Shown here: one piece after another, positions 1 through 64,000 of the stretch
Layout: the number at the start of each line of letters is the position of its first letter
How positions within the stretch are numbered: position 1 is the first letter of the stretch
Assembly: GCA_001798185.1 (NCBI GenBank)
Contig: MGRM01000012.1
Location: 88,120-152,119, forward strand
Source: Deltaproteobacteria bacterium RIFCSPHIGHO2_02_FULL_44_16
Lineage (GTDB): Bacteria; UBA10199; 2-02-FULL-44-16
Direction of reading: 5' to 3'
DNA: 64,000 bases
Notes under the pieces: generated by a model
What the model saw: the letters and a program-made list of their open reading frames with translations, nothing else
What the model was told of the DNA's origin: nothing
Databases searched by the model: none
Position numbers and translations under genes: made by a program

Positions 1-62
1 CCAAGCATGAAACAGGTTGAAGTCATGCTTCAAGAAGGAAAAAAACATATCGGATTATAACG

Positions 63-1190
63 ATGACGATTACTTTTACATCACAACCAAAACCAACGAT
101 CGGCGTTGAACTTGAAATCCAGCTGATCGACCGTGAAACAAAAAATCTTTCGCGCGCTGCAGTGCAAATCCTTCAAAAAGCATCCAAATTGCCACACTTT
201 CATATCAAGGCTGAACTGACAGAAGCGATGATCGAAGTGAATACCGATATTTGTCAGAACATTCGTGAAGTGGAAAAAAGCTTGCGAAAACAATGTGCAA
301 AACTGCGAGAAATTGTCGAACCGTTAGGGGTTGAACTCGCTTCTGCAGGAACACATCCCTTTCAGGATTGGCGTGAACGACGTGTCGTGCCAACGACGCG
401 TCATCTTTCGATTCTTGAAAAATATCAATGGCTCGCGCGGCGCTGGACAACTTTTGGAATGCATGTGCATGTCGGCGTTCGTGATGGTGAACGCGCCATC
501 CACATCCTCAATGTCCTTATCTCCTATCTCCCCCATCTTCTGGCACTTTCTGCAAGCTCTCCCTTTTGGGGAGGCACTGACACGGGACTTGCTTCAAGCA
601 GAATGGCGGTTCTTGAATCATTTCCAACAGGAGGACTTCCCTATTATTTTCCTGACTGGAAAGGTTTTCAAAAATACTATGAAACCCTCATAGCAACAGG
701 AGCTATCGGATCCATCAAGGATCTCTACTGGGACATTCGTCCTCACTTTGATTTCGGCACTCTGGAAATACGTGTATGTGATGGTCTCCCGACATTTCGC
801 GAAACTCTTGCCCTTGTTGCACTCATCCACTGTCTCGTTGTCTGGATTGATGATGGACTCGATCGTCAACTTCGATCTCCTCACATTCATATGCAGCAAT
901 ATTGGCTCGCACCTGAAAACAAGTGGCAAGCGACACGCTATGGTCTCGATGGAATGATTGTCGCCCAAGAGAGCAGCGAACGTATGCAAATACGCGATGC
1001 CGTGAAGCTTCTTTTGCAAGAACTCAATCCCATTGCGCAATCGCTTCATTGTGTAGATGAGCTGGAATCAATTTTTGAAATACTGGAATCAGGTCCAAGC
1101 GCGGTACGTCAACGTCAAATATTTGCAAAAACAGGATCGCATCGAAACATTGTTGAATCTTTGATCAAGGAATTTCAGCAAGAAAGATAA
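63..1190 (+). CDS. ybdK: carboxylate-amine ligase, glutamate-cysteine ligase family 2 (YbdK-like)
   Basis: 375-aa ORF with GCS2-family motifs (GVELEIQLID, GTHPF, GMHVHVGV); length typical of the family. Confidence 0.75.
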   Translation: MTITFTSQPKPTIGVELEIQLIDRETKNLSRAAVQILQKASKLPHFHIKAELTEAMIEVNTDICQNIREVEKSLRKQCAKLREIVEPLGVELASAGTHPFQDWRERRVVPTTRHLSILEKYQWLARRWTTFGMHVHVGVRDGERAIHILNVLISYLPHLLALSASSPFWGGTDTGLASSRMAVLESFPTGGLPYYFPDWKGFQKYYETLIATGAIGSIKDLYWDIRPHFDFGTLEIRVCDGLPTFRETLALVALIHCLVVWIDDGLDRQLRSPHIHMQQYWLAPENKWQATRYGLDGMIVAQESSERMQIRDAVKLLLQELNPIAQSLHCVDELESIFEILESGPSAVRQRQIFAKTGSHRNIVESLIKEFQQER

Positions 1191-1307
1191 ATTACGGTAG
1201 AGGAGAAGTTCCTCCGGATTCCGTAGCAAGGACACATGGTATGCTGAAGCTCCAACCAAGACGCAAGTAGAGAAGATGCTTCTTTTTAGAAAAGATATCT
1301 TGGGAAT

Positions 1308-2759
1308 TTAATTTTGTGGTGGGATCATAGGGGTACTCTTCAACCGAGTTCGTTCTTCATAAATTGGCTTTATCTGCGGCACAGCGCCTCTGGCGAGCAT
1401 ACTATTCCGCACTGCTTGGAAGACCATTATATGGAGATCTTCTATATTTGCATCTTCTTCACTTGCAAGGCGTTTTGCTTTGACCATCCATACATCCGAA
1501 ACTTGCATCAGAAGCCATCGTGCATTACGGATTTCTTCCGGTTGAAATGGCACTCTGATGGTATCAATAAATGGCCGCATAATTTCTTCAAATTCCATAT
1601 TCGTAAGATTTGCTCCTGATCTTTGATAATACGCATATTGAAGATAGGGAAGATAACCACGTTGCATGACTATTGTTTCTGCATTGCGGATTTCAATATC
1701 CTCCGAAGGATCTATACCAAAAGCTCCAGCAGCAGCGAAGAAGGCAAAATAGGCTTGTTCATAATGTACTAATAAATTTCTGTGTTGATTTAATACCGCT
1801 TGATGACGACTCACTTCCATTTGATACTGCAAGACATTACCTGTGTCAGTGTCCAAAGAAGTAGGAAGACGCTTCAGATCATCTACTCTATTAACCATTC
1901 TTTCGAAACTGAGCATCGCACTTGATGTTTCAATCACTTTCGCAAGAGCAATGACTTTGACCCTCTGATTCCAATACTCTCGAGCCTTGTGAACGGCAGA
2001 AAAAACGAGCTCAGCACTCACTCGAAAATAAGCATCTGATTCATAACCATTACATCTTCTAAAATTATCAAAACCAATGTCTGATGTGCTGGAAAAACCA
2101 TACAATCGACGCATTAATTCGACCAAACAGGCTTTATAAGGATTATGTTGCTCTGGAATTTTCGTTCTCAAAATCCATGTTGTATTTTCATCTTCATCTT
2201 GAAGCGTGCCATATGCTGAGGCACGTACGTTTTCTAGCCGGGTTTCGTCGTTTTCTGAAGGGACCTCGATATGGAATGCATCCATTGCGGATAAAAGTGC
2301 AGCATGGGTTGTATCAATAACAATACCATCTCTTCTTGCATTGAGAGCAAGTGTTGAAAGATCAGCGATAATACTAGCATGTGATTCAGGATGAACCACT
2401 TTCACATACAAAGCTTGATAGCGTTCAATATATTTTCTCAATGCTTCAGGAGTTGTTTCAGGACGCAGATCGCGGATGCCGTGCTGCCATAATAATTTTC
2501 TGGCTTCGTCTATATAATCAATGTTGACGATATCATTGAGATATTGTGGCGCTGTCGATGTGACGATTGGTGACAAAAAATTCCGAATATCTTCAGTCTC
2601 AAAACAGAGGGGGAGATCATCTCTGCATACTTCGCCGTTTCGATTCGCAACAACACGAATAGCTCCCTGAGAAGTGTTGATTGTTGTAAACTCACCACTT
2701 GCGTAGCACATAAGAAACTCCTTCTTCACCCAAGTCTGTTTGATCGTCTCATCTCTCAA
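1308..2759 (-). CDS. hypothetical protein (483 aa), convergent with ybdK
   Basis: long uninterrupted ORF; no family recognisable by eye. Confidence 0.45.
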
Positions 2760-2864
2760 AAGGTTGCTTCCTTATTGATTCCTTGTTGATGAGATGAACA
2801 AGAGCTTGATTGCAATTCATGAGTGATTCTGTTTGGATACTCTGTTTTCGCCAGGGAGAAGGAT

Positions 2865-5744
2865 ATGCGCCAGGAACTGGTCATCCGAGGGGCCCGGATG
2901 CACAATTTAAAAAATATCGATGTGACGATTCCGAAGAATAAACTCGTGGTCATTACAGGGCTTTCCGGGTCAGGGAAGTCGTCACTTGCCTTTGACACCA
3001 TCTATGCCGAAGGCCAGCGGCGCTATGTCGAATCGGTCTCAGCCTATGCTCGCCAATTCTTGGAGCAGATGGAAAAACCCGACGTCGACTCTATCGAAGG
3101 ACTCTCCCCTGCGATTTCGATCGAACAGCGCACAAGTTCCCGAAATCCTCGCTCAACGGTCGGTACCTCTACTGAAATTTATGACTATCTCCGTGTTCTC
3201 TTTGCTCGTGCGGGTCGGCCCCATTGTTACAAATGCGGACGTGCGATTCAGGCACAAACAGTTTCACAAATGATCGATCAGATTTTAAAACTCCCTTCAG
3301 GAACAAAGATCGGAATTTTAGCTCCGATCGTACGCGGCAGAAAGGGCGAATATACGAAGGATCTTGAACGACTGGCCCGACAGGGCTTTGTACGGGCGCG
3401 CGTTGATGGCAATGTGGTGTCACTCGATCAAAAAATCACGATCGATAAAAAGAAAAAACATAACATCGATCTTTATGTCGATCGGCTCGTGATTAAAGAT
3501 GATATCACCACGCGTCTTGCCGATTCTCTTGAAACTGCTCTCGGTCAAGGCGAAGGGCTTGTGAAGATTGAACTGATAAGCAATGCTGTCATTCCCGCGA
3601 AGGCGGGAATCTCAAAAAATTCACTGGATCCCCGCTTACGCGAGGATGACAATCAAGAAATTCTTTTCTCCGCAAAACATGCGTGTGCTTATTGTGGGCT
3701 CAGTTATCCCGAAATTAATCCTCAACTCTTTTCGTTCAACAGTCCTCGTGGAGCTTGCCCAGCTTGCGAAGGTCTTGGGACGCGACTCTATTTCGATCCG
3801 AATCTCGTCATTCCCAACCACAACCTTTCACTTCGCGAAGGAGCGATTGCGCCATGGCGAACAAAAGCTTCAACAGCCTATATTAATCTCTGCGAAGCGC
3901 TCGCAAAGCATTATGGATTCGATATTCGCACGGCATTTGCCAAACTTCCTCCTCACATTCAAAATGCGATTCTTATGGGTTCGGGGGAAGAAGAAATTAC
4001 CTTTGCCTTTGAAGGGACAGAACGAGAAAAAATAAAAACACGTTTTGAAGGAATCATTCCTCAACTCGAACGACGATGGAAAGAGACAAGCTCCATGGAC
4101 ATTCGTGAAGAACTCGAATGTTTTATGAATCGTCGTCCCTGTCCTACGTGCCAAGGAACTCGTCTTCGTCCTGAAGGAAGAAGTATTCTTATTGGTGGAA
4201 AAAACATTTCACACGTCACGGCATTTTCTATTCGCGAATGCATGCGTTTTATTTCGACGCTTGACCTCACCAAAAAAGAGGCAACGATTGCGGAAAAAGT
4301 TTTAAAAGAGATTCGTGAACGTCTCGGTTTTCTGATTGATGTGGGACTTGACTATCTCACACTCGATCGCACAAGTGGAACACTTTCAGGAGGAGAAGAT
4401 CAACGCATTCGACTGGCAACGCAGATTGGATCTGCACTTACGGGTGTTCTCTATGTCCTTGATGAACCTTCGATTGGTCTTCATCAACGCGATAATGATC
4501 GTCTTCTTCAAACCATGAAACGATTACGCGATTTGGGAAATACGCTTATCGTCGTTGAACATGATCGCGACACCATGGAGCACGCTGATCATATTATTGA
4601 TCTCGGGCCTGAAGCGGGTGTGAGGGGGGGCTATGTCGTTGCCACCGGAACTCCGAGTGATATCAAACGAAATTCTAAATCGCTTACCGGACAATATCTC
4701 TCTGGAAAAAAGAAAATCGATGTTCCACGAGATCGTCGCACTTCTTTGCTGGACGAACTTATTATAAAAGGAGCACGCGAGCATAATCTCAAAAACATCG
4801 ATATTTGTATTCCCTTGGGAGTTCTTACCTGCGTCACCGGAGTCTCAGGCTCGGGAAAATCGACGCTTGTGAATGAAACCCTTTTACAAGGTCTGAAGCA
4901 AAGACTCGAACAATCCAAGGAAACCGCAGGAAAGGTAGATGACATCATTGGATGGCAGAAGCTCGATAAAGTCATTGATATCGATCAGTCTCCGATTGGC
5001 CGAACTCCTCGCTCCAATCCCGCAACCTATACGAGTATTTTTACGCATATCCGCGATCTCTTTGCAGAACTCCCTCAATCGAAAGCGCGCGGATATAAAC
5101 CAGGTCGGTTTTCTTTTAACGTCAAAGGGGGCCGATGCGAAGCGTGCGAAGGCGATGGCATCATTCGAATCGAAATGCATTTTCTCCCCGACGTGCATGT
5201 CGAGTGTGAAGTCTGCGCAGGAAAACGCTTTAATCGCGAAACACTCGAGGTTCATTATAAAGGATCTTCTATTGCAGATGTTTTAAGTATGACCGTGAAT
5301 CAAGCTTTTACTTTTTTTGAAAATATTCCGTCGATTCATCATAAACTTCAAACGCTCATCGATGTTGGCATGGGCTACATTGAGCTTGGCCAATCAGCCA
5401 CAACTCTTTCAGGCGGCGAAGCTCAGCGCATTAAGCTTTCGCGCGAACTTGCGCGACGCGCAACCGGGAGAACTCTTTATATCTTAGATGAACCAACAAC
5501 TGGTCTTCACTTTGATGATGTGCGAAAACTCCTCACTGTCCTCAACCGGCTTATCGATCAAGGAAATACTATTGTCGTCATTGAGCATAACCTTGACGTG
5601 ATCATGTCTGCTGATTACTGTATCGACTTGGGACCTGAAGGGGGAGAAAAAGGTGGCTTTCTCATCGCCACAGGAACACCTGAAGAGCTTGCTGCCCACC
5701 CTACTTCATATACCGGATTTTATTTACGAGAACTTCTTTCATGA
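2865..5744 (+). CDS. uvrA: excinuclease ABC subunit A (UvrA); carries an in-frame repeat insertion
   Basis: two ABC ATPase modules ([25 protein letters not shown]; LSGGE signature twice) and zinc-finger cysteines CxxC; start taken at [17 protein letters not shown]. Confidence 0.95.
3588..3651. repeat. family-1 double-hairpin MITE-like element, inserted in-frame inside uvrA
   Basis: GTCATTCCCGCGAAGGCGGGAATC...GGATCCCCGCTTACGCGAGGATGACA; same element as the intergenic copies; adds the peptide [21 protein letters not shown]. Confidence 0.8.
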
Positions 5745-6697
5745 AACATTTTCTTGCGCTCATGACTTTTCTTTGTCTATGCAACCGACCTCTCATGGCT
5801 TCTACGGAACTTCGACAATTCGTTCAAGAAGCCGCGCTGACAGATGGATCTCTTCTTGAAATCACCATTGTCGATAATGCATCAGAAGAACAACGCGCCA
5901 ACACCACTATTGACCGCGCTCTTGCAGCGATTCGAAAACTCGATCAGGACTTCGGGGCTGCGCCCGCTGCTGCGACGGGAAACTTACATGATCAACTCAA
6001 TCATTTAAAGCCACATACCCCTTTGAAACTCCCCGAAGGTTATTTTCTTCTCTTTGAACAAGCCATTGAACTCGCAAAACTGACCAACGGATGGTTTGAC
6101 ATTACCGCTCCTTCAAAAAAAGGAATTTTTGTTCAGCGCGATTATCGTCGCGTTGAGCTACGTCCCGCTTCATCTGAAATGGTGCTCACCAAAAAACATC
6201 TCAAATTTGATCTTCGTTGGCTTCTCTCTGGAACAGCGTGCGATGCAGCGCTTGCGATCATTCAAGAAGCGGGTTTTCAGCGAGCGGAAGTGAAGGTGGG
6301 ACCTGTCTCCAAACATATCGGCCGAGATATTCACACGCCATGGGGACTTCAGATCGATATCCCAGGAGTTCAAGATGCGTATGCGCATCGAGCTTTTCAG
6401 TATCGCTTGTCGGATATTGCTGTCGCACAACTTATTCCTGAAAAAATAACTCCTCCTCTGATCGATCCAAAAACAAAAAATCCGGTGAAGGGACAAGTCA
6501 AAAGCATTACGGTGATGGCCAAAGATGCGCTCCATGCCATTGCGTTTGCAGTCGCAATAGCGCCCTTCGATGCTCTCACCGGTATTCGCTATCTTGAAAA
6601 ATTTCCAGGGCTCGAAGGAATTATTGTAGATCAAACAGGAGCACTTTTTATTTCTGAAGGATTGAAACAAAATGAGAAAAAGGAGAAACCAAAATGA
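5741..6697 (+). CDS. apbE: FAD:protein FMN transferase (ApbE family) lipoprotein
   Basis: signal peptide with a lipobox-like Cys; conserved IDPKT/IDPRT motif ([12 protein letters not shown]) followed by SITVMAKDA..; start overlaps the uvrA stop (ATGA). Confidence 0.65.
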
Positions 6698-6720
6698 AAC
6701 TTCTGAAAAATCACCGAGAA

Positions 6721-6806
6721 GTCATTGCGAGGAGCGTAAGCTCCGAAGCAATCTCCTGGAGATGCTCTGCTCGGGAGATCGCCACGCCCTTCGGGCTCGC
6801 GATGAC
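6721..6806. repeat. family-3 repeat, copy a (inverted orientation)
   Basis: reverse complement of GTCATCGCGAGCCCGAAGGGCGTGGCGATCTC...CTCGCAATGAC; its terminal ...GCGATGACA supplies the ATG of the downstream apbE paralog. Confidence 0.75.
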
Positions 6807-7731
6807 ACTCACTCGGACTTTTTTCAGAGGTATCTGCGCGTTAATCCTTCCTTTGCTATGGCTCTCTTTCTCATCATCTGCACACGCCCAAACAACAGAA
6901 GACATACGACAAATGAGTCGCCGCTTTGAAATCGGAAACTCTCAAGGGGCCATCATCATTTTAGGCTATGTCAAAGATCAGGCAACGATCGAGAAAATTC
7001 TCGAAATCGCAGCAGGTGAAGCAAAACGCCTTCATGAAATCATCGACTGGAAAAATCCCCAAAGCGAAGTCGCTCGTTTAAATCAAGTCAGTGGTTCCAA
7101 ATTTTATCCGGTGAGCAAAGAAGTGCTGAATATTTTTAAAGCTGCGGCCAGACTTTCCGAATGGACCGAAGGCGCTTTTGATATTGCCGCAGAGTCTCCG
7201 GTAGGCACGTATGAAAATATTAAACTCGATGAAAAAGGTTCGCGCGTACGTCTTCAAAAGAAAAAAATGACGGTTCGTTTCGACGCTATTTTTGATGGCT
7301 ATCTTGCCGATTACCTTATTCGCTATCTTTATGGAGCTGGCATCCATCATGCGATGGTCAAGGTAGGAAATACATTTCGTGGAGTAGGACGTTCGCTCAA
7401 CGGTCCCTGGCGCATTCAAGTTCAGGATGATGAAGGAACCTATGCGCATCGCGCCATGAAACTCACCGTTGGCAACGCAGGTGTTGCTACCGTCAGCGCA
7501 GCTCAGTTTCGCCAAACTCCTCCGATCGATCCCAGAACAAAGCAATCTCTTCCTGTCTGTTGCAAAGGGGCCACGGTTGCAATGAAGGAAGCCGCTCTCG
7601 CGCAAGGCATGGCATACACCATGTTTATCTTAGGTCCTCAAGGCGGTGTTGTTCTCATGGAGCAACTCGGTAATGCCAAAGGCATGGTCGCCGATAATGA
7701 AGGAAAATTTGTGAAAACGAGCGGGTTTTAA
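6802..7731 (+). CDS. FAD:protein FMN transferase (ApbE family) paralog
   Basis: signal peptide (LILPLLWLSFSSSAHA); IDPRTKQS motif; ATVAMKEAALA..; tandem paralog of the upstream gene. The long ORF start at 6694 reads through the repeat and was trimmed. Confidence 0.6.
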   Translation: MTLTRTFFRGICALILPLLWLSFSSSAHAQTTEDIRQMSRRFEIGNSQGAIIILGYVKDQATIEKILEIAAGEAKRLHEIIDWKNPQSEVARLNQVSGSKFYPVSKEVLNIFKAAARLSEWTEGAFDIAAESPVGTYENIKLDEKGSRVRLQKKKMTVRFDAIFDGYLADYLIRYLYGAGIHHAMVKVGNTFRGVGRSLNGPWRIQVQDDEGTYAHRAMKLTVGNAGVATVSAAQFRQTPPIDPRTKQSLPVCCKGATVAMKEAALAQGMAYTMFILGPQGGVVLMEQLGNAKGMVADNEGKFVKTSGF

Positions 7732-7743
7732 ACCTCTCTCCTC

Positions 7744-7772
7744 TTGACGTAGTGTACACTTTTCTGTATACT
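7744..7772 (+). promoter_or_regulatory. sigma70-like promoter with an embedded palindromic operator, upstream of the phd/relE pair
   Basis: TTGACG, 17-nt spacer, TATACT; a 10-bp perfect palindrome AGTGTACACT lies in the spacer; AGGAGG RBS before the ATG at 7796. Confidence 0.6.
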
Positions 7773-7795
7773 CTCAGACGACGCCAGGAGGAACC

Positions 7796-8068
7796 ATGTA
7801 TCACTATATTACGCTTAAAGAGTTGCGACCAAAGCTTCCCAAAGTGATTGAAAAGATTGACACAGCCCTTGAACGCTACATTATTTCCAAGCATGGAGAG
7901 CCTATTGCGATTCTTCTCGCACTCGACGATTTCGAAAGTCTTCTTGAGACTCTCAATGAACAAGAAGATAAAGAAAATTTAAAACGCATTCGAAAAGGGA
8001 TTCAAGAAGCTAAAAAAGGTAAAACCGTTGATTGGAAAAGCGTGAAGAAAAAATATCATCTTTCTTAA
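7796..8068 (+). CDS. Phd/YefM-family antitoxin
   Basis: 90 aa; YefM-like N-terminus (ITLKELRPKLPKVIEKI...ISKHGEPIAILLALDDFESLLETL). Confidence 0.7.
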   Translation: MYHYITLKELRPKLPKVIEKIDTALERYIISKHGEPIAILLALDDFESLLETLNEQEDKENLKRIRKGIQEAKKGKTVDWKSVKKKYHLS

Positions 8069-8084
8069 AGCATGTTTAAAGAGT

Positions 8085-8174
8085 GTCATCGCGAGCCCGG
8101 AGGGCGTGGCGATCTCTAGCAATCACTGTCTGCAGGAGATTGCTTCGTCGCTAACGCTCCTCGCAATGACATAC
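8085..8174. repeat. family-3 repeat, copy b, between the antitoxin and toxin genes
   Basis: GTCATCGCGAGCCCGGAGGGCGTGGCGATCTC...GATTGCTTCGTCGC...CTCGCAATGACATAC with terminal inverted repeats of about 11 bp. Confidence 0.75.
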
Positions 8175-8206
8175 TAGGATTTGCAAACCAACTCTAAGGA
8201 CAGCGT

Positions 8207-8467
8207 GTGTATATCCTCGAACTCACCCGACAAGCAGAGAAAGCATTCGATGTCCTCATGCATGCGCAACCCCACATGGGAAAACGGGTCGCGATTGCCC
8301 TTGATCATCTCGCCAAAGACCCAGAAATAGGTATTCCTCTTCGAGGAGTATTGAAAGGATATTACAAATATCGCGTTGGCACGTATCGGATTATTTACGA
8401 GATTCAAAAGTCAAAACTGCTTGTCATTGTCATCGACATCGGCCATCGAAAAGAGGTGTACCGTTAA
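8207..8467 (+). CDS. RelE/ParE-family toxin (GTG start)
   Basis: 86 aa; C-terminal YRIIYEI...LVIVIDIGHRKEVYR is typical of the RelE/ParE superfamily. Confidence 0.7.
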   Translation: MYILELTRQAEKAFDVLMHAQPHMGKRVAIALDHLAKDPEIGIPLRGVLKGYYKYRVGTYRIIYEIQKSKLLVIVIDIGHRKEVYR

Positions 8468-8732
8468 AAATCTCAACAAGTGGATTTTAAGAAAATAGTT
8501 CGAAAAGCCATAATAATAACCGGTTTCCTCTTCTTTCGATAACCACACGCGGCGGAGTGTATACTGCGGAGAAGCAGGTGGGACCTTGATGTGGTCGAGT
8601 GCATCGACCACATCGCGATCAGCGCTTCCACTTCCATGCGCAATCCAGACTCCACCTGTTGCCTTGAGCATAGGATCCAGGGCCGTGACGACGCCAGACG
8701 TTGGCGTGGTTACCGTAATTATTTTTTCAGGA

Positions 8733-8756
8733 GATCCCCGTTTTCACGGGGATGAC
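8733..8756. terminator. single family-1-like hairpin overlapping the hpt stop codon
   Basis: GATCCCCGTTTTCACGGGGATGAC hairpin resembling one arm of family 1. Confidence 0.4.
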
Positions 8757-9271
8757 GAAGAAGTAAAAGCGCCGATAAAAGGAAGCGACCGAAAAAGTCC
8801 CTCCGAGTCAAGTCCATATCCGATCACATAACGATCTGGAACTTCAAAGCCGATATAATCCACAAGCGTTCGACCTCCATTTCCGGTCTCTTTATACAGC
8901 AACGTTGCGACTTTGAGGGATTTTGGTTCTTTGTCTTTGAGATGCTTGATGAGATGACGAAGTGTGGAACCGGTATCGACAATATCTTCAATGAGAAGAA
9001 CATCTTTCCCCTGAATCGGTTGAGTGGTGTCAAATTCGAAGCGAATAATACCGGTGCTTCGATCATTTTTATAACTGGAGACGCGTAAAAAATCGCATGC
9101 AATCGGAAAAGAAAGAGCGCGAACAAGATCCGCCATAAAAATAAAAGCCCCCTTCAAGACTCCAATCACTACCAACTCTTTCCCTCGATATTCCTCTTCA
9201 ATTGCGCGAGAGAGTTCTTGAATGCGATGCGCAATTTCTTTTTCTGAAATGAGTATTTCAATTTCTTTCAT
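8744..9271 (-). CDS. hpt: hypoxanthine phosphoribosyltransferase
   Basis: PRTase motif LLIEDIVDTGSTL; ...YVIGYGLD...LPFIG C-terminus. Confidence 0.85.
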   Translation of the reverse strand: MKEIEILISEKEIAHRIQELSRAIEEEYRGKELVVIGVLKGAFIFMADLVRALSFPIACDFLRVSSYKNDRSTGIIRFEFDTTQPIQGKDVLLIEDIVDTGSTLRHLIKHLKDKEPKSLKVATLLYKETGNGGRTLVDYIGFEVPDRYVIGYGLDSEGLFRSLPFIGAFTSSSSP

Positions 9272-9978
9272 AAGGCATTCTCAGCAATCAACTTACAAAA
9301 AGTTTCAGCTGCAACTCTCATATTTTTTGCTCCGTACAACGCCCGACCGATAATGGCATGGAATTTCGAGCCTGCGGTTTCTGCTATCTGAACATAATCT
9401 CCTCCCTGAGCACCGATACCAGGAGCATAAAAAGAGGCATCAACACCTTCATCAGTGATGATTCGTCGGATATGACGAACGATCTCAAGTTTTGTTGCTG
9501 GAACGACAAAATCGGTAACACCGCAGCGAGCCGCAGTAAGATAGATTTTGTCGATCGCTTTATCATCGATCCAACCACCATCAGAAAGCGTATAAGCTTT
9601 GTGTGTCATCACCCCACCAACGATAACACCGAGTTCTTGTTCTCTCGCTGCTTCAATCCATGCTTTCTCGGTTTCAGGCCCTGCTTGAGGAAAAAAAATG
9701 ACCGCATCAATTCCCGCATCCTTGCACGTTTTCGCAAATGAAATACCGGTATCAGGAATATCAGTTCCAGCTTTTTGATGATCATAGATAAGGGGTTTGT
9801 CCGTATAACGGCGAGCGATCTCTACTGCCTTCGGAAGTCCAATCGAAAGTCCGAGCATGAATCCAATTTTATAAGCGCCGATTCCTGGAAGATCATGCGT
9901 TGCCTTGATCAGCGCCTCATATTGTATTACTGAAACATCACACGCTGGAATGATACTTCGATTTTGTTCGAGGATCAT
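9268..9978 (-). CDS. pyrF: orotidine 5'-phosphate decarboxylase
   Basis: KIGFMLGLS, DHQKAGTDIPDT, GIDAVIFFPQAG and APGIGAQGGD motifs match long-type OMP decarboxylase. Confidence 0.8.
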   Translation of the reverse strand: MILEQNRSIIPACDVSVIQYEALIKATHDLPGIGAYKIGFMLGLSIGLPKAVEIARRYTDKPLIYDHQKAGTDIPDTGISFAKTCKDAGIDAVIFFPQAGPETEKAWIEAAREQELGVIVGGVMTHKAYTLSDGGWIDDKAIDKIYLTAARCGVTDFVVPATKLEIVRHIRRIITDEGVDASFYAPGIGAQGGDYVQIAETAGSKFHAIIGRALYGAKNMRVAAETFCKLIAENAL

Positions 9979-10002
9979 AATGTTTCCTTAACAGAATATC
10001 GA

Positions 10003-10150
10003 AATGTCTCTCGGAGGCGTTGTCTCGCTACGGCAAAAATCCTCAGACGCCAGATTTTTGCCTGCGCTTCAGCCTGCCGGGTATTGAGGCTTCGTTTCCG
10101 GCGTCTGAAGACGCCGCTCGACAAACGCTTCCTGCGGCCATTTCGATATT
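10003..10150. repeat. family-2 ~150-bp structured element, copy a, intercistronic between pyrE and pyrF
   Basis: about 90% identical to 55402-55560; strong hairpins GGCAAAAATC..GATTTTTGCC and GGCGTCTGAAGACGCC. Confidence 0.75.
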
Positions 10151-10828
10151 GAAGTTACATGGTTTAACACCTATTTCAGCAAATTCCTGTTGAAGCGATT
10201 TCACAATTTCTTGCGATGGATGAAATCGTTTCATTGCTTCAGGTAAAAAGTCGGTTGCTCGACTCATGGCAAAATACGTGATTCCTTTTTTTACGAGAGC
10301 CTCTTCAACACTTTTGCCATCATCTCTTTTCTGCATTCGATTCGTCAGTCCAATTGCCGCTACAACTTCAACCTCTACTTGAGCAAGAGATTCGAGTGTT
10401 TCAAGAAGTGAACCGCCAGTAGTCGTCACATCTTCAAGCACAATCACTTTTCCTTTTGGAACACCGATAAAATATTTATCCTGCAGCGCGCCATGTTCTT
10501 TAGGCTTCGCCCTTCCCATCGAAAGAACATATTTTCCTGGAACGCAGTCTGATTGAGCCATCGCCCATTTATAATTGGTAAGAATACCGAGCTTCGTTGC
10601 ACCTTCAGGAACTCCGTAAAATCCATCAAACTGCAGACGTTTGCTGTGAGCAAAAGCGATGACAAAATCGGTCAATTGATCCAGGAGAACAACATCATTG
10701 GAAACATTTCGCCAATTGACATACCAACACGACTGACGGCCCGACTTCAGCGTCATTGGTTTTTCGAAAAAACCGACGACATTATGGGTAAGAAGAAAAT
10801 CGTTGAAACGTTGTTGATCAAAATTCAT
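10043..10828 (-). CDS. pyrE: orotate phosphoribosyltransferase
   Basis: TLKSGRQSCWYVN and VLEDVTTTGGS PRTase motifs; start trimmed to MNFDQQ because the longer ORF reads through a family-1 repeat; the C-terminal ~35 aa are encoded by the family-2 repeat. Confidence 0.8.
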   Translation of the reverse strand: MNFDQQRFNDFLLTHNVVGFFEKPMTLKSGRQSCWYVNWRNVSNDVVLLDQLTDFVIAFAHSKRLQFDGFYGVPEGATKLGILTNYKWAMAQSDCVPGKYVLSMGRAKPKEHGALQDKYFIGVPKGKVIVLEDVTTTGGSLLETLESLAQVEVEVVAAIGLTNRMQKRDDGKSVEEALVKKGITYFAMSRATDFLPEAMKRFHPSQEIVKSLQQEFAEIGVKPCNFNIEMAAGSVCRAASSDAGNEASIPGRLKRRQKSGV

Positions 10829-10845
10829 ATTTTCTCTCACATTTT

Positions 10846-10915
10846 TGTCATCCTCGCGAAAGCGGGGATCCAGTGTTTTGGATATTTCTGGATTCCCGCT
10901 TTCGCGGGAATGACA
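10846..10915. repeat. family-1 double-hairpin element, copy b (intergenic)
   Basis: TGTCATCCTCGCGAAAGCGGGGATCC...GGATTCCCGCTTTCGCGGGAATGACA. Confidence 0.8.
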
Positions 10916-10919
10916 ACTT

Positions 10920-12782
10920 TCATAACACAAGAAGCAAAAGAGCAAGGAGAAAAATCACACCAAATCCCATACAGGACGCAATATAGATGAGTTCTGATCG
11001 ATGTCGCACGAGTTTCACATTTCCATGAAACATTTCTTTTAGGAATCTTAAAGTACGTGCGCGAAGGTTCGGTGATTCCAAAAGATCTGCAAGAAAATAA
11101 TATCCATCAAAATCAAGGAGAGGACAGAGATTCAAAAGAACAACAACATACGAAAGAGAAGCAAAGAGGAGCGCAAGAGAATCGAACATCGCATGATCGA
11201 TTACGAATGCCATGATCGAAGCAATCCCGGCTGGAATCATATGAGCATAAGGGCCTGCGAGTGTAACAGACATGCGGGGGAAACGTGATGCAGTCCACAT
11301 ATCAGAGGTATCGACAAAAAACATGGGGCCGACCCAATACCAGCCAAAACCGACTCCAAGCACGCGACGTTGAAAATGTTTTACCGTGAGCGCATGCCCT
11401 GCTTCGTGAAAAAGAATGCTCATGAAAAAGAGAGGAAGAAGCCACCATAACCAGATGGGAAAAGTCATCGCACGCTGAAATGCAGAAACAATCGAAACCT
11501 TCTGAGACGAAAAGGAGAAAAGACCGAAAAGGACAACAGAGCCAATAATGCATTGGCCTTTTTTGGAAAAGAACAAACAAGATATTTTTTGGAAGATGCC
11601 TGCAATCCATGCATCAACATCTGAAATATAGTATCTCCACTGAAGAATGCGTGAAAGAACACTGAAACATAAAACGAGACGGGAATGGAACGTATTCTTC
11701 AAGTCTCTTGTTTTCGCATTCCTCCCCTCAATCATGCCTGCAGCACCAAGGTCACTTATTTGCTGGGCAATCACATGAGGGGCAAAAGCTTTGTATTTTT
11801 CAAAATAGGATAAGGTGAGTTCTTTGAGTGTATGATCACCATCGAGAAGTTCCCACAAAAACAATCCTTCTGGTGTCAGCCGATAATAAAGATGCGCCGT
11901 TGGATCGTTCAGGATGAAAGAACGAATTCCATCTTTCGTTTCATATTCTTGAATGATAATTGTTTTGCGTCGGCATGGACGATCGCGAAGTTGCAAAAGA
12001 TCAATAAATTGGAGTCGGGCGCTCGGCTCATCGTGCAAGAACTGAAGCAATGCATCGCGCGAAATAACGAGTAGCTCTGAAGGTTCAACGGCTTTGACTG
12101 TCGCATTTCGTTTCTCTCCTGAAAGCAAAGCCGCTTCCCCGAATGTTGCTCCGGTTTCAAGAAAAGCGAGGGGCTTTTTATTTCCCACTTGATCTGAAGT
12201 TGTCACTTCAACTTTTCCCTGTCTCAACAGATAACATTCTGATCCCATTTCTCCCTCGCGAAGAAGAATTTCTCCTGACCGAACACTTTTCGACTGAAGA
12301 GATGTTGCAAATTTTTTGAGTCGATCAGCCGAAAGTGAAGAAAAAGGAGAGAGTTGTTTCAGAAATGAGGCTCGAAGCAATATTTCGGCCGTCTCTTCAA
12401 AAAGTTTTTTTGCATCTGGCGACTCATCAAGAGCGGCAAGAAAATCCTCACGAGAAAGTGAAAGTGCATGAAGTGTGGTAAGAGCAAATACCGAAGCGGT
12501 CCGTTTTTGATGTTTTGAAAGAAGCGCAATCTCGCCAAAATATTCTCCTGGACCAAGTGTTGCCATGACGACTGGTCCTGAGGAAGATGAAACAGCAACT
12601 TCGGCTCTCCCCTGAAGGATCAGGAAAAAGCGCTCCCCTTCTCCTCCTTCAGCGACAATCTTCACTCCGGAAGAAAAAACCTCTTCCCGAAAATGTTCTG
12701 AAAAAAAAGAAAGCGCCTTGTCGGAAAATAAAGCAAACAAGGACGCTTTCTTGAGCAACCTGACGTAATCTTTGGATGTCAT
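10920..12782 (-). CDS. membrane protein with tandem cyclic-nucleotide-binding domains fused to a site-2-protease-like M50 metalloprotease domain
   Basis: two CAP_ED-like segments (FFLILQGRAEV..GEYFGEIALL and YLLRQGKVEV..GATFGEAALLSGEKRNATVKA); C-terminal hydrophobic helices with HEAGHAL (HExxH) and LLDFDG motifs. Confidence 0.7.
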   Translation of the reverse strand: MTSKDYVRLLKKASLFALFSDKALSFFSEHFREEVFSSGVKIVAEGGEGERFFLILQGRAEVAVSSSSGPVVMATLGPGEYFGEIALLSKHQKRTASVFALTTLHALSLSREDFLAALDESPDAKKLFEETAEILLRASFLKQLSPFSSLSADRLKKFATSLQSKSVRSGEILLREGEMGSECYLLRQGKVEVTTSDQVGNKKPLAFLETGATFGEAALLSGEKRNATVKAVEPSELLVISRDALLQFLHDEPSARLQFIDLLQLRDRPCRRKTIIIQEYETKDGIRSFILNDPTAHLYYRLTPEGLFLWELLDGDHTLKELTLSYFEKYKAFAPHVIAQQISDLGAAGMIEGRNAKTRDLKNTFHSRLVLCFSVLSRILQWRYYISDVDAWIAGIFQKISCLFFSKKGQCIIGSVVLFGLFSFSSQKVSIVSAFQRAMTFPIWLWWLLPLFFMSILFHEAGHALTVKHFQRRVLGVGFGWYWVGPMFFVDTSDMWTASRFPRMSVTLAGPYAHMIPAGIASIMAFVIDHAMFDSLALLFASLSYVVVLLNLCPLLDFDGYYFLADLLESPNLRARTLRFLKEMFHGNVKLVRHRSELIYIASCMGFGVIFLLALLLLVL

Positions 12783-12792
12783 TTTATATTGA

Positions 12793-12993
12793 TTACATCC
12801 CCTTATTCATTTTTGCTGTAAGCTGTTGATCATTTAATTTCCAGTCGATCTTGCGAAATGCATTTGTTTCTTCTGCCGTTAGCTTCACACCAGTTGATTG
12901 CAATGTTCCTATCGGGTTCTTTCGCATCTTCGTTCTAAAACCAATGTCATTCGCCCACTTCTCAACTAACATTTCAATCTCTTTGCGTGCCAT
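12793..12993 (-). CDS. small paralogous peptide 1 (66 aa), NHLP/Nif11-leader-like
   Basis: MARKEIEMLVEKWANDIGFRTKMRKNPIGTLQSTGVKLTAEE...; AGGAGG RBS 6 nt upstream of the ATG; trimmed from the longer ORF. Confidence 0.6.
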   Translation of the reverse strand: MARKEIEMLVEKWANDIGFRTKMRKNPIGTLQSTGVKLTAEETNAFRKIDWKLNDQQLTAKMNKGM

Positions 12994-13006
12994 TCTTCCT
13001 CCTTGT

Positions 13007-13210
13007 TTAAGCAAGCCATTTACTGACACGTGATTGCAATTCTTGATCACTCAACTTCCAATCAATGTTTTTAAAAGCATTCATTTCTTCTGGTGTCAGC
13101 TTCACTCCTGTTGATGTAAGCGTTGCCATCGGATCTTTTCGCATCTTGGTTCTGAAACCAGCATCACTTGTCCATTTTTCGACTAACATTTCAATTTCCT
13201 TGCGCACCAT
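13007..13210 (-). CDS. small paralogous peptide 2 (67 aa)
   Basis: MVRKEIEMLVEKWTSDAGFRTKMRKDPMATLTSTGVKLTPEE...; own RBS. Confidence 0.6.
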   Translation of the reverse strand: MVRKEIEMLVEKWTSDAGFRTKMRKDPMATLTSTGVKLTPEEMNAFKNIDWKLSDQELQSRVSKWLA

Positions 13211-13240
13211 ATAACCTCCCTATGATTTTCGTTCTCATGA

Positions 13241-13438
13241 CTAATACTTATTTATCCTTGCCTTAAGTTCTTCGTCATTTAAACTCCAGTCAATTTTGCG
13301 AAATGCACCCATTTCTTCGTTTGTTAGTTTCACTCCTGTCGATGTGATCGTTCCCATTGGATCTTTGCGCATCTTTGTTCGGAATCCCATATCATTCGTC
13401 CATTTCTCAACCAATCCTTCAATCTCCTTGCGCACCAT
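13241..13438 (-). CDS. small paralogous peptide 3 (65 aa)
   Basis: MVRKEIEGLVEKWTNDMGFRTKMRKDPMGTITSTGVKLTNEE...; AGGAGG RBS. Confidence 0.6.
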   Translation of the reverse strand: MVRKEIEGLVEKWTNDMGFRTKMRKDPMGTITSTGVKLTNEEMGAFRKIDWSLNDEELKARINKY

Positions 13439-13453
13439 ATATCCTCCTTTTGA

Positions 13454-13654
13454 TCAAGGTATCTTAGAAACTCTGGTTTTTAGTTCCTCATCACTTAGTT
13501 TCCAATCAATCTTGCGGAACACTGACATTTCTTCGGGGGTAAGTTTCACTCCCGTTGTTTGCAACGTGTCCTCAGGATTCTGCCGCATGTTCTTGCGAAA
13601 CATCTGGTCGTTCATCCACTTGTCGAACAACATGTCGATTTCTTTTTTTCCCAT
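13454..13654 (-). CDS. small paralogous peptide 4 (66 aa)
   Basis: MGKKEIDMLFDKWMNDQMFRKNMRQNPEDTLQTTGVKLTPEE...; GGAGGAGG RBS; trimmed from the longer ORF. Confidence 0.6.
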   Translation of the reverse strand: MGKKEIDMLFDKWMNDQMFRKNMRQNPEDTLQTTGVKLTPEEMSVFRKIDWKLSDEELKTRVSKIP

Positions 13655-14621
13655 CGTCCTCCTCCTTTGAAAAAAATGAAGCGTTGCGAATAAGCTTCTG
13701 CAGCACTTTTGCTGCAGGCTCAAAAGGTCGCGCTTCCATAAGCGCAGAACGTGCTTTCTCGCAATAAATTTCAGTCACAATCGCTGTCATCCACTTTGCT
13801 CCTGTTGCACTCAGCTGTGTTTGAATTGCACGTCGACTTTTGAGAGAAGATTTTGCATCTTGAAGCGACGTCAAAAAAATTTGCTTTTCCACTCCCTTCA
13901 AACGCTCGAGACAAAAAGCGATTGGAAAGGTTCTCGTGCCATTGGAGATATCCTTACTCTGTTGAGATTCAAAAAGATCATAACAATCTGACGAAAGTTG
14001 ACCCGCAACACCAAGAGCCCTGGCGTATGCCATATAATGTTCAACACATTCTGGATGAGCATTTGCCGTATGTGCTGCAAGGGCTGCAAACATCGCTAAT
14101 TCCTCGCCACTCTTTTTCATGACACTTAACTCAACTGCGTTCGTCGATACTTTACTCTTGTTCACAGATGCAATGTCTTGTTGCTGTCCATCGCTCATGA
14201 TGAGGAGCCCACGCGCAATCGTTTCATGCATGAGATTTTTCTGCTCATGCGAAAGAGAGAGTTTTGCAAGAAGAAGGTGAGGAAACGTGCTGACAAGTGT
14301 TGTTCCTAATATCAATCCTTCTTGAGGAGTTAATTTTCCCTCGTGTTGCAAATCTCCATCCGCAAGATCATCGAGGATATCGATTCCCAAATAGAGTATT
14401 GACGTGAGAACTGGAAGCAAGATGGGAACTTTTTTTGCGGTAATCCCCTCATAGACAGCCGATGGAAGCGAAATAAAGAAAAGTTCACTCTCTTCCGAAA
14501 CGTAGGTTTGAAGACGTTCAACAGCATATGCAAAAAGCCGTCGCTGTTCAGAAGATTGCGACCAGGAAGAGAGTTCATCTTGAAGACGTGACAGAACTTC
14601 AGATGTTTCCGAAGACTTCAA
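13572..14621 (-). CDS. trans-isoprenyl diphosphate synthase-like (polyprenyl synthetase fold) protein
   Basis: first Asp-rich motif DILDDLADGD at the expected position; second motif degenerate (GQLSSDCYDLFE); the 3' end overlaps peptide 4 by about 80 nt in another frame. Confidence 0.55.
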   Translation of the reverse strand: MKSSETSEVLSRLQDELSSWSQSSEQRRLFAYAVERLQTYVSEESELFFISLPSAVYEGITAKKVPILLPVLTSILYLGIDILDDLADGDLQHEGKLTPQEGLILGTTLVSTFPHLLLAKLSLSHEQKNLMHETIARGLLIMSDGQQQDIASVNKSKVSTNAVELSVMKKSGEELAMFAALAAHTANAHPECVEHYMAYARALGVAGQLSSDCYDLFESQQSKDISNGTRTFPIAFCLERLKGVEKQIFLTSLQDAKSSLKSRRAIQTQLSATGAKWMTAIVTEIYCEKARSALMEARPFEPAAKVLQKLIRNASFFSKEEDDGKKRNRHVVRQVDERPDVSQEHAAES

Positions 14622-15899
14622 TCACTTTCCTCCCGTTGTTGTTTTCAAAATTGCACCCGTATTTGTCGCTGTATTTCCGCAAGCTGCGTATCCAACAAGA
14701 TCACTCACCATTTCGATTTTTTGCACAATGTAGGTTGTATTGCTCGTTTGAGCCGTCCATGTTGTGCCAGAGTTTTCAGAATAAAGAATGGTTCCATTGA
14801 ATCCACCAGCCCAAATCTTCTCACTACGAACATCCAGCGCAGAAATATCTTCGGTCGTTCCTGTTGTCAGCACGGTCCAGGTGGCAGCAGCATCTGTCGT
14901 TTTTGCAATGAGTCCACCCTCTCCTCCGATATAGCACGTATTCACATCTGAACAGGAAACTTCATGCAGATCACAACTATCGGGATCTGAATTGGGACAG
15001 GTGAACGTACTTGAAATATTTGTCCACGTTGTTCCTCCATCAGTCGTTTCAAGAATTGCCGCGCGATTTCCGACAGCATAGCCATTTGAGGTATCGGCAA
15101 AAAAGATACGATTGATTTCGTCATTTGTTCCTGTTGTTTGAGTATCATAGACTGTCGTCCATGTGCTTCCACTATTGGTGGTTTTCAGAATAAAACTGAC
15201 ATTGCCACTATAACCTCCGGCAGCATAACCGGTATTTTCATCGAAAAAGAAAAGAGAATTCACACGATCAAGTGTTGTTAAACTTCGATTGGGAAATGCA
15301 GTCACCGTATTGAATTGAGAACTCCAACTCGTGCCACCGGTTGTCGTGACCCAGATCGATGCTCCTAAATTAACGGAATCCTGTCCGCCAATCCAGACAT
15401 GTGTGGTAGTAACAGGAGCAACTGCCCGGAGCCGTGAAGCAGAGAGTGTTGAAAAATCGAGACGAGTTGAAGTAGTGCCACTATCAGTTGATTTGAGCAC
15501 TTCGCCCAAACTTCCAACTGCCCAACCATTCGTCGTATCGGAATCGACAATCGCAATATCAAAATCACCAGAAGATGATCCTTGCGTCACTCCACCTGTT
15601 GCAATGAGACCACTTTGATCGGTGCCGATAAAATCGGTCCCGTCAATGACCGTACCACTGGATGTCACTACATCCCAAGCAGAGGCTGTACTCGTTGTCG
15701 TAGAACTCGTGCTTGTTGTTGAACTTGAGCCGCAGGCGAAAATGAAAAAACAGATAGAAAAAAGAAGACAAGATCGAACAACTGGCATCATCCCCCCTGC
15801 TGTTGTTTTTATGTGTTTAGCTCTTTTTGGTAGAGATGACAAGGTTTTCGTACCCGTTGTCATTCTGAACGGAGTGAAGAATCTCGTTGAGATCTTCAT
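14622..15899 (-). CDS. secreted BNR/Asp-box repeat beta-propeller protein (Ycf48-like)
   Basis: signal peptide, Ser/Thr-rich linker, at least 5 SxDxGxTW-type repeats (TDGGTTWTN, TNSGSTWTT, TTGGTSWSS, ENSGTTWTA). Confidence 0.6.
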   Translation of the reverse strand: MKISTRFFTPFRMTTGTKTLSSLPKRAKHIKTTAGGMMPVVRSCLLFSICFFIFACGSSSTTSTSSTTTSTASAWDVVTSSGTVIDGTDFIGTDQSGLIATGGVTQGSSSGDFDIAIVDSDTTNGWAVGSLGEVLKSTDSGTTSTRLDFSTLSASRLRAVAPVTTTHVWIGGQDSVNLGASIWVTTTGGTSWSSQFNTVTAFPNRSLTTLDRVNSLFFFDENTGYAAGGYSGNVSFILKTTNSGSTWTTVYDTQTTGTNDEINRIFFADTSNGYAVGNRAAILETTDGGTTWTNISSTFTCPNSDPDSCDLHEVSCSDVNTCYIGGEGGLIAKTTDAAATWTVLTTGTTEDISALDVRSEKIWAGGFNGTILYSENSGTTWTAQTSNTTYIVQKIEMVSDLVGYAACGNTATNTGAILKTTTGGK

Positions 15900-15965
15900 G
15901 GGATCCTTCCCCGCTAAGAATCGTGGCGGGTCAGGATGACATCAAGAATGATTTTGCAACAGAAC

Positions 15966-17126
15966 CTAGATTCGATTCTCTTTTGTCTCTTCAATCAATT
16001 TTCCTAAAAACTTCTCATAGTCCGTGCCACCAGTGGCAATAGGACCGCGACCTTTCTTTTTGATGTACTGAATCGCTGCTTCCAGATGCAACATTCGAAA
16101 TGCGGCAAGAGCGTCATGAGCTTCGTTAAAAGCTTTCCGAATATTTGCGTCAGTTTTATTTTTTGTGGCATAGGCGCGTAGTGAAGGACCAGCTTCGATC
16201 GCGAGAATCCATTCACGTTCGCGTGGAGCACGATAATCTTTGAGCTCTGTTAAGTGATCAATCAACTCACTCGGCTGATGATGTACGCCGAGCACACAAT
16301 CAAATGAAATAATAGACGGCGACTCAGCGCCTGTCTCCCCCTTCAATCGTTCAAAATGTCCAACACCTTCATAGGTAATATCTTGAAAGTAAAAGATCCA
16401 AGGACGAACATGTTTGAAATAGACTTCAGGACTACAGACACTCGGAATGGTTTTGAATGTCTCTCCCATATCGAGCAATGCATGGTGCATGCTGTTCAAA
16501 GCATTGATAAAACCCTCTTTGTTCTCATTTACCACCGCAAGTTGCGCTGCCGGAATTGCACGGAGCCCAGGCGCGGCTTTGGCCTCGATTTCAACGTGCG
16601 GCAAGATGAAACCATATTCGTCACGCGTATAAGGTGGAATCGTAAAATGTTGAATGAGTTTTAAATTCTCAAAACGGATCGGTTTTTTTTGATCAACACG
16701 AGTCCAATTCTGCGTTGCATACATATTGTAAGCAAGAATTGGTTGCATATTGAGTTTCTTGCCAAGCTTTACAAAAGGAATTGCAAGTCCTTGCGGCATA
16801 TTTTTCGCATGTGGAGCATCGATGTCATTGACACAATCAGCCCAAGCATACGCACTCGTAAGAAAACAGAGGTGACGAAATGCCACAAGCGCTGCTTCAT
16901 GATTCATTTTTTCAACTGGCAACACCGGGATTTTTTCAAGCTTCGCACGAATCGTCCCATCATAGAGCATCTGCGGAAGTTCAGCCGCAAGGTCATCATA
17001 AAGCGCAAACTCTTCGTTGCCTTTCGGAAGTTTTGGAAGTGGGTCTGGGTACGGTAGAAATCCTCGATCTTCACGAACAAGATCGTTGTCGATAAATTGA
17101 AGTGCTGGAACTTGCTGTGTCATCAC
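15966..17126 (-). CDS. indoleamine 2,3-dioxygenase family protein (heme dioxygenase)
   Basis: C-terminal GPIATGGTDYEKFLGKLIEETKE parallels eukaryotic IDO ...[20 protein letters not shown]; the central YEGVGHFERLKGETGAESPSIISFDCVLGV parallels IDO ...[31 protein letters not shown]. Confidence 0.7.
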   Translation of the reverse strand: MMTQQVPALQFIDNDLVREDRGFLPYPDPLPKLPKGNEEFALYDDLAAELPQMLYDGTIRAKLEKIPVLPVEKMNHEAALVAFRHLCFLTSAYAWADCVNDIDAPHAKNMPQGLAIPFVKLGKKLNMQPILAYNMYATQNWTRVDQKKPIRFENLKLIQHFTIPPYTRDEYGFILPHVEIEAKAAPGLRAIPAAQLAVVNENKEGFINALNSMHHALLDMGETFKTIPSVCSPEVYFKHVRPWIFYFQDITYEGVGHFERLKGETGAESPSIISFDCVLGVHHQPSELIDHLTELKDYRAPREREWILAIEAGPSLRAYATKNKTDANIRKAFNEAHDALAAFRMLHLEAAIQYIKKKGRGPIATGGTDYEKFLGKLIEETKENRI

Positions 17127-17198
17127 ACCCTCCTTTTGATAAAGTGAAAGACTCTATGCCAAAGGAAGGAGAAAAGGTCCAGTATTGAGATTGATTTT

Positions 17199-17897
17199 TT
17201 AGGGCATCACAAACGTTTCGAAGCTTAACCAAAAAAGTGGCTCTTGCGAAAGAGCCTTGGCAAACGATTGGTTCTGAACTGCAATATCGCGGTCATTGCC
17301 AGAGACATAAGCGGTGGTAGGAGAAAGAAACTTGCGAAACGTGTTGGTTCTTGAAACTACATGATCTCTATAATTCTCAAACTCTTCTTCAGGTTGCTGT
17401 AATACTTCTTTTGAAAGCGAAGCTTTGTAAATGCCAGTTCCTGTCACGATACGATGATCAAAGGTAACGTTAAAACCCACTTCAGAAATAATTCTCGCAT
17501 CGTCAAAGGCTTGATTGACGTCCTCTGGAGATGGTGTTTCAACTTTAGCTCTTGAAGCAAGAGAAACCGATTTTTGAGGATGAATATGATAAACAGAAAT
17601 TTGTGTCTCGAAGCCATCTTGAAACAAAAGCAAAATATCTAATAGTATTTCGTTTTCATATTCTGCCCTTGTTTTTCTTTCTTCGGTTCCGATTTCATAC
17701 CAATTTGTAACTTTTTGACCAACAGCATTTGTCCCTTCAATATAGATCCATATCTCTTCCACCTCACTTGAACGCGCAAGCGCCACAAGCTGCTCTTCTC
17801 CGGCACGACGGTTCATCGCCACGACCTCGTGCTCGGAGGACGTATTGACACGAAGTGCTGTTTTTACGAGATATTGTGAGACACTTGGGGTTGACAC
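17199..17897 (-). CDS. hypothetical protein (232 aa), same orientation as the IDO gene
   Basis: ORF only; weak HIHP...SPED pattern of unclear meaning. Confidence 0.35.
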   Translation of the reverse strand: MSTPSVSQYLVKTALRVNTSSEHEVVAMNRRAGEEQLVALARSSEVEEIWIYIEGTNAVGQKVTNWYEIGTEERKTRAEYENEILLDILLLFQDGFETQISVYHIHPQKSVSLASRAKVETPSPEDVNQAFDDARIISEVGFNVTFDHRIVTGTGIYKASLSKEVLQQPEEEFENYRDHVVSRTNTFRKFLSPTTAYVSGNDRDIAVQNQSFAKALSQEPLFWLSFETFVMP

Positions 17898-17982
17898 AGC
17901 GCACGCTCCTCACCGTTATTATCGGCTCAGAGCATGCTCATGTTGTGCACTTGGCACAAAAAAAACATCATTTTATTTCTTG

Positions 17983-18069
17983 TGCCCGGGGCCGGACTCG
18001 AACCGGCAAGGGGATATACTCCCCGAAGGATTTTAAGTCCTTTGCGTTTACCGATTTCGCCACCCGGGC
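17983..18069 (-). tRNA. tRNA-Leu (anticodon TAA)
   Basis: cloverleaf by eye on the reverse complement: GCCCGGG acceptor stem, GGTTCGAGTCC T-arm, anticodon loop CTTAAAA, long variable arm. Confidence 0.8.
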
Positions 18070-18187
18070 ATACGAAATTTCCAACAATCAGCCATATCAA
18101 AAAAAACTCGATGGGGATTCTTAAGGGGAGAGCAATATCTCCCCTTAAGGTAAAGCGATTGCGAATTTACTTCGCAATCGCGAATTG

Positions 18188-18259
18188 AGGCGGCGACCGG
18201 GTTCGAACCGGTGAATAACGGTTTTGCAGACCGTCGCCTTACCACTTGGCTACGCCGCC
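18188..18259 (-). tRNA. tRNA-Cys (anticodon GCA)
   Basis: reverse complement GGCGGCGTAGCCAAGTGGTAAGGCGACGGTCTGCAAAACCGT...GGTTCGAACCCGGTCGCCGCC; anticodon loop CTGCAAA. Confidence 0.8.
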
Positions 18260-18347
18260 GAATAATTTTGAGGGACTACCATTCACATTCACTTCGGTCA
18301 AGAAAACGCTTGAATGTCGATATCCAGGCATGATACGAATAGCACCT

Positions 18348-19043
18348 ATGAAACAATTTTTTCTTTTGCTCTTCATTGCAGGAGGGGGAGCACTTTTTTT
18401 TGGTTGCGCTTCTCCCCAAACTGAACACGCCAAAACAGGGAATGGTCTTTCCTGGACGGTTGAAGAGCTGACAGAAAAAGCAAAAGAAGCTTCGTCAAGC
18501 GCTCAACATGCAACAGAAGCTTCCGAGATCAAAAATTTTGCACAACGTGGCCGTGAGTTTGCAGAAAAATGTATTGAACGCGCTCCAGAAGAAGCAGCCT
18601 GTTATTACTATCGCGCCACTCATGTTGGTCTCTATTATAAAGCTCACATCTTTGGATATCAGGACGGTGTCAAACAGATGATCAGCGACTGTGAACGGGC
18701 CATCTCCATTGATCCCTCTTATGATTATGCCGGGTGCCATCGTCTTTTAGGCCAGCTCTACACCAATCTTCCCAAAACCACGGCGCGCTCTAATGGAATC
18801 ATTCGCGATCTTTCCAAAGCAGAACAGCATCTTCGTGAAGCGCTGCGCATTGCTCCGGAATATCCTGAAAACCATCTCGCTCTCTCCGAAAACCTGCTTG
18901 CCCAAGGCAATGTCGCAGCATCCCTTGATGCACTGGTTCGTGCAAAAAAGTTAGCGCCGCAATGGAAGCTTGATACTTCATTTCGTTTGTGGGAGATGAC
19001 GGCACATGAGCTCGAAAAAAAGATCGCGCAGGTTACCCAATAA
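18348..19043 (+). CDS. TPR-like lipoprotein (hypothetical)
   Basis: MKQFFLLLFIAGGGALFFGC lipoprotein signal; helical repeats; start trimmed to avoid overlapping tRNA-Cys. Confidence 0.45.
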   Translation: MKQFFLLLFIAGGGALFFGCASPQTEHAKTGNGLSWTVEELTEKAKEASSSAQHATEASEIKNFAQRGREFAEKCIERAPEEAACYYYRATHVGLYYKAHIFGYQDGVKQMISDCERAISIDPSYDYAGCHRLLGQLYTNLPKTTARSNGIIRDLSKAEQHLREALRIAPEYPENHLALSENLLAQGNVAASLDALVRAKKLAPQWKLDTSFRLWEMTAHELEKKIAQVTQ

Positions 19044-19055
19044 AAGGAGTTTTCT

Positions 19056-19481
19056 ATGGCAAGTCTGAACAAAGTTATTCTCATCGGCAATTTAGGACAA
19101 GATCCTGAAAAAAAAGTGACTGGAAGCGGCCAAACCGTGGTTCATTTTAGTGTCGCTACTTCGGAGCGCTGGAACGATAAAAGTGGACAGAAACAAGAGA
19201 AAACCGAGTGGCATCGTATTGTGGTTTGGGGACAGCAAGCTGAAAATTGCGCGCAATATCTTGCAAAAGGTCGTCAAGCTTACATCGAAGGACGACTTCA
19301 AACTCGTCAATGGGAAGATAAAGAAGGCAACAAGCGTTACACGACAGAAGTCGTAGCTCAGCGCGTTCTCTTTTTAGGTGGAAGCAAAGGAGAGTCGCAG
19401 GCGTTTGAAGGTGCGACTGCTACAGCTCCATCGATGCCTTCTTTTGATGCTGATGCTGTGCACGATGATGTGCCGTTTTAA
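19056..19481 (+). CDS. ssb: single-stranded DNA-binding protein
   Basis: OB-fold N-terminus [12 protein letters not shown]...; acidic tail ending DDVPF. Confidence 0.9.
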
Positions 19482-19627
19482 AAAAACCAATTTCAAAACT
19501 GACAAATGATTCGGGTGGCACCGACGGTGTATCCCAGGGGTGCCCCACCCACGGTTTATGGGTGGGGAGGTGGAACGCCGGAGGTGACAGGACCCGTAAC
19601 AATTAAATGTTTTGAAATTGGTTTTTT
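19481..19627. repeat. family-4 element, copy A, lying inside a perfect 19-bp palindrome between the ssb stop and the stop of the convergent gene
   Basis: core 19500-19608 (AATGATTCGGGTG...CAGGACCCGTAACAA) flanked by AAAAAACCAATTTCAAAAC / GTTTTGAAATTGGTTTTTT. Confidence 0.65.
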
Positions 19628-19631
19628 ATTA

Positions 19632-20654
19632 TTACTTACCAAACAATGACGCAGTTCTTATCCCAATCGAAGCAAAGAGCGTGAAATCGACTGACGGGCC
19701 GTGTCCGGTAATGTCCTCAGCAAAACCAAATTGCCAAATAAAATCTTGTTTTCCCAAAAGTTCTTTGTGATCACCTTTCAACCCAACAATAAGATCGAGG
19801 GGAACACCGCCCCATTGATCGCTTAAGCTCTTGAGTAATGGCGAACCGCCTTGCAACTGAGCGATTACTGACCAGTCTTTGTAAAGATTGATGTCTCCGG
19901 CGACCATAAACTGAAATGAGACTTCGTACATATAATCTTCAATCTTCGAATTGCCAGGAGTGATGTAGGGTCCCGCATTGGCATAGAGATGAAATCGATT
20001 TCCCAGTTTTTTCTCAAGCGCAACTCCAAGACCAAAATCAGGACTGCCACTGCTCAGCCCACGTTTTTGTTGACCGGTTGGAATCTTAAAATCCAAAAAC
20101 CACGCAAGGGCTAACGCCCTTTTCTGGGTTTCTTGAAATTGGTGTTTAAGATGCAATGTCACATCTCCCACTCCCCATCCAAGATCAGGATAGTTGATGC
20201 GATCGACACCATACGAAGTCAGTCGATAGGAAAAGCGACCGTTATTGACCGTTTCTCTCCCACCGCGCGGGAAATGAAAGAGACTATGATAGTCCTCGAT
20301 AAAGGAATCGAGAAAACCGCCATCAAAACGATAGAAAGGGAGTTCGGCCCCTACTTCAAAACCCTTTCCAAGTCCGAGCTGAGCAATAATTGCTGTTCGC
20401 AACAACTCCATATCAAGATCAGCGTCACTATGCTCAGCAACTGCTTCTTCAAACAGATTTGAAAACGCAACGTCAGTGCGTAACTCCAACTTCCCCTGCG
20501 GAAGTGCAACTGGACGCATGGGAGTGAGACCTAAGTTTTGAAGATAGATCGGATGCTGGATGCGATTCGTCAGTGGCCCGAGCGCGGGAAAGTCATTGGC
20601 AAAGCCAATACGTGGAAGAAGAAAAAATACCCCGAAAATAAAAATTCGTTTCAT
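19632..20654 (-). CDS. predicted outer-membrane beta-barrel protein (hypothetical)
   Basis: signal peptide MKRIFIFGVFFLLPRIGFA; alternating amphipathic strands; C-terminal aromatic residue. Confidence 0.4.
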   Translation of the reverse strand: MKRIFIFGVFFLLPRIGFANDFPALGPLTNRIQHPIYLQNLGLTPMRPVALPQGKLELRTDVAFSNLFEEAVAEHSDADLDMELLRTAIIAQLGLGKGFEVGAELPFYRFDGGFLDSFIEDYHSLFHFPRGGRETVNNGRFSYRLTSYGVDRINYPDLGWGVGDVTLHLKHQFQETQKRALALAWFLDFKIPTGQQKRGLSSGSPDFGLGVALEKKLGNRFHLYANAGPYITPGNSKIEDYMYEVSFQFMVAGDINLYKDWSVIAQLQGGSPLLKSLSDQWGGVPLDLIVGLKGDHKELLGKQDFIWQFGFAEDITGHGPSVDFTLFASIGIRTASLFGK

Positions 20655-20656
20655 AA

Positions 20657-20795
20657 ATAAGAAGTCATTTCAAAAGTTCATTTGTTACGGGTCCTGCCGC
20701 CTGCGGCATTCCGTAAGCTCCGCTTATATGCGGAAGCTTCCGAAATAGCCTCCGGCGTCACCCGAATCATTATCTCTTTTGAAATGACTTCTTAT
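20657..20795. repeat. family-4 element, copy B (inverted relative to copy A), inside a perfect 20-bp palindrome overlapping the trxB stop
   Basis: core 20677-20775 is the reverse complement of the copy A termini; flanked by ATAAGAAGTCATTTCAAAAG / CTTTTGAAATGACTTCTTAT. Confidence 0.65.
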
Positions 20796-21721
20796 TCAAG
20801 AGTATGCAGATACCTTTCCGCATCAATAGCTGCCATGCAGCCGGTGCCACACGCGGTGACTGCTTGACGATAGACGTGGTCTTGGACATCACCTGCTGCG
20901 AAGACTCCGGGGACACTCGTTTCCATCGAAGATTTTTTCGTCACGATATATCCGTTCGGCTCAAGTTCAAGCTGACCGCGAAAAACATCCGTATTTGGCT
21001 GATGGCCAATCGCAATAAAAACTCCTCCACATGAAATCTCCGAAACTTTTCCTGTTTTGAGATTTTTCATGCGAACGCCGGTGACTTTATCCGCTTTGAC
21101 ATCGAGAATTTCTTCAACAGCAGAATCCCACACAAAATCGATTTTCGGATTTTCAAAAGCTTTCTTTTGCATTGCTTTTGATGCACGGAGTTCATCGCGA
21201 CGATGAACAATGGTGACCTTGCTTGCAAATTTCGTGAGATAGGTTGCCTCTTCAAGAGCTGTATCTCCCCCACCCACGACCACCAAATCCTGACCTTTAA
21301 AGAAAAAACCGTCACATGTCGCACACGCAGAAACTCCTTTGCCCATAAGCTTCATCTCCGCGGGAAGCCCAAGCAACTTGGCACTCGCACCGGTTGCTAC
21401 AATGATGGTGTGAGATTCGTATACATTTTTTCCATCGACTTCGACCTTGAATGGTCGTTTTGAAAAGTCGACTTTGGTCACCGTCCCGTTCACAAATTTC
21501 GTCTCAAACCGTGCTGCTTGTTTGCGCATGGCGTCCATCAGCTCAGGACCGAGAATCGGATTTTCAAAACCGGGATAATTTTCAACGTCACTGGTAATCA
21601 TGAGCTGACCACCGGGTTGCGTTCCATCAATAATAAGCGGCAGAAGATCAGCGCGGGCTGCATAAATAGCAGCCGTGAGTCCCGCACCGCCTGAGCCAAG
21701 AATAATCACTTTGTGAACCAT
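20792..21721 (-). CDS. trxB: thioredoxin-disulfide reductase
   Basis: GSGGAG FAD motif, CATC redox centre, GGGDTA NADPH motif; start at MVHKVIILGSG. Confidence 0.9.
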   Translation of the reverse strand: MVHKVIILGSGGAGLTAAIYAARADLLPLIIDGTQPGGQLMITSDVENYPGFENPILGPELMDAMRKQAARFETKFVNGTVTKVDFSKRPFKVEVDGKNVYESHTIIVATGASAKLLGLPAEMKLMGKGVSACATCDGFFFKGQDLVVVGGGDTALEEATYLTKFASKVTIVHRRDELRASKAMQKKAFENPKIDFVWDSAVEEILDVKADKVTGVRMKNLKTGKVSEISCGGVFIAIGHQPNTDVFRGQLELEPNGYIVTKKSSMETSVPGVFAAGDVQDHVYRQAVTACGTGCMAAIDAERYLHTLE

Positions 21722-21796
21722 GGATACCTCCTGAAGAAACACGCACATTTGCGGATTCAACATAAAAGGTCAACGCCACTTATTCAAACACATTAT

Positions 21797-21815
21797 TTAG
21801 GTGCCGTGCACTTAA
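21797..21815. repeat. REP palindrome (RAYT-associated type)
   Basis: TTAGGTGCCGTGCACTTAA, same motif as the copies flanking the RAYT gene. Confidence 0.6.
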
Positions 21816-21953
21816 CTGGGAAAATTCTGATCTCTATTGCTTCAATCACCATTTTGGGGATAAAGGTGAGGAGGATCAAAAGCCGTTATTGTTCGCAACT
21901 TTTTTTCGAGAGCAACGATAATAAAAACGTCAGTGATACTGTAAAGGAATCTT

Positions 21954-22421
21954 ATGGGATTCAGAGTCAAACCCGAAATTCGTGACATTTTAAGTCGCCA
22001 CGATTGTAGTAATCTTCAAGGTTACGAACAACTCGCATGTAACATGCAACGTGAAGTTGAAAAATGCGCCAAGCTGACAAGGAATGATGGAAATCTGCTT
22101 GCTCGCTTGGAGGAAGATGGGAAGTTATGGGTCAGTCGTCAAAATTGGTATCTCTACACGACGCTTACCAGAGCTGGCATTGGCGGTTCTGTAGACTGTA
22201 TCAATGACGGAGAAAAATTTCTCGTAGCGGCAAATGTTTCCTCTTTTTCGTTTGTGCCCAATTCAGATGGGCGCTTTGGTTTACAATATCACACACATCC
22301 TTTTTCAACAGAATACTATTTCACACCTGATGAACTTGAAACACGTCTCCAACCTCTTTCACGTCGAATTGCACAACAAGTTTCGCAGCTTGTTACAATT
22401 TTTTTGAATACTGGCCAGTAG
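21954..22421 (+). CDS. hypothetical protein (155 aa)
   Basis: ORF only. Confidence 0.35.
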   Translation: MGFRVKPEIRDILSRHDCSNLQGYEQLACNMQREVEKCAKLTRNDGNLLARLEEDGKLWVSRQNWYLYTTLTRAGIGGSVDCINDGEKFLVAANVSSFSFVPNSDGRFGLQYHTHPFSTEYYFTPDELETRLQPLSRRIAQQVSQLVTIFLNTGQ

Positions 22422-22557
22422 GATAACGAAAAAAATCTGTTTTCATTTAAACTGAAGCGTTTTCGTACAAAATGTAAAAAAACGCTCCACTTTTATTTTT
22501 ACGATCATTGAAATTTAACCGTTTTCTTTGGCATCACTTTTGCTTTGCATCATTTAT

Positions 22558-24075
22558 ATGCTTGCTCAAGTTTACGCCGCTGCACTCGTGGGAATCGAAA
22601 CGCAACTCGTCGAAGTGGAAGTCGACGTTCAAATGCAAGGCCTTCCTGGTTGGAGCATGGTCGGTCTCCTTGAAACCGCGGTCAAAGAAGCGCGCGATCG
22701 CGTGTTGCCAGCGCTTCGAAATTCTGGATATAAACTTCTCAATCGTCGCACCATTGTAAATCTCGCTCCAGGAAATGTGAAAAAAAGTGGAGCTCATTTT
22801 GATCTCCCCATCGCCATCGGCATGCTCACGGCCTGGAATATTTGCAAACCTCATCCAGACAAACGCTATCTTCTGGCTGGCGAATTATCGCTGACGGGAG
22901 AACTTCTTCCCATTAATGGCGCGCTTCTCATGGCTATTGCTGCGCGGGCTCATCAACTCACGGGCATTATTCTTCCGGTTCAAAATGAAGAAGAGGCAAA
23001 ACTTGTCACTTCAACAGAAGTTGTTGGATTTTCAACATTGACCGAAGTCGTTCAATTTCTCAATGGAGAGTTTGTTCCCACAAAACAGATGCCTCCAAAA
23101 AAACAAAAACGAACTGCGCCGCCACTTAATTTTGGAGAAGTGCGCGGTCAGCCGATCGCGAAACGCGCGCTCGAAATTGCTGCTGCGGGCGGACACAACA
23201 TTTTGATGGTCGGAACACCTGGCTCTGGAAAGACAATGCTTGCAGAGAGATTACCCACAATTCTTCCTCCACTGACTTCTGAAGAAAAATTGGAAACGAT
23301 GAAGGTCTTAAGTCTGCATGGACTTCTTCACGATACGATTCTTTCTGACGAACGCCCTTTTCGTGCTCCGCATCATTCTGCTTCGTATGCAGGGCTTATC
23401 GGCGGCGGTGGAGGGATACCGAAACTTGGAGAAATTTCGCTCGCACACAATGGCGTTCTGTTTATGGATGAGCTTGCTGAGTTCAATCGTAATGTCTTGG
23501 AAGTTCTGCGTCAGCCACTCGAGTCTGGTCTCGTCCGTCTTGTTCGCACTGGAGCGAGCGTCACCTATCCTGCTCGCTTTATGTTGGTGGCTGCGATGAA
23601 TCCGTGTCCTTGCGGATATTATGGTCATCCAAAACGTGCGTGTATTTGTAATATGCATCGTATTCAGCATTATCGACGAAAAGTTTCAGGACCACTGATT
23701 GATCGAATCGACATTCACATTGAAGTCGAACCAGTTCCTCATAAAGATCTGATGGGAGATAAACCGACAGAAACATCTGAGATGATTAAACAGCGAGTCC
23801 TCGCAGCACGAAAAATTCAAGAAGCACGCTACGATTCACGCATTGGTTGTAATGCTCAACTCCATGCTCGTGATTTAAAAAAATTCTGTCCTTTTAAAGG
23901 AAATGCAGAATCGCTTCTCGAAAAAGCGACCGAGAAAATGCACCTCTCAGCTCGCTCAACCCATCGCGTATTGAAAATTGCCCGAACCATCGCCGACCTC
24001 GAATCCTCCGACGCCCTCGGCCCACCTCATATCGCCGAAGCACTGCAGTATAGGCCTACGGATGATGTGCATTAA
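22558..24075 (+). CDS. comM: Mg-chelatase-like AAA ATPase YifB/ComM
   Basis: N-terminal MLAQVYAAALVGIETQLVEVEVD; Walker A GTPGSGKT; C-terminal ChlI-like region. Confidence 0.85.
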   Translation: MLAQVYAAALVGIETQLVEVEVDVQMQGLPGWSMVGLLETAVKEARDRVLPALRNSGYKLLNRRTIVNLAPGNVKKSGAHFDLPIAIGMLTAWNICKPHPDKRYLLAGELSLTGELLPINGALLMAIAARAHQLTGIILPVQNEEEAKLVTSTEVVGFSTLTEVVQFLNGEFVPTKQMPPKKQKRTAPPLNFGEVRGQPIAKRALEIAAAGGHNILMVGTPGSGKTMLAERLPTILPPLTSEEKLETMKVLSLHGLLHDTILSDERPFRAPHHSASYAGLIGGGGGIPKLGEISLAHNGVLFMDELAEFNRNVLEVLRQPLESGLVRLVRTGASVTYPARFMLVAAMNPCPCGYYGHPKRACICNMHRIQHYRRKVSGPLIDRIDIHIEVEPVPHKDLMGDKPTETSEMIKQRVLAARKIQEARYDSRIGCNAQLHARDLKKFCPFKGNAESLLEKATEKMHLSARSTHRVLKIARTIADLESSDALGPPHIAEALQYRPTDDVH

Positions 24076-24090
24076 GTGCCGTGCACTTAA
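24072..24090. repeat. REP palindrome overlapping the comM stop
   Basis: TTAAGTGCCGTGCACTTAA. Confidence 0.65.
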
Positions 24091-24111
24091 TTGAGAAAAA
24101 AGAGGCTTATA

Positions 24112-24741
24112 ATGCCCCGCTACCCCATAATTCATATTCCCGACGGAATTTATTCAGTAACCAGCAAATGCAACAATAATGAATTTCTCTTTGACGCTGA
24201 AGAGAAGTTTCAATTGTATTTACATCATCTCCTAGAATGTAAACGCAAATTGAATTTCATTATCTATGATCTCTGTTGTATGTCGAACCATGTGCATGAA
24301 CTTTATCGTGTCACCCGTGGAATTACGATTGCGGATATTCTTCACACCGTTCGTGGACATTTTTCTCAAAAATTTAATACTCGTTTTGGGCGAAGCGGAC
24401 ATTTTTGGAAAAGCAAACCTTACTATCGTATTGTTGAAGACGAGCAATATGCATTTCATCTCATGAATTATTTTCACTTAAATCCTGTAAAGGCCGGCCT
24501 TGTTGATAAACCTGAAAATTGGCCTTATTCAGGATATCGCTTTCATATGCTCGGGGACCGAAAAGGACTTATGGGGAGACTACTTAATCAAATTCCTGGA
24601 ACTTCGAAATCCACAACATCAGTCGATTCTGAAAACTTGTATTTGAACAAGTTACTTCAACGACGTCGATTACGATTTATTGGAACAGAAGAGTTTATAA
24701 ACAGCATGCAGACAAGATATAAACGAGATAGCGAGAAATAA
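24112..24741 (+). mobile_element. REP-associated tyrosine transposase (RAYT, IS200/IS605 TnpA-like HUH Y1 transposase)
   Basis: MPRYPIIHIPDGIYSVTS N-terminus; HuH motif SNHVHEL; YFHLNPVKAGLVDKPENWPYSGY catalytic-Tyr motif; flanked by REP palindromes. Confidence 0.8.
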
Positions 24742-24815
24742 GTGCCGTGCACTTAAATGAAAAAATTCTCGCTTTAAATGCATTTTTCTTCCAAATAAGT
24801 GCACGGCACTTAAGT
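24739..24815. repeat. inverted pair of REP palindromes (BIME-like) immediately 3' of the RAYT gene
   Basis: TAAGTGCCGTGCACTTAA at 24739-24756 and the inverted copy TAAGTGCACGGCACTTAAG at 24797-24815, separated by about 40 bp. Confidence 0.65.
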
Positions 24816-24819
24816 AAAG

Positions 24820-27468
24820 TTGACACCGTTCTTCATATCAGCACAAATCTCTCCCATGCCAATAACCTTGATCACAGGCCCGGTAGGCTCAGGGAGAACC
24901 ACTCTTCTTTTTGAAAAACTTTCGGATGCGCTTGCCAAAGGGAAAGCGGTTTACATTGCCCCCAATGAAACACTGGCAACTGAGCTTCGTACGGCGTTTC
25001 TTTCCTTTCTTGAAGAGAGTGGAAAGCGCGCAGCGCTCGTGGGCGACATTTTTCTCTCTCTTCGCAGCTTTGTTTATCGTCTGACACAAAAAACACCGAC
25101 GATGACTTCATTTCAGCAAACTCTTCTCTGTTTTGAGCTTCTTCAATCACAACAGCTCCGCTATTTCGATCCTCATCACATTTCATTTCAAATCGCTCGA
25201 GATGCAGCGAGCAGCATTCATACACTAAAGAAAAACGGAATTTCTCCGGAGCAACTTGAAGTCCTTCTCGAAACTCGTGGTTCATTACAGGAGTACGACC
25301 TCCTCACTCTTTTTAAACGTTATGAAACAAAACGAGAGGACCTTCATCTTCTCGACGAAGGTGATCTTTTTCAAAGGGCTTGCAGCCTTTCATATACAGG
25401 AGAGATATTTGTCGATGAATTTACTCATCTTCAACCAGGCGAACGGACTCTTTTCCAAAACCTTGCAGCGCAGACACACATGCATCTCACGCTTCCCGAA
25501 GCTGATGATGAGCATCAACCTTTTGCCTCTTTTTTGAAAAAATCAATCAGTACCCTTCAACCACTCACTCACACACATCAACAATTACCAAAAAAAAATC
25601 ATGAAATGGCGCAAACCACGCTTCTTTCGTTACGTTCTTCTTTAGATGAAACACGATTTTGTCTTCAACAACTCCTTGGGACTGAGGATGAATCTTTTTC
25701 ACCTGCCATGATCGTCACTCGGCAGCGATCTGCTTTTCCAAAAATCTTATTTCAAGAATGGAAAAACGTGCAAAACCCAGAAAGAGCGCCAGCTCCGGTT
25801 TCTCGAATCTTTTCCGAAATCCTTCAGATTTCGTTACCAGAAGAGGCTTCACTGCTTACGTTTGCGGAACAACTTCGTAAATCATTGCAACCCACGCACA
25901 GCGATCCTTCTCTGCATCTTCGTTTCTTACATCTTCTTCAGACTCTCTCTGCACAAGCACATCTCCTTCAATTGAAAACATTTTCGCGAACCGAATTTTA
26001 TGAAATCATTCAATTTCATTTGGAACAAGAGAACATCCATCAACCACAACTCCCCTTCGAGACACGGAGTTTTGAAAGAAGTATTTCACAACCACACCCG
26101 AGAATCATCATTCCTGAAATGAACGAAGGGAATATTCCTTTTCTTGCTCCGGAACATTTTTTCTTCTCAGACCAGCTCGACTTCTCAGCCTCTCCAAACC
26201 CTCTGTTAGATGAAATTTTTCCTGCAGCAGATCAACTATTAGCACTGGATGCTTTTCGATTTTATACGTTTCTCACGAAAGCTACCGAAGAAGTTGTGCT
26301 GACCTTTTCTCTTCTCGATCACAAAGGGCAGGAAACAATCCCGTCCTCTTTTGTCAAAAACTTTGGTCCCCCACTGCCCATAGAATCTCAGGTTTTTTCA
26401 CCTGAAGCTCTGCAGACCCTCGGAACAGAGGCGCTTCTTCAGCGCATCACTATTGAGCAAGAGCGAAGAGCGATGCGAAAAGATCATCTCTCCTACCACG
26501 GTCTTATTCAAGACCCGGAAGCGCGAAAGCTCCTCAAAGAGCGCTTTACTCAGGAATGTTTCAGTCCCTCTCGTCTTGAAACCTACGCTGAGTGTCCGAT
26601 GCGTTTCTTTTTTGAAAAAGTTTTAGGACTCAAACCTGAAGAAGAGATCACTCCTGAAGTTCAACCCAAAGACCGAGGAACTATTATTCATGCTCTTCTA
26701 GAATGCTTTTATCGCGACTATCGCAATCTTTTTTCAGCGGCGCTTACTGATGCTTCAAAAGAGAAAGAGATCTCAGCACTTCTCGATCAACTTCTGGATG
26801 AAGTTTTTCTTCAGCACGATCATCTCTTGCAACAAAGCGCTCCGGCGCTTCGCCCCTTTGAACGAAAAGCTATTCGAAAAGTGATTGAAAAAACACTTTT
26901 CCTCGAACTTGAAACAGCCCGCGCTCTCTCAACTCCTCTCTTGCCTTCACACTGTGAGTGGATTTTTGGAACAGAACACGTAAAACCACTTTCGCTTTCT
27001 CTCGAAAATGATGATGACATTTTGATTCAAGGACGTGTCGATCGTATCGATGTGTCGCACGATGGTTCTTCTTTTCTCATTGTCGATTACAAAACCGGAA
27101 AATCGATTGAAAGCATTCGAAAAAAAATTGAAGATGGGCTTCATCTTCAAATTCCACTGTATATTGCCGCAGTCCAAAAACTTCTTCTTCCACACGCTTC
27201 CGCTCTTGGCGGACTTCTGTTTGCGGTCATGAAAGGTGAAAAGACCTCAGGCATGTTGAAAAAAGAACATAACGAAAAAAGTTTTTCCCTTTCATCTCGT
27301 TCGCGCGCGTTGATTTCGGAAGAAGAGTGGGAAGATCTTTTAGAGACAAGTTTCAAATATACCCGTGACTATGTCACCGCGATACGAAATGGAAATTTTT
27401 CACATCTGACATCTGAGCCGTGCAAGTACTGTACATTCGCACAAGCGTGTCGCAGAGGAACGTCATGA
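24820..27468 (+). CDS. AddB/RexB-like helicase-nuclease subunit (PD-(D/E)xK nuclease)
   Basis: N-terminal Walker A GPVGSGRTT; C-terminal nuclease motif RVDRIDV...IVDYKTGK and cysteine cluster C..C..C..C; the true start may be at the internal Met at 24856. Confidence 0.65.
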   Translation: MTPFFISAQISPMPITLITGPVGSGRTTLLFEKLSDALAKGKAVYIAPNETLATELRTAFLSFLEESGKRAALVGDIFLSLRSFVYRLTQKTPTMTSFQQTLLCFELLQSQQLRYFDPHHISFQIARDAASSIHTLKKNGISPEQLEVLLETRGSLQEYDLLTLFKRYETKREDLHLLDEGDLFQRACSLSYTGEIFVDEFTHLQPGERTLFQNLAAQTHMHLTLPEADDEHQPFASFLKKSISTLQPLTHTHQQLPKKNHEMAQTTLLSLRSSLDETRFCLQQLLGTEDESFSPAMIVTRQRSAFPKILFQEWKNVQNPERAPAPVSRIFSEILQISLPEEASLLTFAEQLRKSLQPTHSDPSLHLRFLHLLQTLSAQAHLLQLKTFSRTEFYEIIQFHLEQENIHQPQLPFETRSFERSISQPHPRIIIPEMNEGNIPFLAPEHFFFSDQLDFSASPNPLLDEIFPAADQLLALDAFRFYTFLTKATEEVVLTFSLLDHKGQETIPSSFVKNFGPPLPIESQVFSPEALQTLGTEALLQRITIEQERRAMRKDHLSYHGLIQDPEARKLLKERFTQECFSPSRLETYAECPMRFFFEKVLGLKPEEEITPEVQPKDRGTIIHALLECFYRDYRNLFSAALTDASKEKEISALLDQLLDEVFLQHDHLLQQSAPALRPFERKAIRKVIEKTLFLELETARALSTPLLPSHCEWIFGTEHVKPLSLSLENDDDILIQGRVDRIDVSHDGSSFLIVDYKTGKSIESIRKKIEDGLHLQIPLYIAAVQKLLLPHASALGGLLFAVMKGEKTSGMLKKEHNEKSFSLSSRSRALISEEEWEDLLETSFKYTRDYVTAIRNGNFSHLTSEPCKYCTFAQACRRGTS

Positions 27469-30293
27469 ATCAGCAGGTTTTTACAGAAGCGCAAAGTCAA
27501 GCCATCCAGAAAGATGGCTCCATTGCGGTTTTGGCAGGAGCTGGATCTGGAAAAACAAGAGTTCTCATTGAACGATGCAAGCGACTTCTTTTTGAAAAGA
27601 ATATTTCGTTCGATCGTTTTCTGATCATGACCTTTACGGAAAAAGCAGCCGGAGAACTGAAAGAGCGCCTTCGTCCTCTCCTCTCTCCCCAAGATATCCC
27701 TTTACTTGAACGAGCATGGATCGGAACTTTTCATAGCTTTTGCGCACGCGTGCTGCGACTTCATGCCCCTCTTTTAAAACTCGACCCCTCTTTTCACATC
27801 CTCGAGGAAAATCGCGCAGACTTCATGATTCATCAACTTATTGATCAAACGCTTTTTTCTTCTCTGGAACATAAACAGCCTGAAGCTCTTCTTCTGATGG
27901 AATGTTTTGGATACCGCAATACAGTGCAGCTTCTCGAAGAGCTCATGGGATTTCGATGGCATGTCACTCGTTATCTTTCTCAGGGCCAAGATGACGTGAT
28001 CAGAGCCTGTTTTACTCTTTTTCAAGCTGTGGAGAAAAAATTCCAGCAACAGCTTCAAAAAGAGAGAAGCCTCGATTTTCAGGAACTCGAGCGTTACACG
28101 CTCACACTTTTTCAAGAGCATCCTTCCATATTACGCGAATATCAAAAACGATTTCTCCATCTTTTGGTAGATGAATTTCAGGACACCAATGACCTTCAAA
28201 CAGAACTGATCACCCTTCTTTTTCATCCCAAGATAAATCATCTTTTTATTGTCGGCGATCCTCGCCAATCCATTTACCGATTTCGAGGTGCCAATCTCAC
28301 TTCATTTTTTACGATGATCTCTCGTATTCGCGAAAGTGGAGGAGAACTGATTGCGTTATCAGAGAATTTCAGAACACGACCACATATTATAGATTTAATC
28401 AATATCACCGCCCGTCCACTTGAAGAAAATCTCTCGCTTCATGCTGACCTCCGTCCCTTTCGAAAAGAGCGAGATCAAAAAGATATCACCCTTCTTCAGT
28501 GTCATACGTCAGAAAGTTCAATAGCAGAGAGACGTCATAAAGAAGCAACGTGCATTGCAGCACATATTCGTGAACTCGTTGACGTCGAACATATTCCTTA
28601 CGGAAATATAGTCTGTCTCTTTCAGGCGATGACCAGTATCGATATTTACGAGCAAGCATTTCAACAACATCAGATTCCCTATCGTATTCATGGAAGCCGG
28701 CATTTCTTAGGAAGTAGTGAAATTCAGGATCTCCTTTGCACTCTTCTTTTTGCGGCCAACCCAAAAAATGATACTGCCCTCATGGGACTTGTTCGCTCGC
28801 CTCTTTTGGGACTTTCTGATGATGAATGTGTTTTGCTTTCCGGAAAAGAAGGAAAAGATTTTCGAAAAAATATTTTACATCACGCTCACGCAGGTCCTTT
28901 TTTAAAAAAACTCTCCTCCCTTCAAAAAAGCATGCTCCCTTCGGAAATTCTTTCGTGGGTTTTACAAACAACGGGATATGAGTGGATCTGCGCACAGCTC
29001 GATCCTTCAGGAAAAAAACGGGCTCATCTTGAACAATTTCTCACGTTATTACGATCTCTCGAAACAGAATCTTTTCTTTCTCTTCCTGCATGCGTCGATT
29101 ATCTTCAGGATCTTTGCGAACGAGAAGCTCGCTTTGGAGATGCGCCTGCGTCTGCAGACAGTAGCAATGTTGTTCATTGCATGAGTGTGCACGCGGCGAA
29201 GGGACTTGAATTTCCGATCGTCATTTTGCCCGATCTCATTCGTCGCGCATCTCTCTCCACGAAGCCGTGGTGTTTTATTCGAAACCGAGGACTTGGACTC
29301 AAATTACACAATCCCGATTCCCCTTTTGACTCACTTGTCGCAACCAAAAGCTATGAAGAGCTTCACTCGCTGAATAACAAAGAAGAAGAACAAGAATCTC
29401 GTCGTTTGTTGTATGTGGCCATGACCCGCGCAAAAGATCGATTGATCCTTCCGATCCACCAAGATGAAAAAATTCGCGGAGAGTGGCATGGTTGGCTTCT
29501 TCCAGCACTGAAGCAAATATCTGCTTTTACGGTAAACACTCAGCTCCCAGAAAACGAAGAAAAAACTTTCTCACGTGAAAAAGTTGAATTACCTCTGACA
29601 TATAAAGTACCAAAAAACACTTCACGTTTTCTCCATCAATCTCCCATCATCAGTGTTTCTGAAATTGAAACATACGACCGTTCTCCTGAAGAATATGAGC
29701 AAAAATATATTTTCGGTTTTTCTCCTGAACTCACACTCCCAAATTCAGAAACTCTCTCTCCTACTCTTTATGGATCTCTTCTCCATGAAGCGCTCGAAAT
29801 ACTTTCGCACTCTTCCACCGACTCGATTGCGACAGCTTTGACAGATGCATGTCACTCACACCATCTCATCCCCGAGGCCTCATGGATGAGCTCACTGACA
29901 ACAACACTTGAACCGTTTATGACGACTTTCGGTACACAGTTTTGCGAAGGAGAACATGAACTGCGCTTTGATTGGAAACGAAAGGACAGTATCATCACCG
30001 GAAAAGTCGATTGGCTCCGACCAAAAAACGGAGGATATGAAATCATTGATTTTAAAACAGACCGAACTTTCAACGGATCAATTGAGGAACATGCAAAAAT
30101 GTATGATCTTCAAATGATGATCTATGCACTTGCATTAGAAGAAGGCCTTGGACTTTCCATTCTTGAAACAACGCTTTATTTTCTGGAAACAGGAAAAACC
30201 ATTTCAACACCGATGACAGTTCAACGAAAAAAAGAGGGAAAAAAACGCCTTGCAGCGATTCTTAAAAAAATGTGCGGTGAATTTATATCTTAG
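27465..30293 (+). CDS. UvrD-family helicase with C-terminal PD-(D/E)xK nuclease (AddA/RexA-like)
   Basis: GAGSGKT Walker A, DEFQDT, UvrD motifs; C-terminal IIDFKTD...Y nuclease; start overlaps the upstream stop. Confidence 0.75.
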   Translation: MNQQVFTEAQSQAIQKDGSIAVLAGAGSGKTRVLIERCKRLLFEKNISFDRFLIMTFTEKAAGELKERLRPLLSPQDIPLLERAWIGTFHSFCARVLRLHAPLLKLDPSFHILEENRADFMIHQLIDQTLFSSLEHKQPEALLLMECFGYRNTVQLLEELMGFRWHVTRYLSQGQDDVIRACFTLFQAVEKKFQQQLQKERSLDFQELERYTLTLFQEHPSILREYQKRFLHLLVDEFQDTNDLQTELITLLFHPKINHLFIVGDPRQSIYRFRGANLTSFFTMISRIRESGGELIALSENFRTRPHIIDLINITARPLEENLSLHADLRPFRKERDQKDITLLQCHTSESSIAERRHKEATCIAAHIRELVDVEHIPYGNIVCLFQAMTSIDIYEQAFQQHQIPYRIHGSRHFLGSSEIQDLLCTLLFAANPKNDTALMGLVRSPLLGLSDDECVLLSGKEGKDFRKNILHHAHAGPFLKKLSSLQKSMLPSEILSWVLQTTGYEWICAQLDPSGKKRAHLEQFLTLLRSLETESFLSLPACVDYLQDLCEREARFGDAPASADSSNVVHCMSVHAAKGLEFPIVILPDLIRRASLSTKPWCFIRNRGLGLKLHNPDSPFDSLVATKSYEELHSLNNKEEEQESRRLLYVAMTRAKDRLILPIHQDEKIRGEWHGWLLPALKQISAFTVNTQLPENEEKTFSREKVELPLTYKVPKNTSRFLHQSPIISVSEIETYDRSPEEYEQKYIFGFSPELTLPNSETLSPTLYGSLLHEALEILSHSSTDSIATALTDACHSHHLIPEASWMSSLTTTLEPFMTTFGTQFCEGEHELRFDWKRKDSIITGKVDWLRPKNGGYEIIDFKTDRTFNGSIEEHAKMYDLQMMIYALALEEGLGLSILETTLYFLETGKTISTPMTVQRKKEGKKRLAAILKKMCGEFIS

Positions 30294-30317
30294 GACCATC
30301 TGAAAAACTTCAAAAAT

Positions 30318-30387
30318 GTCATTCCCGCGCAGGCGGGAATCCAGTATTGTCAGTAACTTCTGGATCCCTGCCTTCGCAGGGATGACA
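30318..30387. repeat. family-1 double-hairpin element, copy c (between convergent genes)
   Basis: GTCATTCCCGCGCAGGCGGGAATCC...GGATCCCTGCCTTCGCAGGGATGACAA. Confidence 0.8.
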
Positions 30388-30423
30388 ACATCAACAGTAA
30401 GTCAGAATTTTTTAGAGATTCCG

Positions 30424-30789
30424 TTATTCGGCGTAACCGCGTTCGACGCGTTCCAGTTCTTCTTTGCAACGAATGCACATTTCAGCAACTGGACGCGCTT
30501 CAAGACGTTTCACATCGATCTCTTCTTCACAACGTTCACAGACGCCGTATGTTCCGAGTTCGATTTTTTGAATGGCTTTATCGATTTTTTTGAGTAAGAC
30601 CAATTCACGATCACGAAGTCGCAAATTCATTGATTGGTCAGCTTCAGTGGCAGCAAGGTCGACTTCGTCAGGAAGATCGGCCTGCTCAACCCCAAGACCT
30701 GCTTCACGCGTCAGATCAGCTGTTTGAACCAGTTCCTTACGTCTTTCATCCAAAATCTTTTTAAATCGGTCGATATCACGTTTTTTCAT
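30424..30789 (-). CDS. dksA: DksA/TraR-family zinc-finger transcription factor
   Basis: coiled-coil region plus C4 zinc finger CERCEEEI...CIRCKE. Confidence 0.8.
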   Translation of the reverse strand: MKKRDIDRFKKILDERRKELVQTADLTREAGLGVEQADLPDEVDLAATEADQSMNLRLRDRELVLLKKIDKAIQKIELGTYGVCERCEEEIDVKRLEARPVAEMCIRCKEELERVERGYAE

Positions 30790-30882
30790 AAACCCTCCCA
30801 AAGCGCTGCAGTATTCCCGGATCATTATTTCTTGTCAATAAGGGGCTTGCAGCGCCACTCCTTTTTTTGTTATTTTTCAAGA

Positions 30883-31338
30883 GTGAAGAAGCCAAAGTTC
30901 CTGACGCGACTTGATCATATCCTTGAAACCACCTCTTCCCGCCTCGGTTTACGAAAGAAGATGAAACAATACCATCTCTGGCATCAATGGGAATCGATTG
31001 TGGGTCCCACCCTCGCTGCGAACACCGAGCCCTCCTCGTGGAGAGGTTCTCTTCTGGTGATCAAAACAAAAAACTCTTCATGGCTTCAGGAACTCTCCTT
31101 TATGAAAGCCGAGTTACTTTCCAAAATCCAAGCAGCTTCGCCTCAATATCCTATTCGCGATATTCGTTTTGAAATTGGGACGATATCGACAGGACATTCG
31201 CCAATCCAAAAAACTGCAACTTTAACTGCTGAAGAAAAAGAATTTATCGATCAAGTCACTTCAGAGCTTGTCGACACTGAACTTCGCGAAGCAGCAAAAC
31301 GAGCCATGGAAAAAGGATTTGCGAGGAAAAAGGGATAA
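30883..31338 (+). CDS. DUF721/DciA-like protein
   Basis: WESIVGPTLAANTEPSSWRGSLLVIKTKNSSWLQELSFMKAELLSKI pattern; GTG start chosen because the annotated longer ORF runs antisense through dksA. Confidence 0.45.
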   Translation: MKKPKFLTRLDHILETTSSRLGLRKKMKQYHLWHQWESIVGPTLAANTEPSSWRGSLLVIKTKNSSWLQELSFMKAELLSKIQAASPQYPIRDIRFEIGTISTGHSPIQKTATLTAEEKEFIDQVTSELVDTELREAAKRAMEKGFARKKG

Positions 31339-31348
31339 CTATTGCTCA

Positions 31349-32185
31349 TTAAAGAAAACGTGAGCCACCAGCATGCGATGGGGTCCAACCTTGACGTCGA
31401 GACAAAACGCCAACACGTTCGAAAATGCGTTCTCGAACAAGATCCTGGCCAAATCGATCCGGAAAAGAATCGCCACTTAATCTATCAACTGCATCTGTGA
31501 TTGCTTGTCGTTTTGCTGCGACTTGGCTTCGATATGGTTCTCTCAAATCATCCGCATGGGCATAGCGAAGTGCTCTCATTTCATTGGGGAATTTTTCTCC
31601 TAATATCTCCATAATTTGTTTTATTTTTTTGCCAAATTCATTTTTACCAGAAACCAACTTAAGATCCAAATTATCTGCAGCAATTGAAAAAGCACCTTTT
31701 GATGGACAAATTTCAGTTTCTTCTCCAGCGACATAATAGAAAAAGCCATCTTGTCGCATTCCCTTTTCATCTACCTCAAAACCAAAACCGGTAATTCGAA
31801 CCTGAGAAACACCAAACTGAACTAAATCCCCAATGAAAAACTGCGCTGACACCTGCGGTGACATCCCAAAAGAAACACCATAATTTTCTGCTTTGGAATC
31901 TGTTCGATCAAAAGCAAATCGCCATCGTCGAGGAAGGCTTGTCGGAAAAGAAGGAGAAAGCGATTGAAGTCGAAACTCTGTTCCATCTTTTTGTAATAAT
32001 AATGCTAAAAGCGTTACCAAAGTTGAATTACTACCATCAGGACACTTTTCTTGATAAATTCGATCACGAATTCCATCACCATTCAAATCAGGGGTTGAAA
32101 GGAGTAAACGCTCAGGATGAGCGCACCCAACCAGATTTCCGACACTTATCATTTCCTCCTTGGTATTTAGAGTTTCTAAAATCAA
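31349..32185 (-). CDS. hypothetical protein (278 aa)
   Basis: ORF only. Confidence 0.35.
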   Translation of the reverse strand: MILETLNTKEEMISVGNLVGCAHPERLLLSTPDLNGDGIRDRIYQEKCPDGSNSTLVTLLALLLQKDGTEFRLQSLSPSFPTSLPRRWRFAFDRTDSKAENYGVSFGMSPQVSAQFFIGDLVQFGVSQVRITGFGFEVDEKGMRQDGFFYYVAGEETEICPSKGAFSIAADNLDLKLVSGKNEFGKKIKQIMEILGEKFPNEMRALRYAHADDLREPYRSQVAAKRQAITDAVDRLSGDSFPDRFGQDLVRERIFERVGVLSRRQGWTPSHAGGSRFL

Positions 32186-32228
32186 TATTCCAAATAATGT
32201 CGAGAATAAATTCGATTGACTGAAAAAG

Positions 32229-32252
32229 CTTTCTAAAGCATACTTTAGAAAG
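32229..32252 (+). promoter_or_regulatory. perfect inverted-repeat operator upstream of the RHH antitoxin gene
   Basis: CTTTCTAAAG-CATA-CTTTAGAAAG, followed by AGGAGG and the ATG at 32267. Confidence 0.5.
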
Positions 32253-32266
32253 ATTTAGGAGGAAAT

Positions 32267-32485
32267 ATGTCCCGAGAAGCCTTTGCCACCAAACTACCGC
32301 CAGAACTTGTCAAAACACTTGATGAAGTGTGTGAGCGTTTTGGATTTCGCAAAAACTATATTATTGAAACTGCTCTTCGTGAAAAACTTGAAGATATTCT
32401 CGATACCCACGATCTTGATGAATCAGTCAAAGAAGCAACGGGCTTTCATTCCTGGAAAGCCCTCAAAAAAGAATTAAAATTATAA
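32267..32485 (+). CDS. ribbon-helix-helix (CopG/ParD-like) antitoxin
   Basis: 72 aa; N-terminal beta-strand/helix pattern; located directly 5' of the RelE-like gene with a 1-nt gap. Confidence 0.55.
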   Translation: MSREAFATKLPPELVKTLDEVCERFGFRKNYIIETALREKLEDILDTHDLDESVKEATGFHSWKALKKELKL

Positions 32486-32486
32486 T

Positions 32487-32741
32487 ATGCCATATCATGT
32501 TGAACTTGAGACAAAGGCACTTAAAGAATTTCGCTCTCTTCCAAAAGAGATTCAACGCAACTTTGCAGATATCATCAAAGATCTCGAACAAAATCCTCGT
32601 CCACCAGGAATAAAAAAACTTACAAACTATGAAGGTTATCGTGTACGAAGCGGTACCTATCGGCTTTTATATACTATCGAAGATAAATCTAAACTCGTTC
32701 GAATTTATCGGATTGGTCATCGAAGAGAAATTTATCGCTAA
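32487..32741 (+). CDS. RelE/ParE-family toxin
   Basis: YRLLYTIEDKSKLVRIYRIGHRREIYR C-terminus. Confidence 0.7.
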   Translation: MPYHVELETKALKEFRSLPKEIQRNFADIIKDLEQNPRPPGIKKLTNYEGYRVRSGTYRLLYTIEDKSKLVRIYRIGHRREIYR

Positions 32742-32745
32742 TCTT

Positions 32746-33384
32746 TTATTTCCCTTGAAAACACTTGATAAGATCTTCGGCAGGAATCGCTCCCTCACGA
32801 ATAATGCGCATGGACTCTTCAGCAACATCGACCACGGTCGAACCTCGAGAAGGTTCGTATTCACCGCCATCAATAATACAGGGAATTTTATTTCCAAAAT
32901 ATTTCAGCACATGTTTCGCCGTTAGTGATGGGGGATAATCTGAAGGATTCGCACTTGTCGTGGTAATAGGACGACCAAACGCACGCACAATAGCAGAGGC
33001 AATCGGATGAGAAGAGATTCGAATGCCAACTTTTCCGGTATTGGTCACATACGTTTTTGAAATAAGTTTCGACGCTGGAAAAAGAATGGTCAGTGCTCCG
33101 GGCCAAAAAGTACGAGCAAGTTTTAAGGCTTGATCAGAGACAGAAGAAGCACACTGACGGAGCATGGCGAGATCTGAAATGAGAATAGAAATGGGCAATC
33201 CCACATCGCGCGCTTTGAGTGCATAAATATTTTTGACCGCTTTCTCATTAAAAACATCAGCGCCAAGTCCGTAGATCGTTTCCGTCGGATATGCGATCAC
33301 TTGTCCATCGCGCAAAAAGGTAACAGCTTGTTCAATGAGTTCTTCTGAAGGTTGTTGAGAATCCACAGTAAGAATGGTGGTCAT
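32746..33384 (-). CDS. tsaC: L-threonylcarbamoyladenylate synthase (TsaC/YrdC)
   Basis: YPTETIYGLGAD, SANPS and VVDV... motifs of the YrdC/Sua5 domain. Confidence 0.8.
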   Translation of the reverse strand: MTTILTVDSQQPSEELIEQAVTFLRDGQVIAYPTETIYGLGADVFNEKAVKNIYALKARDVGLPISILISDLAMLRQCASSVSDQALKLARTFWPGALTILFPASKLISKTYVTNTGKVGIRISSHPIASAIVRAFGRPITTTSANPSDYPPSLTAKHVLKYFGNKIPCIIDGGEYEPSRGSTVVDVAEESMRIIREGAIPAEDLIKCFQGK

Positions 33385-33385
33385 A

Positions 33386-33886
33386 CTATCGATTGATCTC
33401 CCGATCTCGTTCTTCGATCTGATCCGCCATCTTCTTTCGAAATTGTCGTAATTTTTCTTTCAGTGGTTGATCTGAAAGCGCGAGAATTTCAGCTGCAAAA
33501 ATTCCCGCATTTTTTGCTCCTGCATTTCCAATGCACATCGAGGCAACCGGAATTCCACCAGGCATTTGTGCAGTTGAAAGAAGCGCGTCCAGTCCTTGCA
33601 GTGGAGAGGAATCAAGCGGAACACCAATAACCGGAAGAACAGTTTTTGCGGCCACCACACCGGCAAGATGAGCAGCATAGCCAGCTCCAGCGATAATCAC
33701 CCCGATGCCGCGACCTTCCGCTTCCGCAACAAGTTTAGCTACCTTGTCAGGAGTACGATGCGCTGAAGCAACGTGTTTCTCCGAAGGAATCCCAAACTCC
33801 GTCAGTATTTTTTCCGCCTCTTCCATCACCGGCAGATCACTTGCAGATCCCATGAGAATAAGCACTTGTGGTTTAGTCATAGTCAT
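33386..33886 (-). CDS. purE: N5-carboxyaminoimidazole ribonucleotide mutase
   Basis: [36 protein letters not shown] and PVIGVP motifs; start trimmed to MTMTKPQ. Confidence 0.85.
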
Positions 33887-33969
33887 CCTTTCATGAAGAC
33901 CACCGACTATTGACCATGGACCATTGACTAAAACTAAAAGGTCTATGGTCCGTGGTCCATTGTCTATGG

Positions 33970-35238
33970 TCAGCGCAGAGCGCGTTGTCCAATATCTTTT
34001 CGGTACTGACATCCGTTCCAATGAATTCCTGAAACCGCTTCATACGATTTTTGAAGAGCCACCTGCATATTTGAACCGAGCGCTGTGACCCCGAGCACGC
34101 GACCGCCATTCGTGACAATGCGGCCATCCACTTCTGCGGTCCCTGCATGAAAGACAGTGACATCCGGAAGTGAAGCAACGTTCTCGAGACCGGTGATCAC
34201 ATTTCCTCGATCTCCTTTTTCCGGATAGTCTTTAGCCGCCATAACAATGCAGACAGCAGGACGAGCATCCCATTCCAGTTCAAAACGATCGAGTCGTCGA
34301 AGCATGGCTGCTTGAATGACATCAATCACATCATTTTTCAGACGCATCAACAGTGGCTGTGCTTCAGGATCGCCAAAACGAACATTGAATTCCAGAAGCT
34401 TCGGCTCACCTTGAGCAATCATCAGACCAGCATAGAGAATGCCAGTGAATGGCGTCCCTGCCATCGCCATCCCTCGCAGTGTCGGAAGCATAATCTGCTC
34501 CATCACTTTTCGATGTACACTTGGCGTTACAATCGGAGCAGGAGAATAAGCTCCCATACCTCCCGTGTTCGGCCCGCGATCGTGATCGAGAAGTCGCTTA
34601 TGATCTTGCGATGAAGCTAAGGGGAGAACATGCATCCCATCAGCGATAGCAATAAATGAAGCCTCTTCTCCATCAAGTTTTTCTTCGATCATGACGGTGG
34701 TGCCAGCATCTCCAAATACTTTTTGCTTCATCATGAGTTCGACAGCATCCTGAGCTTCCTCTTTTGTTTCACAAACAATGACGCCCTTTCCACTTGCAAG
34801 ACCATCTGCTTTCACCACACACGGACCATCAATTTTGGAGAGAGAGTGAAGTGCACTTTTAAGATCTGTAAAAATTTCGGCCCGTGCTGTTGGGATTGCA
34901 TATTTTTGACAGAAGCGTTTTGTAAAAACCTTTGAAGCTTCAAGTTGTGCTGCAAGTTTAGTGGGACCAAAAATATGGAGTCCCCGTTTTTGAAATTCGT
35001 CTACAATGCCCAACACTAATGGTCTCTCTGGTCCTACAATGGTGAGATCAACTTTTTTCTCTGCAGCAAAGTTCACAAGTTTTTCAATATTATCAGCGGC
35101 AATATCAACACACGTTGCAAGATCAGCAATGCCAGCATTTCCCGGAGCGCAATAAATCTTTTTGATTTTGGGAGACTGCGCTAGTTTCCACACAAGCGCA
35201 TGCTCTCGTCCGCCACTGCCAATCACCAAAACTTTCAT
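33970..35238 (-). CDS. purD: phosphoribosylamine-glycine ligase
   Basis: MKVLVIGSGGREHALVWKL; ATP-grasp motifs. Confidence 0.9.
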   Translation of the reverse strand: MKVLVIGSGGREHALVWKLAQSPKIKKIYCAPGNAGIADLATCVDIAADNIEKLVNFAAEKKVDLTIVGPERPLVLGIVDEFQKRGLHIFGPTKLAAQLEASKVFTKRFCQKYAIPTARAEIFTDLKSALHSLSKIDGPCVVKADGLASGKGVIVCETKEEAQDAVELMMKQKVFGDAGTTVMIEEKLDGEEASFIAIADGMHVLPLASSQDHKRLLDHDRGPNTGGMGAYSPAPIVTPSVHRKVMEQIMLPTLRGMAMAGTPFTGILYAGLMIAQGEPKLLEFNVRFGDPEAQPLLMRLKNDVIDVIQAAMLRRLDRFELEWDARPAVCIVMAAKDYPEKGDRGNVITGLENVASLPDVTVFHAGTAEVDGRIVTNGGRVLGVTALGSNMQVALQKSYEAVSGIHWNGCQYRKDIGQRALR

Positions 35239-35248
35239 TTCTTCTCCA

Positions 35249-35671
35249 CTATGAGATATGAATTCTTTTTTGTAAATTTTTTGAAACCGCAGTAATCGCC
35301 GGAATAAAGGAATTCCTGATCAACAGATAGATCTCATAGGCTTTATCAGCAGAATAAATGTGAACAATTTCATTTCTTTTTTTTACGATAAGAGGGAAAA
35401 TTTCTTCGCTTTCTTGCGATACCAATCCGATCTTAAAAGCTTCTTTAAAACATTGAAGAGGAGTTGCTGTTTCAACCCCTTCTTCCAGGAGCAATTCTTT
35501 TAAAAGTTTCCAAAGAGTTTCATAGGTATATTCGAAACGCTTTGTGACAATTTCAATAATGATCTCTTCTTTATATTGAGCACGAAACGTATCTGAGACC
35601 GCTTCATTTAATTTTTCGAAGCTTGCTTTAAAGTCTTCAAAAGATCGCTGCAATTTTTCCCCACGTGCCAT
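35249..35671 (-). CDS. nucleotidyltransferase substrate-binding (HEPN-like, HI0074 family) protein
   Basis: 140 aa helical protein; pairs with the upstream MNT gene. Confidence 0.55.
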   Translation of the reverse strand: MARGEKLQRSFEDFKASFEKLNEAVSDTFRAQYKEEIIIEIVTKRFEYTYETLWKLLKELLLEEGVETATPLQCFKEAFKIGLVSQESEEIFPLIVKKRNEIVHIYSADKAYEIYLLIRNSFIPAITAVSKNLQKRIHIS

Positions 35672-35955
35672 ATTTCAATCTCCTTTAAGGCTTCTTTCTT
35701 GACTTTTTGGTCCACACTCGAAAAATCAACAAGATCGATTTTTTTGAGCATTGGTGTCTCTTGGTTGAGGATCTCTTCAATCTCGACAAATGCAGCTGCT
35801 GGTATTTCGCGATGTGCAAAAATTCCAATATCGATATCTGAACTTTTCAGCGCAACTTTTTTTGCCCGTGAACCAAAAAGAAAAACAATACAATCTTCTT
35901 CACGAAGCCAGTGAAAAATTGTATTAAGAATAAATGTCTTTTCAAGATCTTTCAC
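35608..35955 (-). CDS. minimal nucleotidyltransferase (MNT) domain protein
   Basis: LFGSRAKK...SDIDIGI nucleotidyltransferase motif. Confidence 0.65.
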   Translation of the reverse strand: MKDLEKTFILNTIFHWLREEDCIVFLFGSRAKKVALKSSDIDIGIFAHREIPAAAFVEIEEILNQETPMLKKIDLVDFSSVDQKVKKEALKEIEIWHVGKNCSDLLKTLKQASKN

Positions 35956-36035
35956 TCGACCACCAACATATTCACAAAACCTCCATTAAGCCACGCACAT
36001 ACGCTATTTTAAGAGTGAGGACAAGGAGGAGAATA

Positions 36036-37199
36036 TTACTCAGAAATGCGCGTTACATAAATCGGATTATGCCCACTAGACGCTCCTTTAAAACTAAGAG
36101 TTCCATCTACGCCAATGCTCGAAATCTCATAAATTTCTGGTACGCTATCCCTGCTTGTCTGACATCGAACTCTGGTTCCGGGGTATAGCCCGTTTTGCTC
36201 GATAGCCTGAAACCTTTCAGCAGTTGAAAAACCATGAGGACCATCAATCCTTCGGAATTCGAATCTATTGCGCGGAACAGGTTTTCTCTTTAAACTTTTC
36301 ATGAGCGCACAATATCGACCATATGCATGATCAACCTTCAAACGACTCTTGAATTGTTCAATCAAGTTGGAAGCAAGCTCACTTAAAGATTTACTTCCTT
36401 TTGCCATCTCGACCGTCGCACGAAGAGAACGTAATAGCGTTGGTCTTTCTTTTAAATATGCACTTCGATCAGCTTGTTCAATAAGTTCATCTGTTGCATC
36501 ATCTAGCGCTTGCGCAAGGTCATTATCTGTAGGACCAGATTGTCCAGATCCTTCTCCACCATCAACTGATGACATAAAGATGGGAACACTTCCGACAGAA
36601 ACAATGGCCGCAGTATCAATGGAGATGGCCATTCCACTTGCTGCAGCAGCTTGAACCAAAGCCCCTTGACTTCCTGGAACAAAGGCAGGCATTGGAAAAG
36701 TTTCCGCTGGAGTGAGACGCAGTGGAGTTGTTCCACTCAGCGGAGCTCCAGCAGCCGCTACATCGAAGGCAATAAAAAGACCATCACTCACTGCAGCTCC
36801 TAACTCAGATTCATTGCGAGCATTTTGCGCCATTTCTACTCGATCAGGGATTGATTTTAAAACTTCGGGAATCATTGCCATTCCCCAGACGGCATAACAG
36901 GAAATCATGGAAAAACCATACATAGGACCAAAATCAACACCAAGAGCCACAGAAACAGCATCATCACATTTCTCCCAATGAGAACGAACCCCAGTATCTC
37001 TTTCCCAAAAGGCATCGACTGTTCTGGATGAATACCCCAAACCAAATTGATACCAGTTAAAGGAGGGGCTGTAAGCATCAGAGAATTCAGCAATTGATTG
37101 AGTTGAGTTGAGTTGAGTTGAGTTGAGTTGAGTTGAAAACAGCTCTTCACTATTGAGGCAACTCGTTACTAAAGGATCACAGCGATCGATATTGGTCAT
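36036..37199 (-). CDS. hypothetical protein with a pentanucleotide repeat tract in its 5' coding region (putative phase-variable)
   Basis: 387-aa ORF; codons about 21-33 are encoded by (CTCAA)7, giving STQLNSTQLNSTQ. Confidence 0.4.
   Translation of the reverse strand: MTNIDRCDPLVTSCLNSEELFSTQLNSTQLNSTQSIAEFSDAYSPSFNWYQFGLGYSSRTVDAFWERDTGVRSHWEKCDDAVSVALGVDFGPMYGFSMISCYAVWGMAMIPEVLKSIPDRVEMAQNARNESELGAAVSDGLFIAFDVAAAGAPLSGTTPLRLTPAETFPMPAFVPGSQGALVQAAAASGMAISIDTAAIVSVGSVPIFMSSVDGGEGSGQSGPTDNDLAQALDDATDELIEQADRSAYLKERPTLLRSLRATVEMAKGSKSLSELASNLIEQFKSRLKVDHAYGRYCALMKSLKRKPVPRNRFEFRRIDGPHGFSTAERFQAIEQNGLYPGTRVRCQTSRDSVPEIYEISSIGVDGTLSFKGASSGHNPIYVTRISE
37093..37136. repeat. (TTGAG)7 pentanucleotide microsatellite
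   Basis: 7 perfect tandem TTGAG units plus partial flanking units. Confidence 0.9.
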
Positions 37200-37345
37200 A
37201 TTTTTCTCCTCTTTGAATTCACCTTATTTTCGTCAAATCAAAATATTATCGGAGTAAGAATCTTTTGGTTGCTCATAAAAGCTTTTTTAGTTTAAAAGCA
37301 AACTATCCACAAAAATAACAATCTAATTGACTTATAGTCGTTTGT

Positions 37346-37888
37346 TTGTCATTATCTAAGTGCATGAAAAAAAGCGAAATGTTACAGGCACTTAAGCTCC
37401 TAGATAGTCGACTTCCAAAAAAAGTCACGATGCTTATTGGAGGTGGATCGGCGATGCTTCTGGCTCACGATGTTCCTCTTACAACGGCAGACATTGACGG
37501 ACTTCCTCTCTCAACTGATCTGAGTCCCGCTGAACTCGACAATATTGTCAAGGACGTTGGCCAAGAATTGAAAATCGGAGGTCAATGGTACAACTCTTAT
37601 TTCAGCACCTTCACCTACTCTCTTCCCAAGGATTTTCGCGATCGACTCATCACCGTCTATAAAGGAAAAATGCTCCACGCTCTTGCTCTCGGTGCAGAAG
37701 ATATTCTCATCATGAAATGTTTTGCAGGAAGAGAAAAAGATATCGGGCACGCCAAAGCTTTGATCAAACGTGGCGCTGACACCGACCTGGTGGAACACCA
37801 GCTTGATAACCTTCAGGGAAAAGGACTTCCTGGAGCTGAAAATGCTTTGGATTTTCTACATGATTTACTCGATCAACTTGAGGTTTGA
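37346..37888 (+). CDS. hypothetical protein with a nucleotidyltransferase-fold-like motif
   Basis: LIGGGSAMLLAHDVPLTTADIDGL resembles the GS...D.D NTase signature; translationally coupled (ATGA) to the next gene. Confidence 0.35.
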   Translation: MSLSKCMKKSEMLQALKLLDSRLPKKVTMLIGGGSAMLLAHDVPLTTADIDGLPLSTDLSPAELDNIVKDVGQELKIGGQWYNSYFSTFTYSLPKDFRDRLITVYKGKMLHALALGAEDILIMKCFAGREKDIGHAKALIKRGADTDLVEHQLDNLQGKGLPGAENALDFLHDLLDQLEV

Positions 37889-38653
37889 ATGATCAAAAAA
37901 ATTCCAACTGATCGACATTTAAGCCGTCTCTATTTTGAACTTCGAAAGCATGGCGCTCATTGTATCGGCGAGAAATATCGGTGGCCATATCGGTTTCGTT
38001 CGCTTGAAGAACTTATCGCCTTAGCTTGTGATATGTCACGCTATGATCCACGCTTGATAACTATTCTGGTCAATTTCTTTATCGAACATCGGAATAAACT
38101 GAATCCAGCGCAGATTCGCTCTTTTTATTCTGCTATGAAAACAGTTCAAACAATTGCGATCATTTGCGAATTTGTACGTGATGCTGGAGATGACGAACTC
38201 AAATATTTCTGCAACTATCTTCAAGCGGGTCTCGCCCCTCTTCCCCTTCAATTCTATTTCTATCATCTTTCATCTCCAGGCGGAGCGATTGCAGAGCGCA
38301 CTCTTGAAGCATCTCTTACGCAATATAAGCGCTGGGGGTTTCTCGCGCGAGAAGCACCTCGCTTGGAGAGTGACCGTCATGCTTCTCTTGGAAAACTTGA
38401 TCTAGCTTCCCGTCGCAATATTCTCCGTCGACTTCTTGCGACTCGAAAACAAATTAAAGTTTCAGATTATCTCGAAGCAACGGGTCATATAATCTCACGA
38501 CAACAAGCTCTCCTCGATCTTTCCAATTCTTCTTTTGCAAAACTCGCAGGCAAAGGTCGCGGCAGCCATTGGATTGCCAAGAAAAATATTCTTCAAGGAT
38601 TTCTTGGCGACATGGACACGCGAAATGTTCGTGATGAAAATGATCGGTTGTGA
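37889..38653 (+). CDS. hypothetical protein (254 aa), partner of the upstream gene
   Basis: ORF only; coupled start. Confidence 0.35.
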   Translation: MIKKIPTDRHLSRLYFELRKHGAHCIGEKYRWPYRFRSLEELIALACDMSRYDPRLITILVNFFIEHRNKLNPAQIRSFYSAMKTVQTIAIICEFVRDAGDDELKYFCNYLQAGLAPLPLQFYFYHLSSPGGAIAERTLEASLTQYKRWGFLAREAPRLESDRHASLGKLDLASRRNILRRLLATRKQIKVSDYLEATGHIISRQQALLDLSNSSFAKLAGKGRGSHWIAKKNILQGFLGDMDTRNVRDENDRL

Positions 38654-38687
38654 CCAATAAGTGTCTGACACTTATTGGTCAACCACT

Positions 38688-40331
38688 CTAATGATGAAAA
38701 TGCCGTTTACCGGTGAAGACCATGGCGATATTATGTTCATTGGCAGCTTCAATGACTTCATCATCGCGAAGAGAGCCACCGGGTTGGATGATGGCTGTGA
38801 TCCCTGCTTTTGCTGCAATATCAACACCATCACGAAAAGGAAAAAAGGCATCCGACCCCAGGGACTGCGTCCCTCTTCTGGGTATTTTTTGGGAGTTCAA
38901 TTTTTTAATTGCTTGTTCAACTGCATCCACTCGACTTGTCTGGCCAGCGCCGATACCAAAGGTTTGATCTTCTGATGCAATCACAATGGCATTAGACTTC
39001 ACATGTTTACACAGTCTCCATGCAAAGTTAAGAGCTACACCCTCTTCCTGGGATGGTGAACGTTTGGTCACGATTTGATATTGATGAATGTTTTCTTCTC
39101 CCACATCTCGATCTTGAACCAGCAAACCACCTGCAACTTTGCGAAGGGTCAATCCTGGAGAAGCTCCTCGTTTTCCTAAACCCTCCACTTCCAGCAAACG
39201 AAGATTTTTTTTCTTCGACAAAAGTACTTTTGCTTCATCTGAAAACGATGGCGCCAAAATCACTTCAAAAAAAGTTTCCCCGATCGCCTCTGCAGTCGCT
39301 TTATCGAGTTCTCGACTCAGCGCCACAATACCACCAAAAGCCGAAAGCGCATCGGCATCTCGCGCTTTGCAAAATGCATCCGCGAGAGACATTGATGAAA
39401 CTGAGGCCCCGCAGGGATTTGCGTGCTTGATGATGACAGCAGCAAAAGGAGCATCATTGAAATCTTTGATCACCGAAAGAGCCGCATCAGCATCCATAAT
39501 ATTGTTGTAGGAGAGCTCTTTCCCGTGAAGTTGTCGCGCATTGAAAATGCTTGGCTCAGACAAACTGTCATTCCCGCGAAGGCGGGAATCTCCTGAGATC
39601 CCTGCTTTCGCAGGGATGACAACCATATTACTCACATCACGATAGAGCGCAGCTCTCTGATGCGGATTTTCTCCATATCTCAAGGCTTGCGCCTTTTCAT
39701 AGATAAGTCCTAGCGTTTTGGGGAAATCTGCAACCTTTTCTTCATTCTCAAATCCAGTAAGATAGTTTGCAATCGCTGCATCATACCGAGCCGTCGTTGC
39801 AAAAACTTTTTGTGCTAAACGGAACTTCGTTCCTTTCGAAAGTTCTCCCTGATTTTTTTTCATTTCTTCAAGCACCGACACATAATCAGCATGATCCACA
39901 ATAACCGCAACATCGTGATAATTCTTCGCAGCAGCGCGAAGCATGGTCGGACCACCGATATCGATATGTTCGATGGCGTGAGACAAGGAGCAACCATCAG
40001 CAACGGTTTTTTCAAAAGCATAGAGATTGACCACAACAAGATCGATCGTCTCGATCTTTTGTTCTTTCAGTTCCTGCAGATGAATTTTGTTTTGACGAAT
40101 CGCAAGCAGACCACCATGAATTTTCGGATGAAGTGTTTTCAGTCTTCCATCGAGAATTTCAGGAGAACCGGTGTAATCGGAAACATCTCTCACTACAATT
40201 CCAGCATCTCGCAAAACTTTTGCCGTTCCTCCGGTCGAAAGAATTTCAACGCCAAGCGCGGCAAGCTCTTGAGCAAAAGCAACAATGCCGGTTTTGTCGG
40301 TAACACTGATAAGAGCACGTTTGATTTTCAT
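38688..40331 (-). CDS. purH: bifunctional AICAR transformylase / IMP cyclohydrolase; carries an in-frame repeat insertion
   Basis: MGS-like N-terminal domain; YGENPHQ; ELSYNNI; AICARFT C-terminal domain. Confidence 0.9.
39557..39612. repeat. family-1 double-hairpin element inserted in-frame in the purH interdomain linker
   Basis: GTCATTCCCGCGAAGGCGGGAATCTCCTGAGATCCCTGCTTTCGCAGGGATGACAA; adds [19 protein letters not shown] between YGENPHQ..LYRDVSN and ..[12 protein letters not shown]. Confidence 0.8.
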
Positions 40332-40379
40332 AAATTTATAACGTCATCCTGAACGAAGTGAAGGATGACATTTTAGACT

Positions 40380-41747
40380 TCATTTACCCAATAAGCTGGA
40401 CCCACCTGTAAATCGTGCAAGTTTTTTAAAGTCATCTTCTACAATTTTAAAGCCTGCTCCGACAAACCAATCGGTTTTTTGCAAAGGATTGAGCATGTCA
40501 TCAGCGCCGCCAACCACAAAAAAGTTCTTGGTCACATCCACATCACCTAAAAGTTTTAAGTGAACTTTTTCATTCGCAGCAGAGGGAAAGTCAAACGCGG
40601 AGAAATGCACCCCAAACGGTCCATGATCATAGTCAAGTCCAAGACCGCCGGTGGATTCAATAATTCCACCTCGAATTTGAAAATCATAAAACTGTTTTGC
40701 AAGCTGGACTGAAAAAAGAAGACTGTTGCGATTCGTCGTCGAGGTATCGGTCGTTACATTCGTCGTTGCGCCGCCAACCGTCACACTTGTTTGTTGAAGC
40801 ACATGCTTGGGAGTTGGATCAGGATCAGAAACCAGATCGATAAGAAGCGCTTTATCGGGGACAGGTCGCAGAGAGAGAGAAATATAATTTTTAAAGTCTT
40901 CGGACTCACCAAGAAATTCAGTATGAAAACCGAGTTGCGTTTCTAATTTATTAAATCCTCCGAGTGTTTCATTCAAACCATCCAACGATTCATTGAGTTT
41001 CTCAACAGTCTCTTCATCGTTCACGAGCTTGCCGATGGTCCCCTCGCCACGATTAATTTTTCCGGTAATCGAAGAAATATTTTCAATGGAATGCTCCACA
41101 TCCTGTCGCCCCTGCTCAATCAACTCACGAAGTTCCTGGGTGAGCGCCGCCATATTACTCGCAATACGATCGATGTTTTCGGTATTGCGAAGTGTCAGCT
41201 CTTTAATCGCCTCCGTAAATTCTTCAAGATTATGAATCGCATTATTCACCGGGGCTCCGCTATCTCCCGCCAGATTTCTCATGTTTCCCGTAATGGCTTT
41301 GACATCATTCCCAATCTCTGAAAATTGAGAAATAATATCGTTCAAATCTCCTGAACGTGTGCTGTCTTTGATTTCATCCCCATCGCTCAAACGATTCTCA
41401 TCGCTTCCGGGAACAAGCTCGACATAGGTTTCGCCCAGATAACCACGACTGCGAAGCTTTGCCTTGCTATCAACAGGAAGTTTGACTTCAGGATTAAGAC
41501 GCAATCGAATCCGAGCTTTGCGAGAATCGACCAGATCGATCTCTTTCACCACTCCCACGGCAACGCCGGCAAGTTCAACAGGAGCTTTCTTTTTTAAACC
41601 TGTCGCCGAATCGACTTCAAAGGTCAGATCATAACCTCGACCAGTCACAGAAGTGCGATCAGCAACTCGAATCGTGGCCCAAAAAAGCACGATAAGAATG
41701 AGAAAAGTAAAGAGGCCAACTTTGACTTCCGTGGTTCGTTCTCTCAC
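40380..41747 (-). CDS. MCE/MlaD-domain protein with an extended coiled-coil C-terminus
   Basis: N-terminal TM helix, MCE domain, long helical region; operon with mlaF and mlaE. Confidence 0.7.
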   Translation of the reverse strand: MRERTTEVKVGLFTFLILIVLFWATIRVADRTSVTGRGYDLTFEVDSATGLKKKAPVELAGVAVGVVKEIDLVDSRKARIRLRLNPEVKLPVDSKAKLRSRGYLGETYVELVPGSDENRLSDGDEIKDSTRSGDLNDIISQFSEIGNDVKAITGNMRNLAGDSGAPVNNAIHNLEEFTEAIKELTLRNTENIDRIASNMAALTQELRELIEQGRQDVEHSIENISSITGKINRGEGTIGKLVNDEETVEKLNESLDGLNETLGGFNKLETQLGFHTEFLGESEDFKNYISLSLRPVPDKALLIDLVSDPDPTPKHVLQQTSVTVGGATTNVTTDTSTTNRNSLLFSVQLAKQFYDFQIRGGIIESTGGLGLDYDHGPFGVHFSAFDFPSAANEKVHLKLLGDVDVTKNFFVVGGADDMLNPLQKTDWFVGAGFKIVEDDFKKLARFTGGSSLLGK

Positions 41748-42499
41748 TGCGTCCTCCCTTTATGATTAGCACGGTGTGCAGCCTGCAAAAAATCCTGAAC
41801 GACTGACTGAGGAGAAGCCTGAAAGGCTTCTGGTGGTGCACATTCAATCACTTTTCCTTCATGCATCATCGCAATTTGATCTGCAACACGAAGAGAAGAT
41901 TGAATATCGTGACTAATGACAACCGAGGTGACTGAAAGCTCCTGCTGCATGGACAAAATCAGATTATCGATCGCAACAGTCATGATGGGATCGAGGCCGG
42001 TTGTCGGTTCATCGTAAAGAATAATGCGGGGTTCAAGCGCAAGCGCTCGCGCAAGGCCAACTCGCTTTCGCATTCCTCCTGAAAGTTCGCTCGGCATTTT
42101 TTCCGCAGCATCGGGAAGACCCACGAGTTTGAGCTTTTCTTTGACGATGCGTGAAATTTTTTTGGGATCACGTTCTCGATCATGTTCCACAAGAGGAAAT
42201 GCAATATTTTCCGTAACTGTCAATGAATCAAAGAGAGCTGCATGTTGAAAGACCATTCCAAAACGTTTTCGAAATTCATTGAGTTCATGACGTGAAAGTT
42301 TGTTGATATCAGTTCCGTCGACAATCACTTTTCCTTGCTCTGGCGTAAAGAGTCCGATGATATGCCGCAGGAGCACTGTTTTCCCGCATCCTGAAGCTCC
42401 GAGAATAACCGTAATCTTCCCTTTCGGAATTGTCAGATCGATTCCTCGAAGAACCTTTTGTTTGCCAAACGATTTATGGATGTTTTTCAGTTCAATCAT
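41744..42499 (-). CDS. mlaF: ABC transporter ATP-binding protein (MlaF-like)
   Basis: Walker A GASGCGKT, LSGGM signature, ILYDEPT; start at MIELKNIHKSF, overlapping the mlaE stop (ATGA). Confidence 0.85.
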   Translation of the reverse strand: MIELKNIHKSFGKQKVLRGIDLTIPKGKITVILGASGCGKTVLLRHIIGLFTPEQGKVIVDGTDINKLSRHELNEFRKRFGMVFQHAALFDSLTVTENIAFPLVEHDRERDPKKISRIVKEKLKLVGLPDAAEKMPSELSGGMRKRVGLARALALEPRIILYDEPTTGLDPIMTVAIDNLILSMQQELSVTSVVISHDIQSSLRVADQIAMMHEGKVIECAPPEAFQASPQSVVQDFLQAAHRANHKGRTQ

Positions 42500-43302
42500 T
42501 TTGAAATAAATTCCAGTATCCACGTCGTTAAAAAATAATCGAGCACAAGGACAGTAACAGCAGAAGCGACAACTGCTTGCGTTGTTGATTTTCCAACTCC
42601 AGCAGCCCCTGATGTCGTGCGAAAACCCATAAAGCAACTGATCGAAGCAATCGCAAAACCAAAAATAGCGGATTTAAGAAGTCCTCCTAAAAGATCGTCG
42701 ACGTCGACATAATAATAAAGAAGCGTCAGGAATGGTCCTTCATGAATCGAGAGAAGGTGAACGCCCACAAGATACGCGCCAATAATACCGATAAAATTAA
42801 AAAGCATGGTCAGCAGCGGCATCATGACGGTTGTCGCCGCAACACGCGGAACAACAAGATACTGAATCGGATCGACCGCCATTGTCTCGAGCGCATCGAT
42901 CTGTTCGGTCACCCTCATGCTTCCAAGCTCTGCTGCCATAGCAGAGCACGCACGAGCAATGACCATGAGCGCGGTAAACACCGGAGAGAGTTCTCGTGTG
43001 AGCGACATGCCAACGGTAGCTCCCACCATACTTTCCATATTAAAAAGTTCGAACACTTCTCCTGATTGAAGCGCAAAGACTGCACCTGTAAAAAATGAGG
43101 TGAGTGCAATAATCCCGGTTGATTTCACACCAACAAATTCCATCTGACGAAAAAACTGGCGCATGCGAAACGGAGGACGTAAAAACCAAACAAAGGTAAG
43201 CTTTACAAAATGACACCACGCTCCGAGGGTGTGCAGAGAAGAGAGAAGACGAGCGCCTACATTCCCTGCAATGGATGTGATACTAAGCGCAACACGATTC
43301 AT
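42496..43302 (-). CDS. mlaE: ABC transporter permease (MlaE-like)
   Basis: polytopic membrane protein with MlaE-like topology. Confidence 0.8.
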   Translation of the reverse strand: MNRVALSITSIAGNVGARLLSSLHTLGAWCHFVKLTFVWFLRPPFRMRQFFRQMEFVGVKSTGIIALTSFFTGAVFALQSGEVFELFNMESMVGATVGMSLTRELSPVFTALMVIARACSAMAAELGSMRVTEQIDALETMAVDPIQYLVVPRVAATTVMMPLLTMLFNFIGIIGAYLVGVHLLSIHEGPFLTLLYYYVDVDDLLGGLLKSAIFGFAIASISCFMGFRTTSGAAGVGKSTTQAVVASAVTVLVLDYFLTTWILEFISK

Positions 43303-43317
43303 GCTTCACTCCACCTT

Positions 43318-44469
43318 TCATTCTTTGCAGACACGAGGTATCCGTTTTGAAATGCCGCAAAAAATTTCATACGGAATGGTTTCAGCCCATGTTGAAATTT
43401 CACTCACATCAATGAAAGCATTCCCCTGTTTTCCGAGAAGGATGACTTCATCGCCTACTTGTACGGTGAGCGCAAGCGCGGAAACATCGAGCATAATCAT
43501 ATCCATCGTGACTCTTCCTATCACCGGAACACGTGTACCTCGTACAAGCACGCAAGCCCTTCCAGAAACATTCCAGGGATAGCCATCTGCATAGCCGATG
43601 GGCACAACAGCAAGACGCGTTTTGTGTTTTGTCACAAAGGTGCCGCCATAACTGACACGCGATCCCGCGGGAATCCATTTTAAAAGTGAGATGGCGCTTC
43701 GCAACGACATTACGGGCTGAAGTTTTATCTGAGGAGGAAGCACATGACTTGCAACAGTACCATAGAGTGCAATGCCAGGTCTTACTCCCCAACACTCTCC
43801 CTCACGCGATGTCATTACGTTTCGCATAATGGCTTCTGAGTTGGAGGCATGCCACAGGGAGACAGAAGAAAAATGCGAAAGGATCATTGTCCGTGCGAGT
43901 TCAAATTGTTCTGCTTGATACGCGGTATAGACAGCATCTTCTGCCGACGCAAAATGGGTCATCACTCCGACAAGTTTCAATACCTGCGATACTTGAAGTC
44001 GGAGAAGCACGGACTTTAAACTTTCAAGACGAACACCGAGACGATTCATCCCGGCATCGACCTGGAGATGCACGGAAAGTTCTGTCGACGCCGAAGCTGC
44101 ACCCTCAAGAAGCTCAATCGCATCGAGCGAATGAATCACCGGAAGAAGTTTTGCTTGGATCATCGCCTTTGCGGCAGCGCTTCCGCAGCCGAGCATCCCT
44201 CCCATCACAATAATTGGAACCGCAATCCCAGATTCACGCAGCTCAATTCCCTCTTCGACCGTTGCAACCCCGAGCGCGTGAACTCCCTTGACAATAAGTC
44301 GCTTCGCAACAGGAACAGCGCCATGACCATAAGCATCAGCTTTTACAATCGCGATGATTTTCGTCGTTTTCGGAAGGAGAGACGTGATGTGAACAAGATT
44401 ATGCTCGAGCGCTTTCAGGTGAATCACGGCTTCTGTAGGACGAAAATTCATATTCTCATGTCTTTTCAA
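43318..44469 (-). CDS. alr: alanine racemase
   Basis: PLP-lysine motif IVKADAYGHG; length and C-terminal domain fit. Confidence 0.85.
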   Translation of the reverse strand: MKRHENMNFRPTEAVIHLKALEHNLVHITSLLPKTTKIIAIVKADAYGHGAVPVAKRLIVKGVHALGVATVEEGIELRESGIAVPIIVMGGMLGCGSAAAKAMIQAKLLPVIHSLDAIELLEGAASASTELSVHLQVDAGMNRLGVRLESLKSVLLRLQVSQVLKLVGVMTHFASAEDAVYTAYQAEQFELARTMILSHFSSVSLWHASNSEAIMRNVMTSREGECWGVRPGIALYGTVASHVLPPQIKLQPVMSLRSAISLLKWIPAGSRVSYGGTFVTKHKTRLAVVPIGYADGYPWNVSGRACVLVRGTRVPVIGRVTMDMIMLDVSALALTVQVGDEVILLGKQGNAFIDVSEISTWAETIPYEIFCGISKRIPRVCKE

Positions 44470-44566
44470 TGTGTTAGCTGTTGATTTCTAACAGGCAAAA
44501 CAATGGTTGTCAATGCAGCGATGACCACAATTCATTTTCAATGAAGATGACATGAAATAGCATTCT

Positions 44567-45049
44567 TTGACATTCTTCACGCCATCTGTGAACTTCATGA
44601 ATATGAAAGATGCGGGATTGACACGACAAGAGCGGTCACTCAGAGCCTGGATGAAACTTTGGACCGTGCTGTTTCTTTTAGCCGCAGCGGTTGTCGCTTT
44701 TTTCCCTGATTGGATTTTGACGTATATCACCAACATCGGTCACACCCTTCTCGGATGGAGAGGTCCTCGTCCTTCTCTGACACAACATTCTTTCTGGCTC
44801 GTCCTTGCCGTGAGTCTTATGCTCACCCAGGCATACCTTTGTTTTCTTGTCGCCTACGATCCTGTTCGAAATGCATCTTTTTCCAAAATCATTATCTTTG
44901 CCAAAGCATGTTCCACGATTGCCTATGTCATCTCTTACTTTTTTATGGATCCTTATTTCATCTATGTGACAGGCGCCGTCATTGACGGCATTATTTTTTT
45001 CGCCATGCTCATGACGTATCGATTATCTGTTGTGAGCCGACCCGATTAA
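44567..45049 (+). CDS. hypothetical membrane protein
   Basis: several hydrophobic helices. Confidence 0.35.
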   Translation: MTFFTPSVNFMNMKDAGLTRQERSLRAWMKLWTVLFLLAAAVVAFFPDWILTYITNIGHTLLGWRGPRPSLTQHSFWLVLAVSLMLTQAYLCFLVAYDPVRNASFSKIIIFAKACSTIAYVISYFFMDPYFIYVTGAVIDGIIFFAMLMTYRLSVVSRPD

Positions 45050-45059
45050 CTGAAACCTC

Positions 45060-45836
45060 ATGATTCACGATCCTTTTGATTTTGTTGATGAAGGTCTTCT
45101 CCAGAAACTTCGTCCCGTTTTTCAATTTCTTTATTCACAATATTTTCGCGTCACGGTCACCGGAGAAAAAAACATCCCTCAAAAAGGAAAAGTGCTTCTC
45201 GTCGCCAATCATTCAGGCATGCTTCCGTATGATGGCGCCATGGTACATCTCGCAGTTTTTAATACTTCTGGTGGAAAAAGAAGAGTTCGATTTTTAGTGG
45301 ATGATTTTGTTTTTCATCTTCCCTTTTTGGGTGACTTCATTCAGCGCATTGGCGGAGTACGTGCGTCTCACGAAAATGCCACAACGCTTTTGTGTGCTGG
45401 AGAATGTGTCGCTATTTTCCCCGAAGGGGTCAAAGGAGTCGGGAAGCTTTACGATGATCGGTATCAACTCGACCAGTTTGGACATGGCGGTTTTGTCAAA
45501 CTCGCCATGCGTACGAAAACAACCATTATTCCGACAACGATTGTGGGAGCAGAAGAGATTCATCCGATTCTCTACAAAGAAGAACTTCTCGCGCAACCGC
45601 TTGGAATTCCTTATATTCCGATTACACCGACGTTTCCGTGGCTTGGCCCTTTAGGTCTCATTCCTCTTCCGAGTAAATGGCACATTCATTTTGGAAAGCC
45701 GATCAGCTTTACGAAGGAAAAAAAATCAGACGCCGAAAATGAAAAACTCGTCGAAAAAAAATCGGAAGATATTCGCAAAACGATTCAAACCACAATCCAT
45801 CGCCTTCTCAAAAAACGAAAATCGATTTGGTATTAA
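45060..45836 (+). CDS. lysophospholipid acyltransferase (PlsC-like)
   Basis: NHSGMLPYD (HxxxxD) and FPEGVKG motifs. Confidence 0.65.
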   Translation: MIHDPFDFVDEGLLQKLRPVFQFLYSQYFRVTVTGEKNIPQKGKVLLVANHSGMLPYDGAMVHLAVFNTSGGKRRVRFLVDDFVFHLPFLGDFIQRIGGVRASHENATTLLCAGECVAIFPEGVKGVGKLYDDRYQLDQFGHGGFVKLAMRTKTTIIPTTIVGAEEIHPILYKEELLAQPLGIPYIPITPTFPWLGPLGLIPLPSKWHIHFGKPISFTKEKKSDAENEKLVEKKSEDIRKTIQTTIHRLLKKRKSIWY

Positions 45837-45845
45837 TACACTTTT

Positions 45846-45898
45846 TGTTTTGTTGAATCGTAGGGGCGAACGGCGTTCGCCCGGGCGTGCCACTCGCC
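45846..45898. terminator. bidirectional nested hairpin between convergent genes
   Basis: TTGAATCGTAGGGGCGA...TCGCCCCTACGATTCAA with an inner GGCGAACGGCGTTCGCC hairpin. Confidence 0.4.
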
Positions 45899-45899
45899 C

Positions 45900-47183
45900 C
45901 TACGATTCAATTAAAATTTGTCTCGTTAATCGTTTGGAAAGTTCCACACCCGGCTGATCAAAAGGATTGATCTGCATTAAGGCTCCCATCAGAACTGTTG
46001 CTATTTCATACGTCATTAAAAGCGAACCGACCGATTGTTCATGAAGTTTTGATAAGGTGATGGTGAAATTCGGACGATGCGCTTGCGCAAGCGCTCGCAT
46101 GGTTCCCTGTTGCCCTGCTTGTACAATACGATCAAAACTTTTTCCTTCTAAAAAAGCAAACGCCTCGGGCACATTGTGAAGACGGGTTTTTTCAGGCGCA
46201 GTACGATATGACTGAACGTTCAAAAAAGTAATGAGTTTATCATTTGGACCTTCCATATACAGTTGAAGCTGAGAATGTTGGTCTGTCACGCCGAGAGCTT
46301 TGACTGGCGTCATCCCTCTTCCGTTTTTTCCTAAACTTTCAGCCCACAGTTGCGCATACCATTCTGAAAAATCTCGAAGTGAATCGGTATAAGGCATCAT
46401 CACAGAAATTGTTTTTTTCTTTTTTGTTGCCATCAAAAAATGAAAAGCGGCAATGCGTGTTGCCGTTTCAAGAGATGTTAACGTCGCTCCTTGCAAAAGA
46501 CCTTCAATATCGATCCCAACGCAGGCAGCAGGAAAGAGTCCAACTGGAGAAAGCACGGAAAAGCGTCCACCTAAAGATGGAGGAATTACAAATGAAGTGA
46601 TTCTCTCTGTTTCAGAAAACGCACGGAGTGCCCCTTTTTCAGGATCGGTCGTAATAATGAGATGGTCTTTCCATTTTTTACCAATACTTTTTTGAAGCCA
46701 CTCAATGATGAAAAAAAATTGAGCCATGGTTTCAAGTGTTGTCCCTGATTTGGAAATGACATTAAAACAAGTTTTTTCTAAATCCAAATACTCGAAGAGA
46801 AGAGAAAAGGTATCGGGATCAAGCGTGTCACACACAAAAAGTCGTGGCTTCCCTTGTCGTTGCTTTTTGTCGAGGAGATTATGAAAAGGATGAAGCAACG
46901 AATGCGCAATGCATCGCAAACCGAGCGCTGAACCACCGATGCCAAGAACAACCAGATTTTCAAACTGTCTCTGAATACGTGAAGCTTGCTTTGGAATATC
47001 TTCGTAAAGATGAGAAAGATTTGGAAGATCAAGAAAGATGGCATCTTTATTTTTATGCCAGGTGGTCAGTTGAGCGCTCGCTCCTTTGAGTTGGGGCTCA
47101 AGCAGGGCCAAATCTTGTGAAGTAATTCCGTGCTCTTCACCAATCACTTCACTCATACAATTATTGAAATCACACTGGAGCAT
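45900..47183 (-). CDS. pgi: glucose-6-phosphate isomerase
   Basis: SIS-domain motifs (GIGGSALG..), PGI family length and pattern. Confidence 0.85.
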   Translation of the reverse strand: MLQCDFNNCMSEVIGEEHGITSQDLALLEPQLKGASAQLTTWHKNKDAIFLDLPNLSHLYEDIPKQASRIQRQFENLVVLGIGGSALGLRCIAHSLLHPFHNLLDKKQRQGKPRLFVCDTLDPDTFSLLFEYLDLEKTCFNVISKSGTTLETMAQFFFIIEWLQKSIGKKWKDHLIITTDPEKGALRAFSETERITSFVIPPSLGGRFSVLSPVGLFPAACVGIDIEGLLQGATLTSLETATRIAAFHFLMATKKKKTISVMMPYTDSLRDFSEWYAQLWAESLGKNGRGMTPVKALGVTDQHSQLQLYMEGPNDKLITFLNVQSYRTAPEKTRLHNVPEAFAFLEGKSFDRIVQAGQQGTMRALAQAHRPNFTITLSKLHEQSVGSLLMTYEIATVLMGALMQINPFDQPGVELSKRLTRQILIES

Positions 47184-47184
47184 G

Positions 47185-47652
47185 TTATTTTTTTTGTTTC
47201 TCTTTTTGACGCTTGATTTCTCGAAGATATCGAAGATCTTCTTTATCTTTCGGTCGTCCAGCTGCTTTTTTCATTTTGATGAGATCATCAAGGGAAGCAA
47301 AAAATGTTGGTACGCCTTCGTACTCACCTGGAACTTTGTTCTGCAATGCTGATTTCGTTTCTATTCCGGCTGCAAAGGGGTGAATATCTGTTTCAATCCA
47401 GTATTGGCGAAAAAGAATTTTTCGGGTTTGAAAATCCTGTACACTTGCATCTGCCGTGTCATAACCAAACATTTCCAGAGCGCTTTTAACACGGAGAATA
47501 TTTTCTTCTTCTGGGTCAACGAGTATATCGATATCTTCCGTTGCCCGAACAAAACCGTGCGCTGCACATGCCTGAGCACCGATGATCGCATAATGAACTC
47601 TATTTTCGTTTAAGAATTTGATAAGGTTTTCGATCTTCATATTTCTTTGCAA
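47185..47652 (-). CDS. hypothetical nucleotidyltransferase-fold-like protein
   Basis: IIGAQACAAHGFVRATEDIDILV pattern, similar to the protein at 37346. Confidence 0.35.
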   Translation of the reverse strand: MQRNMKIENLIKFLNENRVHYAIIGAQACAAHGFVRATEDIDILVDPEEENILRVKSALEMFGYDTADASVQDFQTRKILFRQYWIETDIHPFAAGIETKSALQNKVPGEYEGVPTFFASLDDLIKMKKAAGRPKDKEDLRYLREIKRQKEKQKK

Positions 47653-47782
47653 GTTTCAACATACGTTGTGAGAGTTCAAGAAGTTTGCGAATACGCTGGG
47701 CTTGCGTAAAAGTGAGACTGCACTTGACATCAAACTCAAGTTCTTTTTTTGGATCATCTTTTTCAAGTTTAAGCATCGCCAT
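47600..47782 (-). CDS. small hypothetical protein (60 aa), possible partner of the downstream gene
   Basis: short ORF overlapping the next gene's start; weak. Confidence 0.2.
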   Translation of the reverse strand: MAMLKLEKDDPKKELEFDVKCSLTFTQAQRIRKLLELSQRMLKLAKKYEDRKPYQILKRK

Positions 47783-47821
47783 GCATATAAACTAGCATAG
47801 CTTCAGAAGTGGCACAAGTTC

Positions 47822-49006
47822 TCAAAGGGCGAGTTCACCGCGCATGACGACAATGACATCAGCACCACCTAAGAACTGATCAAAGAGTTCGTTGCCAGTG
47901 GGATGCGAAGAAAGCGTTGTCTCCAAATGAAGAGCGATTTCACCGTGATCATAAGGTTCAATGGTTTTCAATGTAAGTTTCTCAATCACGATATCGACAA
48001 TGGCCGCCATTCCCACCGTAACCTGATCGACCGGCACTTCACCAAGCACCACGCGAATACGAAACGCAACATTGGAAAGTTCCAAACGCGAACCATCGAA
48101 CGTTCCTTCAGCCACTTCTCCTGGCGCTCCTGAAATAATAAGTGTCGCCGTAACACCTGACGGAAGTTGAGAAATTTCCTGACTTCGCAAATACATCACG
48201 ACCGGTGGAAACTCGTCCATACGAAGCGTTGCAGCAGTTCCAGAAATCGAAAGACGAACAGGACCGGTCAGTTCCAAATCTTTTGGGCCGTCGGGAATCA
48301 GTCCCGGAATATCGAGCGCAAATCCACCCGTGTAACATGCCGTCCCATCACCTGGACTGCATTCACCAGGAACGACACCACTCTCTTCTTCTCCTCGCGG
48401 CCCTGGAAGGGCCTTCCCGACAAGCTGCACAAAAACAATCCCCTCGCGCGGAAAATCGTACACCAATTGCACAATCGCCCTCTGCAGGGCTCCGCCCTTT
48501 TCTATGCCTTCGTTTGTTGCTTCCTCGAGAGGCTGAGGTTGCCATCTTTCCGGAACACCTGTTTCCCAACCACCGTAATTTGCGAGTGACGTTTCTAAAT
48601 TAAGAGGAGAATAGGTGAATTGTAATTTCAGAATACTTCCCGGTGGAACAACAATATCTTGAGGAGAAACAATTTGATCTCCAACCATAATGGAGTCGAG
48701 ATGAAAATGACCTGCGGCATTACTGACCGCATCAAATTTCACGAGCCGGAGATGCTGCTCTTCTGTGGTACTCGGATTTCCAATCGTGATCGTTGTTTTT
48801 TTGGATTCCGTAATACGTGTTTCACCGAATTCCTGCAGACGCATATCCGCAAACTGCCCACCACTGCCGCTGCAAGAATTTAAGACCAGAGGGCAAAGAA
48901 CAAAAACGAGAGAGTAGAAAGTTAAGCACCAAACTGGTGAAGATTTTTGAGAAATGTGAGCCAGTTTGGTTTCCTTGAAACTAAAAAATGTTGAGTTCAT
49001 GGTCAT
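47822..49006 (-). CDS. hypothetical lipoprotein
   Basis: hydrophobic signal ending ...LVLNSC followed by SGSG. Confidence 0.4.
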   Translation of the reverse strand: MTMNSTFFSFKETKLAHISQKSSPVWCLTFYSLVFVLCPLVLNSCSGSGGQFADMRLQEFGETRITESKKTTITIGNPSTTEEQHLRLVKFDAVSNAAGHFHLDSIMVGDQIVSPQDIVVPPGSILKLQFTYSPLNLETSLANYGGWETGVPERWQPQPLEEATNEGIEKGGALQRAIVQLVYDFPREGIVFVQLVGKALPGPRGEEESGVVPGECSPGDGTACYTGGFALDIPGLIPDGPKDLELTGPVRLSISGTAATLRMDEFPPVVMYLRSQEISQLPSGVTATLIISGAPGEVAEGTFDGSRLELSNVAFRIRVVLGEVPVDQVTVGMAAIVDIVIEKLTLKTIEPYDHGEIALHLETTLSSHPTGNELFDQFLGGADVIVVMRGELAL

Positions 49007-49082
49007 AGGCCTAATCTTTGAGTCAAGTCTTGCCAAGACACACTGCATCAGCTGCACTGTGTCACTTATCGCTGGATTTTAT

Positions 49083-49136
49083 GAAAGGTTGCGGCTTTTT
49101 ACCTGTTCCATAATATGCGGGGCGTCGGTGAGGGGG
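49083..49136. repeat. duplicated purF 3'-end fragment (distal direct repeat)
   Basis: 41 nt identical to 50921-50961 (TTTTTACCTGTTCCATAATATGCGGGGCGTCGGTGAGGGGG) plus an upstream AAAGGTTGCG match with an indel. Confidence 0.8.
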
Positions 49137-49180
49137 CACGTTATGAATTGGTGTAAGGGCCGAGAAGGGATTTATTAACC

Positions 49181-49774
49181 TCAAACTCTCATAGCATCGT
49201 AAAGCGCATTTTTTTCAGCAGAAGTTAGCTTTCTTCCGAGATCATATAGGGTATATTGATATCCGTTATCGCTCAATTGTTGAACCCAGCCTGCTTTAAG
49301 GATACCTACGAAAATTCTGGATGGTAGCTCATGCACACAGGTTGAAGTTGAAACAAGAACTGCGTCTTTGATGCCCAGCATCTTGCTCGCATCTACAGTG
49401 AGCCATGAGGGAGTAATGACCTGTGTTGGCTTCCGTATTGCTGACATACTTTTAGTAGCTTGTTCACGAAGTCTTTCATGGAGTTGTCCGCTTGTTTCAC
49501 CCGGTTTCTGTAATATTTGTTGTGTTCTTGTAAAAATTAACCTTTCAAACTGAAGTGGTCTTATATTTTTGTCCACCGGAAAACCTGATCGAAAAACACC
49601 GTTTGAGTCCCATCCAGTGGGTAAATGTTCTAAATTTGGTTGTGGGGGCGAGGAGGCTCCAGCATCTCCATCAAAATGCGGAGGGATGCTCGTTGAAGCA
49701 TCGGGCTGACCTGCGCCTTTGATAGCTGGTTTTCCCGGGTCTACTAGTGGCGGTCCTGCCATAAAACCTCCCAT
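49181..49774 (-). CDS. hypothetical protein (197 aa)
   Basis: ORF only. Confidence 0.35.
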   Translation of the reverse strand: MGGFMAGPPLVDPGKPAIKGAGQPDASTSIPPHFDGDAGASSPPQPNLEHLPTGWDSNGVFRSGFPVDKNIRPLQFERLIFTRTQQILQKPGETSGQLHERLREQATKSMSAIRKPTQVITPSWLTVDASKMLGIKDAVLVSTSTCVHELPSRIFVGILKAGWVQQLSDNGYQYTLYDLGRKLTSAEKNALYDAMRV

Positions 49775-49804
49775 TTAGGGCCTGTTTCCTTTAAAGAGGA
49801 GGAT

Positions 49805-50836
49805 TTAAAGCGATGCGACGCGCGTGTTAACAGGACCTTCCGAAAGATCGGGAAGCTCGCCCCTTTGATCGAGAGCATCGAGAGTCTCAGCTATGTCCAT
49901 CGCGATGGCATCGAGAATGCTGTGATCTTCAATGGTAGTAACCCACCTTCCATTCTCAATCCATTCTGTGTCCTTATGGAGACGTTCATGCGCAAAGACT
50001 CGCCAGATGTGCTTGCTGATCCAACGAGGGTCACGAGGATCTCGTCCCATTCGCTTGATCGCGGCAGTGAAAAATTCATGAGGTTCATGAAGAGCATTGA
50101 TGAATTCAGTATCGACAAAGATTGCCGTTTTTCCCTCACCAATCGAAACGGTCGAGGCCAAGATATGCTGATTTGGGTGTTGTGGGTCCTTCGGGAAAGC
50201 ATCATTTATTCGCCCTTTGACAACCACATATCTCTGATCCGTGCTCACCATTCGTCGATACAGGTTGCTCCACTCATTATCCGTAAGACCCGTCTCTCTG
50301 CCCGAGAGCTTTATTTCTGAGGCGATAAAATCGTGTATATACTTTGCGACCTCGGGCACAGTGAAGAGACGAGAGACAATTCTATTTCTCCGCATCAGCC
50401 AACGATGCTCCGAAGGCGTAGGATCTCGATATGAAATCACTTGTCCTTCAGCCACAAGGCTATAGGGATAAACTTCTGCAGATTCTGCTAATGCTTGAGT
50501 TTGATTCGACAATGATACTGCGCTGCCTGTTTCAATGATGGGTTGACTTTGAGTTGGTTCTGGTTGAACGGGATCTGTTTTGACTGGTTTTTTCTCAGAA
50601 AAAAAGATCCTCTGACCTACAGATATAAGATTGGGATTGAAGATCGTATTGATCGCCGTGAGACGTTGAACTTCACCCCAAATCTGTTTTGCCGTAAAAG
50701 TGGTTGAATCGGTGGTCTCTTGAAGATGTTTTTTAGCAATACCCCAAAGGGTATCGCCCCTATCGACATCTTTATAGGAACCTTCTTTTGTTTCTGCCCT
50801 CTTTGGACGGCAGGGGGAAAGGCCTTTGATCGCCAT
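49805..50836 (-). CDS. LysM-domain protein
   Basis: GDTLWGIAKKH...NPNLISVGQRIFF LysM-like motif near the N-terminus. Confidence 0.45.
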   Translation of the reverse strand: MAIKGLSPCRPKRAETKEGSYKDVDRGDTLWGIAKKHLQETTDSTTFTAKQIWGEVQRLTAINTIFNPNLISVGQRIFFSEKKPVKTDPVQPEPTQSQPIIETGSAVSLSNQTQALAESAEVYPYSLVAEGQVISYRDPTPSEHRWLMRRNRIVSRLFTVPEVAKYIHDFIASEIKLSGRETGLTDNEWSNLYRRMVSTDQRYVVVKGRINDAFPKDPQHPNQHILASTVSIGEGKTAIFVDTEFINALHEPHEFFTAAIKRMGRDPRDPRWISKHIWRVFAHERLHKDTEWIENGRWVTTIEDHSILDAIAMDIAETLDALDQRGELPDLSEGPVNTRVASL

Positions 50837-50899
50837 AAGGTCGCTCCGTTAATTCCCACTCCCCCGACATCTCGTATGGATTATCGGCCGATGGCCCCA

Positions 50900-50961
50900 A
50901 AAGGTTGCGTCAATTTTTACTTTTTACCTGTTCCATAATATGCGGGGCGTCGGTGAGGGGG
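50900..50961. repeat. proximal direct repeat, which is the authentic purF 3' end
   Basis: see 49083-49136. Confidence 0.8.
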
Positions 50962-52295
50962 ACGGGATAGTTTCCGGTAAAGCAGGCATCGCAAAACCAT
51001 TCGCGCGATTCGAGCTTGTTGAACCAATAGAGCCCTTCGTGGGAAAGATAGCCAAGAGAATCGGCCGTGATAAACGCACGAATCTGTTCGATCGATTGAT
51101 TCGCTGCAATGAGTTCTTCGCGCGTCGGAAGATCAATACCATAAAAACAGGGCCAGGTAATGGGTGGACTGGAAACACGCATGTGGACTTCTTTGGCTCC
51201 TGCAGCGCGAATCATCTTGATGATTTTCATCGATGTGGTTCCACGAACAATCGAATCATCCACAACCACAACACGTTTTCCTTGAAGCACTTCTTTGACT
51301 GGATTGAGTTTTACGCGAACACCAAAATGACGAATCTCATTTTTCGGTTCAATAAACGTTCGACCGACATAATGATTTCGAATCAGTCCCATTTCATACG
51401 GAAGACCGGATTCCTGCGCATACCCAATCGCCGCAGGGACACCTGAGTCCGGAACGGGAATCACGACATCGGCATCGACCGGATGTTCACGCGCCAGTTG
51501 CTGACCAAATCCTTTTCGAATCGGATAAACATCGCGACCAAAAATGTGACTGTCAGGTCGCGCGAAATAGATGTACTCAAAAATACAGTGCGCTTTTTTT
51601 GGTTCTGAAGGAAATGGTTTGAACGACTGCAGCCCTTTTTTATCAAAGGTGACGATTTCTCCTGGCTCCACTTCGCGTAAGAATGTTGCATCCATCAGAT
51701 CGAGCGCACACGGTTCAGAAACAACGACAAAGGCATCAGCCAGTTTTCCAATCACCAGCGGACGAAAACCTCGAGGATCACGAGCAGCAATGAGCATATC
51801 CTTTGAAAGAAAAACCAGGGAGTAGGCCCCTTCTACTTTTATGAGTGAACGCGCAATGCGATCAACTAAAGTTCCTTCGCGTTCGCGCGCAATCAGATGC
51901 ATAATCACTTCAGTATCCATGGTGGACTGAAAAACAGCTCCCTCTTTTTCGAGCATTTCTTTCAAATAGAGTGCATTGGTCAGATTTCCGTTATGGGAAA
52001 TCGCGAGCGCTTCCCGCGCTCCCCCTGCAGCAAAAGGTTGTGCATTTTCGATCGTTGAAGATCCTGTGGTGGAATATCGCACATGACCAAGCGCAGCATT
52101 TCCACGAAGCGAAGCAATCACATCGTTTGTAAAAATATCGAGCGCCTCTCCCATCGCTTTATGTCGATAAAAAGTTTCATTCGAAACAGAAATAATCCCA
52201 GCGCTCTCTTGTCCACGATGCTGCTGTGCACAGAGCGCAAGATACGCCAGATTCGCTGCTTCATTATGATTCCAAACTCCAACCACACCGCACAT
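50910..52295 (-). CDS. purF: amidophosphoribosyltransferase
   Basis: MCGVVGV N-terminal nucleophile; PRTase domain. Confidence 0.9.
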
Positions 52296-52324
52296 AGAAT
52301 AAATCCTTTAGTTAGGGTCTGATG

Positions 52325-52486
52325 TCATCGCGAGCCAAAAGGGCGTGGCGATCTGACCGAAGGTCATCCTGAGGCAAAGCCGAAGGATCTCCCGGAGATC
52401 CCTCGCTTTCGCTCGGGACGACACTTTGTGTCGGATTGCTTCGTCGTCCCCCAAGATTCGTGGGGGACTCCTCGCAATGACATACA
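52325..52486. repeat. family-3 repeat, copy c; composite form with a nested insert about 75 bp long
   Basis: family-3 termini GTCATCGCGAGCC...CTCGCAATGACATAC enclosing GTCATCCTGAGG...CTCGCTTTCGCTCGGGACGAC. Confidence 0.7.
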
Positions 52487-52504
52487 GATCTTTGCAAACA
52501 TACC

Positions 52505-54718
52505 TTAAGAAAACATTTTCCCAAACGCATCTTTCCACACATTATAGAGTTCCACTAAATCCGTATGAATCCATTGATTGATGGAGAGCGAACGACCTCC
52601 AACCTGTCCAATCACCGTAGCCTTCACTCCCTCTTCTTTGGCAATCGTTAAAAATGTTTCCACCATATTTGGACTTACCGAAATAACAATTCGCGAAGCA
52701 GCTTCACCAAAAAGGATCGCATCCGCTCTTATTTCCTCAGCGATTTCAACCTTTACACCAAGAAGTCCTGTGGGGCGTGCGAACGAACATTCCGCCAAAC
52801 AGATCGCAAGTCCTCCCTCCGAAACATCATGCGCTGATTTTATAAATCCTCGTTTGATGCCGAGACGACATATTTTCTGCACCCCCACTTCCTGACGCAA
52901 ATCCAAATGAGGTGGAAGACCTGCGGTCTTTCCATGCATCACGGAGAGATATTCACTCCCTCCAAATTCCGCAGTATTCGCTCCAAAAAGGATAATGATA
53001 TCTCCTTCATCTTTCCACCAAGGCGTTGCATGTTTTTCAACATCATCCAAAAGACCGACCATCGCAATGGTTGGCGTGGGATTGATCGCTTTTCCTTTGG
53101 TCTCATTATAGAGACTGACATTTCCGCTGATCACAGGTGTTTCAAGCGCGCGACACGCATCTGAAATCCCACGCACCGCTTGCTCAAACTGCCACATGAT
53201 TTCCGGTTTTTCCGGATTTCCAAAATTGAGACAATCGGTAATTGCCAAAGGTGTTGCGCCAACACAGGAAAGATTTCGAGCTGCTTCAGCAACTGCTAAC
53301 GCCGCGCCGGTGTAAGGGTTCAAAAGACAGTAACGACTGTTACAATCGCTTGTGAGCGCAATCGCTTTTTTTGTTCCCTTGATTCGAATGAGCGCAGCAT
53401 CAGCTCCGGGACCGATGACGGTGTTCGTCATGACCGTATGATCGTATTGTTCCCAGACCCATCCTTTGTAACTCAGGTTTGGCGAAGAGATGAGTTTTAA
53501 GAGTACGTGATTAAAATCACGAGGAACAGGAAGCGCATCGACATCAAGTGTATTGAACATTTTCTGTGTTTCGGGTTCTTTGCGCGGGCGATCATACAGC
53601 GGTGCTTCGTCTGAAATGGGTGCAACCGGCATATCGACCACAAGCTTTTCATGATGATAAATCTGCACCCGACCCATATCGGTCACTTCACCCACAACTG
53701 CCATATCGATGTCCCACTTTTTGCAAATGGCTTCGACCACTTCTTCTTTTCCTTTTTGCGCGACAAGCAGCATTCGCTCTTGAGATTCAGAAAGCATAAT
53801 TTCATACGCTGTCATCCCCTCTTCGCGCTGTGGAACATGATCTAAATTCAGTTTCATCCCCATCGCTGCGCGACTTGCCATCTCAAAGGAGGAGCATGTA
53901 AGACCTGCTGCTCCCATATCTTGAATTCCGATAATCGCATCGGTCTGCATCAGTTCCAAACAGGCTTCAAGCAAAAGCTTCTCCATAAAGGGATCGCCGA
54001 CTTGAACTGTCGGACGACTCTCGTCAGTATTTTCATCAAATTCATCAGACGCCATCGTTGCTCCATGGATTCCATCTCGTCCTGTTTTGGAGCCAATATA
54101 AATAACGGGATTTCCAAGGCCTGCAGCCTTCCCTTTAAAGATTTTATTCGATGCAAGAAGACCGACGGTAAAAGCATTCACCAAAATATTTTGATCGTAA
54201 CACTCATCAAACGAAACTTCTCCACCCACAGTGGGGATCCCCATTGTGTTTCCATAACCGCCAATGCCTGCAACCACACCCTTTACGAGCTGTTTGGTTT
54301 TGGGATGATCAGGTTTTCCAAAACGAAGACTGTTAAGATTTGCAATCGGGCGAGCCCCCATCGTGAAGATATCGCGCAAGATTCCACCAACACCGGTCGC
54401 AGCCCCCTGATACGGTTCTATATATGAAGGATGATTGTGACTCTCCATCTTGAAACAGACAGCGAGTCCATCTCCGATATCAACAATCCCAGCGTTCTCT
54501 CCAGGACCTTGCAGGACACGAGGACCACTTGTCGGAAATTTTTTTAAGTGTATGCGCGAACTTTTATACGAACAATGTTCAGACCACATGACCGAACAGA
54601 TACCGAGTTCAGTAAAATTCGGTTCGCGTCCGAGAAGCGAGCAGAGATGCGCATACTCTTCTGGTGTCAGACCATGCTGATCAATAAGCTCAGGTGTTAT
54701 CTGTGTTGCTTGTTCCAT
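52505..54718 (-). CDS. purL: phosphoribosylformylglycinamidine synthase subunit PurL
   Basis: PurM-like duplicated domains; typical N-terminus [22 protein letters not shown]. Confidence 0.9.
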
Positions 54719-55395
54719 TGTAAAAGCGACTCCCAAATTTTAAATCCATCTCTATTCCCTAACATTTCTTCTGAGCATCGCTCAGGATGCGGCATCAAAC
54801 CAAAAACATTCTTGGTTTCATTACAAATCCCTGCAATTGATTCCACAGAACCATTCGGATTCGCATCATCATCAAGGTCACCGGATGCTGTGGCATAGCG
54901 AAGAATAATTTGGTTATTTTGTTTCAGTTTTTCCAAGCCTCGCGGTTCAAGAAAAAAACTTCCATCCATATGCGCAATCGGAATTTTTAAGACTTCATTT
55001 CGACGATTGGAAAAAGTAAACGGTGTTTCATTATTTTCAACGCGTACAAAAAGATCCTTACAAATAAATGAAAGAGATTTATTGCGCATGAGCGCACCTG
55101 GAAGAAGACGAGCCTCTTGCAAAATTTGAAATCCATTACAGATGCCAAAGACTAAACCACCACTTGCCGCATAATCGCGAACCGATTTCATAATGGGAGC
55201 GCATGCCGCCATAGCACCTGAGCGAAGATAGTCGCCATAGGAAAAGCCACCCGGAAGGACTACGCAGTCGACACCTTGAAGATAGGTTTCTTTATGCCAC
55301 AAAAAAATCGCTTCTTCGCCGAGCACGTTGGTAATCACGTGATGACAGTCGTGATCGCAATTACTTCCTGGAAAAATGACGATACCAAATTTCAT
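54697..55395 (-). CDS. purQ: phosphoribosylformylglycinamidine synthase glutaminase subunit PurQ
   Basis: class-I amidotransferase; [14 protein letters not shown]. Confidence 0.9.
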
Positions 55396-55401
55396 ATTAC
55401 T

Positions 55402-55560
55402 CCAAATTCAAAACGTCTCTCGGAGGCAACCTCTCACTACGGCAAAAATCCTCACACGCCAGATTTTTGCCTGCGCTTCAGCCTGCTGGGTATTGAGGCT
55501 TCGTTTCCAGCGTCTGAAGACGCCGCTCGAGGCTCGCCTCCTTCGGCCGTTTTTAAATTA
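55402..55560. repeat. family-2 structured element, copy b, intercistronic between purS and purQ
   Basis: about 90% identical to 10003-10150. Confidence 0.75.
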
Positions 55561-55800
55561 ATTCTCAAATTCAACTCGATAACTTTCAATCACGGTGTTT
55601 GCTAAAAGTTTTTCACACATCTCTTTAAGTTTGATTTCTGCAGCATCACGATTTGTTTCATTCAGCTTCACTTCAAGATATTTTCCGACTCGAACTCCGG
55701 CGACCTCTTTATATCCCATGGAAGAGAGTGCATGTTGTACGGTCTCTCCTTGCGGATCGTGGACACCTTTTTTTAATGTCACATAAATTTTCGCTAACAT
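55558..55800 (-). CDS. purS: phosphoribosylformylglycinamidine synthase subunit PurS
   Basis: 80 aa; YVTLKKGVHDPQGETV motif. Confidence 0.85.
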   Translation of the reverse strand: MLAKIYVTLKKGVHDPQGETVQHALSSMGYKEVAGVRVGKYLEVKLNETNRDAAEIKLKEMCEKLLANTVIESYRVEFEN

Positions 55801-55826
55801 AATAACTCCTATCCCAAACTGATTTT

Positions 55827-55911
55827 GTCATCCCTGCGAAGGCAGGGATCCAGAAGCTTGTCCCCACGAAGGTGGGGATTTCACTGGATTCCCGCCTACG
55901 CGAGAATGACA
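55827..55911. repeat. family-1 element, copy e (three-hairpin variant) between purB and purS
   Basis: GTCATCCCTGCGAAGGCAGGGATCC...GTCCCCACGAAGGTGGGGAT...GGATTCCCGCCTACGCGAGAATGACA. Confidence 0.8.
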
Positions 55912-55914
55912 TAG

Positions 55915-57210
55915 TTATTCTTTAAACACCCTCTTAAAAATCGTATCAATGTGTTTCAAATATTGTTTCAAATCAAAAATTTCATCGAGCTCTTTTTCAG
56001 AAAGATTTTTTTGAATCTGTTTCTCAGCAGCAATGAGATCGTAAAAATGCTTTCCTGTTTTCCATGACTCCATCGCACAAGATTGCACAATTTTATAAGC
56101 CTCTTCGCGTGTCATGCCAGCACGCACCAGATCAAGCAACAAACTTTGGGATGCATACAATCCGCGCGATGATTCTAAATTTGCTGCCATGCGTTCTGGA
56201 AAGACATCCAAGTTGGCCACAACATTTTTCATACGAGCAAGCATAAAATCGACCAGAATCGTCGCATCTGGAGCTATCACACGTTCGACAGACGAGTGAG
56301 AAATATCGCGCTCATGCCAGAGAGCGACATTTTCAAGTGCTGCTTGCGCGTAACTTCTTACAAGCCGTGCAAGTCCCGTCACATTTTCGGAAAGAATGGG
56401 ATTTCGTTTATGCGGCATGGCGCTCGAACCTTTTTGACCTTTGCCAAAACTCTCGGCAACTTCAAAAACTTCGGTCCGTTGCAAATGACGAATCTCGGTT
56501 GAAATTTTTTCAAGTGAGGCTGCAATCCCTGCCAACACAGAAAAGAAAAAGGCGTGACGATCACGTTGAACCACTTGCGTTGAAACCGGCTCAGCTCTGA
56601 TACCGAGCTCATGACACACTTCTTCTTCGAGATCAGGTGAAAGATGAACAAACGTTCCTACAGCTCCAGAAATTTTCCCAACCGCAATATCATTACACGC
56701 AAACGTAAAACGATGTTGGTGACGAAGAAATTCTTCGTACCAAAGTGCACATTTGAGTCCAAACGTAATGGGCTCAGCATGCATGCCGTGTGATCTTCCG
56801 ATCATCGGAGTGTCTTTATAGGTGTGGGCTTGTATTTTGAGAACAGTTAAAAATTCTGTAATATCGTTCTGAATCAACGCAGATGCTCTTTTGAGTTGAA
56901 GCGCAAATGCGGTATCAACTAAATCAGATGAAGTCATTCCCAGGTGAATGAATCGCGAATCGGGTCCTACTTTTTCCGCAACGCTCGTCAAAAAAGCGAT
57001 CACATCATGTTTCACTTCTTCTTCAATAACAGGAATCCGTTCAAGGTCATAGGATGCTTTTGTTTCGATCACCTTCAAACTTGCAGCAGGAATTTCTCCA
57101 CGCTTTGCCCAAGCGCGGCAGACTGCAAGTTCGACCTGAAGCCAAAGATCATACTTCGTTTTTTGACTCCAAACACTTCCCATCTCTTTTCTGGTATATC
57201 GTTCAATCAT
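55915..57210 (-). CDS. purB: adenylosuccinate lyase
   Basis: fumarate-lyase signature region SSAMPHKRNP. Confidence 0.9.
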   Translation of the reverse strand: MIERYTRKEMGSVWSQKTKYDLWLQVELAVCRAWAKRGEIPAASLKVIETKASYDLERIPVIEEEVKHDVIAFLTSVAEKVGPDSRFIHLGMTSSDLVDTAFALQLKRASALIQNDITEFLTVLKIQAHTYKDTPMIGRSHGMHAEPITFGLKCALWYEEFLRHQHRFTFACNDIAVGKISGAVGTFVHLSPDLEEEVCHELGIRAEPVSTQVVQRDRHAFFFSVLAGIAASLEKISTEIRHLQRTEVFEVAESFGKGQKGSSAMPHKRNPILSENVTGLARLVRSYAQAALENVALWHERDISHSSVERVIAPDATILVDFMLARMKNVVANLDVFPERMAANLESSRGLYASQSLLLDLVRAGMTREEAYKIVQSCAMESWKTGKHFYDLIAAEKQIQKNLSEKELDEIFDLKQYLKHIDTIFKRVFKE

Positions 57211-57357
57211 GGTTTATCCTTGAAAAACGTAAAGGGCCCAAGGTGATTTAAAACCTAAGGCCCCCCGAACAACCTATTGAAATGAAAGAAGTTAACTGCT
57301 ATCACCAAGACGTCGATTGTATAGCGGAGCGATCACACACTTGCAAGGCAAACTTTC

Positions 57358-58164
57358 ATGAAACTTTTTTTCTCCATATTATTTTTTTCTTTTTTTCTGA
57401 CCTTTTCTTCTCCAAGGACATCAGCTCAAACACCTTTGGACAACACAGAAGATATCCTTGAAGAAGAGATTCTTCCATCAGACGACCAAAAGAAACCGGT
57501 GAACGAAGATGAAGAGATCGAAGAAGAATTTCAAGAAGATGAGCCTCCGTTGGAAGATGCTCTTCCTGAATCCCCTTCACAGAGATCAGACACAGAAAGC
57601 GCAAACAATATTCTTTTGGTCGGCATTGATGGAGTGGTGACGTTAAGTTATGTTTTTGAAAATTCTCCTGAAAGCTTTGAAATTAAATATCGAATTCACC
57701 TTAAAGGAGAAACAGCAGCGGATACTGCGGTCATCAATGGCGATGCTGAAATCATTGCTGATGTTCAAGGCATGCTTGCGACGTGGCCCGGGGGTGAATG
57801 CAAACTGGAAATCCAAATTCCACAAGTTTCCTTTGAACTCGTGTATAAAAAAACTGGTGAAGAAGCAGCAGTGGTAAATCTTCGCTTTAAGGGAAACATT
57901 CTCGAACAGTGGCAATCAAAATGTTCGTTCAAAGATGGTGGACCCAATTTCGAAACTTCCGGTCCACCTGAAAAGTGGCTCACCGAAGCGTTGCAACTTG
58001 CCTCCCCTCCGTTGACCTCCATCGCTCTTAAATTTGACGATGATAAATCAGCATCAACCACCTTTCAAATTCGCCAAAAAACTTTTAATGACCCGCCTAT
58101 CGGGAGCGCTCAGATTGAAGGGACTGGAATCGTAACGGTAAAACCGAAGAATGCGGAAGAATAA
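57358..58164 (+). CDS. hypothetical secreted acidic protein
   Basis: signal peptide; Glu/Asp-rich N-terminal region. Confidence 0.35.
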   Translation: MKLFFSILFFSFFLTFSSPRTSAQTPLDNTEDILEEEILPSDDQKKPVNEDEEIEEEFQEDEPPLEDALPESPSQRSDTESANNILLVGIDGVVTLSYVFENSPESFEIKYRIHLKGETAADTAVINGDAEIIADVQGMLATWPGGECKLEIQIPQVSFELVYKKTGEEAAVVNLRFKGNILEQWQSKCSFKDGGPNFETSGPPEKWLTEALQLASPPLTSIALKFDDDKSASTTFQIRQKTFNDPPIGSAQIEGTGIVTVKPKNAEE

Positions 58165-58887
58165 TTATTTTTCGATATTTTCAAGAGATTCAATTCCATA
58201 ATTACGAAGTGTAGTTTCAGTGGTAGATCCAATCGCCAAAAATTGAAGCCGACACATTTTTTCCTGAAGACCTCTCTCCAGAATCATCTGCATAAAATGT
58301 TTCACTGCTGATGGACTGGCAAAATGAACGACGTCAAGTTTTCCCTCGTCCATAAGATGAATGAACTGCTCGTGATCAAAATCTTTGGGAAAGATGGTTT
58401 GATAGGTTTCAACAACATCGACAATCGCACCTCTTTTTTCAAGACCCTGCACAAGCATATCTCTCCCCTCTTTGGCTCGCGGAAAAAGAACACGTTTTCC
58501 TTCAAAGGAGTAATTTCGAAGTATTTCCAATAAACCCTCTGCACTTGGAGTTTCCGCAATAATCATATCGTGCACATCGAGGTCATGAAGCAGCTTTGCT
58601 GTTTCTGGTCCAACAGCTGCAACGCGACTTGAAAGATCTTTTCCACAAGGGGCATGCGGACGAGAAAAAAAACGCGCAACAGCATTTCCACTGGTGAACA
58701 AAATCCAGTGGTATTGGAAAAGAGACGCCAGCGCCTCATCAAGCGTTGCATAATGATCCGAAGGATCTGTAATTTCAATGAAAGGAATATGAAGCACTGA
58801 TGCTCCTTGGGCTTCAAATTCGCGAATTGTCTTCTCTGCTTGTTCCTGAGGGCGCGTCACCAGAATTGTTTTTCCTTTGAAGTTCAA
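58165..58887 (-). CDS. hemD: uroporphyrinogen-III synthase
   Basis: GKTILVTRP...GASVLHIPFIEI N-terminal pattern; about 240 aa. Confidence 0.7.
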   Translation of the reverse strand: MNFKGKTILVTRPQEQAEKTIREFEAQGASVLHIPFIEITDPSDHYATLDEALASLFQYHWILFTSGNAVARFFSRPHAPCGKDLSSRVAAVGPETAKLLHDLDVHDMIIAETPSAEGLLEILRNYSFEGKRVLFPRAKEGRDMLVQGLEKRGAIVDVVETYQTIFPKDFDHEQFIHLMDEGKLDVVHFASPSAVKHFMQMILERGLQEKMCRLQFLAIGSTTETTLRNYGIESLENIEK

Positions 58888-58986
58888 CTAATCTCCTTCC
58901 AAATTTCCGCGCAACTGTTTTAGAAGTTCATCGATAAGTACAAAGACATACACCATGCACAAATTCAAGTAACTAAAGGAGGCTTT

Positions 58987-59397
58987 ATGGCAGAAACAAT
59001 ATTACAATTTTCCCCAGCAGTAAAAGCAACCGAAGCAGAAGCAACTCGCTGGGAGCAATCGCCCAGACTTCTACGAACAAGTAATACAGTGGGAGAACCA
59101 GATCGATACAGCGCAGATATTCCTTTTCCCAAAAAATTAAGTACTATTCATTGTTGGCGCTCTCCTTCAACAGCGCCTGAGAAAATGAACACCGTTGTAT
59201 GTAGCATTAGTCCTCAAGATAAAAGTGAAAGCTTACAGCTCAGGTTTGAATATGAGAAAGGTAAAAATTATCCAGTTACCGACAACATTCGTTGGGGTGA
59301 TTTTGATAATGATGGTGATATTGACCTCGCATTTATGCTCCAAATGCATGACGCTTCCAGACAACTTTACGTATGGCATAACGTCACAAAAAAATAG
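58987..59397 (+). CDS. hypothetical protein with a DxDxDGxxD-like motif
   Basis: FDNDGDIDLAF. Confidence 0.3.
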   Translation: MAETILQFSPAVKATEAEATRWEQSPRLLRTSNTVGEPDRYSADIPFPKKLSTIHCWRSPSTAPEKMNTVVCSISPQDKSESLQLRFEYEKGKNYPVTDNIRWGDFDNDGDIDLAFMLQMHDASRQLYVWHNVTKK

Positions 59398-59408
59398 GGA
59401 GTGACAGT

Positions 59409-60542
59409 TTAACGCGTCGCCAAATAGTGTCCAAGAAGTGGGTCCGAAATACGATAGCCTTTTTCAAGTTCATACTCGATCAGACCTCGATCAAGAAGTT
59501 TCTTCATGATTTTTCCAACACTCGATTTTGAAGTGTTGACCAATTTCAAAAACATTTCTGAATGCGGCTCCAAGGTAAAGCGCTGTCTCGCAAGAGCACT
59601 CATCACACCACACTCTTTCTCTGTGTAACTCTGAAGCAAATACGCATAGCTCTGTTTGCTTTCGACCATTTTATCCAATTCCTGTTTCAAGTGTCCTATC
59701 GTGAATGTCGTTCCTGGAGCAATATTCTCAAGAAGCCATGCTCCAAACTCACAAATAGCATTTGGAACATCGCAAAGAGTTTCGAGGATCCATTCCATTT
59801 CTTCTTGATGAAGAAGAATCTTTTTTGGTTTCATTCGCTCGCGGAAATAGACAAGCCAATCTTGAAGAGGAATAGGGCCCAAATGAACTTCATCACCATA
59901 GTGAAAAAGAGGAGCATGTGCATCTTGAAACATAAGCGTCAGCAAATGACGCTTTGAACCGAGTATAAAAACCGCAGTATCCCCAAGTTCCTGAAGAAGA
60001 CTTCGAAAGAGAGCTTCTGCTTCAGGAACAAAAGTAATATCAGGAAACTCATCCAAAATAATCATTGTGGGATATTTACGAGAAAGCTCTTTGACAGTTT
60101 CCATAAAGTGCAGCATTTCTCCTTTTGCTTCTTTTGTTTTGGATATGAGTGACAGTGATGGCTGACCCGTTACGGAATCCATTTCTACTTGCAATGAAAG
60201 TCCGCGCAGATAATCTCCAACATCTCTCAGAAGCGTTTTCACAGGAAAGCGTTGAGAAAGAGCAAAAGAAACACCGTGGTGAAATCTTTTTGCGATGGAT
60301 TCAAGACTTTGAACTCCCATCAGATCAAAAAAAAGAACAAGATGACGACGACTTAAGGAAAAAAAGGCAGTTCCAATGACATTTTTCACCAGAGATGTTT
60401 TTCCATACCGTCGTGGAGCAAAAACAATGGTGCGTTTTTTAGCTTTCGCTCGCTTGAGCAAATCAGTTTGCTCCAACTTTCTATCGCAAAGATCATCTGT
60501 TTCAATAAGGACATCGTATTTAAAATTCTTGTTTGGTTTCAT
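59409..60542 (-). CDS. AAA-type ATPase with C-terminal winged-helix domain (PF01637 'archaeal ATPase' / DUF234-like)
   Basis: Walker A APRRYGKTSL; Walker B IILDEF. Confidence 0.55.
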   Translation of the reverse strand: MKPNKNFKYDVLIETDDLCDRKLEQTDLLKRAKAKKRTIVFAPRRYGKTSLVKNVIGTAFFSLSRRHLVLFFDLMGVQSLESIAKRFHHGVSFALSQRFPVKTLLRDVGDYLRGLSLQVEMDSVTGQPSLSLISKTKEAKGEMLHFMETVKELSRKYPTMIILDEFPDITFVPEAEALFRSLLQELGDTAVFILGSKRHLLTLMFQDAHAPLFHYGDEVHLGPIPLQDWLVYFRERMKPKKILLHQEEMEWILETLCDVPNAICEFGAWLLENIAPGTTFTIGHLKQELDKMVESKQSYAYLLQSYTEKECGVMSALARQRFTLEPHSEMFLKLVNTSKSSVGKIMKKLLDRGLIEYELEKGYRISDPLLGHYLATR

Positions 60543-60571
60543 GTTCTTTTTGTAACAAAAAGGAAGCTATT

Positions 60572-60619
60572 TGTCCACTAAAAGTGGTCCACTTTTAATG
60601 GACCACTAAAAGTGGTCCA
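60572..60619. promoter_or_regulatory. two copies of a palindromic motif between the paralogous ATPase genes
   Basis: TGTCCACTAAAAGTGGTCCA and GGACCACTAAAAGTGGTCCA 28 bp apart, each containing CCACTAAAAGTGG. Confidence 0.5.
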
Positions 60620-60670
60620 ATTCATCAAGATTTTACAAAGCAACTTTTCTGGTGAATTTCTGAAGAAATA

Positions 60671-61798
60671 TCACCGAAACTTTTTCAGGAAATAAAAAAG
60701 CAGAGGATCAGCAATACAGAATCCTTCTTCATTCCTTTCAATCACTGATTTATCAAGAAAGGAAGAAATGGTAAGACTTATAGTTCGCGCCGTAGAATGT
60801 ATCTCTTTTAAAAAAACCTGGCTCGTAGGATGTTTGATCGGTCCAAATTTTGCCAAAGCAACAAGAATCTCTTCTTCTTTTTCGGAAAAATGTGAAAGCC
60901 ACTCTTCAAAACGACTTCGACGTTTTTCAAGTACATGATCAATGGATTGGAAAATATCCTGTGGTTCAATCTTTTTTCGTTCGTGGTTTTCACAAAGATC
61001 AGCACAAACAATATTGATCGATTCTGGAATACGGAAAAGAGCATCCTGAAGTTCTCGTGCTGTTGGAAAATCGATCTTAAGTTTTCGGAAGTGAAAACGC
61101 TCTGAAATATATTGATGATAGACTTCATACGCAATCTTTTCAAATTCAAGATCTTCACCAAATGATGCGAGGGGAGCATTTGGTTTTGCAAAAAGTTGCG
61201 AAAGAATATGTTTTTTTGATCCCATCAGAATAAGCGGGATTTTTCGCAATTCCTGAAATGCTTGTCGAAACAGTCCCTGCGCTTCCGGTATAAGAGCAAT
61301 ATCCTGAAATTCATCCAGAACAAGAAGAACTGACATGTTCTTTGAAATTTTTTTATTGATAATAGTAAAGATTTCAAGAAATGAAATTGATTTTTTATCT
61401 CGTGAGATTCCAAGTGAAAGCGTTGGCGATCCCGTAAGTGAATCAAAACTCACTTCGGGCCTTAATTGTGACAAAAACTGCTTTGTCAACGCCACAAGAT
61501 TTTTTGCCGGAAAGGCAGAACTAAAAGCGGATTCAAAACCGATCTGTATTCTTTGATGAATGGATTCAAGACTCTTGACCTCCATTAAATCGACAAAAAG
61601 GGCAAAGCTTTTGGAATGTTTTTTTTGAAAATAGGGAATCACAACATTTTTGACAAGAGAGGTTTTTCCAGTATTTCGCGCACCACAAACCACAAATTTC
61701 TTCTTTTGGAGCACTCCTTGTTGGAGCATTTTCTTTTCTCTCTCGAGATTACAGATATTTTCTTCATCCAAAAGTGTATCGTAAAAAAACCCTTTCAT
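60671..61798 (-). CDS. AAA-type ATPase, paralog of the gene at 59409-60542
   Basis: Walker A GARNTGKTSL; LVLDEF; colinear with the paralog. Confidence 0.55.
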   Translation of the reverse strand: MKGFFYDTLLDEENICNLEREKKMLQQGVLQKKKFVVCGARNTGKTSLVKNVVIPYFQKKHSKSFALFVDLMEVKSLESIHQRIQIGFESAFSSAFPAKNLVALTKQFLSQLRPEVSFDSLTGSPTLSLGISRDKKSISFLEIFTIINKKISKNMSVLLVLDEFQDIALIPEAQGLFRQAFQELRKIPLILMGSKKHILSQLFAKPNAPLASFGEDLEFEKIAYEVYHQYISERFHFRKLKIDFPTARELQDALFRIPESINIVCADLCENHERKKIEPQDIFQSIDHVLEKRRSRFEEWLSHFSEKEEEILVALAKFGPIKHPTSQVFLKEIHSTARTISLTISSFLDKSVIERNEEGFCIADPLLFYFLKKFR

Positions 61799-61958
61799 AG
61801 AAACCTCCCCCTTGAAAATTTTATACTGTTAGTATAATACAAAAAGTATAATATCAAGAGTATCTTTGTAGAAAATGGGGTTGCTTCAAGTAAAGATATT
61901 CAAAGCAACTTTCTGACGTTAGCGTCGAGACAATAAAAGCAAAACAAAGGAGATTTTT

Positions 61959-63224
61959 ATGCGTGCAATTGGTGACAGCACAATAGTTGTAAGAGGACCT
62001 CAGATAGGAGAACATATGATCTTTTTACCTTCTGCGGGACAAAAAGTTTCACAGCACGAGATAACAGCTTCTCTTCGAGAAGCTATTCCAACGCTCAGTA
62101 CTTCTGAAGCCTTGAGCATTGTAGAAGCAATTGATCATGAAGAAGGAGTTGGCCAAGGCGATGGTTATTTAACGATAAAGAACAATTCATCGATAAACAA
62201 TTTTCGAAATCTCGTCGAACTTCGACTCTGCACATTCTCCGATGAAGCTTATGATAAAAGAACTTGCCGATGGAGTGATATTTCCGCAGTTGAACAGACT
62301 CTACGTCAAAAACTGATTGATCCACATCTCGTCGATGAAGAGCCTCTGACAACTTCTGAGCTTGCTCAAAAAATTGTTCAACGAGCAAAATTTCTTGGCC
62401 ATGAACCAAAATTACTTGGCAATGAAATAACTCTTCATGAAGCGCATCAAATAGCGGTCGCTGTCCAACAAGAAGAAGATTCCATAGACGGACTCATTAC
62501 TCCTCGCTCTTCCGATGCAGCGTCCAAAGCACAATTGCGAGATCTCATTACTGCTCGACTTCCAATGTATGCAGGAAATGAAAACATTATTACTGCCCTG
62601 TCAGCTGCACTGGATCCTTCTATTGCTTTGTACATCCCCAATGAAAATCAAATTGAAGATTCGGATCTACCACCTCTCTATGTCGGAGCGACAATGGTTA
62701 TGCCCACCGATACAGAAGGACTTCTGCAACTCATTACAGTACTCCAGGCGCAAGGAGGAAGGACTGCAGCGATTTCCCTGGGAGGGTTAAGATCCATGTT
62801 AATCGGAAGCACAGAAGCGCTTGCTCGCGCACCGAGGGAATTTTTTTATGCTCTTGGACAAGCTCTCGTATATGCGCGCAGAATTCATCCTGATCAAGCA
62901 TTTGCCAGCTTTGTTACAGCAACTTCTTACCGCATCAGCACACTTCTTCCTTCAACATCTTACGGTTCGATAACACAACCGAAACTTTTAGCACGGTTAG
63001 TAAGCCTTTCAGCCCTTACTCTTCGTGCGGAAATGACAAATATAATGTTGAGAGGGCAAGCAGTTACACCGATTGTTCTTATCAATGCTCAGCAAGTCAA
63101 TCAACAAGTGGCAAATAGTACCGGGATACCATTAGCACGCGCTGCGGTTTTGGTCACGGGAGCTTTTATATTCGGCTTTGGAATTGGTGCTACTGTTTGT
63201 TATTTCAACAGAGATGACGAATAA
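61959..63224 (+). CDS. hypothetical protein (421 aa) with a C-terminal hydrophobic segment
   Basis: ORF only. Confidence 0.35.
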   Translation: MRAIGDSTIVVRGPQIGEHMIFLPSAGQKVSQHEITASLREAIPTLSTSEALSIVEAIDHEEGVGQGDGYLTIKNNSSINNFRNLVELRLCTFSDEAYDKRTCRWSDISAVEQTLRQKLIDPHLVDEEPLTTSELAQKIVQRAKFLGHEPKLLGNEITLHEAHQIAVAVQQEEDSIDGLITPRSSDAASKAQLRDLITARLPMYAGNENIITALSAALDPSIALYIPNENQIEDSDLPPLYVGATMVMPTDTEGLLQLITVLQAQGGRTAAISLGGLRSMLIGSTEALARAPREFFYALGQALVYARRIHPDQAFASFVTATSYRISTLLPSTSYGSITQPKLLARLVSLSALTLRAEMTNIMLRGQAVTPIVLINAQQVNQQVANSTGIPLARAAVLVTGAFIFGFGIGATVCYFNRDDE

Positions 63225-64000
63225 GTTTCTCACCAGCTTCTTTCCCAAGTTCTTTTGCTTTCGATTTCTTTCCCTTTTTCTGAACTGAGAAAAATTTTTC
63301 CCCTTTGGCACCAGCGAGAAAAGCGTTCAAAAGAATTTCATCTCCTTGCACTCGCGCATAAGCACCAACGGGAGTGTGGCAGTCGCCACCGATGGCTTGA
63401 AGTAAAGCTCGTTCGGCTTCGGTTGCAATCCAGGTCTCTTCGTCGTTAAAAAGTTTTTGAAGAACTCTTATCAGTGCTTGATCATTCTCTCGAGTTTCAA
63501 GTGCAAGCGTTCCTTGCCCGATGGCCGGAATGAAACGAAAAGTTTCAAGGTATTCAAAATGCACGATATGCTGGCTGCTGTGAAAGTTGTTAAGAATGTC
63601 ATCGCGAGCCCGAAGGGCGTGGCGATCTCCTGAAAGCACTGTCTGCATGAGATTGCTTCGTCCCCTTCGTTTCTTCTCAGGGTCCTCGCAATGACCTTCA
63701 GACTCTAATATTCCAAGCCGCTTGAGTCCTGCTGCCGCAAGAACAATGGCATCAAACTCTCCTGCTTCAAGTTTTTTAAGTCGGGTATCGACATTGCCGC
63801 GCATCGGAACAATTTCAAGATCAGGGCGCAGTCGCTGTAACTGAATCCGCCGGCGAGGACTCGATGTTCCGAGCTTCGCTCCCTGAGGCAACATCGGTAG
63901 GGGCACACGGCCGTGCGCCCCTACATCAGTAGGGCCACATACTATCACGACATCCCTTGCATCCTCACGCTTAGGTGTGCACGCAATTGTCAGTCCTTTT
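63205..64000 (-). CDS. hemC: porphobilinogen deaminase (partial; N-terminus lies beyond the window end); carries an in-frame family-3 repeat
   Basis: LGTSSPRRRIQLQRLRPDLEIVPMRGNVDTRLKKL, AIVLAAAGLKRLG and IPAIGQG match HemC; the ORF is open to the window edge. Confidence 0.8.
   Translation of the reverse strand, partial: KGLTIACTPKREDARDVVIVCGPTDVGAHGRVPLPMLPQGAKLGTSSPRRRIQLQRLRPDLEIVPMRGNVDTRLKKLEAGEFDAIVLAAAGLKRLGILESEGHCEDPEKKRRGRSNLMQTVLSGDRHALRARDDILNNFHSSQHIVHFEYLETFRFIPAIGQGTLALETRENDQALIRVLQKLFNDEETWIATEAERALLQAIGGDCHTPVGAYARVQGDEILLNAFLAGAKGEKFFSVQKKGKKSKAKELGKEAGEKLIRHLC
63598..63695. repeat. family-3 repeat, copy d, in-frame inside hemC
   Basis: GTCATCGCGAGCCCGAAGGGCGTGGCGATCTCC...CCTCGCAATGAC; encodes ...LSGDRHALRARDD... 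in a region absent from canonical HemC. Confidence 0.8.

Follow-up and report, generated by a model that had tools for sequence, protein, structure and literature searches.

The uvrA gene in the 64-kb stretch of DNA analysed here (the window) carries within its reading frame a palindrome that, judged by its sequence, consists of two CGTC-1 tagged REP hairpins in head-to-head orientation and represents no new kind of element. We consider it likely that this dimer is a non-autonomous selfish repeat, probably spread by Ssn nucleases, that landed in uvrA and has been kept as a neutral passenger.

A palindromic repeat within the uvrA reading frame

The gene and the repeat, which belongs to the family of repeats called family 1 below, are located as follows.

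2865..5744, plus strand: uvrA coding sequence, 959 aa from the ATG at 2865; the ORF opens at the GTG at 2823
3587..3651, no strand: family-1 element in uvrA, two CGTC-1/NTS-type hairpins joined head to head, as recognised by sequence, arm pattern and fold
3587-3614: left arm of the uvrA element
3615-3623: spacer
3624-3651: right arm

A palindromic element had been predicted inside the uvrA coding sequence at 3588-3651, and it is indeed present, at 3587-3651, with the sequence TGTCATTCCCGCGAAGGCGGGAATCTC-AAAAAATTCA-CTGGATCCCCGCTTACGCGAGGATGACA. Its arms match a degenerate arm pattern with 0 and 1 mismatch, and a hairpin of -32.9 kcal/mol is the predicted fold (z -7.2). At 65 nt, the palindrome together with one flanking base makes up 66 nt, i.e. 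22 codons, nucleotides 3588-3650 coding for residues V242-D262 (21 residues) of UvrA. The proposal that the frame is kept and that about 21 residues are added is thus borne out by an intact ORF with about 22 extra residues. The uvrA copy is nevertheless degraded, since the left arm ends in CTC instead of CCA and the stem of the right arm contains mismatches, and it may therefore no longer be a substrate.

The uvrA ORF is unbroken, and its product, which contains the two Walker A motifs, the two LSGGE signatures and every CxxC zinc motif, is identical to OGQ22439.1 and matches the UvrA chains of the PDB with E = 0, the alignment being split at the insert. The source is a metagenome-assembled genome (MAG), in which repeats can be mis-joined, and an assembly artefact or a dead gene had to be considered. 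However, the same junctions recur in five members of a 90% protein cluster, which come from several contigs and assemblies, as well as in an independent 75-kb contig that is 99.8% identical, and the uninterrupted protein with all its motifs shares 72-75% identity with its orthologues throughout its length. A mis-assembled repeat and a uvrA pseudogene, the latter named beforehand as an observation that would contradict the proposal, were consequently rejected as having next to no probability.

The insert occupies a loop of the UvrB-binding domain

The closest orthologues with conserved synteny (72-75% identity) lack the insert and have 4-6 residues at the same point, and one syntenic orthologue (L124) shows the empty site. 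In a phmmer comparison with Bacillus stearothermophilus UvrA (2r6f) the alignment breaks exactly at 239|264, and in the AlphaFold model pLDDT falls below 50 exactly at residues 240-263, the sole low-confidence stretch of that domain. In this model the insert (residues ~240-263) lies between the beta-strands 232-237 and 265-269, ~13 residues past the conserved helix of the UvrB-binding domain, and it is predicted to be a disordered tip between two beta-strands. Both the alignment with orthologues and the structure model thus place the extra segment at a surface loop, as had been anticipated, and the segment is missing from the closest syntenic orthologues. We infer the insertion event from these orthologues at 72-75% identity; no polymorphic empty site was found within the species, where the only near relative, 99.8% identical, carries the insert.

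Such additions fall almost exclusively at this loop. In a set of 115 full-length UvrA homologues, 55 sequences have 8 or more extra residues there, and elsewhere insertions of that size were observed only at position 211 (n=1), at position 467 (n=1) and, in a clade with 8 extra residues, at position 866. In other lineages, seven or more unrelated palindromes are inserted at the same loop. Taken over all lineages, the loop hosts the CGTC-1 dimer, a family-2 dimer, GTAG REPs both single and dimeric, and three or more further families of hairpins, and its inserts have no sequence, length or charge pattern in common. Oter_3168 of O. terrae contains a REP dimer at residues 224-239, which may correspond to the same loop. 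No second copies of the UvrA palindromes of other orthologues were found in their own 6-17 kb loci, and these palindromes are accordingly only candidate repeats, except that the arm of the insert in one of them (L122) matches family 2 of the window and that some inserts have recognisable GTAG tags.

This recurrence, together with the position of the insert ~13 residues after the conserved helix, could be taken as a sign of co-option, in which the loop of the UvrB-binding domain would alter the UvrA-UvrB hand-over and tune repair with a mutator or anti-mutator effect. Such a role would explain the frequency of REPs in repair genes, and their presence in UvrABCD, RecBCD and polymerase genes has been argued to be unlikely to be fortuitous (PMC3733652). 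However, the inserts at the loop share neither sequence nor length nor charge pattern, as would be expected of tolerance rather than of a selected function, the insert itself is predicted to be disordered, and the non-repair genes purH and hemC carry repeats in the same window. Co-option is therefore regarded as improbable.

The repeat is dispersed within and between genes

The degenerate 25-nt arm pattern matches 11 arms in the window, corresponding to five head-to-head two-armed copies and one solo arm, and gave 0 matches in 100 dinucleotide-preserving shuffles. For all five full copies the predicted fold is a long hairpin, with energies of -33 to -50 kcal/mol and z from -6.4 to -10.2. Besides the uvrA copy, the family is represented by the following.

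8733..8757, minus strand: solo CGTC-tagged arm, CGTCATCCCCGTGAAAACGGGGATC
10846..10915, no strand: family-1 copy between two minus-strand genes
30317..30387, no strand: family-1 copy, separated by 24 nt from the stop of the preceding 957-aa ORF (27420-30293)
39566..39621, no strand: family-1 copy in-frame in purH (ORF 38688-40331, minus strand)
55826..55911, no strand: family-1 copy that contains an additional inner hairpin and lies 4 nt past the stop of a 431-aa ORF (55915-57210, minus strand)

Three of the five copies are placed just outside gene ends and two within housekeeping genes (uvrA and purH). The original prediction had listed the three copies outside uvrA that adjoin gene ends, which are confirmed, but it had missed the purH copy. 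The latter codes for a 20-residue peptide, at which the phmmer alignment with Mycobacterium tuberculosis PurH (3zzm) breaks (233|256). This gene is on the opposite strand, and the similarity of its added peptide is in agreement with the suggestion that the element encodes a similar peptide in either orientation. In hemC, a GTAG REP and a repeat of a second family also lie in-frame, which brings the in-frame repeats within 64 kb to four, distributed over three housekeeping genes: uvrA and purH with one each and hemC with two.

The copies correspond to CGTC-1 repeats

A CGTC-1 repeat is defined by the tag CGTC (with the variants TGTC and CCTC), an 8-bp stem that opens with complementary A-T pairs, a loop of 4 nt and a CCA tail (PMC3733652), and such repeats form mostly head-to-head dimers (Di Nocera, De Gregorio and Rocco 2013, BMC Genomics 14:522; PMC3733652). 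In the dispersed family of the window, TGTC stands at the start of all ten arms of the dimers and CGTC at that of the solo arm 8733-8757. The 8-bp stem and its loop read ATTCCCGC-GAAG-GCGGGAAT, with the stem variants ATCCCTGC and ATCCTCGC, and the 4-nt loops are GAAG, GAAA, GCAG or GTAA. The tail reads CCA(G) in every arm (six in all) of the three copies at 10846, 30317 and 55826 as well as in the uvrA right arm, and CTC in the uvrA left arm and in both purH arms. The likeness thus extends over tag, stem, loop, tail, dimeric arrangement and in-frame intragenic copies, whereas the uvrA copy departs from it in one CTC tail and a degraded second stem.

Intragenic CGTC and GTAG REPs occur in many species, including copies in uvrA, uvrB and uvrC, and the CGTC-1 peptides VIPAKAGI, DSRFRGND and WIPAFAGMT are tabulated in the supplement of the survey (PMC3733652); the notion that in-frame insertions are rare outside Rickettsia was therefore overstated. 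The hosts in that survey (PMC3733652) do not include the present lineage, that of an uncultured groundwater 'Deltaproteobacteria' MAG, and for the uvr genes it listed CGTC repeats from uvrB and uvrC but GTAG repeats from uvrA, whereas here a CGTC repeat is found in uvrA. A full-text literature search for the encoded peptides and the arm sequence gave no match, and an Rfam scan of the window returned two tRNAs only, with no family match for the repeat. The exact 28-nt arm was found at more than 120 loci in many phyla, 80 of them full dimers with variable cores.

Rickettsia palindromic elements (RPEs), as Ogata et al. are said to have described in 2000 and 2002, lie in-frame in housekeeping genes, to which they reportedly add surface peptide segments. 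The repeats of the window resemble them as palindromic repeats that lie in-frame in conserved, undisrupted housekeeping genes (uvrA and purH) and add surface peptides. The comparison with RPEs made in the original prediction turns out to be closer than an analogy, since CGTC-1 has been equated with RPE-6 of Rickettsia conorii and with dRS3 of Neisseria (PMC3733652), the identity with RPE-6 being taken from that survey and not from an alignment made here. The genome of a Rickettsia endosymbiont (L015, L076) shares the exact 28-nt arms, but its copies are 119-138 nt long and nested in further repeats, whereas those of the window measure 57-86 nt and their host is no Rickettsia. Searches of NCBIfam and Pfam, libraries that may hold no RPE model, gave no match for the peptides of the window (E up to 10) or for those of the Rickettsia endosymbiont (E up to 1).

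The element had been called MITE-like, and its terminal inverted repeats, small size, many copies and variable core would fit a classical MITE, which derives by deletion from a DDE-transposase insertion sequence and is mobilised in trans. However, the flanks of the five copies contain no direct repeat, i.e. no target-site duplication, each of the apparent terminal inverted repeats is a hairpin with a conserved unpaired tag, and the only gene observed between such arms encodes a 96-aa GIY-YIG nuclease and no transposase. CGTC repeats have likewise been reported without a linked transposase (PMC3733652). With neither a target-site duplication nor ends shared with a transposase-bearing insertion sequence, a classical MITE is very doubtful indeed and was rejected; the MITE-like label was a loose one for what is better described as a head-to-head REP dimer of REPIN-like arrangement.

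The arms resemble the sites recognised by Ssn nucleases

SsnA binds the NTS sequence, upstream of which it cleaves single-stranded DNA, and the NTS-ssnA-NTS arrangement has been likened to an insertion sequence (Chenal et al. 2025, Nat Commun 16:2388). By its motif, the arm of the family-1 copies would be the NTS/SRM hairpin that Ssn GIY-YIG single-strand nucleases cut: in the best-matching arms the two sequences are the same but for the first base, T here for C in NTS. The NTS motif CGTCATTCCCGCGMAVGCGGGAATCYRG was found with 1 mismatch in the arms 10888-10915 and 30317-30344 and with 3 mismatches in three arms, including the left arm of the uvrA copy, 0 matches being expected in both cases.

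In the loci analysed, small GIY-YIG genes are flanked by related arms. Two 362-nt copies enclose a 96-aa GIY-YIG ORF (PF01541, E 9e-17 and 2e-15), and a tagged hairpin was located at most 120 nt from 65 of the 76 evaluable Ssn-like genes, as compared with 3 of 954 control windows. These genes had been picked by protein similarity alone, and 43 of them have hairpins on both sides. This association, found independently here, was already published (Chenal et al. 2025). In contrast, the window has no ssn gene: neither tblastn nor profile searches detected an Ssn or GIY-YIG gene in the 64 kb or in the related loci L121-L124, so that a partner nuclease in the host genome is putative.

The strong predicted hairpin also raised the question of a role at the level of nucleic acid, either as an Ssn cleavage site that limits recombination or transformation across uvrA or as an mRNA hairpin (-33 kcal/mol) that slows translation or directs an RNase. 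NTS lower the integration of transforming DNA in Neisseria (Chenal et al. 2025), REPs are known as RNA elements in 3' UTRs (PMC3733652), and three copies of the window adjoin gene ends. However, the uvrA arms are 3 mismatches off the NTS motif, the repeat matches no Rfam family, and the window encodes no partner nuclease. Moreover, only 2% of the NTS of Neisseria meningitidis are intragenic, and they cluster around surface-protein genes (Chenal et al. 2025), whereas two of the five copies here lie inside housekeeping genes. A role of this kind in uvrA is accordingly thought to be distinctly improbable.

A putative route of spread and its implications

A non-autonomous CGTC-1 dimer that landed in uvrA would have survived there because its 66 nt, with one flanking base, keep the frame, because no stop codon interrupts the arms in five of the six frames, and because the beta-hairpin tip of the UvrB-binding domain tolerates large insertions. 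The 22-24 added residues would most likely be a disordered passenger, the neutrality of which is assumed. Given that the arm is a putative recognition site for Ssn and that ssn genes are flanked by such arms, the copies would probably have been made or mobilised via Ssn, in a single-stranded DNA process similar to that by which RAYTs act on REPINs. In the REPIN/RAYT systems, reportedly described by Nunvar et al. in 2010 and by Bertels and Rainey in 2011, two inverted REP hairpins likewise form a unit, the nuclease gene is hairpin-flanked and single-stranded hairpin DNA is acted on, but the enzyme is said to be an HUH tyrosine transposase and the tag GTAG, whereas here they are a GIY-YIG nuclease and CGTC, and mobility is putative.

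It is also conceivable, although we regard it as rather unlikely, that the recurrence at the UvrA loop goes beyond passive tolerance and reflects DNA-level targeting or selection for an altered UvrA-UvrB hand-over, and that in-frame copies are footprints of an active, hypothetical Ssn-driven copying of single strands. Independently used by many repeat families, this loop offers a test bed for whether REPs in repair genes are tolerated or selected.

Identification of the uvrA element as a CGTC-1 dimer joins three literatures on one hairpin, those on RPE-6, on CGTC-1 REP/dRS3 and on NTS/SRM-Ssn, and extends the Rickettsia-style pattern of palindromic repeats in housekeeping proteins to an uncultured lineage of free-living groundwater bacteria. 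The purH copy, the hemC repeats and the at least seven unrelated inserts at the UvrA loop are additions to prior work. For annotation, these repeats account for spurious 'VIPAKAGI' and 'DSRFRGND' peptides and for mis-set start codons. The three copies predicted as intergenic at 10846, 30318 and 55827 are all present, but that at 10846-10915, which precedes the likely ATG (10828) of a phosphoribosyltransferase gene by 18 nt, falls inside a called ORF, the start of which is probably mis-set.

An in-frame palindromic insertion in uvrA

The uvrA ORF (2823/2865-5744) is unbroken and retains the two Walker A motifs, the two LSGGE signatures and every CxxC zinc motif, in agreement with the original prediction that a palindromic element is inserted in frame within this gene. 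The palindrome, at 3587-3651 (TGTCATTCCCGCGAAGGCGGGAATCTC / AAAAAATTCA / CTGGATCCCCGCTTACGCGAGGATGACA), amounts with one flanking base to 66 nt, i.e. 22 codons, and nucleotides 3588-3650 encode 21 residues, V242-D262, of a UvrA protein identical to OGQ22439.1 from the Rifle groundwater MAG 'Deltaproteobacteria bacterium RIFCSPHIGHO2_02_FULL_44_16'. An assembly artefact was ruled out because the insert is carried by all five members of the 90% UvrA cluster and also by a 75-kb contig that is 99.8% identical.

The next-closest UvrA proteins show 72-75% identity and a common gene order (PGM ... uvrA-ApbE-ApbE), and several of these syntenic proteins lack the extra segment; the homologues P0006, P0008, P0012, P0018 and P0019 have 4-6 residues at the site versus about 30 in the window UvrA. 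The empty site is legible in the DNA of L124, a locus from another genome, and no empty uvrA allele was found within the species. When compared by phmmer with Bacillus stearothermophilus UvrA (2r6f/3uwx), the alignment was split into 4-239 and 264-958, residues 240-263 facing one single residue. In an AlphaFold2 model built from 26 sequences (mean pLDDT 74.6), pLDDT fell below 50 exactly at 240-263, between predicted strands 232-237 and 265-269, and the rest of the domain was confident. From the B. stearothermophilus UvrA structures, we take the insertion site to lie in the UvrB-binding domain, directly ahead of the second CxxC in zinc module 1.

Anatomy and copies of the element

Two arms in inverted orientation make up the uvrA element, and either arm folds by itself into a small hairpin. 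The general arm of the element is composed of TGTC, ATTCCCGC, GAAG, GCGGGAAT and CCA(G). A degenerate 25-nt arm pattern detected 11 arms in the window and none in 100 dinucleotide-preserving shuffles.

Copies of the element (family 1) in the window
3587-3651, two-armed, inside uvrA
10846-10915, two-armed, arm pattern
30317-30387, two-armed, arm pattern
39566-39621, two-armed, inside purH
55826-55911, two-armed, arm pattern
8733-8757, solo arm, arm pattern

Three of the four other two-armed copies had already been located in the original prediction, but that at 39566 had been overlooked. This copy is a second in-frame insertion, encoding a 20-residue peptide within purH (38688-40331, minus strand), and the alignment to Mycobacterium tuberculosis PurH (PDB 3zzm) breaks at 233/256. 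A long hairpin was predicted for all five two-armed copies (-33 to -50 kcal/mol, z -6.4 to -10.2). Because the arms are free of stop codons in five of the six frames, the sole frame with TGA reading GFPLSRE-stop, an insertion of suitable length will usually be translatable.

Near 10828-10945, the start called in a public assembly for a phosphoribosyltransferase ORF lies 5' of the family-1 copy (peptide CHSRESGNP...DPRFREDD). The true start is likely the ATG at 10828 (MNFDQQ...), and the copy at 10846-10915 would then be a 5' leader element.

The element as a CGTC-1 tagged REP

The element had been described as MITE-like, but a classical MITE was rejected since no target-site duplication was found around the five family-1 copies; its features are instead all those that define the CGTC-1 family of REPs, i.e. 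tagged hairpin repeats. CGTC-tagged REPs carry a CGTC, often TGTC, tag, 8- or 9-bp stems opening with A-T pairs, 4- or 5-nt loops and a CCA tail, and occur predominantly as head-to-head dimers, CGTC-1 having an 8-bp stem and a 4-nt loop (Di Nocera et al. 2013, PMC3733652). Tag, stem, loop, tail and dimeric arrangement all agree in the window element. Moreover, intragenic CGTC-1 peptides, including WIPAFAGMT, are tabulated in Additional file 3 of that work (PMC3733652), and they are three-frame translations of the window arms. The counterpart of CGTC-1 is dRS3 in Neisseria and RPE-6 in Rickettsia conorii (PMC3733652), which upholds the proposed likeness to Rickettsia palindromic elements (RPEs), as the window element behaves alike and RPE-6 is, on that account, the same family. 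The encoded peptides matched no model in NCBIfam or Pfam, libraries that perhaps hold no RPE domain model. Judged by its sequence, the window element belongs to the CGTC-1/NTS-SRM family (NTS and SRM being the hairpin motifs related to the nuclease Ssn) and presumably works like it.

Repair genes have already been flagged as frequent REP targets, with REPs within uvrB and uvrC of R. conorii (CGTC), uvrA of Thioalkalivibrio and both uvrA genes of O. terrae (PMC3733652). There is thus precedent for REP dimers inserted in frame in uvrA. In one of the O. terrae genes, Oter_3168, a GTAG-17 dimer occupies residues 224-239 (PMC3733652), a position consistent with the same UvrA loop.

Recurrent insertions at the UvrA loop

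Among 115 full-length UvrA homologues, 55 are longer by 8 or more residues at the loop, which is the site of nearly all internal insertions of that size. Outside the loop, positions 211 and 467 were hit in one homologue each, the second by a REP-like insert (GVGAVREPPL), and a clade-specific segment of 8 aa lies at 866. The DNA of all six loop inserts examined, from loci of other genomes, is palindromic and the families differ.

Loop inserts examined (locus, coordinates, type)
L122, 2622-2765, family-2-type dimer
L123, 10709-10807, two hairpins of the VRPE...HHER type
L205, 2094-2153, single GTAG REP
L206, 3709-3810, GTAG dimer
L207, 3709-3786, AACCTCCGAGGTT hairpin
L208, 3709-3807, long CTCGGGA-type palindrome

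The L122 arm matches the hemC copy of the window; for the other inserts, no second copy was found within their own 6-17 kb loci. The loop is, then, a recurrent acceptor, and it is rather improbable that targeting or selection, and not tolerance, lies behind this recurrence. These data show a selfish REP dimer sitting in a permissive, disordered loop of UvrA, and we infer that the protein carries the uvrA copy as a neutral passenger. The host lineage, the particular genes hit and the hot-spot pattern in UvrA are new; no description of this pattern was found in the searchable literature.

Distribution and association with a GIY-YIG nuclease

The exact 28-nt arm pattern matched at least 120 loci in species-representative genomes. 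The matches listed include hosts among Zixibacteria, Planctomycetota, Nitrospirales, Dehalococcoidia, Patescibacteria, Omnitrophota, Leptospiraceae, Alpha-, Beta- and Gammaproteobacteria and a Rickettsia endosymbiont, and 80 of these matches are full dimers that share their arms, with cores of 10 to 300 nt that are unrelated. In two copies of 362 nt, one from a betaproteobacterium and the other from a Desulfobacterales MAG, the arms surround an ORF of 96 aa that has a GIY-YIG domain (PF01541, E 9e-17 and 2e-15). Searching metagenomes with this protein alone yielded 80 loci, and a strict hairpin detector (tag GTC[AG] and a perfect stem of at least 7 bp) placed a tagged hairpin within 120 nt of 65 of the 76 evaluable GIY-YIG genes, on both sides in 43, versus 3 of 954 control windows. 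Between loci the stems co-vary, and tag and tail are constant.

This association is already known (Chenal et al. 2025, PMC11893778): the NTS is defined as CGTCATTCCCGCGMAVGCGGGAATCYRG, it is bound by the small GIY-YIG enzyme SsnA, which cleaves single-stranded DNA upstream of it, SRM hairpins surround 71% of ssnA homologues, and NTS-ssnA-NTS resembles an insertion sequence (PMC11893778). Two window arms differ from the NTS by 1 mismatch and three, including the uvrA left arm, by 3. No Ssn homologue was found in the window or related loci. By analogy to REPIN/RAYT, the REP dimers with a partner enzyme that are the counterpart of this proposal, family 1 probably spreads through a putative Ssn-dependent single-strand process.

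In some loci the GIY-YIG gene is flanked 'inside-out', as CTGG-hairpin-ATGAC [gene] GTCAT-hairpin-CCAG, with the tags toward the gene. The Rickettsia endosymbiont of Polydrusus tereticollis has the same 28-nt arms as 119-138 nt dimers with AT-rich cores, nested within further conserved flanking repeats (translations e.g. LLHGSKK / CCMD).

Inside-out loci and endosymbiont dimers
Inside-out around an Ssn-like ORF: L128, L133, L136, L137, L163, L165, L179, L201
Endosymbiont locus L015: 591-724, 1641-1770, 5735-5853
Endosymbiont locus L076: 1527-1645, 5345-5482, 6457-6575

Other repeats of the window

A second family has TGTC-tagged heterodimeric arms, TGTCATTGCGAGGA...CGAAGCAATCTC and GAGATCGCCACGCCCTTCGGGCTCGCGATGACA, in four copies.

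Family-2 copies
6721-6810, overlapping the 5' end of an ApbE ORF
8079-8170
52322-52488, with a long inner insertion
63592-63702, in frame in hemC, minus strand (EGHCEDPEKKRRGRSNLMQTVLSGDRHALRARDD)

The hemC dimer adds about 46 residues relative to 5h6o, in an ORF that extends past the window end, and hemC contains a second in-frame palindromic insert, a GTAG-tagged REP at 63897-63924 (GTAGGGGCACACGGCCGTGCGCCCCTAC; TDVGAHGRVPLP). Together with a GTAG-tagged REP dimer at 45861-45903 (GTAGGGGCGAACGGCGTTCGCCC / GGGCGTGCCACTCGCCCCTAC), it constitutes a third palindromic family. Within 6694-6830, the called N-terminus of the second ApbE ORF (6694-7731) reads through the family-2 copy; an ATG within the terminal arm (..GLAMTLTR..) is directly followed by a typical signal peptide, TRTFFRGICALILPLLWLSFSSSAHA, and the copy may supply or displace the real start codon.

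Four units of about 217 nt (63-73% identity) stand in tandem at 12802-13665 and correspond to successive small ORFs of 65-67 aa, apparently a tandem family of genes for small peptides; in public gene calls one of the ORFs has a weak PF14407 (Frankia_peptide) match. The palindrome TAAGTGCCGTGCACTTAA recurs at 21790-21840, 24072-24115 and 24739-24820, with three direct and several inverted occurrences; it is possibly operator-like, or else one more small repeat. Finally, a perfect 42-nt direct repeat lies at 49095-49136 and 50920-50961, 1.8 kb apart, and a 152-nt repeat (87% identity) at 9999-10150 and 55408-55559, 45 kb apart.

What the first reader, a model, noticed from the sequence alone, without database searches (positions are those of the whole stretch)
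10920..17126. Candidate novel peptide-modification (RiPP-like) operon: four tandem peptides, an M50 protease with cNMP-binding domains, an isoprenoid-synthase-like protein, a BNR propeller and a bacterial IDO homolog
Six to seven minus-strand genes are packed with 0-66 nt gaps. In order they are: an IDO-family heme dioxygenase, a secreted BNR/Ycf48-like propeller, a trans-IPPS-fold protein with DDxxD, four near-identical ~66-aa peptides that each have their own strong RBS, and a membrane protein with two cNMP-binding domains fused to an M50 (HExxH, LDG) protease. The peptides resemble NHLP/Nif11-type leader domains (KAW.D..F...L..NP...L...GV.LP.EE). Proteins with double cNMP-binding domains are known to accompany NHLP/Nif11 bacteriocin export systems, but that is remembered knowledge and was not checked. 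A Trp-oxidising dioxygenase and a prenyl-chain enzyme as tailoring candidates next to peptides that each carry two invariant Trp (EKW, IDW) is a combination I do not recognise from described systems.
Basis: partly seen in the sequence, partly recalled or inferred. Interest (0 to 1): 0.85.

Follow-up and report, generated by a model that had tools for sequence, protein, structure and literature searches.

The report
Conserved peptide–prenyl-enzyme–protease cassette; IDO is a bystander
Four tandem small-peptide genes, a prenyl-synthase-like enzyme and a cyclic-nucleotide-sensing membrane protease form an uncharacterised peptide-modification cassette that recurs across many microbial phyla, while the neighbouring tryptophan dioxygenase and propeller genes are not part of the conserved unit.

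Summary
Comparison with about 30 independent related loci changes the interpretation. The conserved unit has three parts. (i) One to seven tandem precursor genes of the Os1348 / NHLP-clan family (NF038399). Each encodes an exactly 64-residue conserved domain followed by a hypervariable tail, usually 1-5 residues (IP, Y, WLA, GM here). (ii) A distinct clade of trans-isoprenyl-diphosphate-synthase-fold proteins. It keeps the first Asp-rich motif but has lost the RRG motif and the first Asp of the second Asp-rich motif. (iii) A fusion of two cNMP-binding domains, a PqqD-like RRE and an M50 site-2 protease. None of the related loci carries an IDO or a BNR propeller. The closest IDO relatives lie in unrelated neighbourhoods. 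Best reading: a RiPP-type pathway that combines the PalQ/ComQ logic (an IDS-like peptide prenyltransferase) with RRE-S2P or TglG-like proteolytic release. The tails usually lack Trp, so the acceptor residue and the chemistry are unresolved. I found no description of this triad in the searchable literature. Verdict: a new variant of a known kind.

The parts
13572..14621 (-). trans-IDS-fold (polyprenyl_synt-like) protein, 349 aa, TTG start. Candidate peptide-modifying prenyltransferase.
   Evidence: PF00348 scores 46 bits. The AF2 model has pLDDT 91.3. The best PDB folds are trans-IDS enzymes, TM 0.72-0.75. It belongs to a distinct family with 381 representatives at E<=1e-30. It is co-located with the peptides in nearly all loci.
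14352..14381 (-). First Asp-rich motif, DILDDLADGD (residues 81-90)
   Evidence: D84 and D88 are invariant and D81, D85 and D90 nearly invariant in 36 homologues. The canonical RRG that follows this motif is replaced by (E)HW (alignment to 1wy0).
13977..14000 (-). Pseudo second Asp-rich motif, QLSSDCYD (residues 208-215). The first Asp is replaced by Ser.
   Evidence: Q208 and D212 are invariant; S211 and D215 are nearly invariant. Compare the canonical FQxxDDxxD in the alignment.
13454..13654 (-). Precursor peptide 1 (66 aa): 64-aa NHLP-clan domain plus tail IP
   Evidence: NF038399, 51.6 bits against cutoff 40. Alignment.
13241..13438 (-). Precursor peptide 2 (65 aa): tail Y
   Evidence: NF038399, 52.0 bits..
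13007..13210 (-). Precursor peptide 3 (67 aa): tail WLA
   Evidence: NF038399, 62.8 bits..
12793..12993 (-). Precursor peptide 4 (66 aa): tail GM
   Evidence: NF038399, 51.3 bits..
10920..12782 (-). Fusion protein, 620 aa: CNB-A, CNB-B, PqqD-like RRE and M50 (site-2-protease type) membrane metalloprotease
   Evidence: PF00027 x2 at 4e-43; PF02163 and PF05402 weak; NF041824 (daptide RRE-S2P) 129 bits over residues 295-616. Homologues carry PF02163, PF00027 and PF05402. AF2 pLDDT 86.9. Foldseek finds a PKA-R-like tandem CNB.
11988..12782 (-). Two cNMP-binding domains (about residues 1-265). Phosphate-binding cassettes FGEIALL..KRTAS and FGEAALL..KRNAT.
   Evidence: G83, R94, A96, E216, A217 and R225 are invariant in 35 homologues.
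11733..11969 (-). PqqD-like RiPP recognition element (about residues 272-350; three strands followed by three helices)
   Evidence: PF05402 at E 0.01 here, and precomputed in most homologues. Two homologues are named 'PqqD family peptide modification chaperone' by NCBI. Secondary-structure topology.
11394..11408 (-). HEAGH zinc-binding motif of the M50 domain (residues 459-463). The third ligand, D559, lies in LLDFDGYY.
   Evidence: H459, E460, H463, D559 and G560 are invariant in 35 homologues.
10850..10911 (.). Two GC-rich palindromic (REP-like) hairpins between the M50 stop codon and the pyrE-like gene. Probable 3' boundary of the transcription unit.
   Evidence: 5 copies in the window against 0.03 expected.
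14622..15791 (-). BNR/Ycf48-like beta-propeller, probably a lipoprotein. Its stop codon abuts the start of the IPPS-like gene, so it is probably co-transcribed, but it is not a conserved part of the cassette.
   Evidence: PF14870, 65 bits. Junction sequence GGGAGGAAAGTGATTG. Absent from all related loci.
15966..17126 (-). IDO-family haem dioxygenase. A neighbour, not a conserved part of the cassette.
   Evidence: PF01231, 197.6 bits. Absent from all related loci. The closest homologues lie in unrelated contexts.

Best explanation
The functional unit is a three-component RiPP-type cassette, 10920-14621. IDO and the BNR propeller are lineage-specific neighbours.

Shown:
- Each of the four genes encodes a peptide with an exactly 64-residue NHLP-clan domain ending R-[VI]-[SN]-K, followed by a hypervariable tail, usually 1-5 residues.
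- The adjacent enzyme has the trans-IDS fold. It keeps the Mg2+/diphosphate-binding first Asp-rich motif, and also the GQxxD and KSG motifs.
- That enzyme lacks the RRG motif and the first Asp of the second Asp-rich motif, both of which canonical chain-elongating synthases have.
- The third protein carries two cNMP-binding domains with intact phosphate-binding cassettes, a PqqD-like RRE, and an M50 protease with invariant HExxH and D-G.

Inferred:
- The 64-residue domain acts as a leader or scaffold. It docks on the RRE and on the IDS-like enzyme.
- The IDS-like enzyme ionises an allylic diphosphate and transfers the prenyl chain to the precursor at or near its C-terminal tail, as PalQ does on the NHLP-type PalX and ComQ does on ComX.
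- The lipidated C-terminus partitions into the membrane. There the M50 domain cuts at or near the R-x-S-K junction and releases a very short lipidated peptide or amino-acid derivative. This parallels RRE-S2P MpaP in daptides and the M50 enzymes TglG and TmoG, which release C-terminal residues from scaffold peptides.
- cAMP or cGMP binding to the N-terminal domains gates the protease.
- Several precursor genes with different tails would give a small product library, either signals or antimicrobials.

Unresolved: the acceptor atom. Most tails (IP, GM, M, AV, FFS) have no nucleophilic side chain, and no single residue in the C-terminal region is invariant.
For: Co-conservation:
- The IDS-like gene lies next to 1-7 peptide genes in most of about 30 independent loci. 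The hosts include Elusimicrobia, Armatimonadota, Chloroflexota, Eremiobacterota, Rhodoferax and Methanoregula.
- The cNMP-RRE-M50 gene is present in about 19 of the loci.

Peptides:
- 30 of 30 tested hit NF038399. The profile hits 6LK7 at 8e-8.
- The domain length is fixed at 64 residues (63 in one member), followed by variable tails. Paralogues within one locus almost always carry different tails.
- The same tails (IP, GM, M, FFS) recur in distant loci.

Enzyme:
- AF2 pLDDT 91.3, trans-IDS fold.
- First Asp-rich motif kept, RRG lost, SDxxD in place of DDxxD.
- The profile also hits the indole prenyltransferase Ord1 (9V4G) at 1.4e-10 (PMC12510300).

Protease:
- Catalytic residues are invariant.
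- NF041824 matches across both the RRE and the M50 region.
- PF05402 is found in homologues, and the model shows RRE topology.

Precedents:
- PalQ/PalX, an NHLP precursor with an IDS-like prenyltransferase (PMC10853753).
- M50 TglG/TmoG, which cleave C-terminal residues off scaffold peptides (PMC10885120).
- The daptide RRE-S2P protease (bioRxiv 10.1101/2023.03.08.531785).

Boundary: two hairpins lie after the M50 stop codon.
Against: - No biochemical data exist for any member.
- All characterised trans-IDS-like peptide prenyltransferases act on Trp (PMC13290415). Only one of the four window tails, and few tails elsewhere, contain Trp.
- W51 is replaced by F or L in 4 of 49 peptides, including both peptides of L019. 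K64 is replaced by A, H or L in several loci.
- No universal acceptor is visible, so prenyl transfer to the peptide remains an analogy.
- The cleavage site is not known.
- A few loci lack one partner within the available sequence. L009/L023 have a solo IDS-like gene. L010, L013 and L030 have no M50 gene.
- The BNR gene is translationally coupled to the IDS-like gene here, so a local accessory role for it cannot be excluded.
Confidence: 0.55

Rival explanations
1. All six to seven genes form one pathway, in which IDO oxidises the conserved Trp residues of the peptides (to N-formylkynurenine or kynurenine), the IPPS-like enzyme adds a prenyl group, and the BNR propeller takes part.
For: - The genes share one strand and are closely spaced. 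The BNR stop codon abuts the IPPS-like start, with a Shine-Dalgarno sequence inside the BNR 3' end.
- The same IDO-BNR-IPPS order appears in L040, and L041 covers the same cassette from the gene upstream of the IPPS-like gene onward. Both are the same organism at 100% identity, so this is not independent evidence.
- W13 and W51 are nearly invariant.
Against: - None of about 30 independent cassettes has an IDO or a BNR homologue within up to 10 kb (tblastn; Pfam tables).
- The closest IDO homologues (57-62% identity) lie beside mur/Rrf2-IscS-NifU genes or TauE/Pyr_redox genes.
- The IDO-BNR gap is probably 174 nt.
- W13 is the generic NHLP Trp, and W51 is replaced by F or L in some members.
- The flanking genes on the same strand are housekeeping genes (pyrE-like, pyrF, hpt, tRNAs). 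Same-strand packing is therefore weak evidence here.
- I found no precedent in the searched literature for an IDO acting on a peptide.
Confidence: 0.08
2. This is a signalling module, not a natural-product pathway. The cNMP-gated site-2 protease would carry out regulated proteolysis of small cytoplasmic NHLP-fold proteins, in the manner of an anti-sigma factor or adaptor. The IDS-like protein would be a non-catalytic partner or a membrane-lipid enzyme.
For: - M50/S2P enzymes classically perform regulated intramembrane proteolysis (established knowledge).
- The cNMP sensor domains imply signal control.
- A distant cNMP-domain homologue is translationally coupled to a CHASE2-guanylate cyclase gene (L044).
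- No dedicated exporter is conserved. MacB/FtsX genes appear only in L001 and L005.
Against: - Up to seven tandem paralogues differ mainly in a C-terminal tail that is usually 1-5 residues long. That pattern is typical of precursor libraries, not of regulators.
- An RRE domain is a hallmark of RiPP enzymes.
- The IDS-like protein keeps invariant catalytic Asp, Gln and Lys residues, which argues against a pseudo-enzyme.
- No DNA-binding or sigma-factor gene is conserved nearby.
Confidence: 0.15
3. The IDS-like protein is a genuine isoprenoid enzyme that makes a free terpenoid or prenyl diphosphate. The peptides are modified only by proteolysis, or act as carrier or chaperone proteins. The link between lipid and peptide would then be indirect.
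For: - PF00348 is above its cutoff.
- The best PDB matches are GGPP and polyprenyl diphosphate synthases.
- There are sub-threshold hits to the family-2 encapsulin polyprenyl-transferase cargo model (58 bits).
- No obvious prenyl acceptor is visible in the tails.
Against: - Pfam matches only the C-terminal two-thirds of the model (profile positions 85-240).
- The RRG motif and the first Asp of the second Asp-rich motif are lost.
- The gene is strictly adjacent to, and often overlaps, the peptide genes in about 30 loci across phyla.
- It forms a separate clade about 40% identical within itself and only 13-19% identical to solved synthases.
- No encapsulin shell gene is present.
Confidence: 0.15

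Closest known systems
PalQ/PalX of Paenibacillus alvei, and ComQ/ComX of Bacillus: trans-IDS-like peptide prenyltransferases (PMC10853753; review PMC13290415)
   Same: - An isoprenoid-synthase-fold enzyme is encoded next to its ribosomal precursor.
- The PalX precursor has an NHLP-type domain that enhances recognition.
- The modified residue sits at or near the C-terminal end of the precursor.
- A conserved Gln lies just upstream of a degenerate second Asp-rich motif.
   Different: - PalQ, ComQ and ChrPC all prenylate Trp. Here most tails have no Trp.
- The precursors here belong to the Os1348 sub-family, with a fixed 64-residue domain and mostly 1-5-residue tails.
- The partner is a cNMP-RRE-M50 protease, not a histidine kinase.
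- The enzyme is a separate clade that is still detectable by PF00348.
- I could not compare directly with the PalQ or ComQ sequences, because they are not available in the tools.
Daptide RRE-site-2-protease MpaP (NF041824; bioRxiv 10.1101/2023.03.08.531785)
   Same: - An RRE is fused N-terminally to an intramembrane M50 peptidase.
- There are several precursor genes per cluster.
- The chemistry is directed at the precursor C-terminus.
- The HMM match spans both the RRE and the M50 region (129 bits).
   Different: - The score is below the family cutoff (129 against 300).
- No MpaB/C/D/M homologues were found.
- The precursors have no ELExMEAP motif and no invariant C-terminal Thr.
- Two extra cNMP-binding domains are present.
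Pearlin and 3-thiaglutamate pathways: scaffold peptide plus the M50 proteases TglG/TmoG (PMC10885120)
   Same: - A long conserved peptide carries a very short C-terminal unit.
- That unit is modified and then released by a membrane-bound M50 protease.
   Different: - No PEARL (tRNA-dependent ligase) is present.
- The C-terminal residues are genetically encoded.
- The modifying enzyme has an IDS fold.
- Homology of this M50 domain to TglG was not tested.
Os1348 cluster OS3 of Pseudomonas sp. Os17 (PMC7726476; PDB 6LK7)
   Same: The precursor family is the same (NF038399, and a PF14407-like signature). A HExxH peptidase is present.
   Different: Os1348 is 85 aa long and is partnered with a GNAT, a soluble HExxH protein and a SagB-type dehydrogenase. 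It has no IDS-like enzyme, no M50 protease and no cNMP domains.
TIGR03896, the double-cNMP 'bacteriocin-type transport-associated protein' of NHLP/Nif11 systems
   Same: Tandem cNMP-binding domains are encoded beside NHLP-clan precursors.
   Different: The hit is sub-threshold (72 bits against 161). Here the domains are fused to an RRE-M50 protease rather than accompanying a C39-ABC exporter.

Membership tests
Os1348 family NHLP-clan protein (NF038399) | HMM score at or above the curated cutoff (40 bits) | tested here: met
   The four window peptides score 51.3-62.8 bits. 30 of 30 homologues match. The profile hits the prototype structure 6LK7 at E 8.4e-8.
NHLP leader peptide family (TIGR03793) | HMM score at or above 50.9 bits, and a leader ending in a Gly-Gly type cleavage motif followed by a core | tested here: not met
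   Scores are 15-21.5 bits. There is no GG motif; the domain ends R-[VI]-[SN]-K.
Nif11-like leader family (TIGR03798) | HMM score at or above 32.3 bits | tested here: not met
   Scores are 14.7-19.6 bits.
Frankia_peptide (PF14407) | Pfam gathering score of 48 bits | tested here: not met
   The window peptides score 14.5-27.3 bits. Precomputed hits, some of them weak, are on record for homologues.
Canonical trans-isoprenyl diphosphate synthase (chain-elongating; PF00348) | IDS fold with a first Asp-rich motif, DDxxD | tested here: met
   PF00348 scores 46 bits against a cutoff of 27. Foldseek TM is 0.72-0.75 to GGPPS and polyprenyl synthases. DILDDLADGD is present.
Canonical trans-isoprenyl diphosphate synthase (chain-elongating; PF00348) | RRG after the first Asp-rich motif, and a complete second motif, DDxxD | tested here: not met
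   RRG is replaced by (E)HW, and DDxxD by SDCYD, across 36 homologues. All NCBIfam synthase equivalog scores are far below their cutoffs.
trans-IDS-like peptide Trp prenyltransferases (ComQ, PalQ, ChrPC) | IDS fold; gene adjacent to a ribosomal precursor; Gln upstream of a degenerate second Asp-rich motif | tested here: met
   Q208 is invariant. The feature definitions come from PMC13290415.
trans-IDS-like peptide Trp prenyltransferases (ComQ, PalQ, ChrPC) | A Trp acceptor in the core peptide (C-terminal Trp for PalQ) | tested here: not met
   The window tails are IP, Y, WLA and GM. Most tails in 49 peptides lack Trp. W51 in the conserved domain is replaced by F or L in 4 peptides.
trans-IDS-like peptide Trp prenyltransferases (ComQ, PalQ, ChrPC) | Demonstrated prenyl transfer to the peptide; sequence relationship to ComQ or PalQ | not testable with these tools
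   No ComQ or PalQ sequences or models are available in the libraries used. Enzyme activity needs experiment.
Daptide RRE-S2P peptidase (NF041824) | HMM score at or above 300 bits, and a daptide cluster context (MpaB/C/D/M, precursors ending in Thr) | tested here: not met
   The score is 129 bits over residues 295-616. No such enzymes are encoded in the window region. The tails do not end in Thr.
M50 / site-2 protease | HExxH plus a downstream D-G zinc ligand, within transmembrane helices | tested here: met
   H459, E460, H463, D559 and G560 are invariant in 35 homologues. These motifs fall in the helical C-terminal region of the AF2 model. PF02163 is below its cutoff in the window protein (23.3 against 27.2) but is precomputed in homologues.
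RiPP recognition element (PqqD-like, PF05402) | A three-stranded sheet plus three helices (winged helix) with PqqD similarity | tested here: inconclusive
   PF05402 gives E 0.01, 16.6 bits against a cutoff of 23.4, in the window protein. PF05402 is on record for most homologues, and NCBI names two of them PqqD family. The model has strands 276-302 followed by helices 304-347. Peptide binding was not tested.
TIGR03896 bacteriocin-type transport-associated double-cNMP protein | HMM score at or above 161 bits | tested here: not met
   72.3 bits.
Indoleamine 2,3-dioxygenase family (PF01231) | Pfam gathering score | tested here: met
   197.6 bits against a cutoff of 26. Membership of the family is clear. 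Membership of the cassette is not.
Ycf48 photosystem II assembly factor (NF010237) | Equivalog cutoff of 326 bits | tested here: not met
   68.8 bits. Only the general PSII_BNR propeller domain passes (PF14870, 65 bits).
Family 2B encapsulin system (NF041163 shell, NF041169 cargo) | Shell protein and cargo scores above their cutoffs (400 and 450 bits) | tested here: not met
   91 and 58 bits. The hits reflect shared cNMP and IDS domains only. No shell gene is present.

The most novel reading that the evidence does not exclude
This would be a new RiPP (or pearlin-like) class. An IDS-fold enzyme would lipidate a non-Trp acceptor, such as the C-terminal carboxylate or the backbone, on genetically encoded cores as short as 1-5 residues. 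The cores are displayed on a fixed 64-residue NHLP-clan scaffold. The lipidated mini-products would be released by a site-2 protease whose activity is gated by cAMP or cGMP. That would be the first case of RiPP maturation controlled by a second messenger.
Probability: 0.3. Interest if true: 0.8.

Novelty: new variant of a known kind. Interest (0 to 1): 0.62.

Why it matters
If the model is right, three things follow.
- The acceptor scope of isoprenoid-synthase-fold peptide prenyltransferases would extend beyond tryptophan.
- A new architecture would be added to RiPP biosynthesis: a leader peptidase built from cNMP sensor, RRE and S2P domains.
- A widespread family would be defined. There are about 380 clusters at 50% identity, spread across bacterial phyla and at least one methanogen, and it may make very small lipidated peptides that act as signals or antimicrobials.

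The fixed 64-residue scaffold and the short, recurring tails (IP, GM, M, FFS) make the system easy to test by heterologous expression and mass spectrometry.

The work also shows that the most eye-catching part of the original finding, a Trp dioxygenase acting as a tailoring enzyme, is probably only a neighbour.

Tried and rejected
- **IDO or BNR as conserved cassette members.** tblastn with the window IDO and BNR proteins against 36 IPPS-like loci and the Rhodoferax locus found nothing. The Pfam tables of four long loci show no IDO or BNR either.
- **Context of the nearest IDO homologues.** It is unrelated. The contig of the best hit, P0041, had no DNA available and only unknown neighbours.
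- **A conserved exporter or further enzymes.** All-against-all clustering of ORFs from the loci found only the IDS-like and M50 families recurring. My ORF filter was imperfect (it dropped the L001 IDS-like gene), so I repeated the test with direct tblastn. MacB/FtsX genes appear only in L001 and L005, and the radical-SAM gene only in L001.
- **Encapsulin family 2B.** Rejected. The hits are sub-threshold domain-level matches and there is no shell gene.
- **K64, W51 or R61 as a universal prenyl acceptor.** Each is replaced in some loci.
- **Literature.** Searches for IDO with RiPP, for NHLP with polyprenyl, and for M50 with cNMP and RiPP found no description of this triad. Hubrich et al. 2024 (ChrPC) is not held in the library.
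- **Plasmid collection.** No homologue of the IDS-like protein.
- **Rfam.** Only the two tRNAs.
- **Promoter and terminator scans.** Not above background, except for the hairpins after the M50 gene.

Full report
**1. What is in the sequence**

HMM searches give the following.
- 15966-17126: an IDO-family protein (PF01231, 197.6 bits).
- 14622-15899: a PSII_BNR/Ycf48-like propeller (PF14870, 65 bits). It falls far below the Ycf48 equivalog cutoff.
- 13572-14621: a polyprenyl_synt-like protein (PF00348, 46 bits, matching only profile positions 85-240).
- Four peptides of 65-67 residues.
- 10920-12782: a 620-residue protein with two cNMP-binding domains (PF00027, 4e-43), a weak PqqD match at residues 290-333 and a weak Peptidase_M50 match.

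The peptides each have an AGGAGG-type ribosome-binding site.

The BNR gene most likely starts at 15791. That start gives a signal peptide ending FIFAC and leaves a 174-nt gap after IDO (it agrees with the 389-aa gene call in L040). The BNR stop codon directly abuts the TTG start of the IDS-like gene, and a GGGAGGA Shine-Dalgarno sequence lies inside the BNR 3' end.

The 3' end of the IDS-like ORF overlaps peptide 1 by 83 nt. The AF2 model shows this tail (residues 328-349) as disordered. The same kind of overlap occurs in L010, L020 and L022, so it is a feature of the family and not an error.

After the M50 stop codon come two GC-rich palindromic hairpins. They belong to a repeat found five times in the window, against 0.03 expected. 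A pyrE-like gene, pyrF and hpt follow. Upstream of IDO lie a 232-residue protein of unknown function and two tRNA genes.

**2. What is conserved elsewhere**

The IDS-like protein has about 40 relatives at roughly 40% identity among the 90% clusters. It has 381 representatives at E<=1e-30 among 1.84 billion 50% clusters.

I collected 36 loci that carry a relative, plus a Rhodoferax locus reached through the protease. After removing duplicates, about 30 are independent. Their hosts are Elusimicrobia, Armatimonadota, Chloroflexota, Eremiobacterota, a 'Deltaproteobacteria' MAG, Rhodoferax and Methanoregula.

tblastn with the window proteins shows:
- peptide homologues next to the IDS-like gene in most loci (1-7 copies);
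- the cNMP-M50 fusion in about 19 loci. It was not found within the available sequence of L010, L013, L009/L023 and L030, and many other contigs are too short to tell.

Gene order varies between peptides-IDS-M50, IDS-peptides-M50 and mixed orders.

No locus contains an IDO or a BNR homologue. The Pfam tables of the long loci agree. Only L040 and L041 show the window's local arrangement, and they are the same organism at 100% identity, so they are not independent.

The closest IDO relatives on usable contigs (57-62% identity) lie in other settings. In Patescibacteria-type contigs they sit between mur genes and an Rrf2-IscS-NifU cluster. In a third contig the IDO sits between a TauE gene and a Pyr_redox_2 gene.

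ORF clustering across the loci found no further recurrent family. MacB/FtsX transporters accompany only L001 and L005.

**3. The peptides**

An alignment of 49 peptides shows a domain of exactly 64 residues in every member but one (63 in L025), not counting the Methanoregula outlier. There are no indels.
- Invariant or nearly invariant positions: L9, W13, F19, R20, P27, G35, L38, E42, D50, W51, D55, L58, R61 and K64.
- The domain ends R-[VI]-[SN]-K.
- A tail follows. It is usually 1-5 residues and rarely up to 21.

Paralogues within a locus are 52-92% identical in the domain but nearly always differ in the tail. The same tails recur in distant loci: IP, GM and FFS four times each, M and AV three times each. 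The window has IP, Y, WLA and GM.

All four window peptides pass the cutoff of NF038399, 'Os1348 family NHLP clan protein', as do 30 of 30 homologues. They fail TIGR03793, TIGR03798 and PF14407. The family profile hits the Os1348 crystal structure 6LK7 at 8.4e-8 and nitrile hydratase alpha subunits at 3e-5.

Os1348 itself is an 85-residue presumed precursor in Pseudomonas sp. Os17. Its partners are a GNAT, a HExxH protein and a SagB-type dehydrogenase (PMC7726476). That is a different enzyme set.

W13 corresponds to the generic NHLP 'KAW.D..F' Trp. W51 is specific to this sub-family, but it is F in both peptides of L019 and L in the FFS-tail peptides of L001 and L007. K64 is A, H or L in L003, L018, L024 and L042. 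No residue of the C-terminal region is therefore universal.

**4. The IDS-like enzyme**

The AF2 model is confident (pLDDT 91.3). Its best PDB matches are trans-IDS enzymes, with TM 0.72-0.75 and 13-19% identity.

The family keeps the first Asp-rich motif (DILDDLADGD), a GQxxD motif, and KSG in place of KT. The RRG that follows the first motif in canonical synthases is replaced by (E)HW. The second motif, DDxxD, is replaced by SDCYD and preceded by an invariant Gln. Pfam does not match the N-terminal third of the model.

These features fit an enzyme that still binds and ionises an allylic diphosphate but no longer condenses IPP. That is the situation described for the 'trans-IDS-like' prenyltransferases ComQ, PalQ and ChrPC, and for the indole prenyltransferase Ord1 (PMC13290415, PMC12510300). 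Ord1 (9V4G) is among the profile's PDB hits at 1.4e-10.

PalQ is directly relevant. It is encoded next to PalX, an NHLP-type precursor whose NHLP domain enhances prenylation of the C-terminal Trp (PMC10853753).

**5. The protease fusion**

Homologues mostly carry PF00027, PF05402 (PqqD) and PF02163. NCBI names two of them 'PqqD family peptide modification chaperone'.

In an alignment of 35 homologues, H459, E460, H463, D559 and G560 are invariant, as are the Gly-Glu and Arg-x-Ala residues of both cNMP phosphate-binding cassettes.

The AF2 model (pLDDT 86.9) shows:
- two beta-barrel CNB domains, which resemble PKA-R tandem CNB domains by Foldseek;
- a three-strand plus three-helix module at residues 276-347, the RRE topology;
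- a helical membrane domain that contains the HExxH motif.

NF041824, the daptide RRE-S2P peptidase model, matches residues 295-616 at 129 bits against a cutoff of 300. Daptide MpaP is described as an RRE fused to an intramembrane site-2 protease that removes the leader after C-terminal chemistry (bioRxiv 10.1101/2023.03.08.531785). The membrane-bound M50 enzymes TglG and TmoG release modified C-terminal amino acids from scaffold peptides (PMC10885120).

**6. Most likely mechanism**

The 64-residue domain acts as a leader or scaffold, recognised by the RRE and probably by the IDS-like enzyme. The IDS-like enzyme transfers a prenyl chain to the precursor at or near its short tail. The lipidated end enters the membrane, and the M50 domain cuts near the R-x-S-K junction. 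The product is a very small lipidated peptide or amino-acid derivative. The cNMP domains gate the protease. Several precursor genes give a set of products.

What is shown: the domain identities, the conserved catalytic residues, the co-conservation and the tail pattern. What is inferred: every enzymatic step, the order of steps, the acceptor and the cleavage site.

The main weakness is that all characterised IDS-like peptide prenyltransferases act on Trp, and most tails here have none. Either the acceptor is new (a C-terminal carboxylate, the backbone or a conserved residue), or W51 is the acceptor and the variants lacking W51 are not substrates, or the enzyme does something else.

**7. IDO and BNR**

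Both are real genes. BNR is probably co-transcribed with the cassette in this organism. Neither is part of the conserved system, and the IDO clade occurs in unrelated contexts. I put the chance that IDO tailors these peptides at about 8%. The proposed Trp to kynurenine chemistry has no support beyond adjacency.

**8. Novelty**

The precursor family, IDS-like peptide prenyltransferases and RRE-S2P peptidases are each known. I found no description in the searchable literature of their combination, of the fixed-scaffold and mini-tail precursors, or of the fusion of cNMP sensors to the peptidase. Subscription-only papers could not be checked, and Hubrich et al. 2024 was not available.

I rate it a new variant of a known kind, with interest of about 0.6.

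Noticed in passing
window 10850-10911; also 3629-3647, 8735-8753 and 39599-39617: A GC-rich palindromic repeat (core TCCCCGCTTTCGCGAGGAT and variants) occurs 5 times in the window, against 0.03 expected. Two copies lie back to back right after the M50 stop codon. Read through in frame, the repeat gives the 'SRESGNPE...DPRFREDD' stretch at the N-terminus of the over-long pyrE-like ORF. It is probably a REP/MITE-like element or a terminator.
   Followed up: partly
window 7796-8068 (+) and 8207-8467 (+): Two small adjacent ORFs look by eye like a Phd/YefM-type antitoxin (90 aa) and a RelE/ParE-type toxin (86 aa, '...YKYRVGTYRIIYEI...'). They were not checked with HMMs.
   Followed up: no
window 24091-24741 (+): An IS200-like Y1 transposase (PF01797, 1.2e-7) lies next to an AddAB-type helicase-nuclease pair (24820-30293).
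   Followed up: no
L044 6091-9692: A distant homologue of the cNMP-domain protein (34% identity, no recognised M50 domain) starts 4 nt before the stop codon of a CHASE2-guanylate/adenylate cyclase gene. This suggests a dedicated cyclase-sensor pair in that lineage. No cyclase gene turned up among the window ORFs scanned (up to about 44.5 kb).
   Followed up: no
L013 10840-11391 (minus strand), Methanoregula MAG: The archaeal locus has an IDS-like gene and, on the opposite strand, a 189-residue peptide homologue. Its NHLP-like domain is followed by a long Gly/Asp-rich low-complexity insertion. No M50 gene lies within 10 kb.
   Followed up: no
L026 3019-4858 and L027 450-2289: Two tandem IDS-like paralogues accompany a single precursor with an unusually long 21-residue tail (TSGWEGYCPWITNMGTFSGPA) rich in Trp, Cys and Tyr. 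This may be a variant with side-chain acceptors.
   Followed up: no
L009 1076-2089 = L023 9950-10963 ('Deltaproteobacteria bacterium GWA2_38_16'): A solo IDS-like homologue (35% identity) has no peptide or M50 gene within 10 kb. It is either a remnant or a member with unlinked partners.
   Followed up: partly
L042 12151-12792 (Rhodoferax MAG): An ICMT/PEMT-family (isoprenylcysteine carboxyl methyltransferase-like) gene lies about 3 kb from the cassette, inside a copper-ATPase/HMA cluster. It is probably unrelated, but worth noting given the proposed prenylated C-termini.
   Followed up: no
window peptides against TIGR04517: All four peptides give weak matches (E 6e-5 to 0.02) to the first ~57 positions of the PoyD-type radical-SAM epimerase model. 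This suggests that those epimerases carry an N-terminal NHLP-like segment.
   Followed up: no
L037 and L038 (Patescibacteria-type groundwater contigs): The IDO clade closest to the window's protein is conserved immediately upstream of an Rrf2-IscS-NifU Fe-S cluster operon in two related contigs. The role of an IDO in such reduced genomes is unexplained.
   Followed up: no

What the first reader, a model, noticed from the sequence alone, without database searches (positions are those of the whole stretch)
15966..17126. Bacterial indoleamine 2,3-dioxygenase homolog embedded in the peptide operon
The C-terminal TGGTDxxxFL motif and the central YEG...GxSxxQSS-like segment match eukaryotic IDO. IDO/PrnB-fold enzymes are sporadic in bacteria. 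Its position directly upstream of and co-oriented with the BNR/IPPS/peptide genes suggests a role in Trp chemistry for this system, and perhaps action on peptidyl-Trp.
Basis: partly seen in the sequence, partly recalled or inferred. Interest (0 to 1): 0.55.

Follow-up and report, generated by a model that had tools for sequence, protein, structure and literature searches.

The report
Bacterial IDO gene beside peptide operon
The gene is a genuine, intact bacterial relative of the human tryptophan-degrading haem enzyme IDO, but apart from this one genome nothing ties it to the modified-peptide genes next to it, so it most likely acts on free tryptophan.

Summary
ORF 15966-17126 (minus strand, 386 aa, probable start ATG 17123) matches Pfam PF01231 at E=4e-58. 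It matches human IDO2 and IDO1 structures by sequence (E about 1e-38 to 1e-32). Its high-confidence model (pLDDT 93.6) superposes on them at TM 0.85-0.90. The proximal haem histidine and the residues that hold free tryptophan in human IDO1 are all present.

The neighbouring genes are a real RiPP (ribosomally made, modified peptide) cassette: four tandem Os1348/NHLP-clan precursor peptides, a polyprenyl-synthase-like enzyme of the ComQ/PalQ kind, and a cNMP-binding M50 protease. That three-part cassette recurs in about 19 independent metagenome loci. None of them carries an IDO. Conversely, none of about 85 loci with bacterial IDO homologues carries any cassette gene, including the sister lineage at 62% identity. 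The window's IDO has the same active-site residues as those unlinked homologues and no extra peptide-binding domain.

Best reading: an ordinary bacterial IDO-family dioxygenase acting on free L-tryptophan or a small indoleamine. It may be co-transcribed with the cassette, but it is not a conserved part of it. A lineage-specific role on peptidyl-tryptophan stays possible at about 8-10%.

The parts
15966..17126 (-). IDO-family haem dioxygenase gene (386 aa from GTG 17126; the likely start is ATG 17123, giving 385 aa)
   Evidence: PF01231 at E=4e-58. Human IDO2/IDO1 sequence matches. AF2 model pLDDT 93.6, Foldseek TM 0.85-0.90 to IDO1/IDO2. H347 aligns with the proximal His346, R241 with R231, T365 with T379. 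Ribosome-binding site read from the sequence.
17199..17897 (-). Upstream co-oriented gene of unknown function (232 aa). Context only. It carries an HIHP...PSPED motif reminiscent of JAB/MPN metalloproteases.
   Evidence: No Pfam, NCBIfam or PDB match. No homologue in any IDO or cassette locus. Unrelated to the 232-aa proteins next to IDO in Patescibacteria.
14622..15899 (-). BNR/Ycf48-like beta-propeller, probably a lipoprotein (likely start ATG 15791, followed by a ...FIFAC lipobox). Its stop codon abuts the start of the next gene.
   Evidence: PF14870 at E=9e-18. The gene caller starts it at M37. A GGGAGGA site and a TGA-TTG junction with the downstream gene are visible in the sequence. Absent from all other cassettes.
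13572..14621 (-). Polyprenyl-synthase-like (trans-IDS-like) protein, a putative peptide prenyltransferase and the conserved core enzyme of the RiPP cassette
   Evidence: PF00348 at E=5e-12. The first Asp-rich motif DDLADGD is conserved, the second is degenerate (SDCYD), and the GGKRxR and RRG motifs are missing. Trans-IDS fold, with the Trp prenyltransferase Ord1 among the hits.
13454..13654 (-). Precursor peptide pepA (66 aa). It overlaps the disordered 3' run-on of the upstream ORF.
   Evidence: NF038399 (Os1348 NHLP-clan), 51.6 bits against a cut-off of 40. Sequence and ribosome-binding site.
13241..13438 (-). Precursor peptide pepB (65 aa)
   Evidence: NF038399, 52 bits. Tandem repeat family D1.
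13007..13210 (-). Precursor peptide pepC (67 aa)
   Evidence: NF038399, 62.8 bits. PF14407 at E=4.6e-6.
12793..12993 (-). Precursor peptide pepD (66 aa)
   Evidence: NF038399, 51.3 bits.
10920..12782 (-). Protease with two cNMP-binding domains, a weak PqqD-like region and an M50 intramembrane metalloprotease domain; the putative leader peptidase of the cassette
   Evidence: PF00027 at E=4e-43 and PF02163, weak. Daptide HExxH protease model at E=2e-37, ScmD/PqqD-like at E=4e-4. Conserved next to the polyprenyl-synthase-like gene in other loci.
10845..10916 (.). Inverted repeat with 29-nt arms just after the M50 stop codon; probable operon end or REP-like element
   Evidence: Inverted repeat I1, 90% complementary.
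17982..18259 (-). tRNA-Leu(TAA) at 17982-18069 and tRNA-Cys(GCA) at 18187-18259, immediately upstream of the gene string
   Evidence: ARAGORN.

Best explanation
The ORF encodes an intact, cytoplasmic, haem-dependent dioxygenase of the indoleamine 2,3-dioxygenase family. It most likely binds haem through His347 and inserts O2 across the C2-C3 bond of free L-tryptophan, or of a closely related small indoleamine, to give N-formylkynurenine. Arg241 would hold the substrate carboxylate, and Thr365 of the short GTGGT loop would hold the amino group, as in human IDO1. The gene sits next to a RiPP cassette (Os1348-family precursors, a ComQ/PalQ-like prenyltransferase and a cNMP-M50 protease) and may be transcribed with it. 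It is not an evolutionarily conserved component of that cassette. What is shown: family membership, fold, conserved catalytic and substrate-binding residues, and the lack of linkage in other genomes. What is inferred: haem binding, the substrate and the reaction.
For: PF01231 matches at E=4e-58, and human IDO2 and IDO1 match by sequence. The AF2 model has pLDDT 93.6 and pTM 0.92, and Foldseek gives TM 0.85-0.90 to IDO1/IDO2. Aligned against human IDO1 (sequence recalled from memory; 24 canonical residue numbers checked out), Y133=Y126, F173=F163, R241=R231, H347=H346 and T365/G366/T368=T379/G380/T382. R241, H347, G366 and T368 are invariant across 28 bacterial homologues. At all 24 mapped positions the window has the majority residue of homologues that sit in unrelated contexts. 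In a neighbour-joining tree the window's IDO groups with P0001 and P0002 on an ordinary branch. P0002's neighbours are TauE and Pyr_redox_2 genes. Other close-clade contexts are Rrf2-IscS-NifU, a 247-aa unknown, a PG-binding protein and DprA. A tblastn search of all cassette proteins against 89 IDO loci found nothing but one weak cNMP hit. About 19 independent cassettes lack IDO. Neighbour clustering in 84 IDO loci shows no recurrent partner; the best is 7 of 84. Pfam finds no second domain, and the protein has no signal peptide. PMC10744910 states that IDO and TDO have only been described acting on Trp or its small-molecule derivatives. The haem-synthesis genes hemC and hemD are in the same window.
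Against: In this genome the gene is co-oriented with the cassette and close to it: 75 nt after the upstream gene and 66-174 nt before the BNR gene. The BNR gene is itself translationally coupled to the cassette enzyme. No terminator-like site or significant RNA structure lies in the IDO-BNR gap. Both neighbours are tryptophan-centred. Every characterised trans-IDS-like peptide prenyltransferase targets Trp (PMC13290415), and the precursors carry a Trp conserved in 34 of 37 sequences. No kynurenine formamidase or kynureninase gene is in the 64-kb window, so a catabolic pathway is not visible locally. Several pocket residues differ from human IDO1: His177 for Ser167, Tyr136 for Cys129, and E-T-G for G262-S263-A264. 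The substrate could therefore be another small indole. No biochemistry was possible.
Confidence: 0.75

Rival explanations
1. The IDO is a lineage-specific tailoring enzyme of this RiPP cluster. It would oxidise a tryptophan residue of the Os1348-family precursors, such as the conserved Trp51 in the IDW motif, the extra Trp in pepC's SKWLA tail, or a Trp exposed at a terminus after M50 cleavage. The product would be a peptidyl N-formylkynurenine or kynurenine, formed before or after prenylation.
For: The arrangement is compact and co-oriented, with no detectable terminator between the IDO gene and the cassette. The BNR gene lying between them is translationally coupled to the prenyltransferase-like gene, so extra genes have joined this operon. 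Both chemistries centre on Trp (PMC13290415; peptide alignment). RiPP clusters often pick up lineage-specific tailoring enzymes (general knowledge). A peptide-tryptophan 2,3-dioxygenase activity has been reported from plants and animals with no sequence assigned to it (PMC10744910).
Against: There is no co-occurrence in either direction outside this genome. The active-site residues match those of unlinked homologues, including the Arg and Thr that bind the free carboxylate and amine. There is no RiPP-recognition or other extra domain. The branch length is ordinary, and the nearest relatives sit in unrelated contexts. The window's peptides have the same Trp positions as peptides from IDO-less cassettes, apart from one non-conserved Trp in pepC. 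No paper in the searched library links IDO to RiPPs.
Confidence: 0.1
2. The enzyme acts on a small molecule but not as a classical tryptophan catabolic enzyme. It could act on another free indole substrate, perform PrnB- or MarE-like non-canonical chemistry, or serve in oxygen or redox stress handling rather than in kynurenine production.
For: His177, near-invariant in the bacterial homologues (26 of the 28 aligned), replaces human Ser167, and several pocket residues differ. In Patescibacteria relatives the gene lies among Rrf2-IscS-NifU, superoxide dismutase, glutaredoxin and peroxiredoxin genes. A peroxiredoxin-like neighbour recurs in 5 of 84 loci. In the sister lineage a Pyr_redox_2 gene starts directly after the IDO stop codon. 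No kynurenine-pathway genes lie nearby. From memory, Yuasa et al. 2011 (Gene) reported that many bacterial IDOs have very low Trp turnover; this was not re-checked here.
Against: The Arg and Thr pair that binds the amino-acid moiety is conserved, which fits a Trp-like amino acid. There is no PF08933 (PrnB) match. The neighbour associations are weak, at most 7 of 84 loci.
Confidence: 0.12
3. The ORF is a decayed or spurious gene.
For: None found.
Against: The match is full length, the model is confident, the catalytic residues are intact, a strong ribosome-binding site precedes the start, and the C-terminal half recurs identically (189 aa) in an independent JGI metagenome contig, L093.
Confidence: 0.01

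Closest known systems
Eukaryotic indoleamine 2,3-dioxygenases IDO1 and IDO2 (PF01231)
   Same: The two-domain all-helical fold (TM 0.85-0.90). The proximal His, Arg231, Phe163 and Tyr126 equivalents, the GTGGT loop and the C-terminal TGGTDxxxFL motif.
   Different: Only 24-29% identity in the structural alignments. The JK loop is much shorter. His replaces Ser167, Tyr replaces Cys129, and E-T-G replaces G262-S263-A264. The context is a bacterial operon.
Bacterial IDO homologues (freshwater acI Actinomycetota, Planctomycetota, Chloroflexota, Bdellovibrionota, Fimbriimonadia, Patescibacteria and others)
   Same: The window's protein nests inside this group, at 43-67% identity to a 17-member clade and 30-39% to the rest. 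At the 24 mapped active-site positions it has the majority residue of the close clade; a few homologues differ at single positions. These genes are usually stand-alone with variable neighbours.
   Different: Among about 85 IDO loci examined, this is the only one that abuts a RiPP cassette.
[quoted passage not shown]
   Same: Haem enzymes of the same broad superfamily that act on tryptophan-type substrates. The distal His177 recalls the distal His of TDO (from general knowledge).
   Different: No Pfam match to PF08933 or to the TDO family at E<=0.01. The N-terminal small domain typical of IDO is present.
ComQ/ComX and PalQ/PalX tryptophan-prenylating RiPP systems (relevant to the neighbouring cassette, not to the IDO itself)
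   Same: An NHLP-clan precursor paired with a trans-IDS-like enzyme that has a repurposed second Asp-rich motif (PMC10853753, PMC13290415).
   Different: The cassette also has a cNMP-PqqD-M50 protease. Its precursors have an internal conserved Trp and a 1-6 residue variable tail. None of the described systems contains an IDO.

Membership tests
Indoleamine 2,3-dioxygenase family (PF01231) | Significant full-length match to the family profile, above the curated cut-off | tested here: met
   197.6 bits against a cut-off of 26, E=4e-58, profile positions 7-358 of 412.
Indoleamine 2,3-dioxygenase family (PF01231) | Two-domain IDO fold | tested here: met
   AF2 model with pLDDT 93.6 and pTM 0.92. 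Foldseek top 50 hits are all IDO1 or IDO2, TM 0.82-0.91, rmsd 2.1-3.1 A.
Indoleamine 2,3-dioxygenase family (PF01231) | Proximal haem-ligating histidine (human His346) | tested here: met
   His347 aligns with it and is invariant in 29 sequences.
Indoleamine 2,3-dioxygenase family (PF01231) | Residues that bind free L-Trp (human Arg231 for the carboxylate, Thr379 for the ammonium group, Phe163 and Tyr126 in the pocket) | tested here: met
   R241, T365, F173 and Y133 align with them. The roles of these residues come from published IDO1-Trp structures, recalled from general knowledge.
Indoleamine 2,3-dioxygenase family (PF01231) | Haem binding and conversion of Trp to N-formylkynurenine | not testable with these tools
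   Needs purified protein, spectroscopy and an activity assay.
PrnB / DUF1864 (PF08933) | Match to the PF08933 profile | tested here: not met
   PF01231 is the only Pfam family reported at E<=0.01.
Component of the Os1348-peptide / trans-IDS-like / cNMP-M50 RiPP cassette | Co-occurrence with the cassette in independent genomes | tested here: not met
   None of about 19 independent cassettes has an IDO. None of 89 IDO loci has a cassette gene, nor do L119 and L120. The two occur together only in copies of the same genome.
Component of the Os1348-peptide / trans-IDS-like / cNMP-M50 RiPP cassette | Same strand, short intergenic gaps and no terminator (operon-like arrangement) | tested here: inconclusive
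   The gaps are 75 nt and 66-174 nt. No terminator-like site lies in the IDO-BNR gap. The gap RNA folds with z=-1.5. Consensus scans are weak evidence, and there are no expression data.
Component of the Os1348-peptide / trans-IDS-like / cNMP-M50 RiPP cassette | A peptide-recognition element or an active site remodelled for a peptide substrate | tested here: not met
   Single IDO domain only. Pocket residues match those of unlinked homologues.

The most novel reading that the evidence does not exclude
In this aquifer bacterium an IDO-family haem dioxygenase has been recruited into a tryptophan-prenylating RiPP operon. There it would cleave the indole of a peptidyl or prenylated tryptophan, giving a kynurenine-type residue in a ribosomal peptide. 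That would be the first sequence assigned to a peptide-tryptophan 2,3-dioxygenase activity and the first IDO-tailored RiPP.
Probability: 0.08. Interest if true: 0.8.

Novelty: new member of a known kind. Interest (0 to 1): 0.3.

Why it matters
As it stands, this is one more bacterial member of a small but well-known enzyme family, with limited significance. Two points are mildly useful. First, bacterial IDOs consistently carry a TDO-like distal histidine and a very short JK loop, and they have no conserved gene partners. Their physiological role is still open. Second, the juxtaposition with a tryptophan-directed RiPP cassette gives a cheap, direct experiment: assay the enzyme on free Trp against the four peptides. 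A positive result on peptides would give a sequence to the orphan peptide-tryptophan 2,3-dioxygenase activity. The neighbouring three-gene cassette is widespread in metagenomes, and no description of it was found in the papers searched. It is probably the more interesting object.

Tried and rejected
1. The 232-aa gene upstream of the IDO gene as a conserved partner. Patescibacteria relatives also have a 232-aa gene near IDO, but BLASTP shows no similarity. It is a coincidence of length.
2. A conserved neighbour for bacterial IDOs. Neighbouring ORFs within 4 kb were clustered across 84 loci. The best family, amidase-like, is in only 7 loci, and the rest reflects synteny among acI Actinomycetota.
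3. Kynurenine-pathway genes in the window. Most ORFs of at least 150 aa were scanned against Pfam. No formamidase or kynureninase was found.
4. A genomic-island signature. No tRNA-derived direct repeats flank the region, and there is no GC anomaly.
5. A terminator or structured RNA between the IDO and BNR genes. None was found.
6. Literature linking IDO to RiPPs. No papers. Searches for bacterial IDO enzymology returned only indirect mentions.
7. The fold of the polyprenyl-synthase-like protein as a way to tell a peptide prenyltransferase from a chain-elongating synthase. Canonical synthases and the Trp prenyltransferase Ord1 score alike, so the fold does not discriminate.
8. The closest IDO homologue (P0001, 67% identity). 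Its contig DNA could not be retrieved, so the gene overlapping its 3' end stays unidentified.

Full report
**Observation**

The window has an ORF at exactly 15966-17126 on the minus strand (386 aa from a GTG). The sequence upstream reads AAAGGAGGGTGTGATG. The AAGGAGG ribosome-binding site lies 5 nt before the ATG at 17123, so the product is probably 385 aa.

The protein matches Pfam PF01231 (indoleamine 2,3-dioxygenase) at E=4e-58, 197.6 bits against a cut-off of 26, over residues 17-356. No other family is reported. By sequence it matches solved human IDO2 (E=2.7e-38) and IDO1 (about 6e-33 to 1e-31).

An AlphaFold2 model built on 29 homologues is confident (pLDDT 93.6, pTM 0.92). Its best 50 Foldseek matches in the PDB are all IDO1 or IDO2, at TM 0.82-0.91. 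The 'GxSxxQSS-like' stretch is only loosely similar (GETGAESP against GGSAGQSS).

**Active site**

I aligned the protein and 28 bacterial homologues with human IDO1. I recalled the human sequence from memory and checked it against 24 canonical residue numbers, all of which matched. The correspondences are:

| Window residue | Human IDO1 residue | Role in human IDO1 / note |
|---|---|---|
| His347 | His346 | proximal haem ligand |
| Arg241 | Arg231 | binds the substrate carboxylate |
| Thr365, Gly366, Thr368 | Thr379, Gly380, Thr382 | GTGGT loop; binds the substrate ammonium group |
| Phe173 | Phe163 | pocket |
| Tyr133 | Tyr126 | pocket |

Arg241, His347, Gly366 and Thr368 are invariant across the alignment. 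The differences from the human enzyme are these:
- His177 replaces Ser167.
- Tyr136 replaces Cys129.
- E-T-G replaces G262-S263-A264.
- The JK loop is far shorter.

At every one of these positions the window has the majority residue of the bacterial homologues, so nothing is special to the window's copy. The protein has no signal peptide and no second domain.

**Surroundings**

The minus strand carries, in order:
- tRNA-Cys (18187-18259) and tRNA-Leu (17982-18069).
- A 232-aa gene with no family match (17199-17897).
- The IDO gene.
- A BNR/Ycf48-like gene, probably a lipoprotein (14622-15899).
- A polyprenyl-synthase-like gene (13572-14621).
- Four tandem 65-67-aa peptide genes (12793-13654).
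- A gene with two cNMP-binding domains, a weak PqqD-like region and an M50 metalloprotease domain (10920-12782).
- An inverted repeat with 29-nt arms (10845-10916).

The peptides pass the NCBIfam cut-off for the Os1348 family of NHLP-clan proteins (51-63 bits against 40). Os1348 itself is a small, folded, dimeric antibiotic-related precursor in Pseudomonas sp. Os17 (PMC7726476).

The polyprenyl-synthase-like protein keeps the first Asp-rich motif (DDLADGD). Its second motif is degenerate (SDCYD), and it lacks the GGKRxR and RRG motifs of chain-elongating synthases. It has the trans-IDS fold. This resembles ComQ and PalQ, peptide tryptophan prenyltransferases derived from isoprenyl diphosphate synthases. 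PalQ's substrate PalX also has an NHLP-type leader (PMC10853753). So far every characterised enzyme of this kind targets Trp (PMC13290415).

**Is the IDO part of it? Starting from the IDO**

The protein has a 17-member close clade (43-67% identity) and many relatives at 30-39%. I recovered contexts for six independent close-clade members:
- Two Patescibacteria/Saccharibacteria contigs, where the neighbours are Rrf2-IscS-NifU with superoxide dismutase, glutaredoxin and peroxiredoxin genes.
- TauE upstream and a Pyr_redox_2 gene starting 1 nt after the IDO stop codon.
- A 247-aa unknown gene overlapping the IDO start.
- A PG-binding protein.
- AdoMet decarboxylase and DprA.

A scan of 185,579 species-representative genomes gave at least 572 confirmed relatives. 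I kept the best 80 loci with up to 10 kb of flank on each side. A tblastn search of every cassette protein and of the 232-aa protein against all 89 loci found nothing except one weak cNMP-domain hit. Clustering of neighbouring ORFs across 84 loci found no recurrent partner; the best family was in 7 of 84. In a neighbour-joining tree the window's IDO groups with P0001 and P0002 on an ordinary-length branch.

**Is the IDO part of it? Starting from the cassette**

Homologues of the polyprenyl-synthase-like protein (35-46% identity) are flanked by one to seven Frankia_peptide/Os1348 peptides and a cNMP-M50 protease in every long contig examined. A metagenome scan added 24 loci.

Across about 19 independent cassettes, tblastn found the peptides and the protease again and again. 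It found an IDO or a BNR homologue only in L093 and L094. Those two are 100% identical copies of this same genome from other metagenomes.

The window itself corresponds to a 75-kb Rifle aquifer scaffold (L121). Its UvrA is closest to proteins labelled Deltaproteobacteria (74%) and Desulfuromonadales (65-66%).

The 37 aligned peptides share (I/V)DW(N/S/K)L(S/P)DEEL..R(V/I)SK followed by 1-6 variable residues. Trp51 is present in 34 of the 37. The window's peptides do not differ from those of IDO-less cassettes, apart from one extra, non-conserved Trp in pepC's tail.

**Operon structure**

The BNR stop codon abuts the TTG start of the polyprenyl-synthase-like gene, with GGGAGGA just upstream. 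BNR is therefore firmly in the cassette's transcription unit, even though other cassettes lack it.

The IDO gene ends 66 nt before the first possible BNR start, or 174 nt before the start that a gene caller chose, which is followed by a lipobox. I found no terminator-like site or significant RNA structure in that gap. Co-transcription is plausible but unproven.

**Conclusion**

The gene is a real, intact bacterial IDO-family dioxygenase. The simplest reading is that it acts on free L-tryptophan or a small indoleamine, as every characterised IDO and TDO does (PMC10744910). Its adjacency to the RiPP cassette is particular to this lineage.

Four results argue against a peptide substrate:
- Co-occurrence fails in both directions.
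- The residues that bind the free carboxylate and amino groups are retained.
- There is no peptide-recognition element.
- The branch length is ordinary.

Three results keep the idea alive. The operon-like arrangement is compact. A non-core gene (BNR) has clearly joined the operon. Both neighbours deal with tryptophan. I put a direct role on peptidyl-Trp at about 8-10%, and any functional tie to the cassette at perhaps 15-20%.

A third possibility, at about 12%, is a small-molecule role other than classical Trp catabolism. It is suggested by the distal His177, by the redox-gene neighbourhoods in relatives, and by the absence of kynurenine-pathway genes in the window.

**Novelty and score**

This is a new member of a known kind. 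The cheap decisive experiment, free Trp against the four peptides, is still worth doing, because a positive result would give a sequence to the orphan peptide-tryptophan 2,3-dioxygenase activity.

Noticed in passing
window 10920-14621 (-); also L090, L091, L092, L097-L104, L107-L109, L113, L114, L116-L118: A three-part RiPP cassette recurs in about 19 independent metagenome loci: 1-7 tandem Os1348/Frankia_peptide precursors, a trans-IDS-like (ComQ/PalQ-like) enzyme with a degenerate second Asp-rich motif, and a cNMP-PqqD-like-M50 protease. The peptides share (I/V)DW..LSDEEL..R(V/I)SK plus a 1-6 residue variable tail. I found no paper describing this cassette.
   Followed up: partly
window 13454-13654 (-): The first precursor gene (pepA) overlaps the last ~80 nt of the polyprenyl-synthase-like ORF. 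That C-terminal stretch (residues 322-349) is disordered in the model. Automatic gene calls on the same scaffold list only three of the four peptides (L121), or a truncated 49-aa version (L093).
   Followed up: partly
window 17199-17897 (-): A 232-aa protein with no Pfam, NCBIfam or PDB match. It contains HIHP followed 17 residues later by SPED, reminiscent of the JAB/MPN metalloprotease HxH...SxxD motif. It is absent from all other IDO and cassette loci examined.
   Followed up: partly
window 14622-15899 (-): A BNR/Ycf48-like beta-propeller, probably a lipoprotein with a Ser/Thr-rich linker. It is translationally coupled to the cassette's prenyltransferase-like gene but absent from every other cassette. 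Its role in a peptide operon is unexplained.
   Followed up: partly
window 10845-10916: A 29-nt-arm inverted repeat (90% complementary) lies directly after the M50 stop codon. It falls inside the N-terminal extension of the ORF called for the downstream pyrE-like gene, whose real start is probably the Met of MNFDQQ. It looks like a REP-type element or a terminator.
   Followed up: no
A1 alignment; window protein residue 177: Nearly all of the 28 aligned bacterial IDO homologues (26) have His where human IDO1 has Ser167, recalling the distal His of TDO. They also have a JK loop about 13 residues shorter than the human one.
   Followed up: partly
L001, L004-L006 (Patescibacteria/Saccharibacteria contigs); L007: In candidate-phyla-radiation relatives the IDO gene lies among Rrf2-IscS-NifU, Fe-superoxide dismutase, glutaredoxin, peroxiredoxin and DsbD genes. 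In the window's sister lineage a Pyr_redox_2 flavoprotein gene starts 1 nt after the IDO stop codon and could be a reductase partner.
   Followed up: no
window ~7800-8470, 24091-24741, 58165-63948: A PhdYeFM/ParE toxin-antitoxin pair, seen in the gene calls of L121. An IS200-like Y1 transposase. The haem-synthesis genes hemD and hemC, separated by two AAA ATPase genes and an unknown ORF.
   Followed up: no
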